DNA of 64,000 bases from Verrucomicrobiota bacterium (GCA_049510745.1 JBEKYR010000005.1:32001-96000); one strand, 5' to 3'; positions 1 through 64,000 are shown, counted from the stretch's first letter. The notes: a model not told the origin generated them from the letters alone. Numbers and translations: made by a program.

Positions 1-2232
1 GCGGAAAGGCCCGAGCTGAGTGATGCCGGCTGGCAGGCGGTCAGGCTGCCGCACGACTGGAGCATTGCCGGGCCTTTCGACGAGCAGAATCCCGCCGGCG
101 GGGCGGGCGGATTTCTCCCCTCCGGGGTGGGCTGGTATCGCAAGGAATTCACCCTGCCCAAGGAAGACGCCGGCCGCCAGGTGTGGATTGAATTCGACGG
201 CGTGATGGCCAACAGCGATGTCTGGATCAACGGCCGCCCCCTGGGCCATCGGCCCTGCGGCTATGTGGCCTTCGCCTACGACATGACTCCGTTCCTGCGC
301 TTTGGCGGCGGGCGCAACGTCCTGGCGGTGCGGGCGGATACCTCCGCGCAGCCCGCCTCGCGCTGGTACGCCGGGGCGGGGATTTATCGCCACGCGCGGT
401 TGCTGGTTTTGAACCCCGTGCATTTGGATCCTTGGGGCACGTTCCTGAGCACGCCGGTGGTGACGCCGGAGCGGGCCAAAGTGCGGGCGAGCGTCTCCAT
501 TGTCAATCCGCCGGACTCCCCGCGCTCCGTTTCGCTGGAACTGGCCATTTCCGACCCCGCCGGCTATGTCGTCCAAAGAGCCAGGACCAGCCTGCCAGTG
601 GCGCAATCGTCCTCCGAGGGGTTGACGGTGGAGGCGGTGGTGGACAAACCGAACCGCTGGGACATCGACAACCCGGCGCTCTATCAGGCGGTCCTGACGC
701 TGCGGGAGGGCAATACCATACTTGACAGGCAGACCGTGCCCTTCGGCATCCGGGAATTTCACTTCAATCCGGCGACCGGCTTCTGGCTCAACGGCCGCAA
801 CTTCAAGCTCAAGGGCGTTTGCCTGCACGCCGACGGGAGTTGTTTTGGCGCCGCCGTGCCGCTGGGGGTTTGGGAGCGCCGCCTGCGCGCGCTGCGCGAG
901 CTGGGCGTCAACGCCGTTCGCACGGCGCACAACCCGCCGGCGGCGGAGTTTCTCGACTTGTGCGACCGCCAGGGGATGCTGGTCATGGACGAGTTCTTCG
1001 ATTGCTGGACGGTGGGCAAAAACAAGTTCGATTATCACCTTTACTTCACGAACTGGTCGAAGATCGACGCCCGCGACACGATCCGGCGCGACCGCAATCA
1101 TCCCTGCATTATACTTTACAGCGTCGGCAACGAAATCCACGACACTCCGAAGGCCGCGCTGGCCTATGAAATTCTGGAGGGGTTGGTGGCCGTTTGCCAC
1201 GAAAACGACCCGACGCGCCCCGTGACCCAGGCGCTTTTCCGGCCCAACGTCAGCGGGGATTACACCAACGGGCTGGCCGACCTGCTGGATGTCATCGGCA
1301 CCAATTATCGCGACAGCGAGCTGCTCGCCGCCCGGCGGGCCAGGCCCTCGCGCAAGATCATCGGCACCGAGCAGCGCCAGGACCAGGCCACGTGGCTGGC
1401 CTGCCGGGACCATCCCGATCACGCCGGGCAATTCCTCTGGTCGGGCGTGGATTACCTCGGCGAATCGCGCCGCTGGCCCGTCATCGCGTCCGGGTCGGGC
1501 CTGCTCGACCGCTGCGGCCAGCCGCGGCCGGCGGCCTTCCAACGCCAATCGTGGTGGTCGGACAAGCCGATGGTCTTCATCGCCCGCCGCTTCCGGGCGG
1601 AGCCGGCGGAATCCGGCGACCCCGGCTTCGCCCCGCTGGATCGGCGTCAAGAAGTGTTTTCCGATTGGACCCCGCGTGACGGCCCGCCCGATGACGAAAC
1701 GGTGGAGGTCTATAGCAATTGCGGCGACGTGGAACTGCTGCTCAACGGGCGTTCCCTCGGTTCGCGCCCGCTGCCGGCGGACGCCTCGCCGCGAACCTGG
1801 CAGGTTCCGTTCCAGCCCGGCGAATTGACCGCCATCGGCAAAAACAACGGGCGGATCGTGGCGCGGCAGACGCTGCGCACGGCGGGGGCGCCGGCTAAAA
1901 TAGTTTTGACTTCCGACGAGAGACAATTGGCGGCCAGGTGGGACGATCTCGCGTGCGTCCGCGCCACGGTGACCGACGCGAAAGGCGTGCCGGTCCCCGG
2001 CGCCACCAACGCGATCACCTTTGCCCTTGACGGACCGGGAGTGATCGCGGCGGTGGACAGCGCGGACAATTCCAGCCACGAACCGTTTCAAAGCCAGGAG
2101 CGGCGGGCGTATCAGGGCGAATGCTTCGCCCTGGTCCAGGCCCTGCCCAACCGGGGAAGAATCCGGGTGAAGGCCTCGGCGGCGAATCTGAAAGGGGCCT
2201 CCGTCACGATTGCCGTGCCGGGTGAAAAATGA
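1..2232 (+). CDS. Glycoside hydrolase family 2 (beta-galactosidase-like), 5'-partial
   Basis: Frame is open from base 1 (LPHDWSI...GWYRKEF); motifs EFDGVMANSDVWING, LKGVCLH, NAVRTAHNP, RDRNHPCIILYSVGNE. Confidence 0.93.
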   Translation, partial: AERPELSDAGWQAVRLPHDWSIAGPFDEQNPAGGAGGFLPSGVGWYRKEFTLPKEDAGRQVWIEFDGVMANSDVWINGRPLGHRPCGYVAFAYDMTPFLRFGGGRNVLAVRADTSAQPASRWYAGAGIYRHARLLVLNPVHLDPWGTFLSTPVVTPERAKVRASVSIVNPPDSPRSVSLELAISDPAGYVVQRARTSLPVAQSSSEGLTVEAVVDKPNRWDIDNPALYQAVLTLREGNTILDRQTVPFGIREFHFNPATGFWLNGRNFKLKGVCLHADGSCFGAAVPLGVWERRLRALRELGVNAVRTAHNPPAAEFLDLCDRQGMLVMDEFFDCWTVGKNKFDYHLYFTNWSKIDARDTIRRDRNHPCIILYSVGNEIHDTPKAALAYEILEGLVAVCHENDPTRPVTQALFRPNVSGDYTNGLADLLDVIGTNYRDSELLAARRARPSRKIIGTEQRQDQATWLACRDHPDHAGQFLWSGVDYLGESRRWPVIASGSGLLDRCGQPRPAAFQRQSWWSDKPMVFIARRFRAEPAESGDPGFAPLDRRQEVFSDWTPRDGPPDDETVEVYSNCGDVELLLNGRSLGSRPLPADASPRTWQVPFQPGELTAIGKNNGRIVARQTLRTAGAPAKIVLTSDERQLAARWDDLACVRATVTDAKGVPVPGATNAITFALDGPGVIAAVDSADNSSHEPFQSQERRAYQGECFALVQALPNRGRIRVKASAANLKGASVTIAVPGEK

Positions 2233-4349
2233 GGCCGGGCCTGGCAGTCTGGGTATGGCTCTGCCTGCTGCTGGCAGGCGCGCCGGGCCGGGCCGCGCCC
2301 ATCGACCGCCACGCGCTGGTGACGCGGCACGCGCCCGTCCTCCGCCAATTTGACGCCTGGAACCCGTTCTCCCTCGGCAACGGCCAGTTTGCTTTCACCG
2401 CCGACGCGACGGGGTTGCAGACCTTCGCCGAGGCGTTCACCAACACCGTGCCGCTGGCGACGCTCTCCCAATGGGGCTGGCACAGCTTCCCGAATCCGAA
2501 CGGCTGGAGCATCGATCAATATCACTTCAAGGAATTTGACGCGGATGGGCGCAAGGTGGGTTACGCGGACGCGCCCGGCAACCGACCCACGCCGGAAGCG
2601 GCCTGGCTGCGGGAGAACCCGCACCGCCTGGACCTGGGCCATGTTTGTTTCGTGTTGACAAAGGCCGACGGCTCCGCCGCGCGCACCAACGACCTGGCCG
2701 GTATCGGGCAGACGCTGGACATTTGGAACGGGATTCTCCTGAGCCGGTTCGAGCTGGAAGGCGAGCCGGTCGAGGTGAAAACGGTTTGCCATCCGGACCT
2801 GGACCTGGTGGCGGTGCGCGTGGTCTCGCCGCTGCTGAAAACGGGGCGCGTCAAAATCGCGCTGCGCTTTCCTTACGGAACGGGTTCGACCGTGACCGCC
2901 GATTGGAGCCGGCCCGAGGCGCACGAAACGGTTTGCCGGCCGTCGGGCGCCCAGGCGGCCGAATTCGACCGCCAACTGGATCAGGACTCCTACCATGCGG
3001 CCGCCCGCTGGAAGAACGGCAGACTGACGCGGACGGGGAAACATGAATTCGTGTTGACGCCTTCGCCCGGGGCGGGCGCGATGGAATTTGTCTGCGCGTT
3101 CACGCCCGGGCCGCTGCCGGGGCGGCTGCCCGATTTCGCCCGGACGCAACAGGCGGCGGCGCGGCATTGGCATGAATTCTGGCGCGGCGGCGGGGCGATC
3201 GACCTTTCGTTGAGCAAGGACCCGCGCTGGCAGGAATTGGAGCGGCGCATCGTGCTCTCCGAATACCTCACCGCCATCCAGTGCGACGGCGCCGTTCCGC
3301 CGCAGGAGACGGGGCTGACCTACAATAGTTGGGAAGGGAAATTCCACCTGGAGATGCACCTCTGGCACACGGCCCATTTTGCGCTTTGGGGACGGCTGCC
3401 GTTGCTGGAGAAGAGCCTGGGCTATTACCAATCCATCCTGCCCCGCGCGCAAAACACCGCCCGGCGCCAGGGTTACGCCGGCGCGCGCTGGCCCAAGATG
3501 ACCGATCCCAGCGGCCGCGAGTCCCCTTCCCCGGTCGGCCCCTTTTTGATCTGGCAGCAGCCCCATCCCATTTTCTACGCCGAACTGTGTTACCGCCGCC
3601 ATCCCGATCGGACCACGCTGGAGAAGTACCGCGAGATTGTCAATCAAACGGCTGAATTCATGGCGTCGTATCCCGTCTGGGAAACGAACCGCTGCGTGCT
3701 CGGGCCAGTCTTGCAGTGCGCGCAGGAAATTTTTCCCAAGGACCACACGCTCAATCCGACCTTCGAGCTGACCTATTGGCGGTGGGGGCTGGAGACGGCG
3801 CAACAATGGCGGCTGCGTTCGGGCCTGGAGCGCGAAACCAATTGGGACCGCGTCCTGCAACATCTGGCCGCGCTGGCCCTCGAGGGCGACAAATATCTCT
3901 TCGCCGAAACCGCCACCGGAACCTACACGGAGAAAAAATGGATCCGCGATCACCCGTCCGTCACCGCCGCGCTGGGATTGCTGCCGGGGCCGGGGATTGA
4001 CCGCGAGACGATGCGGCGCACCTTTCACTGGATTTGGGACAACTGGGATTGGGCGCGGACTTGGGGATGGGATTACGGCATGTTGGCGATGTGCGCCGCC
4101 CGTTTGGGCGAGCCGGACAAGGCGGTGGACGCGCTCCTGCTCGACACGCCCAAAAACCACTACGCTCTGAACGGACACGTTTATCAGCGGCCGGGTTTGA
4201 CCGTCTATCTGCCCGGCAACGGCAGCCTGCTCTACGCGGCGGCCATGATGGCCGCCGGCTGGGATTTCGGCCCCAGCCAATATGCGCCCGGATTTCCCAT
4301 GAACGGGCAGTGGACCGTCCGCAGTGAAGGATTGCAACCCGCGCCATGA
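2229..4349 (+). CDS. Secreted six-hairpin glycoside hydrolase (GH95/GH65-like; possible alpha-L-galactosidase/fucosidase)
   Basis: Signal peptide; IDRHALVTRH, LGNGQFAFTADATGLQTF, PPQETGL, KFHLEM, GARWPKM, YLPGNGSLL; ATGA overlap with the upstream gene. Confidence 0.75.
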   Translation: MRPGLAVWVWLCLLLAGAPGRAAPIDRHALVTRHAPVLRQFDAWNPFSLGNGQFAFTADATGLQTFAEAFTNTVPLATLSQWGWHSFPNPNGWSIDQYHFKEFDADGRKVGYADAPGNRPTPEAAWLRENPHRLDLGHVCFVLTKADGSAARTNDLAGIGQTLDIWNGILLSRFELEGEPVEVKTVCHPDLDLVAVRVVSPLLKTGRVKIALRFPYGTGSTVTADWSRPEAHETVCRPSGAQAAEFDRQLDQDSYHAAARWKNGRLTRTGKHEFVLTPSPGAGAMEFVCAFTPGPLPGRLPDFARTQQAAARHWHEFWRGGGAIDLSLSKDPRWQELERRIVLSEYLTAIQCDGAVPPQETGLTYNSWEGKFHLEMHLWHTAHFALWGRLPLLEKSLGYYQSILPRAQNTARRQGYAGARWPKMTDPSGRESPSPVGPFLIWQQPHPIFYAELCYRRHPDRTTLEKYREIVNQTAEFMASYPVWETNRCVLGPVLQCAQEIFPKDHTLNPTFELTYWRWGLETAQQWRLRSGLERETNWDRVLQHLAALALEGDKYLFAETATGTYTEKKWIRDHPSVTAALGLLPGPGIDRETMRRTFHWIWDNWDWARTWGWDYGMLAMCAARLGEPDKAVDALLLDTPKNHYALNGHVYQRPGLTVYLPGNGSLLYAAAMMAAGWDFGPSQYAPGFPMNGQWTVRSEGLQPAP

Positions 4350-7300
4350 GCACGACAGTCAAAATAATTCTGTGCGCCGGCCTGCTGGCCGCGGCCGCCG
4401 CCGCGCGCGCCGCCACCGGAACCCTTCCCCTCGAAGGCGCCTGGCAGTTCGCCCTGGACCCGGGCGACGCCGGCCTCGCCGAATGCTGGTTCGACCGCGC
4501 TCTGCCGCACAGCATCCGCCTGCCCGGCATGCTGCAATCGCAGGGATACGGCGACGAAATCAGTATTGACACGCCGTGGGTGCTCTCGCTCTACGATCAT
4601 CTCTGGTTTTTGCGGGACGATTACCGCGCCTGGACCAACGCGGGTGCGGTCAAGGTGCCGTTTCTGTGCCAGCCGCCGCGCCATTATTTGGGCGCCGCGT
4701 GGTACCGGCGCGACATTGAGATTCCGGCGGACTGGGGGGACCGCCGCGTGGCGCTTTTCCTGGAACGTCCGCATTGGGAGACGCGGGTCTGGCTGGACGG
4801 CGCGCCGCTCGGCTCGAACGTCTCGCTCTGCGCGCCGCATGAATACCAACTGGGCACGGCCCTCAAACCGGGCCGCCACAGCCTGGCCATTCGGGTGGAT
4901 AACCGCCTGGTCCTGCTGTACCGGCCCGACGCCCACTCCGTTTCCGATTCGCTCGGCGGCGCGTGGAACGGCATCGCGGGCAAAATCCAACTGCGCTCGA
5001 CCCCGACCGTCTGGCTCGACTCGGTGGATTTGTACCCGATTCCAAAGGAAACCAACAAGGTGCGGGTCGTTGCGCGCCTGGGCAACGTTTCCGGCCAGGC
5101 GGGAACGGGAGTGATCTCGGTGCCGGCGGCCCGGACGCAAATCCCCGTCGTTTGGGACGCGGCCGGTGGCCGGAGCGAATTCGAGTGCGCCTTGCCGCCG
5201 GGGCAAAGTTTTTGGTGGGATGAATTCAGCCCGAATCTTGGCAGCCTCGACTTCCAATTGTCCACCGGTGACGCCAAATCGGTTCGTTTTGGGTTGCGCA
5301 CCGTGGGCACAGGCGGCGGCCACTTTTTCATCAATGGCCGCCAGACGGAATTTCGCGGCACGCACAACGGCGGCGATTTCCCGTTGACAGGGTATCCGCC
5401 GACCGACGTTGATTCATGGAAGCGCCTGATCCGCGTTTGCCAGAATTGGGGACTCAACCTCATGCGCTTTCATTCCTGGTGCCCGCCGGAAGCCGCCTTC
5501 GCGGCCGCCGATGAATTGGGTTTCTATCTCCAGCCCGAATGCGGGATGTGGAACGAAATCAGCCCGGGCACGGCGATGGAGAAAATGCTCTATGAGGAAA
5601 CCGACCGGATGATCGCGGCCTACGGAAACCATCCGTCGTTTGTCCTTCTCTCGCCAAGCAACGAACCGAAAGGCCGCTGGAAACAGTCCCTTCCCAAATG
5701 GGTCGGGTATTGCCGCCGGCAAGACCCCCGGCGGCTCTACACGCCAGGCACCGGATGGTCTATTATTGACAGCCCCGGCCCGGTGGAGGGGGCCGATTAC
5801 CTGGCGGTAAGCCGCATCGGCCCGAACCCGCTGCGGGGCAAATCGGCCTGGTTCGGCGGCGATTATGCGGAATCGCTCGCCGGGGTGAACGTGCCGGTGC
5901 TCTCGCATGAATTGGGGCAGTGGTGCGCGTACCCGGATTTCTCGGTCATCGCGAAATTCACCGGCGCGATGCGGCCGGGCAACTACGAGATTTTCCGCGA
6001 TTCGCTGGCAGCGCACGGCTTGCTCGATCAAGACGCGCGGTTTGCCTGGGCCTCGGGGCGCTTTCAACTGGCCTGCTACAAGGAGGAGATCGAAGCCAAC
6101 CTGCGCACGCCGGGCCTGGACGGCTTTGAACTGCTCGATCTGCACGATTACACCGGCCAGGGCACGGCTTTGGTCGGATTGCTGGACACCTTTTGGGAGG
6201 AAAAAAGTTACGCGACGCCGGACGAATTCCGCCATTTCTGCAACACGACCGTTCTGCTGGCCCGCTTGCGGCATCGGATCTTGACCACGGCGGACACGCT
6301 CGAGGCAGAGATCGAGGCCGCCCATTTTGGCGCCGCGCCGCTCCCCGGCGCCGCCGTGGCCTGGCAAATCGTCGGCGCGTCCAACCAGGTCCTCGCGGCA
6401 GGAACATTCCCCGCCGCCACGCTGCCCATCGGCAAGAACATCCCGCTGGGCCGGCTGAAGGTGGGGCTGGGGAACGTGGCCGCGCCGCAGGCCTGTGTCT
6501 TGCAGGTCAGTATCCAAGGCACGCCCTTCCGCAACGAATGGAACTTCTGGGTCTATCCCGCTTCCGCCCCGCCCGGCGCCCCGGCCAACGTGCTGGTGAC
6601 CCGCTCCTGGGAGCAGGCGGCCCAACGGCTGGCGGCGGGCGGCCGGGTCCTGTTCCTGCCGCGCAACACGGACCTGGATTGGACGTGTCCGCCGCTGGAC
6701 AGCGTGCCGGTCTTTTGGAACCGGCTGATGAACCCGGCCTGGGGCCGGATGCTCGGACTGTGGTGCGACACCAACCACCCCGCCCTGGCCGGGTTCCCGA
6801 CCGCAGCCAATTGCGACTGGCAATGGGCGGAACTGCTGCGCGGCGTCCGCGCGGTCAACCTGGACCGGTTCCCGCGCTCCTTGCGCCCGATTGTGGCAGC
6901 GATCGACGATTGGAACCGGAACTGGAAACTGGCCCCCCTCTTCGAGTGCCACGTGGGGCCGGGCCGGCTGATGGTCTGTTCGTTCGACTTGACATCAAAA
7001 CTGGAGAGCCGCCCGGCCGCCCGCCAGTTGCGGCGCTCGCTGCTCGATTACCTGGCCGGCCCGCGCTTCGAGCCGCCGTGCGCCGCGGCGGCGGCGGACG
7101 TTGAAAACATTCTTTTTGACACGACCATCATGCGCCGGCTCGGGGCCAGGGCCGAAGGCGAAGGCGACGGCCGCGCCGCCATCGACGGCGATCCAAACAC
7201 GGCCTGGGTGCGCGGCGGGACCGGACGCGGCCAGAGCGGCACGAGCCATCCGCACGCCTTGACCGTCACCTTCCCGGCGCCCGCGCCGATCAACGGCCTT

Positions 7301-7645
7301 TGCCTGATGCCCCGCCAGAACGACCGCGATCACGCCGGGGACACCCGCGCCTACACCGTCGAGGTCAGCGACGACGGGCGGGAGTGGCGCGAGGTGGCGC
7401 GCGGGGAATTGGTCTCGACCTGGGCCCCGCAGCGCGTGCCGTTTGGGCAAACGGTCAGCGCCCGCCATTTGCGCTTCACCGCGTTGTCGGGTTTTGGCCG
7501 GGACGCCAGCACGGCGATCGCCGAACTGGCGGTGCTCTACGCGGGGCCAAAACTGCCGGAAACCGCGCCGGGCGACATCGAATTTCAACCCTCGCGCAGC
7601 ACCTCGACCGACGTGGATGAGGGCCGCGCCCCAATCAAACCATGA
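4346..7645 (+). CDS. Secreted GH2-like hydrolase (beta-glucuronidase-like) with C-terminal F5/8 (CBM32-like) domain
   Basis: Signal peptide; GAAWYRRDI, MRFHSWCPPEAAFAAADELG, GNHPSF..NE; C-terminal AIDGDPNTAW...YTVEVSDDG...AIAEL. Confidence 0.85.
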   Translation: MSTTVKIILCAGLLAAAAAARAATGTLPLEGAWQFALDPGDAGLAECWFDRALPHSIRLPGMLQSQGYGDEISIDTPWVLSLYDHLWFLRDDYRAWTNAGAVKVPFLCQPPRHYLGAAWYRRDIEIPADWGDRRVALFLERPHWETRVWLDGAPLGSNVSLCAPHEYQLGTALKPGRHSLAIRVDNRLVLLYRPDAHSVSDSLGGAWNGIAGKIQLRSTPTVWLDSVDLYPIPKETNKVRVVARLGNVSGQAGTGVISVPAARTQIPVVWDAAGGRSEFECALPPGQSFWWDEFSPNLGSLDFQLSTGDAKSVRFGLRTVGTGGGHFFINGRQTEFRGTHNGGDFPLTGYPPTDVDSWKRLIRVCQNWGLNLMRFHSWCPPEAAFAAADELGFYLQPECGMWNEISPGTAMEKMLYEETDRMIAAYGNHPSFVLLSPSNEPKGRWKQSLPKWVGYCRRQDPRRLYTPGTGWSIIDSPGPVEGADYLAVSRIGPNPLRGKSAWFGGDYAESLAGVNVPVLSHELGQWCAYPDFSVIAKFTGAMRPGNYEIFRDSLAAHGLLDQDARFAWASGRFQLACYKEEIEANLRTPGLDGFELLDLHDYTGQGTALVGLLDTFWEEKSYATPDEFRHFCNTTVLLARLRHRILTTADTLEAEIEAAHFGAAPLPGAAVAWQIVGASNQVLAAGTFPAATLPIGKNIPLGRLKVGLGNVAAPQACVLQVSIQGTPFRNEWNFWVYPASAPPGAPANVLVTRSWEQAAQRLAAGGRVLFLPRNTDLDWTCPPLDSVPVFWNRLMNPAWGRMLGLWCDTNHPALAGFPTAANCDWQWAELLRGVRAVNLDRFPRSLRPIVAAIDDWNRNWKLAPLFECHVGPGRLMVCSFDLTSKLESRPAARQLRRSLLDYLAGPRFEPPCAAAAADVENILFDTTIMRRLGARAEGEGDGRAAIDGDPNTAWVRGGTGRGQSGTSHPHALTVTFPAPAPINGLCLMPRQNDRDHAGDTRAYTVEVSDDGREWREVARGELVSTWAPQRVPFGQTVSARHLRFTALSGFGRDASTAIAELAVLYAGPKLPETAPGDIEFQPSRSTSTDVDEGRAPIKP

Positions 7646-9501
7646 AGACTTGCGTCATCCTCGTCACGCTGGCCGGCGCGGCGACCGCCTTGGGCGGCGG
7701 GGTCACGCTGACCGAAGACCCCTCCACGTACACGCTGGCCAACGGCGTGGTCACGGCCCGCGTCAACAAACGTTCCGCCGACCTCGTCTCGCTGCGCTAC
7801 CAGGGGCTTGAATTGCTGGGCAACACATCGGGCCATCCGTATGGTTACTGGTCGCATTCGCCCGCCCGCCTGCGCGAGACCAACAGCGTGACGATCGATC
7901 CGGCGCAAAACGGCGGTGCGCGCGCCGAGGTGTCGGTCAAAGGTTATTACACAAACACGGGTTCCGGGTCCGGTTTTGGCGGCACGGCGGCGGACATCGA
8001 AATCCGCTACACGCTGGGGCGGGACGACTCGGGTGTTTACACGTATTCGATTTTCACGCATCCGACCAACTATCCCGGCACGGGGGTGGGCGAGGCGCGG
8101 TTCGGGGTCAAGCTCAACGCGGACGTGTTCGATTACCTTTCGATTGACAGTCGTAGGCAGCGCCTGATGCCCCGCCCGCAGGACTGGGACAACGGGACGG
8201 AGTTGAACCTGAAGGAAGCGCGCCGCCTGACGACGGGCCTCTATAAAGGCCAGGTCGAGCACAAATACGACTATTCGGCCATTCAGTTCGACATCCCGGC
8301 CTTCGGCTGGTCCAGCACCCGGCGCCAGGTCGGCTTGTGGTTCGTCAATCCGTCCCTCGAGTACCTCAGCGGCGGCGCGACGAAAGTCGAATTGACAGGG
8401 CACCTGGATGACAACGACGGGGCGGCGCCGACCTTGCTGAATTATTGGCGCGGCAGCCATTACGGCGGCAGCGTCTGTTCGGTGGCCGCGGGCGAGGCCT
8501 GGAGCAAGGTCATCGGGCCGTTTTTGATTTACTGCAATGCCGGCCCCGGCCCCGAGGCGATGTGGCGGGACGCGCTGGCGCGGGCGAAGACCGAGGCGGC
8601 GGCCTGGCCCTGCCCGTGGGTCGAGGGGGTCGATTATCCCAAAAAGGAGCAGCGCGGGACGGTGGGCGGACAACTCGTCTTGACAGACCCCCAGTTCCCC
8701 GGTTTGAAAATGTCCAACCTCCTGGTCGGTTTGGCCGCGCCCGATTACCCCGCGCGCGGCGGCCGCTTCGGCGGGGCGCGAACCGTCGATTGGCAACTGG
8801 ACGCCAAGTATTACCAGTTTTGGACGCGCGGCCGGGCCGATGGCCGGTTTCAGATCGAGAATGTTCGGCCCGGCGTCTATACGCTGCACGCTATCGCCGA
8901 CGGCGTGCTGGGGGAATTCAGCCGGTCAAACATCGTGGTGCGGGCGGGAGAGACGGCGCCGCTCGGCGCGTTGCGCTGGGAGCCGGTCCGTTGCGGGCGG
9001 CAACTCTGGGACATCGGCGTGCCCAATCGCTCCGCGGAGGAATTCCGGCACGGCGACCACTACTGGCAATGGGGCCTGTATTACGATTACACGAACGAGT
9101 TCCCGCATGATGTCAATTATATCGTCGGCCAGAGCGATTTTCACACGGATTGGAACTACGCCCAGGTGGGACGCCGCGGCCGGGGCACGGTCTGGTCGGT
9201 TCATTTCAAGCTGGCCGCCGCGCCGCGCGGGCGGGCGACCTTGCGCCTGGGCCTGGCCGCCGCCAGCGTGCGCGGGGGCATCCAGGTCAGCGTCAACCAC
9301 CAGCCGGCCGGCGGCACCGGGCCACTCCCCGACACCGCCACCATCCGGCGCGACGGCATCCGGGGATATTGGACGGAGCGCGACGTGGCGTTCGACGCGG
9401 CCCTGCTGCAAGAGGGCGAGAACGTTCTGCAACTGGAAATCCCCGCCGGCGACCCCACCAGCGGGGTGGAGTACGATTACCTGCGGCTGGAGGCGGAGTG
9501 A
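7642..9501 (+). CDS. Rhamnogalacturonan endolyase, polysaccharide lyase family 4
   Basis: Signal peptide; GQVEHKYDYS, EYLSGG, YQFWTRGRADGRFQIENVRPGVYTLHA, LWDIGVPNRSAEEF, YDYLRLE. Confidence 0.9.
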   Translation: MKTCVILVTLAGAATALGGGVTLTEDPSTYTLANGVVTARVNKRSADLVSLRYQGLELLGNTSGHPYGYWSHSPARLRETNSVTIDPAQNGGARAEVSVKGYYTNTGSGSGFGGTAADIEIRYTLGRDDSGVYTYSIFTHPTNYPGTGVGEARFGVKLNADVFDYLSIDSRRQRLMPRPQDWDNGTELNLKEARRLTTGLYKGQVEHKYDYSAIQFDIPAFGWSSTRRQVGLWFVNPSLEYLSGGATKVELTGHLDDNDGAAPTLLNYWRGSHYGGSVCSVAAGEAWSKVIGPFLIYCNAGPGPEAMWRDALARAKTEAAAWPCPWVEGVDYPKKEQRGTVGGQLVLTDPQFPGLKMSNLLVGLAAPDYPARGGRFGGARTVDWQLDAKYYQFWTRGRADGRFQIENVRPGVYTLHAIADGVLGEFSRSNIVVRAGETAPLGALRWEPVRCGRQLWDIGVPNRSAEEFRHGDHYWQWGLYYDYTNEFPHDVNYIVGQSDFHTDWNYAQVGRRGRGTVWSVHFKLAAAPRGRATLRLGLAAASVRGGIQVSVNHQPAGGTGPLPDTATIRRDGIRGYWTERDVAFDAALLQEGENVLQLEIPAGDPTSGVEYDYLRLEAE

Positions 9502-9682
9502 CCCGGATCGCGAGGACGATCAAGAACAATTCATTTCGGGTCTTGGCAATGGCGGGCATTGCTGCTTAAATCGGCCCCATCAGCCCGCGTTGTGCGGGGC
9601 AGACCGTCGGTGGCCGGGGAACTGGCTGGGCGCGTCTTTTGGCAATGAGCCTATGCAAGATCAATCGCGTTGCTTCTAAATT

Positions 9683-11776
9683 ATGCAAAAGTATTCAGCC
9701 CAGGACATCCGCAACTTTGCCATCGTCGGCCATGCGTCGTGCGGCAAAACCATGTTGAGCGAGGCCATGCTCGCCTGCGCCGGCGTCATCGGGCGGATGG
9801 GCCGCATCCAGGACGGCTCGACCGTTTCCGATTACCACGTCAGCGAAAAACAGCGCCAGATTTCCGTCCAGGCCTCCCTCCTGCGCGCCGAATGGATGGG
9901 GAAAAAGTTCAATTTCCTCGACACCCCCGGCTACCTGGACTTCATCAGCGAGGCCCTCAGCGCCTTGCGCGTGGCCGACTTCGCCGTGGTGGTCGTCCAT
10001 GCCCAGCATGGCATCGGCGTCGGCACCGAGCAGGTGTGGAAGTACGCCTCGGACTTTGGCATTCCAAAAATTCTGGTGGTCAACGCCATGGACAAGCTCA
10101 ATTCGCATTTCGACGAGGTGCTGGCGGCGGCGCGGGAGCATTACGGGCCGGGGGTGTTTCCGATGAACCTGCCGATCAACCCCGGCCCCGGCTTCAACCA
10201 GGTGCTCGACGTGCTGCGCAACGAGGTGGTCACCTACGACCTGGCCGGCGGACACGGGAAGTTCACCGAAATCCCCGCCACCGGCGAGTGGGAAGCCAGG
10301 GTCAAACAGCTTCACTCCGAACTCATCGAGCACATCGCTGAATCGGACGACACGCTCTTGAACAAGTTTTTCGACCAGGGCGGCCTGACCGAAGAGGAGT
10401 TCCGCTCCGGCATCCACACCGCCGTGCAGAGCCAGCATTTCATCCCCTTGTTCTGCACGGCGGCGGAAACCAACGTCGGCGTCGCCCGGTTGATGGATTT
10501 CATCGCCAAGTACGGCTCCTCCCCGGCTGATCGCAAGCGCTATGCCGCCATCGACGCCGACGGCGCCGTGGCGGAAGTCCGCCTGACGGACCCCGAACCG
10601 GTGGCGTACATCTTCAAGACCATGGCCGAAACCCATTTTGGCGAGCTGTCCTTTTTCCGCGTTTATTCCGGCGCGCTCCGCTCGGGCATGGAACTCTTCA
10701 ACGCCGACCGCCACACCACCGAGCGCATCGGGCAGATTTACCTCCTCAACGGCCGCGACCGCGCCACCACCGATGAATTGCCCGCCGGCGACATCGGCGC
10801 GGTTGTCAAGCTCAAAGACACCCACACCGGCAACACCCTCTGCGCCGCCTCGCGCCCGGTCAGATTGGCCAAGGTCCAGTACCCGGAGCCGACCATCCAC
10901 GCCTCCTTGCAGGTCATGGTCAAGGGCGAGGAAGACAAGGTGGCGGCGGGCATGGCGGCGCTGCACGAGGAAGACCCGACCTTTCTCCACCAGGTCGATT
11001 CGGAATTGCACCAGACGATCATCTCGGCCCAGGGCGAGCTGCACCTGGAAGTCATTGTGGACCGCCTGCGCCGGCGCTTCAACGCCCACGTCGAGTTGGG
11101 CGAGCCGCGCGTGCCGTACCGGGAAACGATCAAGGCGCCGGGCGATTCCAAGTATCGGCACAAGAAACAAACCGGCGGGGCCGGCCAATTCGCCGAGGTC
11201 TGGATGAAAATCGAGCCGCTCCCGCGGGATTCGGGCGTCGAATTCACCGAATCGCTCGCCGGCCAGAACGTGGACCGCGTCTATGTGCCCTCCGTCGAGC
11301 AAGGGGTCGAGAACGCCTGCCGCGAAGGCATCCTGGCCGGCTACAAAGTCGTGGACGTGAAGATCGATTTTTACGACGGCAAGATGCACCCGGTCGATTC
11401 CAAGGACATCGCCTTCCAGATTGCCGGTTATTTTGCCTTCAAGGAATCCTTCCTCAAAGGCCGCCCCTGCCTGCTGGAGCCGATTTACCACATCGAAGTC
11501 CGCATCCCCGAAGATTGCCTGGGCAAAGTCATGGGCGACATCTCCAGCCGCCGGGGCCGGATTCTGGGCATCGACGCCGAGGGCAAATTCCAGGTCATCC
11601 GCGCCCAGGTGCCGGCCCGCGAACTCTACAAGTATTCCAGCGTCATCCGCTCCCTCACCGGGGGCCGCGGCCTGCACAGCGAGCGCCTGGACCATTACTC
11701 GGAAATGCCGCGCGAACTGGAGCAGAAGGTCATCGAGGAAGCCAAAAAGCGCAAGGCCGAAGCCCAGACAAAATAA
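9683..11776 (+). CDS. Elongation factor G paralogue (EF-G2/FusA-like)
   Basis: 697 aa with EF-G layout: IRNFAIVGH..GKT, DTPG, EDPTF, GELHLE, YRETI, HKKQTGGAGQF, HPVDS, LLEPI; G motifs are divergent. Confidence 0.93.
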   Translation: MQKYSAQDIRNFAIVGHASCGKTMLSEAMLACAGVIGRMGRIQDGSTVSDYHVSEKQRQISVQASLLRAEWMGKKFNFLDTPGYLDFISEALSALRVADFAVVVVHAQHGIGVGTEQVWKYASDFGIPKILVVNAMDKLNSHFDEVLAAAREHYGPGVFPMNLPINPGPGFNQVLDVLRNEVVTYDLAGGHGKFTEIPATGEWEARVKQLHSELIEHIAESDDTLLNKFFDQGGLTEEEFRSGIHTAVQSQHFIPLFCTAAETNVGVARLMDFIAKYGSSPADRKRYAAIDADGAVAEVRLTDPEPVAYIFKTMAETHFGELSFFRVYSGALRSGMELFNADRHTTERIGQIYLLNGRDRATTDELPAGDIGAVVKLKDTHTGNTLCAASRPVRLAKVQYPEPTIHASLQVMVKGEEDKVAAGMAALHEEDPTFLHQVDSELHQTIISAQGELHLEVIVDRLRRRFNAHVELGEPRVPYRETIKAPGDSKYRHKKQTGGAGQFAEVWMKIEPLPRDSGVEFTESLAGQNVDRVYVPSVEQGVENACREGILAGYKVVDVKIDFYDGKMHPVDSKDIAFQIAGYFAFKESFLKGRPCLLEPIYHIEVRIPEDCLGKVMGDISSRRGRILGIDAEGKFQVIRAQVPARELYKYSSVIRSLTGGRGLHSERLDHYSEMPRELEQKVIEEAKKRKAEAQTK

Positions 11777-11786
11777 TGCCGGCGGC

Positions 11787-12680
11787 ATGAAAATTCTTTT
11801 ACACGCGCTTCTTGGTATTATTCTCGCCGGGCAGATGGCCCTGCCCGCCCAATCTTCGCCGCCGCAATCGCCGATGCCCCTGTGGCCCGACGGCGCTCCG
11901 GGCGCGCTGGGCGCCGGCTCCAACGACATCCCCACCCTCACGGCGTTCCTGCCGCCGGCGGATTCCGCGACCGGCGCGGCGATGGTGATTTGCCCCGGCG
12001 GCGGCTACGGCGCGCTGGCGCCGCACGAGGGCCGGGATTACGCCCGCTGGCTCAACGACCAGGGCATCGCCGGATTTGTGCTCAAATACCGCCTCGGCAC
12101 CGCCGGCTACCGTCACCCGCGCATGTTGGAGGATGCCGCCCGCGCCGTGCGGACGGTCCGTTTCCGTGCCGCGGAGTGGAAGCTGGACACCAACCGCATC
12201 GGCATCATCGGCTCGTCCGCCGGAGGACATCTGGCGTCCACATTGTTGACACATTTTGACACGGGCCGGGCCGACGCGGCCGACCCGGTGGACCGGGTGA
12301 ACTGCCGGCCGGACCTCGGGGTGCTGTGTTATCCGGTGATTTCGATGGGTGAAATCTCGCACCACGGCTCGCGCGACAATTTGCTCGGCACGAACGCCTC
12401 CCCGGAATTGATCCGGGAACTTTCCAACGAACTGCATGTCACCCCCCAAACCCCGCCGTGCTTCCTCTTCCACACCGACGAAGACAAAGCGGTGCCGGTG
12501 GAAAACAGCCTGATGTTTGCCGCGGCCCTGCGGCGCGCCGGCGTGCCCTTTGAGTTGCACATTTACCAAAAAGGCCCGCACGGCATCGGCCTGGGCAGCA
12601 AAACCTATGATCCGTCCAATTGGCATCCCTGGACCCATGATGCCCGCGTCTGGCTCAAGCAACAGGGATTTGGCAAATAA
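11787..12680 (+). CDS. Secreted alpha/beta hydrolase (carbohydrate acetyl esterase-like)
   Basis: ATG at 11787 followed by a signal peptide; ICPGGGY, GSSAGGHL nucleophile elbow, D..V and HGIG. Confidence 0.88.
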   Translation: MKILLHALLGIILAGQMALPAQSSPPQSPMPLWPDGAPGALGAGSNDIPTLTAFLPPADSATGAAMVICPGGGYGALAPHEGRDYARWLNDQGIAGFVLKYRLGTAGYRHPRMLEDAARAVRTVRFRAAEWKLDTNRIGIIGSSAGGHLASTLLTHFDTGRADAADPVDRVNCRPDLGVLCYPVISMGEISHHGSRDNLLGTNASPELIRELSNELHVTPQTPPCFLFHTDEDKAVPVENSLMFAAALRRAGVPFELHIYQKGPHGIGLGSKTYDPSNWHPWTHDARVWLKQQGFGK

Positions 12681-12795
12681 CGGATGGGAAAAGAATGCTG
12701 GAAATGCGGCGGCGGTGCGCTACACTGCCCTTGATGAATTTCCGGACCCGTTTCTTTCCCGGCAATCGCGCCGGGCTTGGCACGGAATCCGCTGA

Positions 12796-13416
12796 ATGGA
12801 GAACGTGATTATGATTCGTACTTTGGCGCTGACAGTGGTGGCGGGGAGCATGCTGGTTTCTTGCCAGTCGGACACTCCGTATCAACCCTCCACCAAACCC
12901 GAGAAGATCGAGTTTGAACACGCGCGACGGACGGTTTACCCCGACGACGTGCGCACCAACCTCGATCACTTTACCAACACGCTGGTGGCCTGGGTCGGCA
13001 TCATCAAGAGTGCCGACGCCGTCGAGGAAGACCCGGACGGCAAAATCCACGCCGTCACGCTCCTTGAGCACCACTATTTCGATTGGCAAAAAGACAAGAA
13101 ATTGGACGGCGTCCACTTGCTCGTTTCCCCCGCGGGCGAGGGCCGCTTTCGCTCCGACCTGCATTTGCGCAAAACGACCCAGGACGCCACCAGTTACGAC
13201 GCGGAAAAGTACCTCGGCCGGGGCAAGCTGGCCGTCGTGTACGGCGTGCCGCAAGCGGTGGACCCGGATGGGACCGTTGTTTTGAAGTACCGTTATCTGC
13301 GCGTTTTCGGGCGCGGCCATTACAACACCAATGAACTGGAGTATGGCCGCCTGGGCCAGCCTTACCATCCCGCCGACTGTTGCGCCGAACCCCCGGATCA
13401 CTCCCAGACGCCCTGA
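12796..13416 (+). CDS. Lipoprotein, Slp-family-like
   Basis: Lipobox LVSC; VAWVGII, GEGRF and AVVYG pattern resembles Slp outer-membrane lipoproteins. Confidence 0.6.
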   Translation: MENVIMIRTLALTVVAGSMLVSCQSDTPYQPSTKPEKIEFEHARRTVYPDDVRTNLDHFTNTLVAWVGIIKSADAVEEDPDGKIHAVTLLEHHYFDWQKDKKLDGVHLLVSPAGEGRFRSDLHLRKTTQDATSYDAEKYLGRGKLAVVYGVPQAVDPDGTVVLKYRYLRVFGRGHYNTNELEYGRLGQPYHPADCCAEPPDHSQTP

Positions 13417-13438
13417 CGGTCCGGGATTACTTTGCCAT

Positions 13439-13467
13439 TTGAACTTCGCCCGCCGTTGGCCTATAAC
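13439..13467 (+). promoter_or_regulatory. sigma70-like promoter of aroE-pilD
   Basis: TTGAAC-17 nt-TATAAC, 6 nt upstream of the GTG start. Confidence 0.6.
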
Positions 13468-13473
13468 CAGCGC

Positions 13474-14403
13474 GTGTCCGACGCACCCAAAGACTCCCTT
13501 GACGCCTCCACCCGTTATTGCGCCGTCTTCGGACATCCCATTCGGCACTCGGCTTCCCCGGCCATGCAAAACGCCGCCCTGGCCGCCCTGCGCCTCAATT
13601 GGCGCTACCTCGCCTTCGACGTTCTCCCCGGCCAACTGCGCGCCGCCATCGACGGCGCCCGCGTCATGGGCTTCATCGGCCTGAACCTGACCGTGCCCCA
13701 CAAACTCCTCGCGGCGGACATGGTGGACCTCCTGGACGACCAGGCCCGAACCTCGGGGGCCGTCAATACCATTGTCTTTGAGACGCGCGACGGCGCCGGC
13801 AACTGGGTCCCGCTGGCGGGCGTCCCAGCCGGGCAGGCAGCAGAAGTGCGCTGCCGCGGCTGCAATACGGACGCCGACGCGATTGTGCGCTCCCTCCAGG
13901 AGGATTTCGCCCGCGAAAGCTGGCGCGGCGCGTCGGTGCTCTTGCTGGGCGCGGGCGGCGCGGCGCGGACAGCGGCCTTGCGCCTGGCGCGCGAAGCCGT
14001 CGGCGCGCTTTTCCTTGTCAACCGCACCGCCGCGCGGGCGGCGGAGTTGGCGCGGGAAATTCGCCGGGAATATCCGGCCGTCGGCGTGGCAGAGGGGTAT
14101 CCCGGCCATCCGGTCGATTTGGTCATCAACGCCACTTCCCTCGGCTTGAAGCCGGACGACCCGCTGCCCATCGACCTGGCATGGCTGAAATCGCACCGGC
14201 CGCAATTCGTCTATGACATGATTTATCGCCCCGCGGAAACGGGCCTGCTGCGCGCGGCCCGCGCCGCCGGGTGCCGCGCCGCCAACGGCGCCGGCATGCT
14301 CCTCTACCAGGGCGCGCGCGCCCTGGAACTGTGGACGGGCCGTCCCGCCCCGCTGGCCGTGATGCGCGAGGCGCTGCGCAAAAACCTTGAATCCTATGTT
14401 TGA
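13474..14403 (+). CDS. aroE: Shikimate dehydrogenase
   Basis: GHPIRHSASP, GLNLTVPHK, GAVNT, NTD, LGAGGAA, NATSLG, DMIY, MLLYQG. Confidence 0.95.
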   Translation: MSDAPKDSLDASTRYCAVFGHPIRHSASPAMQNAALAALRLNWRYLAFDVLPGQLRAAIDGARVMGFIGLNLTVPHKLLAADMVDLLDDQARTSGAVNTIVFETRDGAGNWVPLAGVPAGQAAEVRCRGCNTDADAIVRSLQEDFARESWRGASVLLLGAGGAARTAALRLAREAVGALFLVNRTAARAAELAREIRREYPAVGVAEGYPGHPVDLVINATSLGLKPDDPLPIDLAWLKSHRPQFVYDMIYRPAETGLLRAARAAGCRAANGAGMLLYQGARALELWTGRPAPLAVMREALRKNLESYV

Positions 14404-15505
14404 CCCGAAAATCTGGGCGCAGGTCCCGTTCCAGTTTTGGACGCTGTGCTTCTTTGTCTTTGGCGCCGTCGCGGGGAGCTTCCTGAACGTTTGCATCTGC
14501 CGCCTGCCCCGCGGCGAAAGCGTCGTGCGTCCCCCCTCCCATTGCCCGCATTGCGGCTATACCATCCCGTGGCATTTGAACATTCCCCTGGTGACGTGGT
14601 TGTGGCTGCGCGCCCGCTGCGCCCATTGCGGCCGCGAAATCTCCGTCCGCTACTTTCTGGTCGAGCTTCTGACCGCGACGGTGTTCGCCTCGTGCTGGCT
14701 GCGTTTCGGCCATGCCTCGGCCGGACTGGCGGCCGTCTATTGCCTGTTCATCGCCGGGTTGATTGCGGCGGCCTTCATTGATTTGGAACATTTCATCATC
14801 CCGGACGAAATCACCATCGGCGGCATGGTGGCGGGCGGCTTGCTGGCCCTCCTTGTGCCCGCGACCCATCTGCGCTTTCCCTTTCTCTTGCCGGCGCGAA
14901 CACCGGTGGCGGGGATGCGCGAAAGCCTCTTGGGGATGGCCGTCGGCGCGGCGCTCATTTATGCGATTCTGCGCCTGGGCAAACTCCTCTTTGGCCGCTA
15001 CAAACTTCACTTCGCCCCTCCCACCCGCCTTCTCTTCACCGAAACGACGCTGCACCTGCCCGGCCAGGACATCCCCTACGAGGAACTGTTCTATCGCCCC
15101 AACGACACGATCCAATTGGAGGCCGAGCAGGTCGAATTGATCGATCGTTGCTACCGCAAGGTCGAAATCCGGCTCCAACCCAGGCAATTGCGCATCGGCC
15201 AGGACGCCTTTGAACCGGAGAAAGTGCCGCACATGGAAGCGGTGGCCGACCACATTGTGCTGCCGCGCGAAGCGATGGGATTGGGGGACGTGAAATTCAT
15301 GGCGGCCATCGGGGCGTTTTTGGGCTGGCCGGCGGTGGTGTATTCGCTGGCCCTCAGTTCGATCATCGGCTCGCTCGTCGGCGTGGCCCTGATCCTCTTG
15401 CGCAAGCGCGATTGGTCCGCCCGTTTGCAGTACGGCCCCTTCATCGCCCTGGCGGCGGTGATCTGGATCTTCGGCGGCTACAAGTGGATTCGAGGTCTAT
15501 TCTAG
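14396..15505 (+). CDS. pilD: Prepilin peptidase / N-methyltransferase (A24)
   Basis: GSFLNVCICRLP, CPHC..CAHC zinc site, AFIDLEHFIIPD, MGLGDVKF, YGPFI. Confidence 0.93.
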   Translation: MFDPKIWAQVPFQFWTLCFFVFGAVAGSFLNVCICRLPRGESVVRPPSHCPHCGYTIPWHLNIPLVTWLWLRARCAHCGREISVRYFLVELLTATVFASCWLRFGHASAGLAAVYCLFIAGLIAAAFIDLEHFIIPDEITIGGMVAGGLLALLVPATHLRFPFLLPARTPVAGMRESLLGMAVGAALIYAILRLGKLLFGRYKLHFAPPTRLLFTETTLHLPGQDIPYEELFYRPNDTIQLEAEQVELIDRCYRKVEIRLQPRQLRIGQDAFEPEKVPHMEAVADHIVLPREAMGLGDVKFMAAIGAFLGWPAVVYSLALSSIIGSLVGVALILLRKRDWSARLQYGPFIALAAVIWIFGGYKWIRGLF

Positions 15506-15509
15506 CCCC

Positions 15510-17177
15510 TCAGGGCCGCGCCCGGTCCAGGAGTTCTTCGGCGTGGCGGCGGGCCGCTTCGGTGTGGCCGCCGAGCATGCGGGTCAGTTCGTCAACTCGC
15601 TCCGCGCCATCCAGGGGCGTGATTTCGGAAATCGTGCGCCCGGCTTCAGTGCGCTTGGTCACCACAAAATGCGAGCGGGCGCCGGCCGCGATGGCCGGCA
15701 AATGCGTGATGCAAATCACCTGCCGACGCCGCGCGATCTCCGCCATTTTTCCCCCAACCGCAACGGCCGTTTCGCCCCCGACGTTGGCGTCGATTTCATC
15801 GAAAACCAGCAGCGGAATTTCGTCTTCCGCGGCCAAAACGGTTTTCAACGCCAGCATGACCCGCGACATTTCCCCGGATGAAGCGATGGCGCGCAAGGGC
15901 CGCGCCGGCTCGCCGGCGTTGGGGGCGAACTGAAATTCGATTTCGTCCAGGCCGGCGGACGTGAACGTTTCGCCGGCGCGCTGCGTAATCTCAAAATGGC
16001 TCCGCTGAAAACCCAGGCCCCGCAGTTGTTGCATGGCGGCCCTGGCCAATTTGGGAATCGCCTGGCGTCGTTGCGCGGAGAGTTCCTGCCCGGAACGCAG
16101 CAGTTCCTGGCGCCGTTTTTCCAGTTCCCCGTTGAGGCGGGCCAGTTCGGCGTCCCGGCCTTCCAGTTGGCGCAATTTGGTTTGCGCCCCGGCGCCAAAC
16201 GCGATCACTTCGGCCAGCGTCGCGCCGTATTTGCGCCGGAGGGCCTGGAGCAGATTGACCCGCTCTTCCAACTGCCGCAAGCGCGCCGGATCGACCTCGA
16301 CGGTGTCGGCGTAACGGCGCAAGGCGGATTGCAACTCGGCCCAGGCGGCGGCGGCCTGTTCGTGGGCGGCCAGCAAGGGGGCGGCGCCGGGGTCGAGGCG
16401 TTGCAGCGCTTGCAGGGTGCGGCCCAATTCGCCGGCCTGGCGCAGGAGCGAATCGTCCTGCTCGGCCAGAAGAGTGAGCGCGGCCTGGCACAATTCGAGC
16501 AAGCGGGCGGCGTTGCTGGCCCGCGCGAAATCCTGTCCGACCCGCTCCTCCTCCTCCGGTTGCAACTTCGCGGCGGAAATCTCGTCTGCCTGGAAGCGCA
16601 ACAGGTCCAGTTGTTGCGCGTAAGCGCGTTCATCGACGATGAGGGCGGCCTTCTGCGCCTCCAACTCGTGCGTTTGGCGGAAAAGCGCGGCGAACTTCTC
16701 GCGCGCCGGCTGGAGGCCGGCGAACGCGTCCAGGATGCTCAACTGCCGCGCGGGGTGGAGCAGGGATTGATGCTCGTGCGGGCCGTGCATATCGACCAGT
16801 TCCAGCCCGATGGCGGCGAGGACCTGGAGGGTGGTGGGCGAACCGTTGACGAACTGGCGGTTGGCGCCGGCGGCGGTAAAGACGCGCTTGAGAATCAATT
16901 GATTTTCCGCGCACGGCTCCAGGCCGTTTTGTTCAAGCAGTTTTTCCACCACGCCGCGTCCCGGCTCGAGTTCAAAGACCGCCTCGACCGAGCAACTGTC
17001 GCATCCGGCGCGCAGCAGGGTGCGGTCGGCCCGTTCGCCCAGCAGGAGGTTGAGGGCGCCGATGATGATGGATTTGCCCGCGCCTGTTTCGCCGGTGATG
17101 ACGTTGAACCCGGCCTGGAGAGACAGCGTGAGATCGGAAACCAGGGCCAGATTCTTAATGCGCAACGTGCTCAACAT
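15510..17177 (-). CDS. recN: DNA repair protein RecN
   Basis: LRIKNLAL, TGETGAGKS Walker A, coiled coil, SSGEMSR, VFDEID, QVICITHLP. Confidence 0.96.
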   Translation of the reverse strand: MLSTLRIKNLALVSDLTLSLQAGFNVITGETGAGKSIIIGALNLLLGERADRTLLRAGCDSCSVEAVFELEPGRGVVEKLLEQNGLEPCAENQLILKRVFTAAGANRQFVNGSPTTLQVLAAIGLELVDMHGPHEHQSLLHPARQLSILDAFAGLQPAREKFAALFRQTHELEAQKAALIVDERAYAQQLDLLRFQADEISAAKLQPEEEERVGQDFARASNAARLLELCQAALTLLAEQDDSLLRQAGELGRTLQALQRLDPGAAPLLAAHEQAAAAWAELQSALRRYADTVEVDPARLRQLEERVNLLQALRRKYGATLAEVIAFGAGAQTKLRQLEGRDAELARLNGELEKRRQELLRSGQELSAQRRQAIPKLARAAMQQLRGLGFQRSHFEITQRAGETFTSAGLDEIEFQFAPNAGEPARPLRAIASSGEMSRVMLALKTVLAAEDEIPLLVFDEIDANVGGETAVAVGGKMAEIARRRQVICITHLPAIAAGARSHFVVTKRTEAGRTISEITPLDGAERVDELTRMLGGHTEAARRHAEELLDRARP

Positions 17178-17262
17178 GGCGGCAGGCCAAACTTTAAGAG
17201 TCCAGCCTCGAAGTTCAAACCTTAAAAGCGCCCCTGCGCCGCCAAGCACCGCGGTTGCGTGA

Positions 17263-17682
17263 CTAAAGACCAATCGTCGCAAGAAAAACTCTAGGCGTTA
17301 CGATCAGGACGCCCCGGAATCCCTTGAGGGTGAGCAGGTCTTTGTCTCCCGTGACAATCGCTTGGGCTTGGCCGCCAACAGCGCACCGGAGCACAGGAAG
17401 GTCTTTCAAATCGCGCAACTCGGCAGGAGGTTGAAGGTCCGCCGGCTGAACGACCGTGGACAGCACCCGCTGTTTGGCCATCACTTCCGCCACCGTCCAC
17501 CCACGAACGCGCAGGCGCGGCTCCAGATGCGAACGGGACAAAACTTCCTCTAATTCAGCCAGCAATTCCTCACTCGTGAGCAGGTGAAAGCTCCGCCGCA
17601 ACGCCGCGTCAAGAAAAGTGGCCGGGGGTCCGGGCCAGATCAAACCAGACACCAGCACATTGGTGTCAGCGACTATTCTCAC
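17263..17682 (-). CDS. PIN-domain toxin of a putative type II TA pair
   Basis: RIVADTNVLVSG, LRDLKD, IVTGDKDLL; overlaps the upstream small ORF. Confidence 0.88.
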   Translation of the reverse strand: MRIVADTNVLVSGLIWPGPPATFLDAALRRSFHLLTSEELLAELEEVLSRSHLEPRLRVRGWTVAEVMAKQRVLSTVVQPADLQPPAELRDLKDLPVLRCAVGGQAQAIVTGDKDLLTLKGFRGVLIVTPRVFLATIGL

Positions 17683-17920
17683 GTGGGGCGCGGCGCTCGG
17701 CGCGCACTTCATTTACGACGGCCTGGATTTCGTCCATCGTCATCGGTTCGTCAGGGTGCGCCCGCATCTGTTCCACCATCTCGCGGAAGTCCCGCATCGG
17801 CTTGTCGAGCTCGACCTCCCGCTCAACCAACTGCGTCAGCTTTCGCGGATCAAGCAGACCCTTGGCCTTGGCCTCGGCAGCCACAGCGTCCGGCAAATCC
17901 AGTTGGATCATGATGCTCAT
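17666..17920 (-). CDS. Putative antitoxin
   Basis: 84-aa charged ORF upstream of and overlapping the PIN toxin; MTMDEIQAVV tail. Confidence 0.75.
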   Translation of the reverse strand: MSIMIQLDLPDAVAAEAKAKGLLDPRKLTQLVEREVELDKPMRDFREMVEQMRAHPDEPMTMDEIQAVVNEVRAERRAPRENSR

Positions 17921-18190
17921 ATCGCTTCATTGGCCGGGCGATTCAGGAGCCAATCGACTCAACGACCCATTCACTCGGATCTGTATCCGACTGCTGTCGC
18001 TCGTGCCGCTGAAACTAAACACCTGTGGCGACCCAAAGTCAATCCGCGACCCGTAGGATGAAAGCGTGGCCCTTATTCACCGTGTCACCGGGCGGTTGAA
18101 AACCGGTCACTTGCGGGCACTTCAAAACCGGCCACTCCAAGGTGCTTTATTCATATCAGATTTCTTGATGCAAGCAATGGATTATCTCCT

Positions 18191-18246
18191 CCGCGACAGC
18201 GGGACTGACAGCGCCAACGGCAGTTGGCTCCGGCGATTTATTAGGC
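18191..18246 (-). repeat. Truncated attC-like site (left arm)
   Basis: Minus strand reads GCCTAATAAATCGCCGGAGCCAACTGCCGTTGGCGCTGTCAGTCCCGCTGTCGCGG just after the stop; complementary TTAGGC lies just upstream of the gene. Confidence 0.6.
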
Positions 18247-18253
18247 GGCTGGC

Positions 18254-18556
18254 TCATAAATCATCATCTGACCGATTGATAAACCAAATAATGCCACGAA
18301 TCACCGCGACAAAACCAAGCGGAATCAGCGGAAAAAACCATCGCAAATTCGGGTAATATCGTTTCAGGACAATCATGGCGACAAGACTGATGCCAATGAA
18401 AATAACCTCGAGCCAGATCAGATTCCGCGAAGTAAAACCCAAACGAACGTTTTCCAGCGCCTCATCTGGGAACATAATCACAACAGCAAATCCGAGAAAC
18501 ATCCAGCCATACCACGGCGTCATGCGCGAACCCAAATTGATCGATAACGCCATCAT
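18254..18556 (-). CDS. Small hypothetical membrane protein (about 3 TM, low GC; cassette-like)
   Basis: 100-aa ORF with three hydrophobic segments and AT-rich codons. Confidence 0.65.
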   Translation of the reverse strand: MMALSINLGSRMTPWYGWMFLGFAVVIMFPDEALENVRLGFTSRNLIWLEVIFIGISLVAMIVLKRYYPNLRWFFPLIPLGFVAVIRGIIWFINRSDDDL

Positions 18557-18691
18557 ATTCTGTTGTGCTCGAAGTCGCCTAATCAACTAAACCTTGCCTT
18601 GCGGGCAGTGTGACCGATTCGTAGCGAAAGTCGAGTGCTTTCCATAATCGTCAGCAGCGGAGTAAAACGAGCCGGGGCCGAGCTGGGAGTC

Positions 18692-18844
18692 TTAGCTCGC
18701 GGCCCCGGCGGTCGAAGGTTCGTTTGACTTCCGCTGCTTCTTGTTTTCCTGGCTCACCACCGGCGCCTCTTTGACACGATAACTTTTCCCGGTAATGGCG
18801 ATGACCTGGGCGTGATGCAGGAACCGGTCGAGGATGGCTGCTGC
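18692..18844 (-). pseudogene. istB: IstB (IS21 helper ATPase) C-terminal fragment
   Basis: Manual translation AAAILDRFLHHAQVIAITGKSYRVKE...* matches the IstB C-terminal signature; no start codon and no Walker motifs. Confidence 0.88.
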
Positions 18845-18850
18845 CGGGCC

Positions 18851-19498
18851 TCAGTCCTTGACCGTGAATTTGGAGCGGGAGGCGCGCATGCGCTCGGCCT
18901 CGATGATCGCTTCCATCCGGCGCACGTCCTCGGCGATGGTCGTGCTGATGATCAGATACCTAAAATGCCGCCATTGCGCGATTTCGTGGCGGGCCACCCC
19001 CAGCCGCTTCTCCAGTTGCGCCGGGGGATCGGTGCCGCGCCCGCGCAAGCGCGCCTCCAATTGCGCCACGCTGGCCGGCGTCAGGAAGACCGTGACCAGC
19101 GCGTGCCGCAGCTCGGCGTCGGCCGCCGCGCGCGAGCAGATGGTGGCGGCGCCCTGCACGTCGATGTTGAGCAGCACGTCCTTGCCGCCGCGCAGCAGGT
19201 CGAGCAGCCCGGCTTTGGGCGTGCCGTAGCTGCGGTCATGCACGCGGGCGTGTTCCAGGAACGCTCCCGACTCGACGCGCCTGGAAAATTCCCTGTCGTC
19301 CAGGAAAAAATAGTCCCGTCCGTCGATTTCCCCGGGGCGCGGCGGGCGCGTGGTGCAGGTGATGGCGCGGGTCATCTCCGGGTGCGCGGCCAGCAGGTGC
19401 TGGCAGAGGGTGGTTTTGCCGCCGCCGGAGGGCGCGGAGAGCACGATCAGCAACGGGGTCGCCCCGCCGGCCTGGGGTTGGGGCGGTGGCGCGCTCAT
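18851..19498 (-). CDS. gmk: Guanylate kinase
   Basis: SAPSGGGKTT, TTRPPRPGEIDGRDYFF, YGT, IDVQGA. Confidence 0.96.
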   Translation of the reverse strand: MSAPPPQPQAGGATPLLIVLSAPSGGGKTTLCQHLLAAHPEMTRAITCTTRPPRPGEIDGRDYFFLDDREFSRRVESGAFLEHARVHDRSYGTPKAGLLDLLRGGKDVLLNIDVQGAATICSRAAADAELRHALVTVFLTPASVAQLEARLRGRGTDPPAQLEKRLGVARHEIAQWRHFRYLIISTTIAEDVRRMEAIIEAERMRASRSKFTVKD

Positions 19499-20373
19499 TC
19501 GACGTTCTGGACTTGTTCGCGGAATTTTTCCAACTCGGCCTTGAGCAACACGACTTCGCGCGAAATGACGCTGTCGTTGGCCTTCGAGCCGAGGGTGTTG
19601 ATTTCGCGGTTGATTTCCTGCGCCAGAAAATCCAGCGTCCGCCCGATCGGCTCGCCGGATTTGACGCAGTCGTCAAACTGTTGGAAGTGGCTTTGCAGCC
19701 GGGTCAGCTCCTCGGAGATGTCCGAGCGGTCGGCGAAATAAAAAATCTCCTTGACAAGCCGCTCATCGTCCAGGCCCGGCGCTTCCAGGCCGGCGGCCTT
19801 GATGCGGGTCAATAATTGTTCGCGGTAGCGCTCGGCCACTTTGGGCGCCAGGCCCTGCACGCGCGACACCCCGGCGCGCATCACGGCCATGCGCGCCTTC
19901 AAATCCCTGGCCAGAAAGGCCCCTTCGCGCTCCCGCATCTTCAGCAGGACGTCCAGCGCGGCGTCCAGGGCCTTTTTCGTCGCCGGCCAAAGCGCCTCCG
20001 CCTCGGCGATCTCCTCCTCCGGCTCCAGCACGCCGGGGGCGCGGGCCAGCATGTCGAGTGTGACGGGGTCGGACAGACGGAGGGACTTGGCCAGGGCGCG
20101 AAGTTCTTTGGCGTAGCTCCTGGCCAGCGGCACGTCCAGGCGCATGTGGCCGGCGGCGCCCTTGGCGGCGTGGACGGACAGCCGCACCAACAGCCGTCCG
20201 CGCGCCACCCGCCGGTTAATCTCGTCGCGGATTTGCGCTTCGAGCACTTCGAGATCGCGGGGCAAATTGACGGCGATTTCGGTCTGTTTGCGGTTGACGG
20301 AACTGACCTCCACCGTGACTTTGAAGCCGCGTTGCGAGCACTCGCCGCGTCCGTATCCGGTCATTGATTTCAT
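19495..20373 (-). CDS. yicC: YicC/YloC family endoribonuclease
   Basis: MKSMTGYGRG, SVNRK, DISEELTRL, GRTLDFLAQEINREINTLGSK, REQVQNVE; conserved linkage to gmk. Confidence 0.95.
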   Translation of the reverse strand: MKSMTGYGRGECSQRGFKVTVEVSSVNRKQTEIAVNLPRDLEVLEAQIRDEINRRVARGRLLVRLSVHAAKGAAGHMRLDVPLARSYAKELRALAKSLRLSDPVTLDMLARAPGVLEPEEEIAEAEALWPATKKALDAALDVLLKMREREGAFLARDLKARMAVMRAGVSRVQGLAPKVAERYREQLLTRIKAAGLEAPGLDDERLVKEIFYFADRSDISEELTRLQSHFQQFDDCVKSGEPIGRTLDFLAQEINREINTLGSKANDSVISREVVLLKAELEKFREQVQNVE

Positions 20374-20408
20374 CGTTGGCCTCCGATTTACGCGCAAGGG
20401 GCGCGGAT

Positions 20409-20437
20409 TTGCAATGTCATTCGCGCGTTTGTAGAAT
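20409..20437 (+). promoter_or_regulatory. sigma70-like promoter of the ygfZ-like gene
   Basis: TTGCAA-17 nt-TAGAAT. Confidence 0.6.
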
Positions 20438-20453
20438 GGCCGCCGCTTTTATT

Positions 20454-21536
20454 ATGACGCCGCTTCTCCTGCATGACCTTCACCGGGCCGCCGGGGCCGC
20501 CTTTGTCGAGGTCAACGGCCTCGAGGCGGCCGCCCATTATGGCGATTGGCTGGCCGAATACGAAGCCCTCCGCCAGGCGGCGGCGGTGCTCGACTTGAGC
20601 TTTCGCGGGCGCTTGTGCGTGGTGGGGGCCGACGCCCAAAAATTTCTCAACGGCCAGGTGACCAACAACGTGAAGGACTTGAAGCCGGGCGCCGGCTGCT
20701 ACGCCGCGCTGGTTTCCGCCAAGGGCAGAATGGAAAGCGATCTTAACATTTACCGGCTGGAAAACGAGATGCTGCTCGATTTCGAGCCGGGCCTGTCCGC
20801 CCGCGTGACGCAACGGCTGGAGAAATTCATCATCGCCGAGGACGCGCAAGTGATCGATGTCGCGCCGGACTACGGGCTTTTGAGCGTGCAAGGTCCGAAG
20901 GCGGCGGCGGTGCTCGCCCGTTGGGCGCCGGGCCTGGCCGTGCCGCAAGAGGCGATGGCCGCGGCGAAATTGGCCGGCGCCGTCGCGGGCGAAATATACG
21001 TGACCAACCAGGCAAGGGCCGGCCAGCCGGGTTTCGATCTCTTTGTTCCCGCCGCCGCCATGAAGGAGACGGCCGCGCAATTGCTGGCGCGCGGCGGGCG
21101 TTGGTGCGGTTGGGCGGCGCTGGAGACGGCCCGCGTCGAGGCGGGCCTGCCCCGTTTCGGCGTGGACATGGACGAGACCAACCTGGCGCCGGAAGCGCTG
21201 GACGCGCGCGCCATCAGTTATTCCAAGGGGTGCTACATCGGCCAGGAAGTCATCGCGCGCATCCGCACATACGGCCAGGTGGCCAGGGCGTTGCGCGGCT
21301 TGCGCTTGGGCGGGGAGGCAAAGGAATTGCCGGCCAGAGGCGCGAAACTTTTTGCCGGGGACAAGGAAGTGGGCCATATCACCAGCGCGGTCCGCTCGCC
21401 TCGACTCAACGCGGTGATTGCCCTGGGCTACGTCCGGCGCGAAGCCAGCCATGCGGGCGCGGCCTTATTCGCGCAAACTCCCGGCGGAAGAATCCCGGCG
21501 CAAATCGTGGACCTGCCCTTCAATCCCTTGCCGTGA
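20454..21536 (+). CDS. YgfZ/GcvT-family folate-binding protein
   Basis: KGCYIGQE signature; DAQKFLNGQVTN, RVEAG. Confidence 0.92.
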   Translation: MTPLLLHDLHRAAGAAFVEVNGLEAAAHYGDWLAEYEALRQAAAVLDLSFRGRLCVVGADAQKFLNGQVTNNVKDLKPGAGCYAALVSAKGRMESDLNIYRLENEMLLDFEPGLSARVTQRLEKFIIAEDAQVIDVAPDYGLLSVQGPKAAAVLARWAPGLAVPQEAMAAAKLAGAVAGEIYVTNQARAGQPGFDLFVPAAAMKETAAQLLARGGRWCGWAALETARVEAGLPRFGVDMDETNLAPEALDARAISYSKGCYIGQEVIARIRTYGQVARALRGLRLGGEAKELPARGAKLFAGDKEVGHITSAVRSPRLNAVIALGYVRREASHAGAALFAQTPGGRIPAQIVDLPFNPLP

Positions 21537-21632
21537 GAATTCATTTGAACAGGGCAACAGAGTTCTTTTCTTCAGGTTTCTCTGTGGGCTGAACGCTCAT
21601 GGGAGGACTGTAATGGCGCACAGAATCGCCCA

Positions 21633-22022
21633 TCAATAGGAAATCACCTGTAGCCTGTCAATCCTCTGAAAGTGCTGAATGTTGGCTGTGACAACGGCCA
21701 ATTTATGATGCAAGGCTGTCGCTGCAATCCAGAGGTCGTTATCGCCCATGGTTTGGCCGACGGCGCGCAGTTGCCGCGAGAGTTGACCCGCAAGCCAAGC
21801 GATCTCGCGGTCAACGGACAGGATGCTGTAGCGGCGCAGACAAAGCCAGCAGTCCTGCTCCTGGCCTGCGTTGAATCCCTCCGCAAACTCGCCCGCGCTT
21901 ATGACACTGATATACAGGGGCGCATTTGGGTGTTGGGTTAGAAACGAATGAACGGCGCCAGGCCGGTTGCGTCTGATTTCCCGCTCGTAGTCAATCAGAA
22001 ATGTCGTGTCGAAAAGCATCAA
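21633..22022 (-). CDS. vapC: VapC PIN-domain toxin
   Basis: LFDTTFLID, SAGE, NDLWIAATA, VTANIQHF. Confidence 0.92.
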   Translation of the reverse strand: MMLFDTTFLIDYEREIRRNRPGAVHSFLTQHPNAPLYISVISAGEFAEGFNAGQEQDCWLCLRRYSILSVDREIAWLAGQLSRQLRAVGQTMGDNDLWIAATALHHKLAVVTANIQHFQRIDRLQVISY

Positions 22023-22025
22023 CGC

Positions 22026-22274
22026 TCAACCCCAATGCGACGGGCTGCGGGATGGATTGGATTGCGCTTCGGACAGGCGATCGAGGGCGTCTTCGGTCAG
22101 AAGTGACGAACCGGCGCGCTGTTTGAAATCTACCAGCAGGTCGCGAGCCAGCGAGGGTTTCAAGGGAAATTCAGCGCGGCGAACCACATCCGAGAAAGTC
22201 TCGTGTGGACTTAGTCTGGCCGATTCGAGCTTTTTCACGGCGTCTGATTCCAATTCGATGGTCACGATTGACAT
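22026..22274 (-). CDS. VapB-like antitoxin
   Basis: MSIVTIELESDAVKKL...ETFSDVVRR (ribbon-helix-helix-like), 3 bp upstream of vapC. Confidence 0.82.
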   Translation of the reverse strand: MSIVTIELESDAVKKLESARLSPHETFSDVVRRAEFPLKPSLARDLLVDFKQRAGSSLLTEDALDRLSEAQSNPSRSPSHWG

Positions 22275-22395
22275 GTAGAAAACATGCCTGATTTGCGCCA
22301 GATATTCAAGTCTCGATTCTTGCCCCGCCCTGTTCACTGCCCTTCCAACCTCGAATTGCCTTGTCAACGTTGCGCCGGCTCCCCAGAATTTCACG

Positions 22396-23523
22396 ATGAA
22401 AGTTGAATTCTACGGACATGTTCGGCAATACAACAACATCAAGGCCGAAATCGACGCCAATCTCCAGCAAGTCATCCAAAGCGGCCAGTTTGTTCTCGGC
22501 CCCATGCTCAAGCGGTTTGAAGGCGAGTTTGCCGCCTACTGCGGCGCCAAACACGCCATCGGGGTCGGCAACGGCACCGACGCCATTTGGCTGGCGCTGA
22601 TGGCCCTGGGCATCGGTCCGGGCGACGAATGCATCACTCACCCCAACACCTTCTTCGCCACCGCCGAAGCCATCTGGATCGCCGGGGCGGGGGCCGTGCT
22701 GGTCGATTGCGACCCCAAAACCAAGTGCATTGATCCGGCGAAAATCCGGGCGGCCATCTCGCCCAGGACCAAGGCCATCATCCCCGTGCATCTTTACGGC
22801 CAATGCGCCGACATGACGGCAATCCGCAAAATCGCCGACCAACACAAACTGTTCGTCATCGAGGACAACGCCCAGGCCATCGGCGCGCGGGGCGACGGCT
22901 TCACGATCGGCGAGTTGAGCGACGCCACCGCCACCAGTTTCATCATTCAAAAGAACCTCGGCACCTTCGGCGACGGCGGCGCGCTGGTGACGAACAACTC
23001 CGACATCGACGCGCGCGTGCGCCAACTGCGCAACCACGGTTCCAACGCCCGCAACGTTCACAGTTTCGGATTCAACAGCCGGCTGGACGACCTCCACGCC
23101 GCCATCCTGAGCGCGAAGCTCAAACACATTGACCCATGGAACGACCGGCGCCGGCAGAACGCGGCGCGCTACACCGCCGGATTGAAAGGGGCCAGACATT
23201 TCACGCTGCCTTACGAGGTTCCCGGCGCCCGGCACGTTTTTCATCTTTACGTCATCGAAACCAGGAACCCGTCCAAACGGGACGGCTTCCTGAAATTCCT
23301 GAATGACTCCGGGGTGGACGCCAAGACCCACTATTCCATCGCCATTCACCAGCAGGCCGGCTTTCCGTGGGGCAAGGCGGCGCGCACGGTTGGCTCGCTG
23401 GCCAACGCGGAGGCCAACGCCGCCGCCTGCATTTCGCTGCCCATGTTCCCGGAATTGACGGAGAACGAGGTCGATTACGTCATCGCCAAGGCGCTGCAAT
23501 GGGACCAGGCGCAGACCTCTTGA
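22396..23523 (+). CDS. DegT/DnrJ/EryC1/StrS PLP-dependent sugar aminotransferase
   Basis: GNGTDA, GPGDE, PVHLYGQ, IEDNAQA, SF..KNLG..GDGG, NSRLD, ISLPM. Confidence 0.94.
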   Translation: MKVEFYGHVRQYNNIKAEIDANLQQVIQSGQFVLGPMLKRFEGEFAAYCGAKHAIGVGNGTDAIWLALMALGIGPGDECITHPNTFFATAEAIWIAGAGAVLVDCDPKTKCIDPAKIRAAISPRTKAIIPVHLYGQCADMTAIRKIADQHKLFVIEDNAQAIGARGDGFTIGELSDATATSFIIQKNLGTFGDGGALVTNNSDIDARVRQLRNHGSNARNVHSFGFNSRLDDLHAAILSAKLKHIDPWNDRRRQNAARYTAGLKGARHFTLPYEVPGARHVFHLYVIETRNPSKRDGFLKFLNDSGVDAKTHYSIAIHQQAGFPWGKAARTVGSLANAEANAAACISLPMFPELTENEVDYVIAKALQWDQAQTS

Positions 23524-23529
23524 TTTGCC

Positions 23530-24597
23530 ATGAACCGCTACAAAGTCATCGTCGTCGGCATGGGCAAACGCGGGCTGCATCACGCCACCGCCTTTCACGC
23601 CAACAGCCGCTTCCAGGTGGCCGGGATTTGCGACATCGACAAAGCCCGCCTGGACGCCGCCGCGCCGAAATTGGGGCAGCCGGAAATCAGCACGGACGCG
23701 CGCGCCCTGGCCCGCAGCGTCAAGCCGGACATTTTTTGCTTTTGCACGCTGCCCCATCTGCGCTCGGACCTGATCCGGGCCGGCATTGAATCCGGCGCGA
23801 AACTGATCGCCTTCGAGAAACCGGTCGCGCTGACCAGCGCGGAGGGATTCAAGATCAAGCAGATGCTCGAGGCCGCGAAAGTTAAAGCGGTCGTGAGCCA
23901 TCAGCATCGTTATGGGGAACATTACCGGAAGGTGCATGACCTCATCACCAGCGGCGCGCTGGGGCGGCTGAACACGGTTTATGGGACGGCCACCGGCTGG
24001 ATGATGCACATGCTGAGCCATCTGGTTGATTACGCGCTCTGGTATAATCCCGGCGGCCAGGCGCAATGGGTCATGGCGCAAGCCGGCGGGCGGGGCAAGC
24101 TGGCCGATTCCCATCCGTCGCCCGATTACATCGCCGGATTTATTCATTTTTCCAACGGGGTGCATGGGATCATTGAGTGCGGGGCGGGCGCGCCCGACGT
24201 GCCCGAAGTTCCTTATTGGTGGCGCAAGTGCCGCATCGGCGCGCAAGGCGCCGAAGGGTTTGCCGAGGTCATGACCGGCGGCGGCTGGCGGGCGGTGACC
24301 AAAGGCGGCGCTTTCAGCGGGGCAGGGTCGATGAACTACGACCTGGACATGCCGCCCTACGTCCAGGAAATGGCCGATTGGCTGGATGACGACAAGAAAA
24401 TCCATGCCTGCAATTTTGGGACGGCCTGGCAGGGGTTTGAAATCATGATGGCGCTGTGCCGCTCGGCCATCGAGGGCGGACAAATTGCGTTGCCGCTGAC
24501 TTCCGGCATGGATGAAATCGCGGCCTTCAAAGAGAAGTTGCCGCAGCGCAAAGTCCTCTTTTCCATGCCCGAAAACGCCAAGGAATATCCGGGCTAA
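23530..24597 (+). CDS. Gfo/Idh/MocA family NAD(P)-dependent oxidoreductase
   Basis: VVGMGKRG Rossmann motif, EKP, SHLVD. Confidence 0.88.
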   Translation: MNRYKVIVVGMGKRGLHHATAFHANSRFQVAGICDIDKARLDAAAPKLGQPEISTDARALARSVKPDIFCFCTLPHLRSDLIRAGIESGAKLIAFEKPVALTSAEGFKIKQMLEAAKVKAVVSHQHRYGEHYRKVHDLITSGALGRLNTVYGTATGWMMHMLSHLVDYALWYNPGGQAQWVMAQAGGRGKLADSHPSPDYIAGFIHFSNGVHGIIECGAGAPDVPEVPYWWRKCRIGAQGAEGFAEVMTGGGWRAVTKGGAFSGAGSMNYDLDMPPYVQEMADWLDDDKKIHACNFGTAWQGFEIMMALCRSAIEGGQIALPLTSGMDEIAAFKEKLPQRKVLFSMPENAKEYPG

Positions 24598-24614
24598 ACC
24601 CGGCGCCCGCCACC

Positions 24615-25400
24615 GTGGAAGCGATCATCCGTCCCAATCACGAGAGCGCGGCGCTTTTGGTCGCGCGCCTCATCGCCAAGGAATTGAGAGCGCAGCCCTC
24701 GCTGGTGCTGGGCCTGGCGACGGGCCGCACCATGGAATCGGTTTACGACGTGCTGGCGCGGATGCGCCGCGAGGAGCGCTTGGATTTTTCCCTTTGCCGG
24801 ACCTTCAATCTGGATGAATACGTCGGCCTGGCCCCCGCGGACCCGCACTCCTACCGCTATTACATGAACGAGCACCTCTTCCGCCGCGTCAACATCGACC
24901 CGCGCAACACCCATCTGCCCAACGGCCTGGCGGCGGACCTGGACGCCGAATGCCATCAATACGAAGAAGAGATCAGGCGCTGCGACGGGATCGACCTGCA
25001 ATTGCTGGGCATCGGCAAGGACGGGCACATCGGTTTCAACGAGCCGTTGTCCGCCTTGCGCTCGCGGACGCGGGTCAAGGCGCTGACTCCCGCCACCGTC
25101 GAGCAAAACGCCGGGTTTTTTGGCGGCGCCGCCAACGTGCCGCGGCGGGCGATCACGATGGGCGTGGGAACGATCCTGGAATGCCGGCGCTGCCTGCTTC
25201 TGGCCACCGGCGAAAGCAAGGCCGGCGTCATCGCCCAGGCAGTGGAAGGCCCGATCACCTCGATGATTTCCGCCACGGCCCTGCAACTGCACGCCCGCTG
25301 CACGGTGGTCGTGGACGAAGCGGCGGCAGGCAAATTGCAGGCGGCCGATTATTACCGCTGGATTTTCGCCAACGAACCCGAATGGGAGGAATTCCGGTAA
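24615..25400 (+). CDS. nagB: Glucosamine-6-phosphate deaminase
   Basis: GLATGRT, FNLDEYVGL, LGIGKDGHIGFNEP, AITMG. Confidence 0.94.
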   Translation: MEAIIRPNHESAALLVARLIAKELRAQPSLVLGLATGRTMESVYDVLARMRREERLDFSLCRTFNLDEYVGLAPADPHSYRYYMNEHLFRRVNIDPRNTHLPNGLAADLDAECHQYEEEIRRCDGIDLQLLGIGKDGHIGFNEPLSALRSRTRVKALTPATVEQNAGFFGGAANVPRRAITMGVGTILECRRCLLLATGESKAGVIAQAVEGPITSMISATALQLHARCTVVVDEAAAGKLQAADYYRWIFANEPEWEEFR

Positions 25401-25554
25401 ATTCCGCCTCGCGGCCCGCTTGAAAATCGGATCAGAAACCCGCGCCAACCCGGTTTTTCGGATTAGAATGGCAGACGCGCGCGTTAAATATAATCATTGA
25501 AGCTAATTTTAATTTGACCGGCAGGGGATGGACTGGGTAAAGATTTGAGGAGAA

Positions 25555-26970
25555 ATGAAATCCATTGCTGTTCCGCGACGGGTGGCCGCCGCTCTGGTCT
25601 GCTGGCTCCTGCCCGTATTTCTCAACCCGGTTTATGCGCAAGGCGCCGGAACGATCGAGGAGCGCGTCGCCCGATTGGAGGCAGCCAGCCGCCAGGCTCC
25701 GGTCATCAACGCGGGCGATAACGCCTGGGTGCTGGCCAGCGCCGCGCTGGTGCTGATGATGACGGCGCCGGGTTTGATTCTCTTCTACGGCGGGTTGGTG
25801 CGGCGCAAGAACGTCCTGGGCACGATGATGCAAAGCCTCATCTTGATGGCGCTGGTTTCGGCGTTGTGGATGGTGTACGGCTACAGCATGGCCTTCGGGG
25901 AAGGGAACCCGTTTTTCGGAAATCCCTTTCAGTATTTCATGCTCAAAGGCGTGGGGGCCGCGCCAAATCCGGCCTATGCGCCGACGGTCCCGCAAGAGAG
26001 CTTCATGCTCTTTCAAATGATGTTCGCCATCATCACGCCGGCGCTCATCAGCGGCGCGATTGCCGAGCGGATGAAGTTCAAGGCTTACGTCCTGTTCATG
26101 ACGCTGTGGGTGACGTTCATTTATTTCCCGTTGTGCCACATGGTTTGGGGCCAGGGCGGTTTGTTTAATTGGAGCCTGGGCGGCCGGTATCCCGTGCTCG
26201 ATTTCGCCGGCGGCACGGTGGTGCATGTCAGCTCGGGCGTCTCGGCGCTGGTCTGCGCGCTGGTGCTCGGAAAGCGGATCGGTTTCCCGGCCGAGCCGAT
26301 GCCCCCGCACAACGTCGTCTTGAGCCTGATCGGCACGGGCCTTTTGTGGGTGGGCTGGTTTGGGTTCAACGCCGGCAGCGCGGTCAACGCCGGCGCTCTG
26401 GCCAGCAGCGCGTTTGCGGCGACGCATTTCTCGGCGGCCGCGGCCGCGCTGGGATGGGGCGTGACCGAATGGCGCCTCAAGGGCAGGCCCAGCGTTCTGG
26501 GGGTCGCCTCCGGGATGGTCGCGGGCCTGGCCACGATCACGCCCGCCTCCGGTTTTGTGACGATCCCGGCGGCGTTCTTAATCGGGTTGACAGGCGGGGT
26601 GTTTTGCTACATGGCGGTCAGCAAGCTCAAACACGCGTTGCGCTACGACGACTCGCTCGATGTCTTCGGCGTGCATGCGGTTGGCAGTGCGACGGGCCTG
26701 CTGATGACGGGGATATTCGCCAGCGCGGACGTCAACGCGGCCATCGGGAACACCTTCACCGCCGGCGGCAAGGTGATCTCGCTGGCCGGAAGCCCGGCGC
26801 AATTGGGCAATCAATTCCGCGGGCTGATCTTCACGGTGGTTCTCGCCGCCGCGGGAACGTATGTGATCCTCAAGGTGGTCGGCGCGCTGGCCGGCCTGCG
26901 TGTGACGCCGGAGGAGGAGGATTCGGGACTGGACCTGACGCAGCACGGCGAGAGCGCGTACAACGATTAA
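25555..26970 (+). CDS. amtB: Ammonium transporter
   Basis: PGLILFYGG, FQMMFA, DFAGGTVVH, WFGFNAGS, DDSLDVFGVH, GLDLTQHGESAY. Confidence 0.97.
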   Translation: MKSIAVPRRVAAALVCWLLPVFLNPVYAQGAGTIEERVARLEAASRQAPVINAGDNAWVLASAALVLMMTAPGLILFYGGLVRRKNVLGTMMQSLILMALVSALWMVYGYSMAFGEGNPFFGNPFQYFMLKGVGAAPNPAYAPTVPQESFMLFQMMFAIITPALISGAIAERMKFKAYVLFMTLWVTFIYFPLCHMVWGQGGLFNWSLGGRYPVLDFAGGTVVHVSSGVSALVCALVLGKRIGFPAEPMPPHNVVLSLIGTGLLWVGWFGFNAGSAVNAGALASSAFAATHFSAAAAALGWGVTEWRLKGRPSVLGVASGMVAGLATITPASGFVTIPAAFLIGLTGGVFCYMAVSKLKHALRYDDSLDVFGVHAVGSATGLLMTGIFASADVNAAIGNTFTAGGKVISLAGSPAQLGNQFRGLIFTVVLAAAGTYVILKVVGALAGLRVTPEEEDSGLDLTQHGESAYND

Positions 26971-27321
<351 letters not shown>

Positions 27322-27339
27322 GAGCGGGGCGAAAGAGGG

Positions 27340-27369
27340 TGGGGTGGCCAACGGGCCTCGAACCCGCAA
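27340..27369 (-). repeat. Duplicate of the tRNA-His 3' end (att site)
   Basis: TGGGGTGGCCAACGGGCCTCGAACCCGCAA matches 42949-42978 at 29 of 30 positions. Confidence 0.93.
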
Positions 27370-27416
27370 TACGCAACCCAGCCTCGGCACTCTTCATTGT
27401 GCCGGCACTTCGGAAA

Positions 27417-27686
27417 TCATCCGGCGGCCTGGGTTTTTTGTTCGATTGCCGCGGCGATGGTGTTGACATTCCGCAGGATTACTTTGGCCGCCTCCGCATC
27501 AGAAATCTTCAGCCCGTAATTCTTGTCCAGGGCCACGACCAGTTGCAGCGCGTCCACCGAATCCAGCCCGAGTCCGCCCGGGCCGAACATCGAAATGTCG
27601 TCGGCGATCTCTTCGGCGGTGGTTTGAAGCATGAGGTTTTCAACCAGCAAGCGTTTGATGTGCAGTTTTAGTTCCGGGTTGTTCAT
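27417..27686 (-). CDS. Acyl carrier protein
   Basis: 89 aa, acidic; LGLDSVDAL phosphopantetheine-attachment serine. Confidence 0.95.
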   Translation of the reverse strand: MNNPELKLHIKRLLVENLMLQTTAEEIADDISMFGPGGLGLDSVDALQLVVALDKNYGLKISDAEAAKVILRNVNTIAAAIEQKTQAAG

Positions 27687-28414
27687 TAGAATATGCCGCC
27701 GTCAATTTTGAGTGTGGAGCCTGTGATGTAGCCAGCTTCGCCGCAAGCCAAAAAACGGACGGCGGCCGCCACTTCGCCTGGTTGGCCGAACCGTCTCATG
27801 GGAATCCTCTCGATGGCCCGTTTACGTTCCATCTCGTCCATCGCCAGCGTGGCGGTATCCACGTAACCCGGGCAGACGGCGTTAACCGTGATGCCAATTC
27901 GGGCAACTTCCTTGGCCAGTGATCGGGTCAGCGCCAGCACTCCAGCCTTGGCGGCAGCGTAGTTTGCCTGGCCGGCGGGCGCCAGCAACGCGCTGAGCGA
28001 GGCGATATTGATGATGCGGCCATGGCGCTGGCCAATCATCGTGGGAAGAACGGCCTGACAGCCGTGAAAGACTCCCTCCAAATTAAGGGCGAGAATTTTT
28101 TGCCACGAGTCCAAAGACATGGTGGCCAGCAAGGCATCCTGGTGATCGCCGGCATTGTTGACCAGCACATCCAGTCGCTGATGGCGGGCGAGAATCTCTG
28201 CCACGGCCGCCTTCCATGAGTCAGGCCGGGTGACATCCAACGCAATCGTGCGGCAGCGATCCGGACTTTCCCCGGCAAGTTTTTCGGCCTGATCAAGGCG
28301 CGCGTGAATGCCCAGCCAGATTTGATTTTCCGGGGATTCCTGGAGGAACGACCGTGCAATGGCTTGCCCAATGCCGCCATTGGCGCCGGTGACTAAAATG
28401 ACGCGCGGATTCAT
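27686..28414 (-). CDS. 3-oxoacyl-ACP reductase (FabG-like SDR)
   Basis: TGANGGIG, NNAG, YAAAK, VNAVCPG, IDGG. Confidence 0.93.
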   Translation of the reverse strand: MNPRVILVTGANGGIGQAIARSFLQESPENQIWLGIHARLDQAEKLAGESPDRCRTIALDVTRPDSWKAAVAEILARHQRLDVLVNNAGDHQDALLATMSLDSWQKILALNLEGVFHGCQAVLPTMIGQRHGRIINIASLSALLAPAGQANYAAAKAGVLALTRSLAKEVARIGITVNAVCPGYVDTATLAMDEMERKRAIERIPMRRFGQPGEVAAAVRFLACGEAGYITGSTLKIDGGIF

Positions 28415-29487
28415 AAGGCAAGGCTGCCTGTTTTCGCCGGCAACGACAAATCGGAAATCGTTTGGGCAACACTCTGGAATCGAATACCGATTGCCTGTTG
28501 GTTTGCGCCCACCAAGCTGACATTGGCGGCCCTGAATTTTCCGCGGGCGATCAAATCGCAAGCGGCCACGCATTGCCAGGCCGCCGCAGCCATCAAGCCT
28601 TCGCCCAATACCAATTTTGGACTGATGCGCGGTCCTCTCCAATCAGCCCAGGCGTTGGCTTCAGCCGCATCGGCACGCGGACTCTCATTGAGGCCGTCAC
28701 ACAAGATTTCAGCCTGGTTTTCAGGCGGCATCTGCGCCCGCATTTTTATTGCGGCCAGCTTGCGGTTCACAAGCGCGGTGTAAGGATGCGCGTCGGTGAT
28801 CAATTCAAGCTCAACCCCCGGCGACCATTCTGGATTCAGACTCAAGCAGAGCGCTCCCGCGCCGCCGCTGATGACGGCGCGGTGATCAAAATGCCAGAGG
28901 GCGTCGGCCAGCAGCCAGTTGATTTCCTCCGCGCCCAGGACGAGGCAGGCATCCACCCGCCCCTCCAGCAACCAGTCAATCCCCAAGGCCAGTCCTTGCG
29001 AATAGGAGGAAGGGTCTCCGGCCAGCGTGCAAACCAACGGTGTCTTTTCCAACAGGGCTGCCACATGGCTTGCCGGCGCGGCAAAAACCGTCTCGGGAAA
29101 CAAGAGGGGACTGGCGGTGGCCGCGTCCTGCAGCGCCTCCTGGAAAAAACGGAAGGAAAATTGCACGCAGCCGGACTGCAGGCAGACAATAATTCCGATT
29201 CGGCAATGAACCTCATTGCCCTGCTGAACTGACTTTACGGCCTCCAGCGCCGCCGCGGCCGCGTAATGGGTGATGGGACTGGTGCGCCGCAAACGGGGAT
29301 GGGCCAGAAATGAAGGCCGGACTGCGGGATTGGGAACGGGTCGCATTCGCAATGGCTTTTGCCATCCGGGACGCGTCAGCGGCTGGGTCGGCAGAGGCTC
29401 GTTTTTTGCCAAGGCATCGCGCAGAGCTTCCACAGTCCAACCTGCCGGGCTGACGCTGCCCAAGCCGCATACGAATACCCGGTTCAT
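28411..29487 (-). CDS. Ketosynthase-like chain-length factor (non-catalytic)
   Basis: KS N-terminal fold (GLGSVSPAG, SPLLFPETV, LGAEE) lacking the catalytic Cys (LAGDPSS) and the HGTGT motif. Confidence 0.8.
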   Translation of the reverse strand: MNRVFVCGLGSVSPAGWTVEALRDALAKNEPLPTQPLTRPGWQKPLRMRPVPNPAVRPSFLAHPRLRRTSPITHYAAAAALEAVKSVQQGNEVHCRIGIIVCLQSGCVQFSFRFFQEALQDAATASPLLFPETVFAAPASHVAALLEKTPLVCTLAGDPSSYSQGLALGIDWLLEGRVDACLVLGAEEINWLLADALWHFDHRAVISGGAGALCLSLNPEWSPGVELELITDAHPYTALVNRKLAAIKMRAQMPPENQAEILCDGLNESPRADAAEANAWADWRGPRISPKLVLGEGLMAAAAWQCVAACDLIARGKFRAANVSLVGANQQAIGIRFQSVAQTISDLSLPAKTGSLAL

Positions 29488-30725
29488 GACCACCTCCGCA
29501 TAATCAAGGTGGCATTGACGCCGCCGAAGCCAAACGAGTTTGAAAGCACCACTTTGACCGGAGCCTCTTCCGGCCGGGCGACAATCCGAAAAGAACAGGC
29601 CGGATCGGGGGTCTCGAATGCCATTTCCGGCGGCAGCCATTGTTCGCGCAAACACATCAGGCAAACCACGGCCTCCACCGAACCCGCGCCACCCAGCAGA
29701 TGTCCGATGCCGGCTTTCGTGGAGCTGACTGGCAGTCTGCCTGCACGGTTGCCTGCCCAGCGGCTGATGGCTTTGGCCTCGGCCTGGTCATTCAAAGGCG
29801 TTCCCGTTCCGTGTGCGTTGATGTAGTCAACTTCTTGGGCCGTGATTTGCGCGCTCGCGCAGGCCAGTTGCATCGCCTGGCAAGCCGCGCCTCCGTCCGG
29901 GTGCGGTTGTGTCAGATGGTGGCGATCCATGCTGGTGCCGTAGCCAATGATTTCTCCCAGAATCCCGGCGCCGCGCTTCCGGGCCGATTCATAGGTTTCG
30001 AGTGCAAATACAGCGGCGCCTTCGCCAAGGGCCAATCCGTCTCGATGCGCGTCAAAAGGCCGGCAACTCGTTGGCGACATGACTTGCAATGAGTCAAAGC
30101 CGGCGAATCCCATTTGGCTGAGGGCATCGTAACCGCCGGTCAATACACGGTCGGTTTGTCCATGCCGGATCAGTTCCCATGCTTGGCCAAGGGCGTTGGT
30201 TCCGGAAGCGCAGGCATTGGATACGATGGTGACCGGCCCGGCAAAACCAAGCCAGTCCGCCACCATGGTGGCCTGAGTCTGGGCCTGATAATGCAAAGCC
30301 CGCGTTGGCTGCATTTTTTGCCGGCAGGGCCTATCGACCGCTTGGCGGAAATAATCTTCCCCGAGCGTTATGCCGCCGGCAGTGGTGCCCAAAACCACGG
30401 GCAAATTATCGGAAGATTCCCAACCGGACCGCTGCCAGGCTTCCTGAGCCGCCAGCAGCAACAGGAGGCCGGCCCGATCCAACCGTTGTTGTTGCCGTTT
30501 GGTCAAGTGCATCGGCGGCAGCAGTGACGGCAAATCCACTTCCGCCGCGGTTTTAACCCGCTGGCGGCTGACATCGAAGAGGGTGACGGGACGGAATCCC
30601 GTTTTCCCGGAGCGGAACGCCGCGGCATTCTGTTTCCATCCCAGTCCCAGCGACGTGACAATTCCGGCGCCGGTGATCACCACGCGGGGCGGAGGGGATG
30701 GGAATGGCTTTCTTGGAAACAGCAT
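29484..30725 (-). CDS. Beta-ketoacyl-ACP synthase (FabF-type KS)
   Basis: SNACASG, NAHGTGT, KAGIGHLLG, SNSFGFGG: intact Cys-His-His triad. Confidence 0.95.
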   Translation of the reverse strand: MLFPRKPFPSPPPRVVITGAGIVTSLGLGWKQNAAAFRSGKTGFRPVTLFDVSRQRVKTAAEVDLPSLLPPMHLTKRQQQRLDRAGLLLLLAAQEAWQRSGWESSDNLPVVLGTTAGGITLGEDYFRQAVDRPCRQKMQPTRALHYQAQTQATMVADWLGFAGPVTIVSNACASGTNALGQAWELIRHGQTDRVLTGGYDALSQMGFAGFDSLQVMSPTSCRPFDAHRDGLALGEGAAVFALETYESARKRGAGILGEIIGYGTSMDRHHLTQPHPDGGAACQAMQLACASAQITAQEVDYINAHGTGTPLNDQAEAKAISRWAGNRAGRLPVSSTKAGIGHLLGGAGSVEAVVCLMCLREQWLPPEMAFETPDPACSFRIVARPEEAPVKVVLSNSFGFGGVNATLIMRRWS

Positions 30726-30738
30726 AGTCGTTCAGAAA

Positions 30739-32073
30739 TTACGCCGGCAAGGTTTGCGCGAGCCGGTAAACGCCTTGCCGGAAACCGAGGTTCATCGGGT
30801 AAAACAAATTCTTCCAGGAAGTGGTTCCCCACAGACGTTTGAAAATGGAGGGAATGGAATAGACCTCCTTGAACACACGAAAATACCCCTCCGCCAGTTG
30901 GTCGGCGTTCAGGGTCTTGGGTTTGAAAACCACATGGTTGGCATCGTAAAGCGACCAGTCGCGGGTCAGAATCCGATCTTCCTGGACCAGCCGTTTGTGC
31001 AGCCGTGTGCCGGGATAAGGCGTGAGAATGGAAAAGTAGGTCACTTCGATTTTTGCCTCCAAGACAAATTCAAGCGTGCGGTCGAAAACCCCCTCGTCAT
31101 CGGTGTCAAAACCAAACACGAATGAGCCGTCAATGCCGATGCCGTGGTCGTGGATTTTTTGAACGATCTCGGAATACTGATTCGGGCGGTTCACGCGCTT
31201 GCCCATCGCGGCAATGGTTTCCGGGGAGAGTGATTCGAAGCCCATGAAGAGTCCCTTGCACCCGCTTTGCCGGCAAAGTCTCAGGATTTCCGGATCGCTG
31301 GCAATGTTGACCGAGGCTTGGCCAAACCAATTGAGCTTCAAATCGGCGATGCGGATCAAAAACTCCCGGGCGTAGGCGCGGTTGCTGATGATGTTGTCAT
31401 CAATGAAAAACACGCAGTTTTTGAGCGAGAAAGCGCCCCGATTGAAAGGAGTCAGCCCCCGCAGTTCCGCCAGGACTTCCTCCTGCGGCCGGTTGCGATA
31501 TGTGCCGCCAAAGGCGCTGGTCACGGCGCAAAATTCGCAGTCAATTGGGCAACCCCGGGTGGTTTCGACAAAATGAACCGGCAGATATTTTTTGTTTTCG
31601 TATAGCTTCCAGTTGGGCTGCGGCAGCCCCGCCAGCGCAGGCAGGCCGTCCCGATGAAAGTAGAGGGGCTTGAGCCGCTGGAGATCGAAATCCCGCAGCA
31701 ATTCCGGCCACAGCCCTTCGGCTTCCCCCACTACCACACTATCGCAGTGAGCCTGGGCCTCTGCGGGCAGGCAGGAGACGTGCATCCCGCCCATCACCAC
31801 CTTGATGCCGCGCCGCCGGAAATGATCGGCAATTTCATAGGCGCGCTGGACGGTGGTGGTCATCGCGGTGATGCCCACCAGATCGGCCTCCTCGTTCAGG
31901 CCCAACCGCTCGACCTTTTCGTCCACAATCGTGATCTGCCAGCCGGGTGCCGTCAGCGCCGCCACTTTCAGCAGGCCGAGGCACGGCATGCGAAAAAAGA
32001 ATTTGTCGCCCATCAGGCTTTTCTTTGAGAGCGGGGAGATGAGCAACAATTTCTTCATGGCATTACTTTCCAT
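30739..32073 (-). CDS. B12-binding radical SAM protein
   Basis: N-terminal cobalamin-binding-like domain (VVMGGMH, GEAE); RGCPIDCEFC; TPYPGT. Confidence 0.93.
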   Translation of the reverse strand: MESNAMKKLLLISPLSKKSLMGDKFFFRMPCLGLLKVAALTAPGWQITIVDEKVERLGLNEEADLVGITAMTTTVQRAYEIADHFRRRGIKVVMGGMHVSCLPAEAQAHCDSVVVGEAEGLWPELLRDFDLQRLKPLYFHRDGLPALAGLPQPNWKLYENKKYLPVHFVETTRGCPIDCEFCAVTSAFGGTYRNRPQEEVLAELRGLTPFNRGAFSLKNCVFFIDDNIISNRAYAREFLIRIADLKLNWFGQASVNIASDPEILRLCRQSGCKGLFMGFESLSPETIAAMGKRVNRPNQYSEIVQKIHDHGIGIDGSFVFGFDTDDEGVFDRTLEFVLEAKIEVTYFSILTPYPGTRLHKRLVQEDRILTRDWSLYDANHVVFKPKTLNADQLAEGYFRVFKEVYSIPSIFKRLWGTTSWKNLFYPMNLGFRQGVYRLAQTLPA

Positions 32074-33472
32074 TTCCGTTCACGCCCCGCGGCCAGAGGC
32101 GTTGAAGGGTTGAAAAATAGCTCCATAACGGGCCGACGGCGCCCTTTTTGCGCAACCGCTCGATCAGGCTTGTGTAGGCAGGCGCCGGGTCGCCCACAAT
32201 CCAGTTGGGTGCCAGCCGGGCAAATTCCGTGAGCCGGGCAAAGACCCCGTCAACCGAAAGACCGGGCGCGAGATAATACGTGGGGCGGAGCAAATCGCTG
32301 TCCCGGCCGATGCAGCCTTCGGCCAAAGCCTGCTGACTCAGGGGCGTGCCCGGATATATCCGCATCCCCACCACCGCCATTATCACCGCGTTCTTGATCC
32401 GCAAGGACGCTTCGAACCCAAGCCGCAGGGTTTCCATGGTTTCGCCGGGGCCGCCGCTGATGAGGAAATGGCAGAAATCAATGTTTTCCCGGTTGGCCAG
32501 CTCGCTGGAATGCAGGATGTCGTCGAAGATGAACCCCTTTTGATAAGCCGCCAGAACCTCATTGCAGAAACTGTCCGAACCAAACTCAATGTGCGCCAGC
32601 CCGGCCCGCTTCATCAGCTTCATCAACTCCGGCGTCAGTCCTTGCGGGCGCAGAAAACAGCCCCAGGCCAGCTTCGCGTTGCGGCGCAGAACGGCCTCGC
32701 AGATTTCCGTGACGTGCTGTTTGGAAGAGTTGAAGACAGAATCCACAATGAAAGCATAGCGGGCGCCCAGCCTCTGCAGTTGCTCGAACTCGCCGGCCAC
32801 GGCTTCAGCGCAGTGATGGCGGTGATGTTTGCCTTCAATGACCGGATAGGTGCAATAACAACAGTGGCAGGCGCATCCGCGCTGCGTCTGAAGGTTGAGC
32901 ATTCCGCTCGCGCGCAGGTAGTATTCCGCGATGGAGGCCGGGCGGTCGGCTTCTTCCAACGTTGGCCCGCCCGGGCTGCCGGCCCGCGGGTTGAGGACAA
33001 CATTCCCGTTTTCACGGTAAACCAGGCCGGGGACGCCGGAAAAGCTGTGTCCGTTGTTCAGGGCGGCGAGCAGGGAAACAAAACCCGCCTCGCCTTCGCC
33101 ATAGATGCCATAATCCGCTCCGGACATTTCCAGCAACTGTCGGGGAAAAATGCTGAACCCGCTGCCGCCCACCACCACCGGGCACTTGATTTTCCGCCGC
33201 AGGGTTTGACCCAGCCAGGAGAGGTTGTCAAAAAAGGTTTCCCGTTTGCGGATGATGACATCGTCAATGTTGCGGACGGAAATGCCGACGACATCGGGTT
33301 GGTAACGGGCTAAAACAGCCTCGAGGCTTTCCCCGCCGGCCAGACTGTCGGCCCAGAGGGTGCGGTGGCCGGCCCGGCGCAGGGCGGAGTTCAAATAGGC
33401 CAGCCCCAGCGGAAACACCGGGTCGGGCGTGGTGCAGCGATTGTTGCTGATCAGGAGAACATTGCCGCCCAT
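32063..33472 (-). CDS. Lipid-biosynthesis-type B12-binding radical SAM protein
   Basis: PDPVFPLGLAYL, ISVRNIDD, GGSGFSIFP, QTQRGCACHCCYCTYP, RIYPGT. Confidence 0.9.
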   Translation of the reverse strand: MGGNVLLISNNRCTTPDPVFPLGLAYLNSALRRAGHRTLWADSLAGGESLEAVLARYQPDVVGISVRNIDDVIIRKRETFFDNLSWLGQTLRRKIKCPVVVGGSGFSIFPRQLLEMSGADYGIYGEGEAGFVSLLAALNNGHSFSGVPGLVYRENGNVVLNPRAGSPGGPTLEEADRPASIAEYYLRASGMLNLQTQRGCACHCCYCTYPVIEGKHHRHHCAEAVAGEFEQLQRLGARYAFIVDSVFNSSKQHVTEICEAVLRRNAKLAWGCFLRPQGLTPELMKLMKRAGLAHIEFGSDSFCNEVLAAYQKGFIFDDILHSSELANRENIDFCHFLISGGPGETMETLRLGFEASLRIKNAVIMAVVGMRIYPGTPLSQQALAEGCIGRDSDLLRPTYYLAPGLSVDGVFARLTEFARLAPNWIVGDPAPAYTSLIERLRKKGAVGPLWSYFSTLQRLWPRGVNGNGK

Positions 33473-33703
33473 GAGAATCCTGCCTCCACCATCGCGCGGA
33501 CAAACACTCGCCGGCCGAAAAGTTCTCTGGCGCCACAGGCCGCCTGTTCATGAAAGGCGGTTTGGTCTGCCCCGGAGGCGGTCAAATCCATCGCTGTTGG
33601 GAAATAACCCATGCGCGCCAATGGTAGCCAGCGAAGCGTCCGCGTTGCAAGCGCAACGGGCATTTCTCTTGGGTTTTCCCCGGTCGTCCGTTAGGCTGAT
33701 GTT

Positions 33704-34474
33704 GTGGATCGGCTTGAAAATCACGTCGCCGTTATTCCTTGTTTGAACGAGGCGCAAACCATCGCTTTATTGGTTCACTCGGTTCGCCGCCACATCCCCA
33801 ACGTGGTGGTCGTGGACGACGGTTCAAGAGACAACACCGCCAAACTGGCGACCGAGGCCGGCGCCTGGGTTGTTTCCCATCCCCAAAATTTGGGGAAGGG
33901 CGCGGCCGTGACAACGGGTTTGACCACGGCGATGCGGACAGGATTCGACCGGGCCTTGCTCATGGACGGCGACGGACAGCACCAACCTGGCGACATTCCC
34001 GCGTTTGTCCAGAAGGCGGAAGCGACCCAGGCTGCCTTGGTGATCGGCAACCGCATGCATGAGGCCCTGTCCATTCCCTGGTTGCGCCGGCGGGTCAACC
34101 GTTGGATGAGCCGGCAAATTTCGCGCCGGGCCGGAAAATATTTGCCCGACACCCAGTGCGGCTTCCGTCTTGTGGATTTGAGAATCTGGGCGGCGTTGCC
34201 CTGCCACGCCCGTCGTTTCGAAATTGAATCGGAGATGCTGATCACCTTTCTTGACGCCGGTTGCCGTGTTGAGTTTGTTCCGATCCAGGTCATTGGCCGG
34301 GCCGCGCACAGTCACATAAATCCGTTGACCGATACGTGGCGATGGTGCAAGTGGTGGCGCAGTCTGCCCGCCGGCAGAAGGATTTTGGATTCATTTTCTT
34401 CTCGCCGCGGCCTGGAGAGCAACAGTTTCAAATTGCATGAACCCCATCCCCGGCAGATCCAATCCAGCGAGTAG
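33704..34474 (+). CDS. Glycosyltransferase family 2 (DPM-synthase-like)
   Basis: IPCLNE, VDDGSRD, NLGKGAA, DGDGQH, DTQCGFR. Confidence 0.93.
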   Translation: MDRLENHVAVIPCLNEAQTIALLVHSVRRHIPNVVVVDDGSRDNTAKLATEAGAWVVSHPQNLGKGAAVTTGLTTAMRTGFDRALLMDGDGQHQPGDIPAFVQKAEATQAALVIGNRMHEALSIPWLRRRVNRWMSRQISRRAGKYLPDTQCGFRLVDLRIWAALPCHARRFEIESEMLITFLDAGCRVEFVPIQVIGRAAHSHINPLTDTWRWCKWWRSLPAGRRILDSFSSRRGLESNSFKLHEPHPRQIQSSE

Positions 34475-34487
34475 TTGCTCCCGTCGT

Positions 34488-34868
34488 ATGCGGACCTGGG
34501 GCATCAAGCTGATCTGGCTGGTGCTGGCCGGCATTTTGCTTGGTTGTTGTTACAAGGAGGCTGTCCCCAGACTTTATCGCCCCGAAACCAAAGCCGGATT
34601 CTGGCTGGGCACCGTTCATGGCTTTTTGATGCCCGTGGCGCTGCCCAATCTGCTGGCGGGAGAGGACGTGCCGATCTTTGCCGCCAATAACACGGGCCGC
34701 AATTACAAGCTCGGTTATATCGCGGGCATCAATCTTTGCGGCTTGATTTTCTTTGGCATGGCCTTCCGTCCCAAAAAGGAGGAGAATCCCGCGCCGAATG
34801 GATCATCACCTCAATATATCCAGCCTCGGAAAACTTCGATCACGTCCACCCGGCCGCCCGCCCAGTAA
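34488..34868 (+). CDS. Small membrane (lipo)protein, hypothetical
   Basis: Lipobox-like LLGC; AGFWLGTVHG and YKLGY hydrophobic segments; alternative start at 34437. Confidence 0.7.
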   Translation: MRTWGIKLIWLVLAGILLGCCYKEAVPRLYRPETKAGFWLGTVHGFLMPVALPNLLAGEDVPIFAANNTGRNYKLGYIAGINLCGLIFFGMAFRPKKEENPAPNGSSPQYIQPRKTSITSTRPPAQ

Positions 34869-35545
34869 TGATTGCGCGGAAATTGAAAAGTCTGTTCCGC
34901 GCGGCGATAAATCAACTGTGTTGGCTGGCCAGGCTGATTGGGATCATAAGCGGCAAAGAGGATCTCCGTTTCAGTTTCCTGATGGCCAAACAACACGACC
35001 CCATGATTGATCGTCAACCGGGGAAAGCGCACCAGGTGGACAATGGGAATGGCTCTCCGGCCAAAAGATTCGAGCAACTGCCCCGAGACGTTTTTTTGAT
35101 TCCGCCGCGAAATCGGAAAGACCATCCGCCAATGGCTGCGCAATGCGTAGGACTGCCACGCCCCCCCGCACTCCGCTTTGACCAGCGTTTCCTCAGCCCG
35201 GCTGAAGGCGCGCAAGCCATCGTAGCCCGGGAAGACGATCTTGTCTGGTTCCCTGCTGGGTTGCCGGGGGCTGCGGCTAACCACTTGCCGGATGAGCCGG
35301 CGATACGAATCCGCCGCGACCGGAGGTTGATGGCCCTCAAACCGGGCGTGGTAAAAGAACTGGCGCGCGCTTCGAACCATGACGAAACAACGATGGGCGA
35401 ATTGCGGCGGGGGATTATTCTTCAGCGTCGTCATGGAACCGGTGGCCGAATCGAGCCGGTATTCCCAGACCAGTTCGTTGGCGAACGAAAAAGTGTCCCG
35501 TTCAAAATCAAACTGTCGCGCTGGCTCGGCGGGCGGTAAAAACAT
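34811..35545 (-). CDS. Hypothetical protein with a papain-like Cys/His/Asp pattern
   Basis: FSFANEL...HRCFVM...INHGVVLFG...AAYDPN; start reassigned to ATG 35545. Confidence 0.7.
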   Translation of the reverse strand: MFLPPAEPARQFDFERDTFSFANELVWEYRLDSATGSMTTLKNNPPPQFAHRCFVMVRSARQFFYHARFEGHQPPVAADSYRRLIRQVVSRSPRQPSREPDKIVFPGYDGLRAFSRAEETLVKAECGGAWQSYALRSHWRMVFPISRRNQKNVSGQLLESFGRRAIPIVHLVRFPRLTINHGVVLFGHQETETEILFAAYDPNQPGQPTQLIYRRAEQTFQFPRNHYWAGGRVDVIEVFRGWIY

Positions 35546-35584
35546 GCTTGCGCCGCAAGGTAGCCTTGCGATACGAAACTGTAA

Positions 35585-36892
35585 ATGCTTTACGAGCGCT
35601 GGCGGCAGATCGTCCGGGAACGAAGCGGGCAATGCGCCTTGCGTGACCTTTCTTCGGACCGTCAGTGGACTTTTGCCGAAATAGCGCGGCTTGTGGAAGG
35701 CACGCCCGCAGCCTCCCGGAAGGTAATTTTTCCCCGCGGCCACGACGCCGGGTTCGTATTTGCCGTCTTGCAGGCGTGGCGTTCCAATTCCGTCGTCTGT
35801 CCCATGGAGGCCGACCAAACAACCGCGCAAGTGATGGGCCTGCCACCGGCACACTGCCTCCATCTCAAAACCACCTCCGCCACGACGGGCGCTCCCCGCT
35901 TCGTCGCCTTTACGCCGGAACAACTGGCGGCGGACGCGGAAAATATCGTGTCCACAATGGGATTGCGTCCGGATTGGCCCAACGTGGCTGCCATCTCCCT
36001 GGCGCATTCTTACGGCTTCTCCAATCTGGTTTTGCCGCTCCTGTTGCATGGCATTCCACTGTTTATCGCGCCATCGCCTTTGCCGGAAATCTTTCGCCAA
36101 GCGATAAAACGCGCGATAGTTTCGGATCTGACCCTGCCAGCCGTGCCGGCCTTGTGGCGGGCCTGGCATGCCGCCGGGGTCATCCCGGCCCAGGTTCGCC
36201 TGGCCATATCTGCGGGAGCTCCCTTGCCGCTGGCGTTGGAAACGCATGTTTTTTCCGCCACTGGAATCAAGATCCATAATTTTTACGGCTCTTCCGAATG
36301 CGGCGGCATCGCCTATGATGCAACTCCGGTTCCCCGCACGGAGGAAAGCTGCACCGGGAAGCCGATGCGAAATGTTGATTTGCAGATTGGAGACGCCGGC
36401 TGCCTTGAAGTGCGCGGCAAGGCGGTTGGAGAAACTTACTGGCCAACGCCGTCCAGTGTTTTGAAGGCGGGCTGTTTTCAGACAAGTGACCTGGCCGAGA
36501 TCATCAACGGCGAGGTTTATCTTCGTGGCCGGCTCGCCGACCAGATCAATGTGGCTGGCCGGAAGGTATCCCCTGCCGCCATCGAACGAGCGTTGCTGGA
36601 GCACGACCAGGTTGCCGACTGCCTGGCCTTCGGCGTGCCCAGTGCCGATGCGGACCGCGCTGAAGTAATCGTGGCCTGCATCGTGGCAAAGTCACCTCTC
36701 ACAGGAGAAGAGTTGAAGCAATTTTTGTTGAGAAAAATTCCGGCCTGGCAAATTCCGCGCGAATGGTGGTTTGTGGATTCGCTGGACTGCAACCACCTCG
36801 GCAAAATTTCCCGCGCGCAATGGCGGCAGGATTTTCTCAAACGGAAGGAATCGGTCAGTTCCCATTCTGATCAGAAAGGCATTCTGCCGTGA
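35585..36892 (+). CDS. AMP-forming acyl-CoA/acyl-ACP ligase (ANL superfamily)
   Basis: TTSATTGAPR, HSYG, SAGAP, FYGSSECG, TSDLA, GR..DQINVAGRKV, GKISR. Confidence 0.9.
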   Translation: MLYERWRQIVRERSGQCALRDLSSDRQWTFAEIARLVEGTPAASRKVIFPRGHDAGFVFAVLQAWRSNSVVCPMEADQTTAQVMGLPPAHCLHLKTTSATTGAPRFVAFTPEQLAADAENIVSTMGLRPDWPNVAAISLAHSYGFSNLVLPLLLHGIPLFIAPSPLPEIFRQAIKRAIVSDLTLPAVPALWRAWHAAGVIPAQVRLAISAGAPLPLALETHVFSATGIKIHNFYGSSECGGIAYDATPVPRTEESCTGKPMRNVDLQIGDAGCLEVRGKAVGETYWPTPSSVLKAGCFQTSDLAEIINGEVYLRGRLADQINVAGRKVSPAAIERALLEHDQVADCLAFGVPSADADRAEVIVACIVAKSPLTGEELKQFLLRKIPAWQIPREWWFVDSLDCNHLGKISRAQWRQDFLKRKESVSSHSDQKGILP

Positions 36893-36897
36893 ATTGT

Positions 36898-37344
36898 TTA
36901 TTTAGGCTCGGAACCGCCCAAGGTCAGCCCGGCGGTCAATACTAAACGGTCCCGGACGTGGATTTGCGCCCGGGCCTGAACCAAGCCGGCCAGCCGGCCA
37001 ACGATAAGGGCTTGGACCCTCATCGTTTCGCCCGGACACAATGTCCCAAGGATTTTCACCGCGCTCAAGGCAGCCAGTTTCAATTTTCCCAAGGGGGGGA
37101 TGGACGGATCGCTCTGGGCGACGATTCCCGCGAGTTGTGCCGCGGCTTCAACAAGGAGAACACCAGGGAAAATCGGATCGCCGGGAAAGTGCCCTCGAAG
37201 AAACGGTTCGTCGCCGCGCACCCGGTATTCGCCAACGCCTTCCTTGCCGGGCGTCAGGCTGATCAGCCGGTCAATAAAACGGAACTCCGGGCCGTGAGGC
37301 AACGTCTGCAACGCGGTTTCGAGCATGTCGGCAGGAGGGTTCAT
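36898..37344 (-). CDS. 3-hydroxyacyl-ACP dehydratase (FabZ-like)
   Basis: LPHGPEFRFIDR, GHFPGDPIFPGVLLVEAAAQ. Confidence 0.93.
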   Translation of the reverse strand: MNPPADMLETALQTLPHGPEFRFIDRLISLTPGKEGVGEYRVRGDEPFLRGHFPGDPIFPGVLLVEAAAQLAGIVAQSDPSIPPLGKLKLAALSAVKILGTLCPGETMRVQALIVGRLAGLVQARAQIHVRDRLVLTAGLTLGGSEPK

Positions 37345-38024
37345 TGCCGGAGCGGTTCTACGACGGTGAAATTCGTATCGAACTTGGATTCAAACAGGCT
37401 CGCCTTGAGAGGCGGGTTAATGATCCCGTTGGTAAACTCGTTGCGCATGATTGAGCCATCACTGAATCTTAATTCGGTCGAAGCGGGCGAAAAATCGTTG
37501 GTGTGAACCGTGACTGAGATTTCACTCATGAACTTGCGGGCGGCCTGGCTCCTGGGCTGCAGGTTCACCTGAACAATGGCGTTGGTCTGGATGACCGACA
37601 GCAACCGGAAGTGTGAATCCAACTCCGCCCGGTTGCGCGGGAAACTGGCGTCCAACAAGGCCAGCGCATCGCGCCAGGGGCCGGATTGATTGCCGTTGAG
37701 CGGATATTTTTCCACCCGCTTGAGCCTCGGATAAATGATGAATAATTGGTCCGGCTGCCGCAGCGCAATGGTCTGCGCCGGTTGTCCCAATTCCCAACGG
37801 AACCGGTTCGGCATGGCCACCCAGACTTTGCCGGTGGAAACCAGCGGTTGCGAAAGTGTTTTCAGAGCGCGGGTCTCGACAACATCCGCCGACCAGGTGA
37901 GGAGGTTCGTCTGGGCGGCAATCCACTGGTCTAAAAGCTTGTCGGATTGGGCTCCTGCGGTCATGGCAACCAAGCTGAACGCGAGGCAAAACCAGGCAAC
38001 TGGGAAACTGGGTTGAGGTTTCAT
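37341..38024 (-). CDS. LolA-like periplasmic lipid/lipoprotein carrier
   Basis: Signal peptide; LVSTGKVWVAMPNRFRWE LolA-fold motif. Confidence 0.85.
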   Translation of the reverse strand: MKPQPSFPVAWFCLAFSLVAMTAGAQSDKLLDQWIAAQTNLLTWSADVVETRALKTLSQPLVSTGKVWVAMPNRFRWELGQPAQTIALRQPDQLFIIYPRLKRVEKYPLNGNQSGPWRDALALLDASFPRNRAELDSHFRLLSVIQTNAIVQVNLQPRSQAARKFMSEISVTVHTNDFSPASTELRFSDGSIMRNEFTNGIINPPLKASLFESKFDTNFTVVEPLRQ

Positions 38025-41000
38025 GGGGTCGGTCGAACACCGGAAGAATTCCCTGCGGACGGCTCCGGCCAGATGGGAACAAAATGAAACCATTGGTCGG
38101 CATGTTGTTGAATTCCCGGTTCAAATGCACGCATGATTTCCTGCGTGAGCTTGCCGCGCCCCTCTCGATTGCCCAACGACTGGCGGTCGTATTCAAATTC
38201 GGCCAGCAGACGGGCTTCATATCCCTGGTTGGTCCGCACGATGGTCACGCCCACGAGGGCGCAACCGGTTGCCCGGGCGACTTCCGATACCGCCAACGAG
38301 GCTTGAAAGGGCCGCCCAAACAGCGTGACCGTTACCGACTTAACGCTCGGCGGCCGGTCAATCAACAGCGCGACGGTGGCGCCGTCCTGCAATCGCTTGA
38401 GTATCTCCACAAAGGCAAACGGTTCGTCGCCCACCACAATGGTCTCGATTCCCCAGCGCGCTCGCGACTGGCGGCGCATTTCAGTGAATCCTTGGCCGGG
38501 TTCGGCTTGCGTGACGGTGATGAGCTTGACTCCGCGTTGCACCAGCAGCGGTCCCCCAATTTCCCAGTTGCCCAAATGCGGAGTAATCAGCAGCACGCCG
38601 CGCCCGCGCTGCCGGGCCTTTTCATAGATGGCCCAGTCGGAATCTTTTGTGAGCCATGTGTTCACTCCGATGCCGCCTTCATAACGCCACAGGTCCTTCA
38701 TCTTGATGGCGAACTGACGGAAAAGCTGGTGAGCCGCCTTTTCCGCCGCCCTCTGATTGTAATTCAACACGGGGAGCAGATTGTGAATCACGACCTCCCT
38801 CCTTCGGGTGTGAAGGCGGTAATAAATCTCCGCCACCCACAAGCAAGTTTGCTCCAGCGCTGCGCCGGGCAAAATCCTCACGACCCTCAAACCCAACCGC
38901 CACACTGCGGCCGAATAAAATCTTGAGGGAGCAGCCGGATGGCTCGTGGAGTCTGGTTGCTTTTTCCTTTGCAGACAACTCCACCATGCCGGAAGCAGAC
39001 CGACGGCAATCAACATATTGGCGGCGATACCGGCCGCACAGACCTTGCCCAAGCTGGCCATGCCCGCGTTGCCTGACCACGCCAAAGACCCAAACCCGGC
39101 AATCGCCGTTCCGCCGCACAGCAGCAGGGCGCGTCCAATGGAACGACGAACCGCTCCGAGGTCGCCGCCGTGCCGCCGCAAAGCCAGTTGCATGAAAATG
39201 CTGTAGTCCACACCCGTGCCCAATACCAGGGGCACAGCCATCAGGTTGAGCAGATTCCACGACCAGCCTGCCAAAGACATCGTGACCAGCAGGCAAAGAC
39301 TGCTCAACAGCAAGACCCCCAGCCCCAGCAGCACTTCCGCCAGCCGGCGAAAAGTCAGCCACAACGAACCCAGGACCAGCGCAATCATCGGTGTCACCAC
39401 CAGCCACAAACGGCTCTGCACACGCTCAAGTGTGACGCCTCCCAGCAATCCCCAACTGGACAGCAAAACATTTTTCTCCTCCAACTGCCTGGAAAGTTCA
39501 GCCAGCGCGCCCGCGGAGGCTCCATGGCTTGCCGGATAGACCAAACCCATGACAAACCACTCATTGCCGGAACGGGCGACAAATCTTTTTAACAACCACC
39601 GGCTCATGTCGTTTGTCGGCCAAAACACCTCCCGGCAACCGCCCGCCCGCGTCCATGTTTGCAGCAACTCATCGGTTAGGAACAGCGCGTTGGTTTCGAA
39701 GCCTTCCCGCACGGCGGCGGCGCGCAACGCCGGACCTTGGACTCCGAGAGCGGCGGCGGCGGCACGGTTGGCCTGCTGATATTCCACCCGCGGCCACATC
39801 ACTGTCGGCAGCAAATACCCGCTGATGGTCCGGTTTGAAACCGCCCGCTGCAAAAGGCCCTCGGTCCGCGAAAGGATTTCAAACACTTCCCGCTCCTGAT
39901 GGCCGGAAATGATCACCCAAAGCGGATCCTGGGGAATGCCGATGGCCGCCGTCATTTCCTCCAATGCGGCTTCGGCTTCGCTGTGCTGCGGCTTAAGCGC
40001 GTTGGCCGATCTGTCCAGCGGAGGAAGATGAAACGATAAAGCCAGGCTGGCACAAGCCGCCAGAACGAGGGTGACGATCACCGCCCGGCGGCTGTAGGAA
40101 TGATCGGCATGGCTGCCTGCCACAAGGGTGTTTTCACGGGGCGGCATCAGATAAGACCACCAGGGCTGACGAGGCTGATTTGCGCCGGACTTCCAGCGCG
40201 CCGGAAAAAGCGGCGGCAGATAAACCAGCACCATGACCAAAGCGGCCAGCGCAACGCCGATGGCCACCAGCGTGCCCAGTTGGGCCAGTCCCGGCAGCCC
40301 GCCTAAATTCAGAACCAGAAAGGCGCTGATGGTGGTGATGGCAGCCCAAAGAATGCTGGGGGAGATGGCGCGCCGGATCTCCGAAATGCTCAGTTGCGGG
40401 TGGGACAACGCTTCCTGATAATGGACCACGGCATAGTCCACCGCCAACCCCAGCAGCACGGCGGCAAACCCCAGGCTGATGACGCTGATCGTTCCCAAAA
40501 TGAGGCTTCCCACCGCCACGGTCGCAATCAGAATCACAGCCAGCAACGCCAACAGCCACAGCATGGGCAGCCAGCGCCGATGCATGAGCCAGAACAGCGC
40601 CGCAATGATCAGCGCCGTGCCAGTGACGGAACCGCTTAAATCGCGCCGCATGCTTCCGGATATTTCCGTCACAAATGCCGGCCGCCCTGTATAACGCACG
40701 GCCACACCCGCCCAATCGGTCTGATTTGACCTGACATCCGCGACCGTTTTCCGGAGCGCTTGCAGCCAGGCCGAGTTGGCGGTGTAAGTGGTCAGGTCAG
40801 GCCGCGCCGCCACATACAAAACGCGAAGTGTGCCATCCGCCGAGGCAAACATTCTTTGTCCTTGTTCAGCCGAAGCTCCGCTGAAATTTGTCAGCACGGG
40901 CACACTCATCAAATTGTAGGGATCAAATGACCGCACGGCGATGTCCATCGGAGAGAGCGATGTGGCGAGGACTTCCCGGGTTTCGGCCAGCACGGAGTGA

Positions 41001-41392
41001 AGGCGGCCGGCGGACAACCGATTGGTCAGCTCGCCAAAAATCAAGGGAGGCTGGTTGAACCACAGATAGCCCACAATTTCCGCCGCCTGCGACGCATTTT
41101 CCATCCACGGCGGCTGCCAGGAGACGGCGGCGACCAGATTGGATTCCCCGCGCAGACGGGTTGCCAGAACTTCAGCCAGACGTTCAGCCCTGTCGGCATC
41201 CGCGGCCCGCAGCGTGATGATCAGTTCGCGCGCGTTGGCGAAGTGCTGTTGATAAATTTTCAAACCCCGCACCGCCGCCTCATCCGGCGGCAACAAGTCA
41301 AGGACCTCCGTGTCAATTCGAAGCCGGCTCAAACCGAATGCCAATGGCACGAACAACAACAGCCACCCCAAGCGGTTCCACCGGCCTTTCAT
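38021..41392 (-). CDS. MMPL/RND-family lipid exporter fused to a C-terminal LpxL-like acyltransferase
   Basis: Two TM bundles (GLAVDYAVVH, GTGVDYSIF); C-terminal LITPHLGNWE, ALLIDR, QWFHFVPIW. Confidence 0.9.
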   Translation of the reverse strand: MKGRWNRLGWLLLFVPLAFGLSRLRIDTEVLDLLPPDEAAVRGLKIYQQHFANARELIITLRAADADRAERLAEVLATRLRGESNLVAAVSWQPPWMENASQAAEIVGYLWFNQPPLIFGELTNRLSAGRLHSVLAETREVLATSLSPMDIAVRSFDPYNLMSVPVLTNFSGASAEQGQRMFASADGTLRVLYVAARPDLTTYTANSAWLQALRKTVADVRSNQTDWAGVAVRYTGRPAFVTEISGSMRRDLSGSVTGTALIIAALFWLMHRRWLPMLWLLALLAVILIATVAVGSLILGTISVISLGFAAVLLGLAVDYAVVHYQEALSHPQLSISEIRRAISPSILWAAITTISAFLVLNLGGLPGLAQLGTLVAIGVALAALVMVLVYLPPLFPARWKSGANQPRQPWWSYLMPPRENTLVAGSHADHSYSRRAVIVTLVLAACASLALSFHLPPLDRSANALKPQHSEAEAALEEMTAAIGIPQDPLWVIISGHQEREVFEILSRTEGLLQRAVSNRTISGYLLPTVMWPRVEYQQANRAAAAALGVQGPALRAAAVREGFETNALFLTDELLQTWTRAGGCREVFWPTNDMSRWLLKRFVARSGNEWFVMGLVYPASHGASAGALAELSRQLEEKNVLLSSWGLLGGVTLERVQSRLWLVVTPMIALVLGSLWLTFRRLAEVLLGLGVLLLSSLCLLVTMSLAGWSWNLLNLMAVPLVLGTGVDYSIFMQLALRRHGGDLGAVRRSIGRALLLCGGTAIAGFGSLAWSGNAGMASLGKVCAAGIAANMLIAVGLLPAWWSCLQRKKQPDSTSHPAAPSRFYSAAVWRLGLRVVRILPGAALEQTCLWVAEIYYRLHTRRREVVIHNLLPVLNYNQRAAEKAAHQLFRQFAIKMKDLWRYEGGIGVNTWLTKDSDWAIYEKARQRGRGVLLITPHLGNWEIGGPLLVQRGVKLITVTQAEPGQGFTEMRRQSRARWGIETIVVGDEPFAFVEILKRLQDGATVALLIDRPPSVKSVTVTLFGRPFQASLAVSEVARATGCALVGVTIVRTNQGYEARLLAEFEYDRQSLGNREGRGKLTQEIMRAFEPGIQQHADQWFHFVPIWPEPSAGNSSGVRPTP

Positions 41393-41877
41393 GGCTCGAG
41401 GTACCCTTCCAGGGTTTCGCCTGATTTGGTGTTTTCCAACTTCCAGCCGCCGTCCGGCTTCCGGGAAAAATGCAAATCGTCCGGCAGGGATTCGCCAGCC
41501 AAAGCCGCGCGCAGGCAGAGCCAGAGAAAGCGGGGCGGAGGATTGCCTTTTCCGGCAAAACTCATTTGCCTGGGTGGAAACTCAACGAGCCAATGGGTTG
41601 AGCTGGTTTGCGCCAGCACGAGCGGAATCGGCGTTTTGACAAACTCAACCGAGCATCGCCCGTCCGGATGACTGGCCACAACCACTTCGCCGCCAAGTTC
41701 CGGATAATTGCGGCCCGGACGCCAAAGGGCCTGTCCTTGCTGCACGTGCCAACCCGGACCGGAAGCGGTGAACAACGAATCGTTTGCCGCCGTCCGACAA
41801 CCGGTCGAAAGAGAACTGCCTGCCAGCAGCGACAGCCCAACCCCAAAGCACAACCATCGGTGTTCGCATGAACCCAT
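41389..41877 (-). CDS. Hypothetical lipoprotein
   Basis: Lipobox LSTGC; beta-rich; 4-bp overlap with the MMPL gene. Confidence 0.75.
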   Translation of the reverse strand: MGSCEHRWLCFGVGLSLLAGSSLSTGCRTAANDSLFTASGPGWHVQQGQALWRPGRNYPELGGEVVVASHPDGRCSVEFVKTPIPLVLAQTSSTHWLVEFPPRQMSFAGKGNPPPRFLWLCLRAALAGESLPDDLHFSRKPDGGWKLENTKSGETLEGYLEP

Positions 41878-42246
41878 AAACTGCGCTCATTGTTGGGGCG
41901 GCATCCCGATTGTCAAAACTTTCATTTTGCCCTTGTTGAACGCGCATCGGGGTCATGAGCGTAACGGTGGGGGTTGGACATTGGCTGTCCCAGTCCAAAA
42001 GAACTGGGAGGATTCGGGAGATCGCCGGGATCCTTGGGTTCACATCAGCCCCGCCAAAAAAACACCCCGCCGTAATGCCGTGTATCAACAGTTCCGTTGA
42101 ACAAACTTAGGACAGGGAGAGCCGAATCGATCGCTTTCGACTTCCAATCAAGGTTTGTCGGCCACAACCGACGTTAAGGCTCTTTATGGACTAATTTCCG
42201 GTTCAAGGATCAGGTTGATAATCACGAACATGGCAGGGTAAAGGCT

Positions 42247-42429
42247 TCAAAAAATCACAATCCGCTTCGGGCCGTGAAACTCAATCAGATGCACCGCCAC
42301 GGCGAGCTGAATGATTCCTTTGGCCCTGCGTTTGCCCCAAGTGTCGTAAACTCCCGCCACGAAATCGCCGAAGGTCAACGGCTTTCTCCCGGGACGGGCT
42401 TTCATTTGCGAGATTGGCTCAACTTTCAT
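42247..42429 (-). CDS. Small hypothetical protein
   Basis: 60 aa, LTFGDFVAGVYDTWGKRRAKGII; protein-like composition. Confidence 0.5.
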   Translation of the reverse strand: MKVEPISQMKARPGRKPLTFGDFVAGVYDTWGKRRAKGIIQLAVAVHLIEFHGPKRIVIF

Positions 42430-42560
42430 TATACGATTATATTCTGCATCCCTGTAAGCAGGAGGCTTGCCATCCCCAGAATTGAGACGACCCTTTTGCG
42501 CCCGGAACCGCGATTGCTGATTTCCGTTGACGGCCTTCGGGTTGGCCTTAACATGCCAGC

Positions 42561-42941
42561 ATGGCAAGCTTGCCGTTCAAGTCCTTGTTCTGCGAGAGAT
42601 TTGGATGCCCGCCCGAAGATTACGAGGAGCGGGCTTTCCGCAAGTTTCTGTTCTGGCACGCCCGTTTTCTCGCGCCTGTGGTCCGAACCCTCAAGCCGGA
42701 CTTCTTCGCTGATGATTTCGAATTCATTCGCTACCTGGGTAATGCTGTGGACGTGCGCCAAGCCAAAGTGGACGCGCTGGATTTCAGGGACTTGGACCGC
42801 AAACACTGGCGATTGCTGCACACCGGCCTGAGAATCCGTGTTTCCCACCGGAAAGCAAGACGGCTCGCCTTCCAACTTTTAGGCAAACCGGACTGGACTG
42901 ACGCCTCCGGGTTGGTCAATTCCACGCACAATACAGATTAG
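42561..42941 (+). CDS. Hypothetical protein
   Basis: 126-aa ORF (FKSLFCERFGCP...LRIRVS) ending next to the tRNA 3' end. Confidence 0.6.
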   Translation: MASLPFKSLFCERFGCPPEDYEERAFRKFLFWHARFLAPVVRTLKPDFFADDFEFIRYLGNAVDVRQAKVDALDFRDLDRKHWRLLHTGLRIRVSHRKARRLAFQLLGKPDWTDASGLVNSTHNTD

Positions 42942-42948
42942 AGAGGGG

Positions 42949-43024
42949 TGGGGTGGCCAACGGGACTCGAACCCGCAACAACAAGCTCCACAAGCTTGGA
43001 CTCTACCATTGAGCTATAGCCACC
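42949..43024 (-). tRNA. tRNA-His (GTG)
   Basis: GGTGGCTATAGCTCAATGGTAGAGTCCAAGCTTGTGGAGCTTGTTGTTGCGGGTTCGAGTCCCGTTGGCCACCCCA: G-1, C73, anticodon GTG, TTCGA loop, encoded CCA. Confidence 0.97.
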
Positions 43025-43034
43025 GTCCGCCGTT

Positions 43035-43063
43035 AAGGTAATTTCCGCCGGGCGGAACGTCAA
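43035..43063 (-). promoter_or_regulatory. sigma70-like promoter of tRNA-His
   Basis: TTGACG-17 nt-TACCTT on the minus strand, 10 nt from the tRNA 5' end. Confidence 0.65.
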
Positions 43064-43118
43064 GTTTCCTCTCGCCGCCTCCCGCCATGGTCCGCGGTCC
43101 GCGGCCCGCGGAAAATCT

Positions 43119-43556
43119 TCAACTTGACGCCGTCAGAAGTTCCGCCACCACATTCTTCAACTGCGCCGGCTCATAGGGCTTGCCCAAAAAACGATGCACC
43201 CTGGCCGGGTGCGTCGAAGTCATCGAGAAGTCCACCGTCCCGCTCAAAATGACGGTTTTGAGCCTGGGATGGATTCGGTGTGAAGAGATGATCAACTCCA
43301 GCCCGTTCATCCCTTCCATGTCATAATCCGTCACCAGGACTTCCGGCTTCGGGTCCGCCTTTTGCAGCGCCTGCAAAACGGCCTTCGGATCGCAAAAATA
43401 CCGCACTTGATAGCCGGCCGACTCGAGCACCCTGGCGGCGAATTCGACCAGCGTGGCGTTGTCATCGACGACAAAGATCGATCCGGGCGAAGCCGGGTCA
43501 CGACGGGCGGATTTGCGTCTTTTCATGCGGGCGTTTGGTTTCGGGGATTCTCCCAT
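43119..43556 (-). CDS. Single-domain response regulator (CheY-like)
   Basis: VVDD, VTDYDMEGMNG, ILSG, KP. Confidence 0.9.
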   Translation of the reverse strand: MGESPKPNARMKRRKSARRDPASPGSIFVVDDNATLVEFAARVLESAGYQVRYFCDPKAVLQALQKADPKPEVLVTDYDMEGMNGLELIISSHRIHPRLKTVILSGTVDFSMTSTHPARVHRFLGKPYEPAQLKNVVAELLTASS

Positions 43557-43773
43557 CTTCCGCCCCGGTTTGCAAGCGCGATTTTGGCCTGCCGAAGTCC
43601 CGTTCCCGTAACGGGATACAACAGAAAGAGAAACTCGTTTTGGCAGGCCCCTCGGACGCGCCTTTTAGCCAAACTTTATCTGGGATGGACCGCTTGGCGG
43701 TGCGGCGTGTCTTTCGCAACACAGTGAGATGGCACTGCTCTAGCTCTATAAGCGGATTCGTAAGGATTAGAAA

Positions 43774-44301
43774 ATGAACGTAAACCTGATGGCGCCCGGC
43801 GCGAAAACCGCATTTACCGCCGAATCGCTGCCCGACCACCCGCTGTTCCACGGCTTGACGGGGCGGCATCGGCATACCCTGGCCGAATGCTCAATGCCCG
43901 CCAGCTTCGAGCCGGGGGAAATAATCGTCGAACTGGGGGAACCGGCCAATTGCTTTTACTTGGTGATCAGCGGGCTGATCGGCTTGGAATCCCTCGGGGC
44001 GCCTTCACCCTTGCGCGTTCAAACCATTGGTCCGGGCGATATTCTGGGCTGGTCGTGGCTTTTCTCACCGTATTACTGGCATTTCAACGCCATCGCCGAA
44101 GTGCCCACCGAGTCGATCTTCTTCTACGGCAGCCGTTTGCGCCAGGAATGCGACCGGGACCATGACCTTGGCTACGAGTTGTTCAAGCGGATGTCCCATA
44201 TCCTCGTCACGCGCTTGCAAGCCACCCGCGAGAAATGGATTGAAGCGGCTCAATTGAACCCCCCGCGCAACGGACTCGCAGCCGATTACCTGATCATTTA
44301 A
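43774..44301 (+). CDS. Stand-alone cyclic-nucleotide-binding (Crp-type) domain protein
   Basis: HPLFHGL, FEPGEII, FYLVISG, GDILGWS; no HTH. Confidence 0.85.
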   Translation: MNVNLMAPGAKTAFTAESLPDHPLFHGLTGRHRHTLAECSMPASFEPGEIIVELGEPANCFYLVISGLIGLESLGAPSPLRVQTIGPGDILGWSWLFSPYYWHFNAIAEVPTESIFFYGSRLRQECDRDHDLGYELFKRMSHILVTRLQATREKWIEAAQLNPPRNGLAADYLII

Positions 44302-44308
44302 CCGTCCT

Positions 44309-44737
44309 TCACCCGTAACGATACGGCGCCGTCAGCGTGAAGGTGTTCGGCAGGTGCCGCACCTCGCCCACCTCCCCGTCTTCCAGCAGCACTTCGACAA
44401 CGTCAAACCGGATTTTAATGGGCGGATTCTTTATCAGCCGCAGATAATCAAAGGCGCAGCGGGTCAGCCGGAGCCGTTTGTGGGCGTTGACCGCCGCCGC
44501 CGGACGCAACCAGCCCCCGGAAGAGCGCGCTTTCACCTCGACAAACACCAGGCAGTCGTCGTCCCGGAAGATTAGGTCGATTTCCCCCCGGTCGGAGCGG
44601 AAATTGGCGGTCAAAAATTTCAGCCCGCGCTTTTGCAAAAACTTCTTCGCCGCCAGCTCTCCCAGCCTGCCACGCCTCAAATTTTCCGGCTCCGCCTTAC
44701 CGGCGAAACGTGATTTGAGCTTTGCAATGAGATTCAC
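44309..44737 (-). CDS. yraN: YraN family putative endonuclease
   Basis: GRLGE, NFR..GEIDLI, VFVEVKAR, RFDVV. Confidence 0.92.
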   Translation of the reverse strand: MNLIAKLKSRFAGKAEPENLRRGRLGELAAKKFLQKRGLKFLTANFRSDRGEIDLIFRDDDCLVFVEVKARSSGGWLRPAAAVNAHKRLRLTRCAFDYLRLIKNPPIKIRFDVVEVLLEDGEVGEVRHLPNTFTLTAPYRYG

Positions 44738-44909
44738 CAGCCACCGATTGAACCCGAATTGGACGCGGAAACAACTATTTTCAGAAAGCCCGCGCCACTC
44801 ATCCAGACTCCCCCAACTTCCACCTGACCACATGGCTCTCCATCGACTATAAATGCCGCGTCCATTTTGTAATTGCCCTAGAAGTCCCTTTGGGGGATCA
44901 TGCTAAACG

Positions 44910-47414
44910 ATGGATAATAGCGAAAATCCAAGACAAGAAGCGCCTGCCAAAGGGAGCGACCAGGCAACGCCCGTCGAGTCTGATAAGCCGGTGCAAACTG
45001 TTGACGACGGGTCAGGCGAGACGCAAGGCACAGCAGAAACGGCCAAGCGGGCACAGGGTTGGAGATTTATTAAATCGCTGACGAGCGGCCTGAAATTCTT
45101 TGAAGAAAGGTGGAGGGTGATCTGGCCGGTGCCCGCACGATATTATGGAAAGGCTAAAAAAGCCTTAAACTATTCTTATGCATTGAGTTGGCATCGCTAC
45201 ACCTGGATAAAGTATCGCATTAACCTTTGGAACTCGCAGAACGGTCGTTATCTAGCAGGTTTCGCTGCTATCCTAATAATAGGGTCAGGCTTTTACCTGT
45301 ATCCGTTTTTCCGAAGCCTCTTAAGCCCTTATCTTACGAATGCACAACGGCTTGCCGACATAAAGGCAATGTTATTGGCGCTTGGAGGCGCATTGATCGG
45401 AGCGGCTGCAATTGCCTTTTCCTTAATCATGTTTGCATTGCAGGTGAACGTCGATAGGATGCCTCACGGTTTATTTCGTAAATTGAACGAAGATAAACGC
45501 CTGATCGGCGCGTTTTGTGCAGTGTTCATTCTCGCACTCTTGATCTTATGCACTTCTCTAGTCCCCGATACGTCACATTTAGCGGCTGCCATACTGATTG
45601 CCACTCACTCCACATTTTTTCTGTTTGTCATTCTGCTATACGCATATCGTCGCGCAATTGCACTAATCAGTCCTGCGGAACAACTTAAAATCATCGTTGA
45701 CGACGCTACAGTTGCATTGAAGTTGTGGGGCAAACGTGCAACGCGTGCAACACCCCTGTTCATACAGCATGAAGATCCAGTGACTACAGTTCCAACAGAA
45801 TTTGATTCCTCCCATGACTTGCCTCGCATCGCATACTTCCAATTTAATCCACACTGGACGACGGAAGCAGTAAAGGCGGTTCACTATGCGATCTCCTTTG
45901 CCCGTCGCTATGCTGAACGCGGAGACTATGAGGTATCAGTTATTGCACTGAATGCGATTGTTATCATAAACGAGGCCTACATTCAAGCGAAGGGCAAGAC
46001 ATTCTTTAGCGGCAACGCCTTTCTTTCGACTGGATTAGAAACCGATGGCTTCATAAATAACACTTTAGAGCATCTGCGGCAAAATATACAGGTTGGAATT
46101 TCCCGCCACGACGAGCAGCAATTAGAACAAACTCTCAGGGCATTGTGTGGGCTTGTGAAGTTGTATGCCCGTATAGATTATTCAAACGCGTTTTTGGACA
46201 AGCCTCATGCACAACTTGCGGCACTCTACCTCTCGGAGGGCGTCCAGAGCGTAATGCCACATAATATGACTGAGGTCATGATGGAGGGCGTGAGATTGAT
46301 TGGAGGTGCTGCCGAAGCGCTTTTGAAATACGCTAAGCCGATGGATATTACTTCACTTGCAGAGAAACTAGCTATTATCGCCTGTACATTTGCAGCGCCA
46401 AACGACTCCCGGCCAGTAACGTCAGTGGCAGTCGAACAACTGGCGAAGTTGACGGCGCATCTTCTACAGACGAAATCGAAGGATATTAGCTTCGCCGTCA
46501 AACAAGTTAAGAATAATTTAAACACACTTTCGACCTTTGTGTTGGATGTTGTTCCCGACAATTTCCCAGCAAGCGTCCACAGCAGCACCTTAGCCGCGTA
46601 TTACTCCGGCACGAGGGACCAGACTTTTTTGGGCTTCCTGACAGCTTTGACCAATGCTATTGTCGCACGACCGGCGGAAGATCAAGATGCCAAAAACACA
46701 TTGGCAAATATTGAAGAATGGTCGGATCAATTAGATTCCACAGCAAAAGAGCTGCTGCTTAAAGCAGTCGAGAGGCGGTCGCATTTTACATTTGATATTA
46801 TCGCTTGGATTGGATACGTGACGAAGGTGCTTATTGTCCTATCAAAAGCGCCAACTTGTGATGATGATACAAAGACAAATCTGCGAAAGAACGCCAGGTG
46901 GCTTATTTATGTGCTCTCGTTTATTCCAGATGATGCCGAAGCAATTGCCCACGTCGAGAATTATTGTGTTTCAGAAACCATATTCCAGGCTGCGTTAGAT
47001 GCATACTCGACTGGCGACTGTGAGTTTGCGGCTGATATCGGCAAGTTGCTATTTGATTGGGGATTTAAAGCAGGACAATACCGCGCTCGTCGTCTGATAC
47101 TAATTGACTGGCTTTACGGTCTAGCAACCATTGCCTTGCTTCCTAACTCATGGTTGAGTCCACTGTCTCTTAAGGAGCAGTTTCGCAAATATCTCACTCA
47201 ACCACATGCTCCTAATCCTGGAATTCTTAAGTCTACGGCTGATTACATTAGGCGGGAAATGTTGACCTTCCGACGGAGTTTCGATTCCGACTCTTTTTCC
47301 TGTATTCGTCGTAAGATGAGGGAGGTGGATCAAGGGCAGCTAAGACGATTATTAACGGATTTAGCAAATGTCCTTTCTCCCTCGTCAGCAGACAATGTAG
47401 CAGACCAACGGTGA
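44910..47414 (+). CDS. Low-GC hypothetical membrane protein (DUF2254-like N-terminus, long helical C-terminus)
   Basis: 834-aa uninterrupted ORF in AT-rich DNA; about 4 TM helices with AFSLIMFALQ..RMP..LF..D. Confidence 0.8.
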   Translation: MDNSENPRQEAPAKGSDQATPVESDKPVQTVDDGSGETQGTAETAKRAQGWRFIKSLTSGLKFFEERWRVIWPVPARYYGKAKKALNYSYALSWHRYTWIKYRINLWNSQNGRYLAGFAAILIIGSGFYLYPFFRSLLSPYLTNAQRLADIKAMLLALGGALIGAAAIAFSLIMFALQVNVDRMPHGLFRKLNEDKRLIGAFCAVFILALLILCTSLVPDTSHLAAAILIATHSTFFLFVILLYAYRRAIALISPAEQLKIIVDDATVALKLWGKRATRATPLFIQHEDPVTTVPTEFDSSHDLPRIAYFQFNPHWTTEAVKAVHYAISFARRYAERGDYEVSVIALNAIVIINEAYIQAKGKTFFSGNAFLSTGLETDGFINNTLEHLRQNIQVGISRHDEQQLEQTLRALCGLVKLYARIDYSNAFLDKPHAQLAALYLSEGVQSVMPHNMTEVMMEGVRLIGGAAEALLKYAKPMDITSLAEKLAIIACTFAAPNDSRPVTSVAVEQLAKLTAHLLQTKSKDISFAVKQVKNNLNTLSTFVLDVVPDNFPASVHSSTLAAYYSGTRDQTFLGFLTALTNAIVARPAEDQDAKNTLANIEEWSDQLDSTAKELLLKAVERRSHFTFDIIAWIGYVTKVLIVLSKAPTCDDDTKTNLRKNARWLIYVLSFIPDDAEAIAHVENYCVSETIFQAALDAYSTGDCEFAADIGKLLFDWGFKAGQYRARRLILIDWLYGLATIALLPNSWLSPLSLKEQFRKYLTQPHAPNPGILKSTADYIRREMLTFRRSFDSDSFSCIRRKMREVDQGQLRRLLTDLANVLSPSSADNVADQR

Positions 47415-47657
47415 CTAGCTATACTTTTTTTTCGGTTTTCGCGCGCCTCTCATAGCGGATGAAATTGAATGGATCCATATTCCATGGATAATTCATACGC
47501 TTCTGTCGCCTCTGTCTGACGGCGAATCGAGTCGCCATCGGATTGCCCCATCGTGCTGAACCGAACATAGCTGATTGCCAACTTCTGTTTCATGACGGAC
47601 CAAAATCAGCACAGCAATATGTTTCTGGCAAATGAAACAAATTTTCCCGCCAATGGA

Positions 47658-49349
47658 TCAGAACAAACCGACGGTGTTGCCGTTGGCATCCACGTCCATC
47701 GCTTCGGCGGCGGGGACTCTGGGCAGGCCGGGCATAGTCATGATGTCGCCCGTGAAAACCACCACAAAGCCCGGACCGGCGCTGAGACGGGCGTTGTACA
47801 GCGGCACCACGAAACCTCGCGGACAGCCTCTCAGGTTCGGATCCGCGGAGAAGGAATACTGGGTCTTGGCCATGCAGATCGGCAGATCGCCGAAGCCGGC
47901 ATCCTCGAAGGCGCGGAGCTTCTCGGCGGTCTTGCCTTCGGCCACCACGTCGTCGGCGCCGTAAATTTTCCGCGCAATCCGGCGCACCTTTTCGAGCAAC
48001 GACAGCTTGTCGGGATAAGTGAAGTTGAGCGCGCCGTTGGCAGGGCGGGCGGTGGCGTCGAGCACCAGCCGGGCGAGGTCTTCCGCTCCGGCGCCGCCGC
48101 GGGCAAAATGCTCCGAGAGCGCAACCTTCACCCGGACTTTGGCGCAGGCTTCGCGGATGACCTGCCATTCGTCGGGGGTGTCGCCGGCAAAGACATTGAT
48201 GCAGACGATGACCGGCAAGCCGAAGGCCTGGAGATTCTCGATATGCTTGAGGAGGTTGGCCAAACCCGCTTCCAAGGCCCCGAGGTTCGGCTTGCCCAGT
48301 TCCGCCACCTTGGCGCCCCCATGATACTTTAACGCCCGCACGGTGGCGACCAGCACGGCCAAGTCCGGGCGCAAACCGGCTTTGCGGCACTTGATGTTGA
48401 CGAACTTCTCCGCCCCGAGGTCCGCGCCAAAGCCGGCTTCGGTGATCGTGAACTCGGCCAGGCGCAAGCCCAGCTTGGTCGCGACGACGCTGTTGCAGCC
48501 GTGGGCGATGTTGCCGAACGGCCCGCCGTGGATCAGGGCCGGGTTGCCTTCCAGCGTCTGCACCAGGTTCGGCTGCACGCCGTAGCGCATCAAGACGGTC
48601 ATCGCGCCATCCGCCTTGATGTCGCGGGCGGTGATGAGTTTGCCGCCGCGCGAGCAGGCCACGATGATCCGGCCCAGCCGCGCCTTCAGCTCGGCCAGCG
48701 ACTCGGAGAAGCACAGGGTGGCCATGACCTCGGACGCCGGCGTAATATCGAAGCCCGACTGCCGCGGGATTGAGTTGCTGGCGCCCCCGAGTCCAATGAC
48801 GATCTCGCGCAGCGCCCGTTCGTTCATGTCCATGACCCGCCGCCAGACAATTTGGTGCTGGTCGATGCCGAGGGCGTTGCCGAAGTGCAGATGGTTGTCC
48901 AGCATGGCCGCCAGCAGGTTGTGGGCGGAAGTGACGACGTGGAAATCCCCGTTGAAATGCAGGTTGATCTCCTCCATCGGCGCGACCTGGGCGTAGCCGC
49001 CGCCGGTGCCGCCGCCCTTGACGCCAAAGCACGGTCCGACGGCCGGTTCCCGCAGGCAAAGGATGGTCTTCCTGCCCAGCCGATTGAGGGCGTCGGTCAA
49101 TCCGATGCTCGTGGTGGTCTTGCCTTCGCCGGCGGGAGTCGGGTGGACGGCAGTCACCAGGATCAGCTTGCCTGTCGGGGCGTCTTGCAGCCGCCGGTAA
49201 AGGTCAAGGCTGATCTTGGCCTTGGTCTTGCCGTACAACTCCAGGTCCTCTTCCTTGACGCCGACCTTGGCGGCGACGGCTTCAATCGGCTGCAGCTTGG
49301 TTTTTCGGGAGATTTCGAGGGCGCTCAGTTGTCCTGATGACGGGTTCAT
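47658..49349 (-). CDS. fhs: Formate--tetrahydrofolate ligase
   Basis: PTPAGEGKTT, GGGYAQV, NLHFNGD, HGGPFGNIAHG, EAGFGADLGAEKF, MAKTQYS, MTMPGLP. Confidence 0.97.
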   Translation of the reverse strand: MNPSSGQLSALEISRKTKLQPIEAVAAKVGVKEEDLELYGKTKAKISLDLYRRLQDAPTGKLILVTAVHPTPAGEGKTTTSIGLTDALNRLGRKTILCLREPAVGPCFGVKGGGTGGGYAQVAPMEEINLHFNGDFHVVTSAHNLLAAMLDNHLHFGNALGIDQHQIVWRRVMDMNERALREIVIGLGGASNSIPRQSGFDITPASEVMATLCFSESLAELKARLGRIIVACSRGGKLITARDIKADGAMTVLMRYGVQPNLVQTLEGNPALIHGGPFGNIAHGCNSVVATKLGLRLAEFTITEAGFGADLGAEKFVNIKCRKAGLRPDLAVLVATVRALKYHGGAKVAELGKPNLGALEAGLANLLKHIENLQAFGLPVIVCINVFAGDTPDEWQVIREACAKVRVKVALSEHFARGGAGAEDLARLVLDATARPANGALNFTYPDKLSLLEKVRRIARKIYGADDVVAEGKTAEKLRAFEDAGFGDLPICMAKTQYSFSADPNLRGCPRGFVVPLYNARLSAGPGFVVVFTGDIMTMPGLPRVPAAEAMDVDANGNTVGLF

Positions 49350-49472
49350 GAGGCTCAATTGGAGCAGGAAACGGTTGACGCTTCAATGATGAAGAAATGC
49401 GCCCGTGTTTTGGCCATGATCTGGCGGTGCGTTCGCGACATCGCCCAGGCGCGCGCAAAGGAGGCCCCGTCT

Positions 49473-50132
49473 TCAGGGAAACAATTCCGTCTGGGCCGGC
49501 GGCCGGCACGGCGCAAACGAGCGGCGGTGGATGGGACAGGCCCCCAGCGTCTTGAGGGCGGCAATATGGCCGCGGGTGCCGTAGCCTTTGTGCGCGGCAA
49601 AACCATAGCCAGGATAGGCCTGGTCCAATTGAATCATCACCCGGTCGCGGCTCACTTTGGCCAGGATGCTGGCGGCGCCAATCGAATAGCTCAAAGCGTC
49701 GCCGGAGACCAGCGCCGTCTGCGGCAGTTGCATCGAGTTGAACGGCAGGCCATCGACCAGCACGTGTTCCGGCGGCGGCCACAACTGCGCCAGGGCGAGA
49801 TTCATCGCGCGATGAGTCGCGCGCAGGATATTGATCTGATCGATGAGGGGAGCATCGACCTGCCCGATGGCCCAATGGATTTCCGGGCGCGAGGTCAGTT
49901 CGGCGAAGAGGCGCTCGCGCGTGGCGGGCGTCAACTGTTTGGAATCGTTGAGCTTCTGCAGCGGCTCGGGCAGACCGTAGCGCATCCACTCGGCGGGAAG
50001 GACCACCGCGGCGGCGAAGACCGGTCCCGCCAGCGGACCGCGCCCGGCTTCATCGACACCCGCGATCCGCGTCAGGCCCCGTTCCAGCAATTCGAGTTCG
50101 TATCGAAAGCGCTTGGAAATCATCTTCGCCAC
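49473..50132 (-). CDS. rnhB: Ribonuclease HII
   Basis: GVDEAGRGPLAGPV, DSK, LVDG, ASILAKVSRD, HKGYGT, HRRSF. Confidence 0.97.
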   Translation of the reverse strand: MAKMISKRFRYELELLERGLTRIAGVDEAGRGPLAGPVFAAAVVLPAEWMRYGLPEPLQKLNDSKQLTPATRERLFAELTSRPEIHWAIGQVDAPLIDQINILRATHRAMNLALAQLWPPPEHVLVDGLPFNSMQLPQTALVSGDALSYSIGAASILAKVSRDRVMIQLDQAYPGYGFAAHKGYGTRGHIAALKTLGACPIHRRSFAPCRPPAQTELFP

Positions 50133-50401
50133 GATGCCTCATTCTGAAACAAAAACGGCGCCGCGCGCAAACAGAATCCGCCGCGACACAAAATCCGCCG
50201 GTGAGACGCGCCCCCGCGCCCTCCGAATCCTGAGCGCCTTTTTTGGAGCGACTGTCTCGGCCGCGCCTGGCATTCCTGTATGATATGTCATGCTGTCATA
50301 TGACAGTATGCATTACCGCGTTCACTTCAATGCCGACGCGCCAATGCCGACGCGCTGGTGTGCTGCCAACTGGTCCCCTGAAGGCTGCATAATCCGCGGG
50401 T

Positions 50402-52585
50402 CTAAACCAATCCCGCCCACTTGCGTCCGGCCCAATAGACGGTCAGCAGGGCGAGAAGGATGCCGCCCCAGGCCGGTTCGCTCCAGAGACGGAGCCGCTT
50501 CTGCGCCGGCTTCGGCTCGGGCAAAAGCGAAATCTGCCGCACCAGCTTGTCGAGATCAGTCGTCGGGAAGACCGCGCCGCGGGTCAGGGCGGCGATTTCG
50601 TCCAGGACCGGCGCGTTGACGGGCTGGCCTTGCTTTTCGATCAAGGGCTTGGCGACCAGCAGTTGGGTCGTCAATTGCCGGCCATTCGGCTCCGAAGCCA
50701 CGTCGATTTTGTATTTGCCCGTTTCCTGGGCGGTGAAGCCTGACTTGAAAACACCCCACCCGCCCTCGACTTGCGCGAAGTCCAGTCGTTCCGTCCTTCC
50801 GGACGGGGCGGTCACTTTGCCGGTGACCGGGCCTTTGTCAATAGGAAAGCCGGACGGGTCGAGGACGGTGCTTTGCAGGAAAACGGTGTCGCCCGCCGCG
50901 GGCGTCTCCGGGCTGTAGGCCAGGCGGATGCCCTCCTTTTCCGAAAGGTGCCGCTGATGGGCCATCCAGCGGACGACCTGGCCCCAAAAGCGGTAATGAA
51001 ATTTGTCCTCGACGCCGCGGCGCCAGCGCCAGGCGCTGTCGGTGCCCAAAAAGAGCACCTTGCCGTTGCCGGCGGCGCGGGTGACGAGCAGGGGCATGCG
51101 GCCCCACTCGTTGCGCATGGCCGAATGCACCGCCAGGACCTCCGAGCCGGGCCGGCTCTTCTGGACTGCGGCGGACCAAAAGAAGCCGGGCAGTTGTTTC
51201 CATAGCTCCTCGTTTTTCGATTCATCGGAATCGAACCGCGTCAGCCAATGCCGTTTGCCGGTGCTGGTCAGCGTCAATTGCGATTCGTTTTCCAAGCCGA
51301 GGCCGCCCGGCTTGGCGCCGTCCAATTCGACCGGATACAAATCCTTGAGCGGACCGTTCAAGAGGGTGGCTTGGCGTCCGCGCCGGCCCGGCACAAAAAC
51401 CAAACCGCTGCCCTGCTGCTCGACCAGGCCCTTGAGCAACTCCGCGTTGGCCGCCGTCAGTTCGCCCTCCCCCAGGCCGACGTCGCCGAGAAAGACGACA
51501 TCGTAAGGGGCCAGAGCCTCCTTGCTGCCGGGGAAAGCGGAGATATAATGGGCACCTTCGCCCGGCCCCAATTCGGGATGCCAGAGCAGACAATGCATCT
51601 CAACGCCCGGATCGCGCGCCAGGGCGTTGCGCAAGTAGCGGTATTCCCAGCGGGGCAGCGAATCGACCACCAGCACCTTGAGTTTCTCGACCCGCACCGA
51701 CATGTGAAAGCGGGCCTCGTTGTTCTCGGCAATGGCCTCATCCGGCTCGACGGGGAGTTTGACGATGGCGTTGACATCGCCCATCTGGCGGGGCGACCAA
51801 AGGATCGAGTCCTCGACCTGGCCGTTGGGCGGGATGGTGATCGGTTTGACGGCGGACTCTCCGAAATCGTCCGAAATCGAGACGGCGGTGCTCACCTGGC
51901 GCGGGAGATGGCTGGACACCTTGAAGGAGACGGCGATCTCCTCGCCAAAGAGGCCGTAAGCCGGGGCCGAAACCGTTTCCAAAACCAAATCCGGCACCGG
52001 CGTCTCGCGTCCGACCGGCACGGCGAAGACGGGGATGTTCTGTTCACGATACTGCGTGGCGACGCCCAGGGGCGATTTGCCGAGGTTCCAATCGCCATCG
52101 CTCAGGAGCAGGACGGCCTTGAGATTTTTGTAGCGGTGCAGCGCGCCTTCCAGCGCGAGATTGAGGTCGGTGCCGTTGAGGGCGTTTTCATTGGTCGAAG
52201 GCGCGGCAAAGGACTCGACGGAAACCTTCGCGCCGGCCTGTAGCGGCAGCCAGAACTGCCGCCCCAACTGCTGGGCCAGCCATTGCCGGCGGCTGATGAC
52301 ACCGTTGCCGGCGGCGATGTCGCGCGTTTTCATGCTGTCGGAAGCGTCGGCCAGAATGGCGATTTCCGGCATCAAGGCGCGCCGCAAATTCTCCACGTAT
52401 TCCGGGCGCAGCAGGGTCAGGGCCAGGAGGGAAATCAACAGCAGGCGCAACGCTTCGAGCCGCGCGGCGACGCGGCGGTTGGCGGCGCGGCGCCAATTGG
52501 CGTAGCACAGCCACGCCGCCGCCGCCCAGACCAGCGCGGCGGGAATAAGGACGGAAACGGGAGCGGCCAGGGAGAGATGGGTCAT
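50402..52585 (-). CDS. Membrane-anchored vWA / glutamine-amidotransferase-like domain protein
   Basis: N-terminal TM, DASDSM MIDAS, LLSDG, PRWEYRYL, WRWR, C-terminal TM. Confidence 0.85.
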   Translation of the reverse strand: MTHLSLAAPVSVLIPAALVWAAAAWLCYANWRRAANRRVAARLEALRLLLISLLALTLLRPEYVENLRRALMPEIAILADASDSMKTRDIAAGNGVISRRQWLAQQLGRQFWLPLQAGAKVSVESFAAPSTNENALNGTDLNLALEGALHRYKNLKAVLLLSDGDWNLGKSPLGVATQYREQNIPVFAVPVGRETPVPDLVLETVSAPAYGLFGEEIAVSFKVSSHLPRQVSTAVSISDDFGESAVKPITIPPNGQVEDSILWSPRQMGDVNAIVKLPVEPDEAIAENNEARFHMSVRVEKLKVLVVDSLPRWEYRYLRNALARDPGVEMHCLLWHPELGPGEGAHYISAFPGSKEALAPYDVVFLGDVGLGEGELTAANAELLKGLVEQQGSGLVFVPGRRGRQATLLNGPLKDLYPVELDGAKPGGLGLENESQLTLTSTGKRHWLTRFDSDESKNEELWKQLPGFFWSAAVQKSRPGSEVLAVHSAMRNEWGRMPLLVTRAAGNGKVLFLGTDSAWRWRRGVEDKFHYRFWGQVVRWMAHQRHLSEKEGIRLAYSPETPAAGDTVFLQSTVLDPSGFPIDKGPVTGKVTAPSGRTERLDFAQVEGGWGVFKSGFTAQETGKYKIDVASEPNGRQLTTQLLVAKPLIEKQGQPVNAPVLDEIAALTRGAVFPTTDLDKLVRQISLLPEPKPAQKRLRLWSEPAWGGILLALLTVYWAGRKWAGLV

Positions 52586-54576
52586 GCCGGTTGCTCCTCG
52601 CGGCGCGCGGTTTTGGGGGCCGGACGGATTGGGTCCGGCGGGGGCGGCTTGGCCGGCAGGATCAGAATCGCTTCGGCAATCAAAAGCAGAAGCATGGCAA
52701 AGGCAAAGAGCCGCCAGATTTCGCCCTGCAATTGGCCGGCGCCGAAGGGGTGCTCCTGCCAGGTTTGCACGGGCAGATCGCCAAAAAGTTTCCGGGCTTC
52801 GTCGCTGTCAATAATTTCCGGATCGTCCTCCGCCGCCGGGCGGTTGACCGCGATGAGCCGGTCCCCCGCGCGATACACCCCCGCCTGCCAGCGGATGTCC
52901 TTGGGCGTGGTGGAATCGAGCGAGACCCACTGGCGGGTCTGATCGACCGCGCCCAGCTCGCCGCAAGCGACGGTGGAAACCTGCTGCAAGCGGCGGCCGC
53001 CGGCCAAAAGCAGCCGCTGCAACATCGGCACGAGCACCGGCCCGTCCCCCAGACTGGACCAATCGGGATGCGGCAGGGAGGAACAGAAATAGACCTCTCC
53101 CCTGCCGGCGCTTTGCCGCGCCAGGAACGCCGCGCCATCCTCGAACGCGGCCAGGACATTCTTCCGGCCGGTTATGGCCTGTCGGCGCGCGAATGAGGTT
53201 TGCGAGAGCGGCAGGCTGAAATGTTCATCGCTGCGGGCCAGCGGCCCTTCGTCCTCGTTCCAGCGCAAAATGTGAAAACCCTCCGGCCCCGCGGCATTTT
53301 GCGCCTCGCCCCATCCCAGGCCGTTGAACTGTCGCCCGTCCGCCTGGCCCGGCGGAAAGAAAATGACGACTCCGCCCTCCTCCACGAAGGCCCGCACGCG
53401 GTCGGCGTCGGCCCCGGCGGGCAAGGGCGCCTGCCAGAGCAACAGCGAGACGCCGTCGAGGGGGGCGTTGGGAAATTCCGCCGTCGGAATCCACTCCGCC
53501 GGCTCGGCGTTGCGGGCGGCGGCGGCAAAGCGCAAGGCGCGCGCCGCGTCCTTCTCCGCGCTCACCGCCACGGCCCGCAACGGTGTGTCCGGGCCATAGA
53601 CAAAATAGGCCGTGTTATCGCGCAAGTTGGCGTCCGCCGGCAGGGCGAAGCTCCCCCAGCCGCCCTCGCGCCGCGCGCCCAGATCGATCTTGCGGCGCCA
53701 GCGCAGGGCCGGCCCGTCCAGCGCGACCTCCGTCTCCGAGCGGGCGCCGTCGAGCGTGAGGGTGACGGGCAAGGTGGCCGGGGCGGCGCGATTGCGCTGA
53801 ACGTCCAGAACCACCTGCAGCTCGGAGGCCTCGCCGCGCGGGCGGCGCAGCAGTTCCTGGATGGAAATGGAGGCGTTGGCTTCCGGCGCCTGCTTGAGTT
53901 CAAGCAGGCGGACGCGGACCTTTTGCGACAATCCCCCGAGTTGGGCGAGGACGTTCTTCCAGCGCGCGTCCTCCGGCATCCAATTGCTCCGCTGGTTGTC
54001 GGAAGCGATCCAGATTTCCGCCGCGCCGGCGCGGTTTTCCACCAGCCAGTCGAAGGCGGCGCGGAGCATCGCGGGCAGGTCGGCGGCGGTGTCGCTCGGG
54101 CCGGCGACGGGCAATTGGGCCAGGTTGGCGGCCCGGGCGATTTCCTGGGGGGAACGGGTGGCGCTGTCAATGAGAACGAGGTGGCTGGTTTCCTCGAATT
54201 CTTTGGCCGCGTTAGTCAACACTTGGATTGCCTGCTGCCGTTTGCTGGTCCCGCCGGTTTGCGTTTCCATGCTGGCGGAGCGGTCCAGCAGGATGAGGAT
54301 GGCGTCCGGCGCGGGCGAGAGCGCCCAGCCGAGCCAGCCGCCCGCCAGGGGCCGGGCCAGGAAGAGGATCAGCGCGGCCACCGCCAGCACGCGGCAGGCG
54401 AGGATGAGGAACTGGCGCAGCTTGGCATGGGCGGTCGAACTGCGCGTGGCCGAGACAAGGAAACGCATGGCGGCCCAGGGCTTGGGCCGGTGGCGCATGC
54501 GGTTGAGCAGGTGGATGACGACGGGCACCAGCACCAGCGGCAAACCCAGCAGGACGAATGGTTGCAGAAACGTCAT
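52582..54576 (-). CDS. BatA-domain / vWA membrane protein
   Basis: MTFLQP...PVVIHLL, AAMRFL, LARP, DRSASM. Confidence 0.88.
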   Translation of the reverse strand: MTFLQPFVLLGLPLVLVPVVIHLLNRMRHRPKPWAAMRFLVSATRSSTAHAKLRQFLILACRVLAVAALILFLARPLAGGWLGWALSPAPDAILILLDRSASMETQTGGTSKRQQAIQVLTNAAKEFEETSHLVLIDSATRSPQEIARAANLAQLPVAGPSDTAADLPAMLRAAFDWLVENRAGAAEIWIASDNQRSNWMPEDARWKNVLAQLGGLSQKVRVRLLELKQAPEANASISIQELLRRPRGEASELQVVLDVQRNRAAPATLPVTLTLDGARSETEVALDGPALRWRRKIDLGARREGGWGSFALPADANLRDNTAYFVYGPDTPLRAVAVSAEKDAARALRFAAAARNAEPAEWIPTAEFPNAPLDGVSLLLWQAPLPAGADADRVRAFVEEGGVVIFFPPGQADGRQFNGLGWGEAQNAAGPEGFHILRWNEDEGPLARSDEHFSLPLSQTSFARRQAITGRKNVLAAFEDGAAFLARQSAGRGEVYFCSSLPHPDWSSLGDGPVLVPMLQRLLLAGGRRLQQVSTVACGELGAVDQTRQWVSLDSTTPKDIRWQAGVYRAGDRLIAVNRPAAEDDPEIIDSDEARKLFGDLPVQTWQEHPFGAGQLQGEIWRLFAFAMLLLLIAEAILILPAKPPPPDPIRPAPKTARREEQPA

Positions 54577-54610
54577 TGGCTAATCGCGCACGGCCATGAG
54601 GGCTGCGGGG

Positions 54611-55516
54611 CTAAGGCGACGCCGCGGCCAGGGCGGCGCGCTCGACCAGGAAATCCGCCAGGACCTTCTCGTAACCCTGGTCGGTGACGACCCGGCGGTA
54701 ATCGGCGCCGAATTCGTGGCAACCGGCGCGCAGCCGCTCCAGGAACATCCCGATTTGCCGCAGGTATTCGTCCCGGATGCTGGCCGGCTCGGTCACGATG
54801 CTGGAGGAACTCTCCAGATCGACAAAGCGCACCGGGCGGTCGAATTGAAATTCCAACTCCGAACGGTCCAGCAATTGAAAGACCGCCAAATCGTGTTTTT
54901 GAAAGCGCAAATGCTGAAAACAATTCAAAAGCGCGTCCAGCTCGCAAAAAAAATCCGAGAGCACGATGACCAGCGCCCGCCGCCGCACCTTTTCCGCGAC
55001 ATCATGCAGGGCGGCGATCAAGCCGGTCGGACCGCGCGGCTGGGCCGTTTCCAGCGCCTCAAAAATCGTGCGCAAATGGGCGGGATTGCGCCGGGGCGGC
55101 ACTTCGAGGAAGGTCTTGCCCGCCGCGCACAGCAAGCCGACGGCGTCCCCCTGGTGGGCGGTGATGTAGGCCAGGGTCGCGACCAGGCGCTTGGCGTAAT
55201 CGAGTTTGGTGAACAGCCCGTTGCCAAACTTCATCGACCCGCTGCAATCGAGGACGAAATAGCAGCGCAAATTGGTTTCGGCCTCGAACTCCTTGAGAAA
55301 AAAGCGGTCGGTGCGCGCGAACACGCGCCAATCCAGCCGCCGGATGTCGTCGCCCGGCACGTAATTGCGGTATTCGGCAAACTCGACGCTGGAGCCGCGA
55401 TGGGGGCTTTTGTGCAGGCCGGAAACGGAGCCTTCCATGGGCGAGCGGGCCTGGAGCGAGAGGTGCATCAAGCGATTGAGCACCTGCGAATCCAGAAACT
55501 GGGGCGCCTCAGCCAC
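54611..55516 (-). CDS. DUF58 domain protein
   Basis: GSSVEFAEYRNYVPGDDIRRLDW, DCSGSM, LSDF. Confidence 0.92.
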   Translation of the reverse strand: MAEAPQFLDSQVLNRLMHLSLQARSPMEGSVSGLHKSPHRGSSVEFAEYRNYVPGDDIRRLDWRVFARTDRFFLKEFEAETNLRCYFVLDCSGSMKFGNGLFTKLDYAKRLVATLAYITAHQGDAVGLLCAAGKTFLEVPPRRNPAHLRTIFEALETAQPRGPTGLIAALHDVAEKVRRRALVIVLSDFFCELDALLNCFQHLRFQKHDLAVFQLLDRSELEFQFDRPVRFVDLESSSSIVTEPASIRDEYLRQIGMFLERLRAGCHEFGADYRRVVTDQGYEKVLADFLVERAALAAASP

Positions 55517-56576
55517 GATGCTTGTCTCCGCCAATCTCCTCCAGCAGCCGGGCGATGATTTCGATGCTGCTGACCCCTTCGGACTGGGCCTGGAAATTGG
55601 TCAGGATGCGATGCGTCAGCACGGGCGCGGCGACCGCTTCCAAATCCTCCATGCGCACCAGGTAACTGCCGTGCAGGACGGCGCGGGCCTTGGCGCCGCG
55701 AATTAAATACTGCACCGCGCGCGGCCCCGCTCCCCACGTCACCCATTTCTTGATCCACTCCGCCGCCGCCTCCTCCCGCGGGCGCGTCCGCCGCACCAGA
55801 TCGACCGCCAGATCGTAGATGTGATCGGGCACCGGCACCCGCTGCATCACTTCCTGGAAAGCCATGACCTGCCCGCCGTCGATTCGTTTGGACAATTGCG
55901 GCGGAGCGGCGCCGGTCGTCTCCCGCGCAATCCGTCGCTCCTCCTCGCGATTGGGATAATCGACCTGGATAAAAAACATGAAGCGATCCAACTGCGCCTC
56001 CGGCAGCGGATAGGTCCCCTCCTGCTCGATGGGGTTTTGCGTGGCCAGGACAAAGAAAGGCGAGGGCAGCGAAAAAAAGCGGCCCGCCACCGTCACCCGA
56101 TGCTCCTGCATCGCCTCCAGCAGCGCCGACTGCGTTTTCGGCGGCGTGCGATTGATTTCGTCGGCCAGGATGATGTTGGCAAAGAGCGGCCCCTTGACGA
56201 AGACAAAGGCGCGGCGTCCGGGCTGGTCGGTTTCCTGGAGAATGTCCGTGCCGGTAATGTCCGAGGGCATCAGGTCGGGGGTGAACTGGATGCGGTTGAA
56301 TTGGAGCGACATCGCCTGGGCGAGGGAATTGACGATGGTGGTTTTGGCCAGGCCGGGCACGCCCATCAACAGGCCGTGTCCGCGCGCCAGGACGCAGATG
56401 AGCAAGCGTTCGATCACAATGTCCTGGCCGATGATGACCCTGGCCAGTTCGGCGCGGAGGTTCTTGTAAGTCTCCCGCAACTGATCAATCGCGGTCACAT
56501 CGTCGTTGGACAGGGCGGCAGGCGCGGGGGCGGCGGCAGCGGGACGGGGGCGATTGGCCAGCGTTTGATCGGTCAT
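55509..56576 (-). CDS. moxR: MoxR-family AAA+ ATPase
   Basis: GVPGLAKT, RIQFTPDLMPSDITG, DEINRTPPKTQSALLE, ATQNPIEQEGTYPLPEAQLDRF. Confidence 0.96.
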   Translation of the reverse strand: MTDQTLANRPRPAAAAPAPAALSNDDVTAIDQLRETYKNLRAELARVIIGQDIVIERLLICVLARGHGLLMGVPGLAKTTIVNSLAQAMSLQFNRIQFTPDLMPSDITGTDILQETDQPGRRAFVFVKGPLFANIILADEINRTPPKTQSALLEAMQEHRVTVAGRFFSLPSPFFVLATQNPIEQEGTYPLPEAQLDRFMFFIQVDYPNREEERRIARETTGAAPPQLSKRIDGGQVMAFQEVMQRVPVPDHIYDLAVDLVRRTRPREEAAAEWIKKWVTWGAGPRAVQYLIRGAKARAVLHGSYLVRMEDLEAVAAPVLTHRILTNFQAQSEGVSSIEIIARLLEEIGGDKHRG

Positions 56577-56708
56577 AAATAGCCTCTAGTGAAGGCACGG
56601 CGGCGCGGCAGGTCAATTCCAGAATGAAAAAAACGGCGGCGGCGGGAAGCCGGGCAAATCTTGCGCTTTCGCCCTGCTGTCCAAAAATCGTTCACTTTCG
56701 GAAACGAA

Positions 56709-56791
56709 TTGACAGGATGAACAGGATGAACAGGATGCGGAAATGGAAGAACAACCGGACTTTATCCTGTAAATCCTGTTCATCCTGTCAA
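56709..56791. repeat. Inverted repeat built from 9-bp tandem units (REP-like)
   Basis: TTGACAGGATGAACAGGATGAACAGGAT ... ATCCTGTAAATCCTGTTCATCCTGTCAA. Confidence 0.85.
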
Positions 56792-57301
56792 AACGTCTTT
56801 TTTGGTTGCGGCTGGCCGCGCTACGCCTTATGCCCTGCATTTCGTCTGGTCAGCAAAGAGGAAAAAGATCGGGTCCGGCAAGTCTGGCGACCAGGGCTTA
56901 CCGGTCCGGTGCTGGGGAATCGGGGGGATGTTAAGGAAAGAGGGACAAACCGGCGCAATGCGCCGACGCCGGCAACCCACCCCAAAACGCCAAGTTCCTA
57001 GGCCTGACCCTTTGGCTTTCCACGGCAGGGTGAAATTCGCTGCGGGACCAATTCCGCCGGCGGCTGGAAGGTCAGTGGACGCGGGGCACCGGCGTCCCTA
57101 CCGGATAGGGGTTCCGGAAAAGTCGCCAGGGATTGGGGGGATGGGGAAACCACGGCGGGGCGGGTGACGAAAAATCTCAAAACTTTGCCGCAAAAGTCCA
57201 TTGTGTTGCCACGACCGAAAGCGGTAGGTTCGATTCATGTCGATGCCAGAGCCGTCGCTGGACTGGAGTCGCTGAAACGATTATTAAGACCTTTTTTCAA
57301 C

Positions 57302-58930
57302 ATGCAGACGAAATCATTGCCCCTCCGACATGTTTATCTGATGGCCAACGGCGACCTTCGCCTCAGCGCCAACCAGAAATGCTGGCCCGTCCAGGCCAAA
57401 ATGGAGGCCCTCCTGGCCAAATCCCTCCAAGCCGAAGGTTGGACGTGCGTCCGCGCCCATCCGTTCGACCGGGCCAAAAACCACGGCTTCATCGATTCCC
57501 AAAAAATGGGCATGGAGGTCTTCCGCAAACTGGATCGCACCGCGCCGTTGATCGTGGCGGAAACAGTCTGGCAATACAGCCATCACCTGTTGCATGGGCT
57601 TTACACGCATCGAGGCCCCATTCTCACGGTGGCCAATTGGAGCGGGACCTGGCCGGGGTTGGTCGGCATGTTGAATCTCAACGGTTCCATGACCAAGGCG
57701 GGCATCGCCTACAGCTCGCTCTGGAGCGAGGATTTTGCGGACGGTTTTTTTGAAAAGGGCCTGCGCCAATGGCTCAACGCCGGCGTCCTGACCCACGATC
57801 AAAGCCATGTACGCGATCTGCAAAACGTCAGACTGCCCCAGGCGGACGAGGAACTGGGCCGCCGGGTGGGCCGCCAGTTCAAGGAGAACAAAGCCATCCT
57901 GGGGGTTTTCGACGAAGGCTGCATGGGTATGTTCAACGCCATCATCCCGGACGAACTGCTTCACCCCACCGGCGTCTTCAAAGAGCGCCTCAGCCAGTCC
58001 AGCCTCTTCGCCGCCATGCGGGAGGTAACCGACGCCGAGGCGCGGGCGGTGCTGGCCTGGTACGTGAAGAAAGGGGTGACTTTCCATTGGGGCAAGAACG
58101 AACAAACCGAATTGACCAAGGCCCAAACCCTGCAGCAATGCAAAATGTACATTGCCGCGATGCGCCTGGCCGATGAATTCGGCTGCGCCACCATCGGCAT
58201 TCAGTATCAGCAAGGGTTGAAGGACCTGGCCCCGGCCAGCGATCTGGCCGAAGGCACCCTCAACAACGTGGATCGTCCGCCCGTCAAGTCCGCCCGCACC
58301 GGACGCCTGCTCTACCCCGGGGAAGCGTTGCCGCACTTCAACGAAGTCGATGAATGCGCCGGCCTGGACGGGCTGGCCACCTACCGCCTCTGGCGCGAGC
58401 TGGGCTATCCGCCCGAAAACACGCTGCACGACTTGCGCTGGGGCCAGCAGTTCCAGGAGAACGGATTCAATGAATTTGTCTGGGTGCTCCTCATTTCCGG
58501 CGCCGCCCCGCCCGCGCATTTCATCGGCGGCTGGAAAGGCGCCTCCAGCGAACGCCAGCCGCCCATGTATTTTCGCCTCGGCGGCGGCACGCTCAAAGGC
58601 ATCAGCAAGCCCGGCCACATCGTTTGGAGCCGCATTTTCATCATGGGCGGCAAGCTCCATTGCGACCTGGGCGTGGCCCGGGTGGTCAAACTGCCGCGTC
58701 AGGAAACGGAGCGGCGCTGGCTGGAAACCACCGCGCAATGGCCCATCATGCACGCCTGCTTCGACGGCATCTCGCGCGATCAGATGATGGCCCGCCATAA
58801 ATCCAACCACATCCAAGTCGTTTATGCGCCCGACGAGAAAAAGGCCCGTCGCGCCTGCCGGGTCAAAGCCGCCATGCTGGCCGAACTGGGCCTCGAGGTC
58901 CATTTCTGCGGCCCGGTCGGCCTCGAGTGA
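57302..58930 (+). CDS. L-fucose/L-arabinose isomerase-like protein
   Basis: ANWSGTWPGLVG, GIQYQ, HFNEVD, LHDLRWG, GTLKG, NHIQV: FucI/AraA-type metal-binding pattern. Confidence 0.75.
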   Translation: MQTKSLPLRHVYLMANGDLRLSANQKCWPVQAKMEALLAKSLQAEGWTCVRAHPFDRAKNHGFIDSQKMGMEVFRKLDRTAPLIVAETVWQYSHHLLHGLYTHRGPILTVANWSGTWPGLVGMLNLNGSMTKAGIAYSSLWSEDFADGFFEKGLRQWLNAGVLTHDQSHVRDLQNVRLPQADEELGRRVGRQFKENKAILGVFDEGCMGMFNAIIPDELLHPTGVFKERLSQSSLFAAMREVTDAEARAVLAWYVKKGVTFHWGKNEQTELTKAQTLQQCKMYIAAMRLADEFGCATIGIQYQQGLKDLAPASDLAEGTLNNVDRPPVKSARTGRLLYPGEALPHFNEVDECAGLDGLATYRLWRELGYPPENTLHDLRWGQQFQENGFNEFVWVLLISGAAPPAHFIGGWKGASSERQPPMYFRLGGGTLKGISKPGHIVWSRIFIMGGKLHCDLGVARVVKLPRQETERRWLETTAQWPIMHACFDGISRDQMMARHKSNHIQVVYAPDEKKARRACRVKAAMLAELGLEVHFCGPVGLE

Positions 58931-59027
58931 AATGTCCCCTCTTTCCATCAGGGCTTAGGGTCGTGGCGAGGGAGATTAAGGACGTGACGACTGATCGGAT
59001 GATGCTACCCTCCCCGGAACAGACTCG

Positions 59028-60383
59028 ATGAACACAAGACTCAAATCGCGCCGGAGCTTCATCAAAACCGCGGCGCTGGCGATGCCCCTGGCCATTGCCG
59101 GCTGCAACGTCGCGCCGCGTGCAACGGGCGGACGCAAGGACTTTGCCTCCGTCCGCAACGGCCGATTCGAACTGCGCGGCCGCCCCTATTTTTTTGTCGG
59201 CGCCAGTCTTTGGTACGGATGTTATCTGAGCGATCCGGCCCTGGCCGGCGGGCGCGCGCGGATGACGCGCGAATTGGACCGGTTGCGGGAAATGGGCGTG
59301 GACAACCTCCGGCTGCTGGCAGGATCGGAGAGTTCGCCGCTGGCGGGGGCGATTCGGCGCGGCATCACCAAGGCGCCGCTGGAGTGGGACGAGGACCTGC
59401 TGCGCGGGCTGGATTTCTGCCTGGCGGAAATGGCCAAACGCGACATGCGGGGCGTTCTATTTGTTTCCAACTATTGGCAATGGTCGGGCAGTTTTGCCCA
59501 GTATGTGCGGTGGATCACCGGGGAGAACATCCCCGACCCGGACCTCCCCATGATGGCCGCCGGGGATTGGGGCGGGTTCATGCGGTTTTCGGCCAGGTTC
59601 TACTCGATTCCCGCGGCCAACCATCTCTATCGCGAATATGTCACCCGCCTGATCCATCGGCGCAACACCGTCAACGGCCGCATTTATCGCGACGACCCGG
59701 CCATCATGACGTGGGAACTGGCCAACGAACCGCGCCCCGGCACCAACGTGGCGGCGGATGTCCCGGTTTTTTGCCGGTGGGTCGATGAGACCGCGCGGTT
59801 TATTCACGACCAGGACCCCAATCATTTGGTTTGCACCGGATCGGAAGGAATTGTTGGCTGCCTGCAAAAGCCCGAAATATTCGTGCAGGCGCACCAGACG
59901 CCGGCCATCGATTACGTGACCGTCCACATGTGGCTCAAGAACTGGGGCTGGTTGAAGGATCCGTATTTGTCACCCGAATATGAAACGGCGGCCAACAGGG
60001 CCAAAGACCACGTCGAACAACACACCGTGCTGGCCACCGGGACGCTGCACAAACCGCTGGTGCTCGAAGAATTCGGGCTGCCCCGCGACCACGAGAAATA
60101 CACCCCCGAAAGCCCCGCCCTGGCGCGGGACGATTATTACCGGCGCCTGTTCGACCAAGTGGCCGATTCGGCGCGGGCGGAGCGCGCGCTGCAAGGGGCC
60201 AACTTCTGGGCCTGGGGCGGCGAGGGCCGCTCCCGGGCGGGCCAGCCCGAAGCCGCCGCCGCCGCCTTCACCGGCGACCCGTTCTGCGAGCCGCAAGGGC
60301 TGAATTCTGTATTTGACACAGATGCGACCACCCGGGCCGTCATCGCCAGGGCCAACGAAAAGCTGCGCGCGCTGGTTGCGTGA
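59028..60383 (+). CDS. GH5 beta-mannanase/mannosidase, Tat-exported lipoprotein
   Basis: SRRSFIK Tat motif and IAGC lipobox; NYWQWSG, WELANEPR, VHMW, LEEFG. Confidence 0.9.
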   Translation: MNTRLKSRRSFIKTAALAMPLAIAGCNVAPRATGGRKDFASVRNGRFELRGRPYFFVGASLWYGCYLSDPALAGGRARMTRELDRLREMGVDNLRLLAGSESSPLAGAIRRGITKAPLEWDEDLLRGLDFCLAEMAKRDMRGVLFVSNYWQWSGSFAQYVRWITGENIPDPDLPMMAAGDWGGFMRFSARFYSIPAANHLYREYVTRLIHRRNTVNGRIYRDDPAIMTWELANEPRPGTNVAADVPVFCRWVDETARFIHDQDPNHLVCTGSEGIVGCLQKPEIFVQAHQTPAIDYVTVHMWLKNWGWLKDPYLSPEYETAANRAKDHVEQHTVLATGTLHKPLVLEEFGLPRDHEKYTPESPALARDDYYRRLFDQVADSARAERALQGANFWAWGGEGRSRAGQPEAAAAAFTGDPFCEPQGLNSVFDTDATTRAVIARANEKLRALVA

Positions 60384-60450
60384 CCGGCACAGGTCATTCC
60401 CCGTCGGGAATGGCCTTGATAGTTCCTTCGACTCCTTCTTAAATGGAGCC

Positions 60451-61794
60451 GTGACTACGAAAGTTTTTTTCATTTCGCGCCGTTCCTTCCTGAAACGCTG
60501 TTCGCTGGCGGCCGCCGCCACGGGCCTGCCCGCCTGGTTCGTCGAACGCGACCTGGCCGAGGCCGCCCCGGCGCCCAAACTTGGGCCTAACGACCGTCCC
60601 GCCATCGCCCTTATCGGGTGCGGCGGCATGGGCCGCGCCGACGCCGGCAACGCCCGGCGCTTCGGCGATCTGGTCGCCGTGTGCGACGTCGATGACAGCC
60701 ACGCCGCCGCCGCCGCCGAACAATTCTCCGCCGACGGCAAAAAGCCTGTCATATACAATGATTTCCGCAAGGTCATGGCGCGGCGCGACATCCACGCCAT
60801 TATCAACGCCACGCCCGACCATTGGCACACGCTGATCAACCTGGCGGCCGCCAAGGCGGGCAAGGACGCTTACGGCGAGAAACCGCTGACCCTGACCATC
60901 GGAGAAGGACAGCGCCTCGTGCGCGCCGTGCGCAAGAGCAGGATCGTTTTTCAAACCGGCACGCAGCAGCGCAGCAGCGCGCGGTTCCGTCTGGCGTGCG
61001 AACTGGTGCGCAACGGGCGGATTGGCCGGCTCAGGCAAATCACCGTCTGGCTGCCCGCCGGCTTGCGCGGCGGTCCGTTTTCCGCCAAACCGGTGCCGGC
61101 GGGATTGAACTGGGATTTCTGGCTCGGCCAGGCGCCCAAAGTCGAGTACGTGCCGCAACGCTGCCATTCGACTTTCCGGTATTGGTACGATTATGCCGGC
61201 GGAACCATGACCGATTGGGGGCCGCACCACAACGACATCGTCCTCTGGGCCTTGGGCCTGCCTGGACCGGTGACGGTGGAGGCGACGCACTCGAGCGAGC
61301 CGATTCCCGGCGGTTACACCGCTTACAGCGATTACGAGGTCCATTTCACCTACGCCAACGGCGTGCGCCACACGGTCAAGAGCACGCGCGACGACACCAT
61401 TTACGGCGCCATTGTCAACGAAACCGGCCAGCGCAACGGGATCAAGTTCGAGGGCGACAACGGCTGGATATGGGTCAACCGCGAGGAACTCGAAGCCGGC
61501 GACGAATCCCTGCTTTCCACGCCGCTGCCGGCCGGAGCGCTGCGGCTCTACAAGAGCGACGATCACATGAGGAATTTCTTCGAGTGCATCCGTTCCCGCC
61601 AATTGCCTGTGGCGGACGTGGAAGCGGGCCATCGCTCGGCGTCGATCTGCCATCTTGGGGTGATTTCCCTGCGCCTGGGCCGCAAACTGCAATGGGACCC
61701 CGCGCGCGAAGAATTCACCGGCGAAGGCGCCAGGGAAGCCCGCGCCTTCCTCACCCGCGAAATGCGCAAGCCCTTCAACTATCACTTCGCGTGA
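60451..61794 (+). CDS. Tat-exported Gfo/Idh/MocA oxidoreductase
   Basis: SRRSFLK; IGCGGMG, TPDHWH, EKP, GTQQRS, DWGPHHND. Confidence 0.92.
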   Translation: MTTKVFFISRRSFLKRCSLAAAATGLPAWFVERDLAEAAPAPKLGPNDRPAIALIGCGGMGRADAGNARRFGDLVAVCDVDDSHAAAAAEQFSADGKKPVIYNDFRKVMARRDIHAIINATPDHWHTLINLAAAKAGKDAYGEKPLTLTIGEGQRLVRAVRKSRIVFQTGTQQRSSARFRLACELVRNGRIGRLRQITVWLPAGLRGGPFSAKPVPAGLNWDFWLGQAPKVEYVPQRCHSTFRYWYDYAGGTMTDWGPHHNDIVLWALGLPGPVTVEATHSSEPIPGGYTAYSDYEVHFTYANGVRHTVKSTRDDTIYGAIVNETGQRNGIKFEGDNGWIWVNREELEAGDESLLSTPLPAGALRLYKSDDHMRNFFECIRSRQLPVADVEAGHRSASICHLGVISLRLGRKLQWDPAREEFTGEGAREARAFLTREMRKPFNYHFA

Positions 61795-61804
61795 AGCCGC
61801 GCGG

Positions 61805-62308
61805 TTACCACGTCCCGTCCACCAGAAGGGAGACGGCGTTTCGCGCCAGGTCGTCGGTCAGCATCGGGATGGCTTGGCGCTCGGCGCTGCTTTGATCGTA
61901 GCCGAGGCGGATGTAGGTGCGGCCCGACACGTTGCGCTCGAAGTTGATCTTGCCGCTGTGCGCCTCCCTGGCCACCAGGTGGGCCACCAGCGTGAGGGTG
62001 TATTCCTGCGGCGTGAGCACGTCGTTGGTCTGGTAGGACAGTCCCGTGCGGTCAAACCGGATGATTTCGCCCGTCATCAGAATGTCCGCCCCGCCCGCGG
62101 TGGCGAGGCGGAAGGTGCCGTCCTGCTGGAGTTGGCGGCGGAGGGAGGCGGCCAGGTATTCGCTCACGCGCGGTTCGCGGGTGCGATTGACGAAAGGGTT
62201 CACCTGCACTGAACGGCTGCCGGCGGGCAGGCCGTTGGTCGGCCCGAGTTTGTAGCCGGCGCACCCCGCCAGCGCGAGGGCCAGGATGGACAAGAGCAGC
62301 CGGCGCAT
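61805..62308 (-). CDS. lptE: LPS-assembly lipoprotein LptE-like
   Basis: Lipobox LAGCAGY; FVNRTREP; downstream of bamD. Confidence 0.8.
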   Translation of the reverse strand: MRRLLLSILALALAGCAGYKLGPTNGLPAGSRSVQVNPFVNRTREPRVSEYLAASLRRQLQQDGTFRLATAGGADILMTGEIIRFDRTGLSYQTNDVLTPQEYTLTLVAHLVAREAHSGKINFERNVSGRTYIRLGYDQSSAERQAIPMLTDDLARNAVSLLVDGTW

Positions 62309-62315
62309 GTTCCTC

Positions 62316-63296
62316 CTATTTGGCGGCGGCGCGCTTCTTGAGGAGATCGATGCGCTGGCGGGCCTGGTTGGCCAGGGGCGAACCGGCATCCTTGATCAGC
62401 ACCTCGTTGTAATACACCAAGGCCCCATCCCACTTCTTGTTCTTCTCGTAAAACTGGGCGACGCGGAAATTGCCCCGCGCCTCCTCGGACTTGAGCGCGC
62501 TGATGATGCGGGTGGCGTCGGCCACGCGCGGGTCATCGGGATAGAGCGCCATGAAATCAGTGAAGGCCGAAATGGCCTGGCCCGCGATGCTTTGGTCGTA
62601 ATCGGCCTTGCGGGCTTGTTTATTGTAAGCCAAAGCGGCTTTGTAGAGAGCGTCGGCCGCGACTTGTTTCTGCTCGCTGTAACGGTCGGCCGCCAGCTCG
62701 TAGGCTTTGACGGCCAGGGGATAATCCTTTTCCTTTTCGCGGGCGGCGCCGATGTTCATCTGCGAGGCCGGGCCCAACTCGCCATAGGGGCCGAAGCGGA
62801 CGATTTTCTCGAACATATCCGCTGTTTTATCCATCGACGGGAAGAAAGGAATGTAGCCGAAGAGCTTGAACCATTGGCCGTGGAGGAAGCGCAGGGCGAT
62901 GACAAACTGGCGGTGCTGGACGTCACTGGCGTTGGCCGATTTGGGGTATTTGACCAGCAACGTTTCGTAGGCATTGAAGGCCTTTTCATCCTGTTTGCGT
63001 TCCTCGAAACAACGGCCCAAAAGGTATTGCGCCTGGGGGGCGTAGTCGGAGAGGGGCCAGACTTTTATGACCCGCTCGGCCGCCTTTTGGGAGAGCTTAA
63101 ATTTTTTCTGGTCGAAGGCCTGCTGGGCAACGGCCAGTTGATCCTTGGCCCGTTGCCGGTGCCAATCTCCCTTGGTTCCGGGCGTCTCGTAAGTCCACCC
63201 TTCGCCGGGCCGGTAAACCAGGGGAGCGGGCGAGCGATAGGGCAGCGCCACCCAAAGCAACAGGATCAAAACAATGCGCGCGAACGGCCGATTCAT
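62316..63296 (-). CDS. bamD: Outer membrane protein assembly factor BamD-like TPR protein
   Basis: Signal peptide, TPR repeats, YDQS..AI..F..F...YP, VAQFYEK. Confidence 0.85.
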   Translation of the reverse strand: MNRPFARIVLILLLWVALPYRSPAPLVYRPGEGWTYETPGTKGDWHRQRAKDQLAVAQQAFDQKKFKLSQKAAERVIKVWPLSDYAPQAQYLLGRCFEERKQDEKAFNAYETLLVKYPKSANASDVQHRQFVIALRFLHGQWFKLFGYIPFFPSMDKTADMFEKIVRFGPYGELGPASQMNIGAAREKEKDYPLAVKAYELAADRYSEQKQVAADALYKAALAYNKQARKADYDQSIAGQAISAFTDFMALYPDDPRVADATRIISALKSEEARGNFRVAQFYEKNKKWDGALVYYNEVLIKDAGSPLANQARQRIDLLKKRAAAK

Positions 63297-63338
63297 CGCC
63301 CGCATCGTATCGCAGCCGCCGACGCCAAGTCAACCCTC

Positions 63339-64000
63339 TCAGTAAATCATGTCCGCCACGGTGCGGTTGGCGGGGATGAATGGGATGACGTGTTCGGTGT
63401 AGGGGCAGGCCACGTCCAGCACATAGGGCTGGTCGGAGTCGAGCATTTCCTGCAAGGCGCGGCGCAGGTCTTTTTTATACATGACGCGCTGGGCCGGGAC
63501 GTTGAAGCTGTGGGCCATGGCGACGTAGTCGGGATAAATCTGGCGGCGTTTCTCCGGGTCGCCCAGATAAGTGTGCCCGCGGTTGCCCTGATAAAAGTCG
63601 TCCTCCCATTGCATCACCATGCCCAGATGCTGGTTGTTGAGAATCATGGCCTTGGCCGCGATGTTTTCGATGTGGGCGGTGGCCAGTTCCTGGACGTTCA
63701 TCAGGAAGGAGCCGTCGCCGTCGATATCGACCACCTGCTTGTCCGGCCGGGCGACTTTCGCCCCCAGGGCGGCGGGGTAGCCAAAGCCCATCGCGCCCAG
63801 GCCGGCGCTGGTCAGGAACTGGCGCGGGGAAGTGAATTTGTAATACTGCCCCGTCCACATTTGATGCTGGCCGACGCCGGTGGTGATGATCGCCTCGCCC
63901 TTGGTCAATTCGTAGAGCATCTCGATGGCCATCTGCGGCAGGATGACTTCGCTCTCGCGCCCTTGCAGGTGCTCCCGCGTGTGTTCGGAACGGGAGACTT
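63339..64000 (-). CDS. ilvB: Acetolactate synthase large subunit, 5'-partial
   Basis: [28 protein letters not shown] ThDP motif, LNNQHLGMV. Confidence 0.95.

Follow-up and report, generated by a model that had tools for sequence, protein, structure and literature searches.

A type II chain-building gene cluster with optional B12 radical SAM enzymes and its own export set, resembling aryl polyene lipid systems, in a probable Limisphaerales bacterium

Aryl polyene (APE) clusters have as their core gene classes a ketosynthase (KS), a chain-length factor (CLF), an acyl carrier protein (ACP), a dehydratase (DH), a ketoreductase (KR) and an MMPL transporter, and in the APEL cluster apeA-R of E. coli CFT073 and Xenorhabdus doucetiae these stand beside an adenylating enzyme, a GT2 glycosyltransferase, an LPLAT-type acyltransferase and LolA-like and LolB-like proteins, with no enoyl reductase. 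Aryl polyene systems start from 4-hydroxybenzoate, loaded by an ApeH-type synthetase, and carry the aryl polyene chromophore on a GalNAc-phosphoglycerolipid. FAS II-like clusters with a TIGR04072 gene, a family with no known reaction that is linked to the unsolved ladderane pathway, occur in Kuenenia (kuste3335-3352) and Desulfotalea psychrophila, and anammox Cluster I (kuste3603-3608) pairs a KS with an inactive paralogue (amxFabF2/amxFabF-mut), also with no enoyl reductase as listed. We analysed a cluster that shares parts with each of these, at positions 27417-41877 of a 64,000-nucleotide stretch of DNA (the window), whose host is, like its named relatives, a Verrucomicrobiota bacterium, and judged from those relatives probably one of the Limisphaerales. 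All six APE core classes are present in single copy, the accessory functions listed above for APEL are shared as well, and eight of the proteins encoded here have matches of 23-38% among the E. coli Ape proteins. The reading that we prefer, and hold to be somewhat better than even, is that the locus encodes a type II line devoted to chain building, together with a set of proteins of its own for export to the outer membrane, and makes an aryl-polyene-lipid-like glycolipid, with two optional B12 enzymes probably adding C-methyl groups to the acyl chain. We infer the polyene, the starter and the acceptor, and the product is likely to be an uncharacterised one.

Three results come from direct computation: the gene identities, the synteny and the fact that the radical SAM genes are optional. 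The genes named in the original prediction (ACP, FabG, KS, CLF, FabZ, ligase, two B12 radical SAM proteins, GT2, MMPL-acyltransferase and LolA-like carrier) were all confirmed within 27417-41877. They do not form a single operon, as the GT2, small membrane protein and AMP ligase genes lie on the plus strand and the remainder on the minus strand. Given that neighbouring genes share 1-11 nt at most junctions inside both minus-strand runs, and that the complete gene order was found again in 13 of 134 mapped loci (many of which end at contig ends or at the 20-kb limit, and a few of which are duplicates), we consider the cluster to be more than a chance assembly; promoter and terminator scans stayed at chance level. 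The CLF occurs in 98 of the 201 genomes of the order, and the chassis suggests an uncharacterised outer-membrane lipid, and a possible biomarker, in roughly half of this abundant and largely uncultured order. A literature search, largely outside the subscription journals, returned nothing on this cluster by title or the start of the abstract, no publication joining aryl polyene with cobalamin and radical SAM, and none on biosynthesis with a HydE-like radical SAM.

The chain-building genes begin on the minus strand with the ACP (27417-27686, 89 aa, PF00550), which matches E. coli ApeE at 38% and has its LDSVDAL motif retained in 50 of 57 matches, and a FabG/ApeQ-like 3-oxoacyl-ACP reductase (27686-28414, minus, 242 aa), which scores 247 bits against TIGR01830, under the cut-off of 298, matches ApeQ at 36% and is lacking in the clusters of some relatives, L010-L012 for instance. 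The CLF (28411-29487, minus, 358 aa) is a Cys-less KS paralogue with proline at the cysteine position (GDPSSY); it gave no Pfam match and a sole PDB match, 9S5H_C (E 1e-6), and a search with its profile did not recover ApeC (E 0.1 in a set of 18 proteins). The active KS (29484-30725, minus, 413 aa) has a Cys172-His305-His342 triad that is invariant in 40 homologues. It reaches 306 bits against PRK09185 (cut-off 407) and 262 against PRK09116 (cut-off 470), models whose cut-offs ApeO and ApeR clear with 556 and 779 bits, and in a quick tree, with one stop-containing row omitted and anammox KS not among the rows, it forms its own clade separate from the FabF of the genome and from ApeO/ApeR (SH-aLRT 99). 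This clade also lies apart from the three-KS clusters of other classes in the phylum. With a KS below the ApeO/ApeR cut-offs and in a clade of its own, and a CLF outside the ApeC family, the locus is not a canonical aryl polyene cluster. Further differences from APEL are seen in the ligase and LolB-like families, in the presence of one KS, ACP and DH rather than two of each, in the acyltransferase, which is joined to the MMPL protein here and to the GT2 in APEL, in an added papain-fold protein, and in B12 radical SAM enzymes standing in place of ApeB; the window holds no ApeD, ApeK, second KS or second ACP.

Nor is the KS a housekeeping FabF, since the FabF on contig C7 scores 633 bits against a cut-off of 494, which the cluster KS at 375 does not reach, and the two fall in different clades. 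The separation of KS and CLF from housekeeping FabF that had been proposed is borne out by these clades and scores and by a predicted heterodimer of their own, for which the model scored 0.96 against 0.00 for the best of three controls, with runs agreeing in at least 98% of contacts and a partner pLDDT of 90. Among solved complexes, 116 of 157 attain this mark, as against 2 of 215 mismatched pairs, and the pass may reflect resemblance to solved KS/CLF pairs; the KS-CLF binding is, like the LolB and papain folds described below, a model prediction. The FabZ-like dehydratase (36898-37344, minus, 148 aa, PF07977) has its His and Glu motifs retained in 24/24 matches, and the short AMP-forming acyl/aryl ligase (35585-36892, plus, 435 aa, PF00501 and PF13193), which gave no BLAST match to ApeH, keeps the A10 lysine in 32/32 and is a candidate starter loader by sequence. 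Its PDB matches are acyl CoA and aryl CoA ligases that score nearly alike, and a search of the genome gave no chorismate lyase, so the starter may, but need not, be aromatic. In the pathway that we propose, the ligase would charge the ACP with a carboxylic acid as starter, either aromatic or unsaturated in some other way, which KS-CLF, FabG and FabZ would elongate into a conjugated chain with no enoyl reduction step.

As predicted, no enoyl reductase is encoded in the cluster; a FabI-like sequence, which we take to be such from its motif, sits on another contig of the same genome and could reduce the chain in trans. It lends some weight to a possible, though distinctly less probable, reading in which the chain is not a polyene, and KS-CLF would instead make an acyl group of short or medium length, either saturated or unsaturated in part, reduced in trans and methyl-branched by the B12 enzymes, that acylates an envelope glycolipid or lipid A. 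Such a product would agree with the lipid A/PIM type of the fused acyltransferase and with the nearest solved CLF-type chain, 9S5H_C, which appears to be the anammox FabF-mut (the code 9S5H is absent from the main text of the anammox preprint) and whose heterodimer prefers C8 probes. However, lipid A leaves by an export route of its own and would not call for a dedicated MMPL-LolA-LolB set; the optional halogenase-like and methyltransferase genes of relatives fit an aromatic or conjugated substrate better, and the anammox KS itself has a polyene KS as its nearest structural homologue.

Under the aryl-polyene-lipid-like reading, the remaining genes would provide acceptor and export. The GT2 (33704-34474, plus, PF00535) is of the polyprenyl-phosphate-sugar synthase type, with PpgS as its best NCBIfam model (116 bits, under the cut-off) and a 30% match to the N-terminal domain of ApeJ. 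The MMPL/RND exporter fused to a lipid-A-type acyltransferase (38021-41392, minus, 1123 aa, PF03176 and PF03279) matches ApeM at 23% in its N-part and the acyltransferase domain of ApeJ at 27% in its C-part, where HLGNWE is retained in 21/21, and the LolA-like periplasmic carrier (37341-38024, minus, 227 aa, PF03548) gives a weak LolA2_flexi match. The last gene (41389-41877, minus, 162 aa) encodes a lipoprotein with a nearly invariant Cys27, no Pfam match and no sequence match to ApeN; its model (pLDDT 85) matched LolB in Foldseek (E 1.5e-4 and 2.7e-4) and superposed on E. coli LolB with a VIA Z of 9.6 and an rmsd of 3.3 over 117 aligned residues. On this predicted fold the lipoprotein is a functional analogue of ApeN, in an MMPL-LolA-LolB set that resembles ApeM/L/N, and a previously unannotated family gains a LolB-analogue role. 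The Pfam domains and the LolB fold thus support the proposed attachment to a glyco- or phospholipid and delivery to the outer membrane: the GT2 would generate a sugar-phospholipid acceptor, the acyltransferase domain would acylate that acceptor, and MMPL, LolA and the LolB-like lipoprotein would carry the lipid outwards. Where several lipoproteins had been proposed, this is the one that we can support. The conserved 126-aa protein (34488-34868, plus) looks like a small membrane protein, with two hydrophobic segments, no Pfam match, cysteines that are not retained in L002 and Atlas leads all under 0.9, and it recurs in syntenic loci.

The protein encoded at 34811-35545 (minus, 244 aa, DUF8321/DUF8322), for which Pfam returned nothing, is present in 92 of the 98 CLF genomes and has Cys54, His182 and Asp202 (alignment numbering) invariant in 14/14 rows. 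Its top folds are papain-clan proteases (VIA Z 7.3, rmsd 3.0, 88 aligned), with no Foldseek match at E 0.001 or better; the papain assignment combines a VIA Z of about 7 with the invariant triad, on a model of middling confidence (pLDDT 72). We offer it as a candidate acyl transfer or release enzyme, which in the pathway would transfer or release the chain, giving DUF8321/8322 the possible role of a papain-fold enzyme. Neither this protein nor the HydE-like stub (33484-33663) was listed in the original prediction.

The two radical SAM proteins, rSAM1 (32063-33472, minus) and rSAM2 (30739-32073, minus, with a DUF4070 tail in Pfam), are B12-binding and both carry CxxxCxxC. rSAM1 belongs to TIGR04072 (389.2 bits, above the curated cut-off of 360; 201 bits against the BzaD model), and rSAM2 does not (70.4 bits), nor does it reach any other NCBIfam cut-off. 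The best PDB match of rSAM1 is TsrM, the tryptophan C2-methyltransferase (6WTE; E 7.5e-34), with which it shares an R-N-x-D motif, although it is ∼100 residues shorter. Arg67 is equivalent to TsrM Arg69, which lies below the cobalt and has been linked to sp2 methylation, and arginine is found here in 72 of 74 aligned homologues. Glu273, which in TsrM ligates the unique iron and keeps SAM off the iron-sulfur cluster, is replaced by Val246 and is a glutamate in just 2/74 homologues, neither of them adjoining a gene cluster of the present kind; judged by sequence, the unique iron site of rSAM1 is free, and with Glu273 missing the enzyme need not share the polar mechanism of TsrM. Taken together, TsrM as closest relative and a retained Arg69, although Glu273 is lost, favour sp2 C-methylation over ring formation; one review holds that such enzymes cannot yet be classified by structure. 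The prediction of a chain "radically methylated or cyclised" is accordingly narrowed, methylation being the more likely and cyclisation the less likely part, because rSAM1 is nearest to TsrM, an sp2 methylase, and to BzaD. We envisage that rSAM1 would methylate the head group or the chain at an sp2 carbon and that rSAM2 would modify the rSAM1 product further.

We regard it as improbable that the B12 enzymes instead cyclise the chain, the TsrM-like TIGR04072 enzyme with its freed iron site and the partner B12 enzyme closing cyclopropane, cyclobutane or ladderane-like rings on a polyene, in line with anammox proposals. The family is named rSAM_ladder_B12, the B12 radical SAM enzymes GrsA/B cyclise archaeal lipids, single-sequence searches rank 9S5H second for the KS and first for the CLF, and one relative (L105, L044) has the same KS-CLF beside a CrtI-like gene and other B12 enzymes. 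With profiles, however, ordinary FabF scores equal to or above 9S5H, and the B12 enzymes are optional; the L105 CrtI-like protein has no match in the genome at 1e-8, and no phytoene-dehydrogenase-like gene is found among the cluster genes (PF01593 has its best match on a different contig). Moreover, Desulfotalea has a syntenic cluster yet did not make ladderanes, and none of the Cluster I proteins has an experimental tie to ladderane synthesis. The TIGR04072 FAS II-like clusters share with our locus a second B12 radical SAM gene, a non-canonical FabF, ACP, FabG, FabZ, a glycosyltransferase and a CoA ligase, and differ in having a phytoene-desaturase-like gene and in that the radical SAM genes are optional here. 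Cluster I likewise shares the KS and inactive paralogue (a predicted heterodimer here), ACP, FabZ, a B12 radical SAM enzyme (kuste3608 in Cluster I) and, as seen in 9S5H_C, an F-P-x-T-V tunnel segment, whereas our locus adds FabG, ligase, GT2 and export genes. With its PDH-like gene missing and a Verrucomicrobium host with haem-copper oxidases in place of an anammox one, the locus is not a member of Cluster I. The predicted ladderane link is limited to the TIGR04072 label and the weak CLF similarity; if ring formation were nevertheless true, it would place ladderane-type chemistry outside anammox, in an undescribed class of outer-membrane lipid in Verrucomicrobia.

The B12 radical SAM genes are not the defining core of the cluster, as most chassis genomes are without them: against 98 of 201 genomes with the chassis, TIGR04072 is found in 38 and rSAM2 in 12, so the B12 enzymes would tailor the product rather than define it. 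Orthologues of rSAM1 (26) were taken as loci sequences of at least 51% identity, and G094 and G188 were assigned to a second TIGR04072 subtype by family code alone. All 12 rSAM2 carriers also have rSAM1, and rSAM2 is cleanly missing in L001 and L003. In relatives the slot taken here by the radical SAM genes holds SAM methyltransferases and a flavin halogenase-like enzyme; enzymes of these types, ApeB among them, decorate aryl head groups.

Beside rSAM1 lies a stub (33484-33663, minus) in which the first 60 codons of an otherwise deleted HydE/PylB-like radical SAM gene are left; it stops before CxxxCxxC and shares 80% identity with the beginning of the 361-aa gene that is intact in L001. No intact copy was found in the host genome; one is present in 80/201 genomes. 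Its point of truncation differs between the window, L003 and L006, while L001, the sister of L003, has the gene intact, and among the 98 CLF genomes TIGR04072 occurs in 21 of 30 without the HydE-like gene and in 12 of 68 with it (neither in 9/98), a raw exclusion with a Fisher p of 1e-6. This pattern would suit a doubtful reading in which the starter or the head group is the product of the radical SAM slot, HydE-like and TIGR04072 enzymes being alternative routes and the former dispensable once rSAM1 is present. However, the link is not significant once relatedness is counted (5 independent pairs, median p 0.5; FastTree, 61 rows), and we do not keep the exclusion as a firm result; 12 genomes have both genes, the absences are drawn from incomplete genomes, and the two folds are unrelated, which makes a shared reaction unlikely.

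In the host genome (94% complete) CobS was not found, yet other B12-binding proteins are present, so the host probably takes up B12. TIGR04072 is seen here on a compact one-KS chassis and in a host that carries aerobic respiratory genes. The relatives form a natural series, with the HydE-like gene only, with rSAM1 added, with rSAM1 and rSAM2 added, and with rSAM1 alone, so that the mass shift due to each enzyme should be readable by comparison and the function of TIGR04072 is directly testable.

The cluster (27417-41877) takes up 14.5 kb of the window, with 14 intact genes plus a stub. Pfam and NCBIfam assigned an ACP, FabG, KS, two B12-binding radical SAM proteins, GT2, an AMP-binding ligase, FabZ, LolA, and an MMPL protein fused to a lipid-A-type acyltransferase, which bears out the gene list of the original prediction, apart from a 244-aa papain-like protein (34811-35545, minus strand) that it had overlooked. 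GT2, a small membrane protein, and the ligase are encoded on the plus strand, and most junctions inside the two minus-strand runs are overlaps of 1-11 nt. The G+C content is 59% for the cluster and 60% for the genome. On the ACP side the cluster is bounded by an amtB-glnB pair (25555-27321, plus strand) that is not retained next to it in relatives; a tRNA-His gene (42949-43023, minus strand) lies ∼1 kb upstream, and the stretch 44001-48000, which includes an 834-aa membrane protein (44910-47414) with only a weak match to DUF2254, drops to 49-52% G+C.

Cys-172, His-305, and His-342 of the KS are kept in all 40 homologues. Its neighbor (28411-29487, minus strand), in which Pro replaces the Cys, is a chain-length factor (CLF); the originally noted pairing of an active KS with a Cys-less CLF stands. 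In a quick maximum-likelihood tree, in which ApeO sits on a long branch, the KSs of this cluster type group in a single clade (22 rows, SH-aLRT 99), away from the genome's FabF, from ApeO and ApeR of E. coli, and from the KSs that accompany TIGR04072 in clusters of other classes, which favors a dedicated system but not a canonical aryl polyene (APE) one. A housekeeping FabF is ruled out by this separation and by a score below the FabF cut-off, which the genome's own FabF on contig C7 passes. The sole PDB match of the CLF is 9S5H_C (E 1e-6), and 9S5H_B ranks second for the KS, an advantage that fades in profile searches, where the Thermus-type FabF entry 1J3N ranks first for both. That 9S5H is the anammox FabF heterodimer we infer from its chain, where Val replaces the Cys and an F-x-x-T-V segment fits residues named in a preprint, apart from an offset of one in the numbering; the entry code does not appear in the main text of that preprint. 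A KS-CLF heterodimer is predicted, its model scoring 0.96 (best of three controls, 0.00) with at least 98% of contacts agreeing between runs and a partner pLDDT of 90; of 157 solved complexes 116 attain this mark, as do 2 of 215 mismatched pairs, and resemblance to solved KS/CLF pairs may explain the result here. As originally noted, the cluster has no enoyl reductase gene, yet a FabI-like sequence, so assigned by a FabI motif, lies on contig C2. A polyene would fit the first observation and a reduced, methyl-branched chain the second, so the polyene is putative; we regard the reduced chain as the clearly less probable of the two.

Comparisons with known systems draw on PMC2649909, PMC13459092, PMC4790861, PMC8253772, PMC8992657, and PMC12931638 and on the bioRxiv preprints 10.64898/2026.05.19.726425, 10.1101/2021.07.10.451909, and 10.1101/2020.12.19.423268. 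Window proteins match E. coli ApeE, ApeQ, ApeR/O, ApeJ, ApeI, and ApeM at 23-38%, both domains of ApeJ being matched but divided here between GT2 and the MMPL fusion. The ligase has no match to E. coli ApeH, and the CLF and LolB-like protein profiles do not retrieve E. coli ApeC or ApeN. A LolB fold is predicted for the 162-aa lipoprotein (41389-41877, minus strand; model pLDDT 85), whose best structural match is LolB (Foldseek E 1.5e-4; Z 9.6, rmsd 3.3, 117 aligned), and with LolA and the MMPL protein it reproduces the ApeL/ApeM/ApeN set known from E. coli. The known APE lipid bears its polyene on GalNAc-phosphate-glycerol; the best NCBIfam model of GT2 is polyprenyl-phospho-GalNAc synthase, at a score far under the cut-off. 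The cluster appears to work in the manner of an APE lipid system, yet the sequences of its KS, CLF, and ligase place it outside the ape family.

The papain-like protein belongs to family DUF8321/8322, keeps a Cys-His-Asp triad in all 14 alignment rows, and has no hydrophobic segment. A papain fold is predicted: from the invariant Cys on, the model aligns best with papain-clan proteases, at a middling Z of 7.3 (rmsd 3.0, 88 aligned), and a Foldseek search with it gave no significant match. In intact clusters its gene always stands head to head with that of the ligase and, as an ApeK thioesterase is missing from the cluster, the protein is a candidate for acyl release or transfer.

An HMM check of the two B12 enzymes upheld rSAM1 (32063-33472, minus strand) as a TIGR04072 protein, at 389 bits over a cut-off of 360 (next-best models, BzaD 201 and TsrM 146 bits); rSAM2 (30739-32073, minus strand), with a DUF4070 tail, reaches no NCBIfam cut-off. 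TsrM is by far the best PDB match of rSAM1 (E 7.5e-34; next, 8.5e-18). By alignment count, Arg-67 of rSAM1 corresponds to TsrM Arg-69 and Val-246 to Glu-273; of 74 aligned homologues (a few rows being duplicates), 72 share the arginine, which rSAM2 lacks, and two have the glutamate, neither of them adjoining this type of cluster. In TsrM, Arg-69 weakens the methyl-cobalt bond for sp2 methylation and Glu-273 holds SAM away from the enzyme's own cluster; BzaD is a proposed sp2-carbon methylase. With the arginine kept, these roles make methylation of an sp2 carbon the most likely activity of rSAM1, which may still generate a 5′-deoxyadenosyl radical. All 12 genomes with rSAM2 also carry rSAM1, which suggests that rSAM2 acts on the product of rSAM1.

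The B12 genes are an optional part of a syntenic cluster. The related loci L001 and L003, whose shared genes are 84-95% identical to those of the window, lack rSAM2 exactly from start codon to start codon. Upstream of rSAM1 the first 60 codons of a HydE/PylB-like radical SAM gene are left as a stub, 80% identical to its intact counterpart in L001; the stubs of L003 and L006 end at different points. The HydE-like gene of L002 (8760-9870) has a frameshift near its start, through decay or assembly error. Other relatives carry SAM methyltransferases, a flavin halogenase-like enzyme, or a CrtI-like enzyme within or beside the cluster. TIGR04072 occurs in 21 of 30 CLF genomes without the HydE-like gene versus 12 of 68 with it, an association that is not significant over independent pairs. 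Taken together, we infer the starter, polyene, methylation, and acceptor as follows, and somewhat favor this scheme: the ligase would load a starter, elongation would turn it into a conjugated chain, the optional B12 enzymes would C-methylate that chain, and the product would be transferred to a sugar-phospholipid and exported to the outer membrane, as APE lipids are. That the enzymes of this variable slot instead make the starter we consider improbable.

The order was represented by one sample of 201 genomes and the phylum by 301, mostly incomplete, so that a gene not found is not necessarily absent. Of the 201 genomes, 98 have CLF, 107 the papain-like protein (among them 92 of the 98), 80 the HydE-like radical SAM protein, 38 TIGR04072 (E 1e-60 or better), and 12 rSAM2 orthologues. 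The full order LolB-MMPL-LolA-FabZ-ligase-papain-small protein-GT2-[slot]-KS-CLF-(FabG)-ACP is conserved in 13 of 134 mapped loci (L003, L007, L009, L011, L020, L027, L079, L080, L083, L086, L096, L117, and L144), and the genes are dispersed in many other genomes. Across the phylum the CLF profile matches 10 of 301 genomes, this one counted, in some of which papain-like, HydE-like, halogenase-like, and ligase genes are neighbors. Verrucomicrobiota MAGs supply the nearest loci, and two of these MAGs bear the name Limisphaerales, which makes this the probable order of the host. The cluster proteins share 84-93% identity with those of L001, whose flanking genes match this genome at only 57-80%, and the cluster proteins of two same-genus genomes (L137 and L138) are only 46-70% identical to the window's, a hint that the entire cluster has been exchanged laterally among members of the order. 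At L013-L015, L022-L026, L029, L035, L037, L039, L043, and L045, rSAM1 orthologues (51-63% identical) are solitary and lie distant from the KS-CLF genes that those genomes also carry; the pathway is often dispersed across the chromosome.

No study of this verrucomicrobial cluster was found in a literature search screened by its listing. The clusters discussed for ladderanes share TIGR04072 and a KS/inactive-KS pair with it but have a phytoene-dehydrogenase-like gene that is missing here. Desulfotalea, with a syntenic cluster, is reported to have made no ladderanes, and none were obtained on expressing Kuenenia genes in E. coli, where solubility was a problem; ring formation by the window's cluster, which the shared genes might suggest, seems to us very unlikely. 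In gene content, the variant of the chassis that comes nearest to the anammox clusters is found at L105 (4385-12369) and L044 (2121-9987), both of genome G180, and also at L046, L050, and L107; it carries a CrtI-like flavoprotein, a phosphodiesterase-like protein, a second ACP, a second ligase, an FAD oxidoreductase, and B12 radical SAM enzymes that differ from those of the window. In other classes of the phylum (L064-L077), TIGR04072 clusters are larger, with as many as three KS/CLF pairs, and an adjoining B12 enzyme carries the odd motif CRFxCFPCC.
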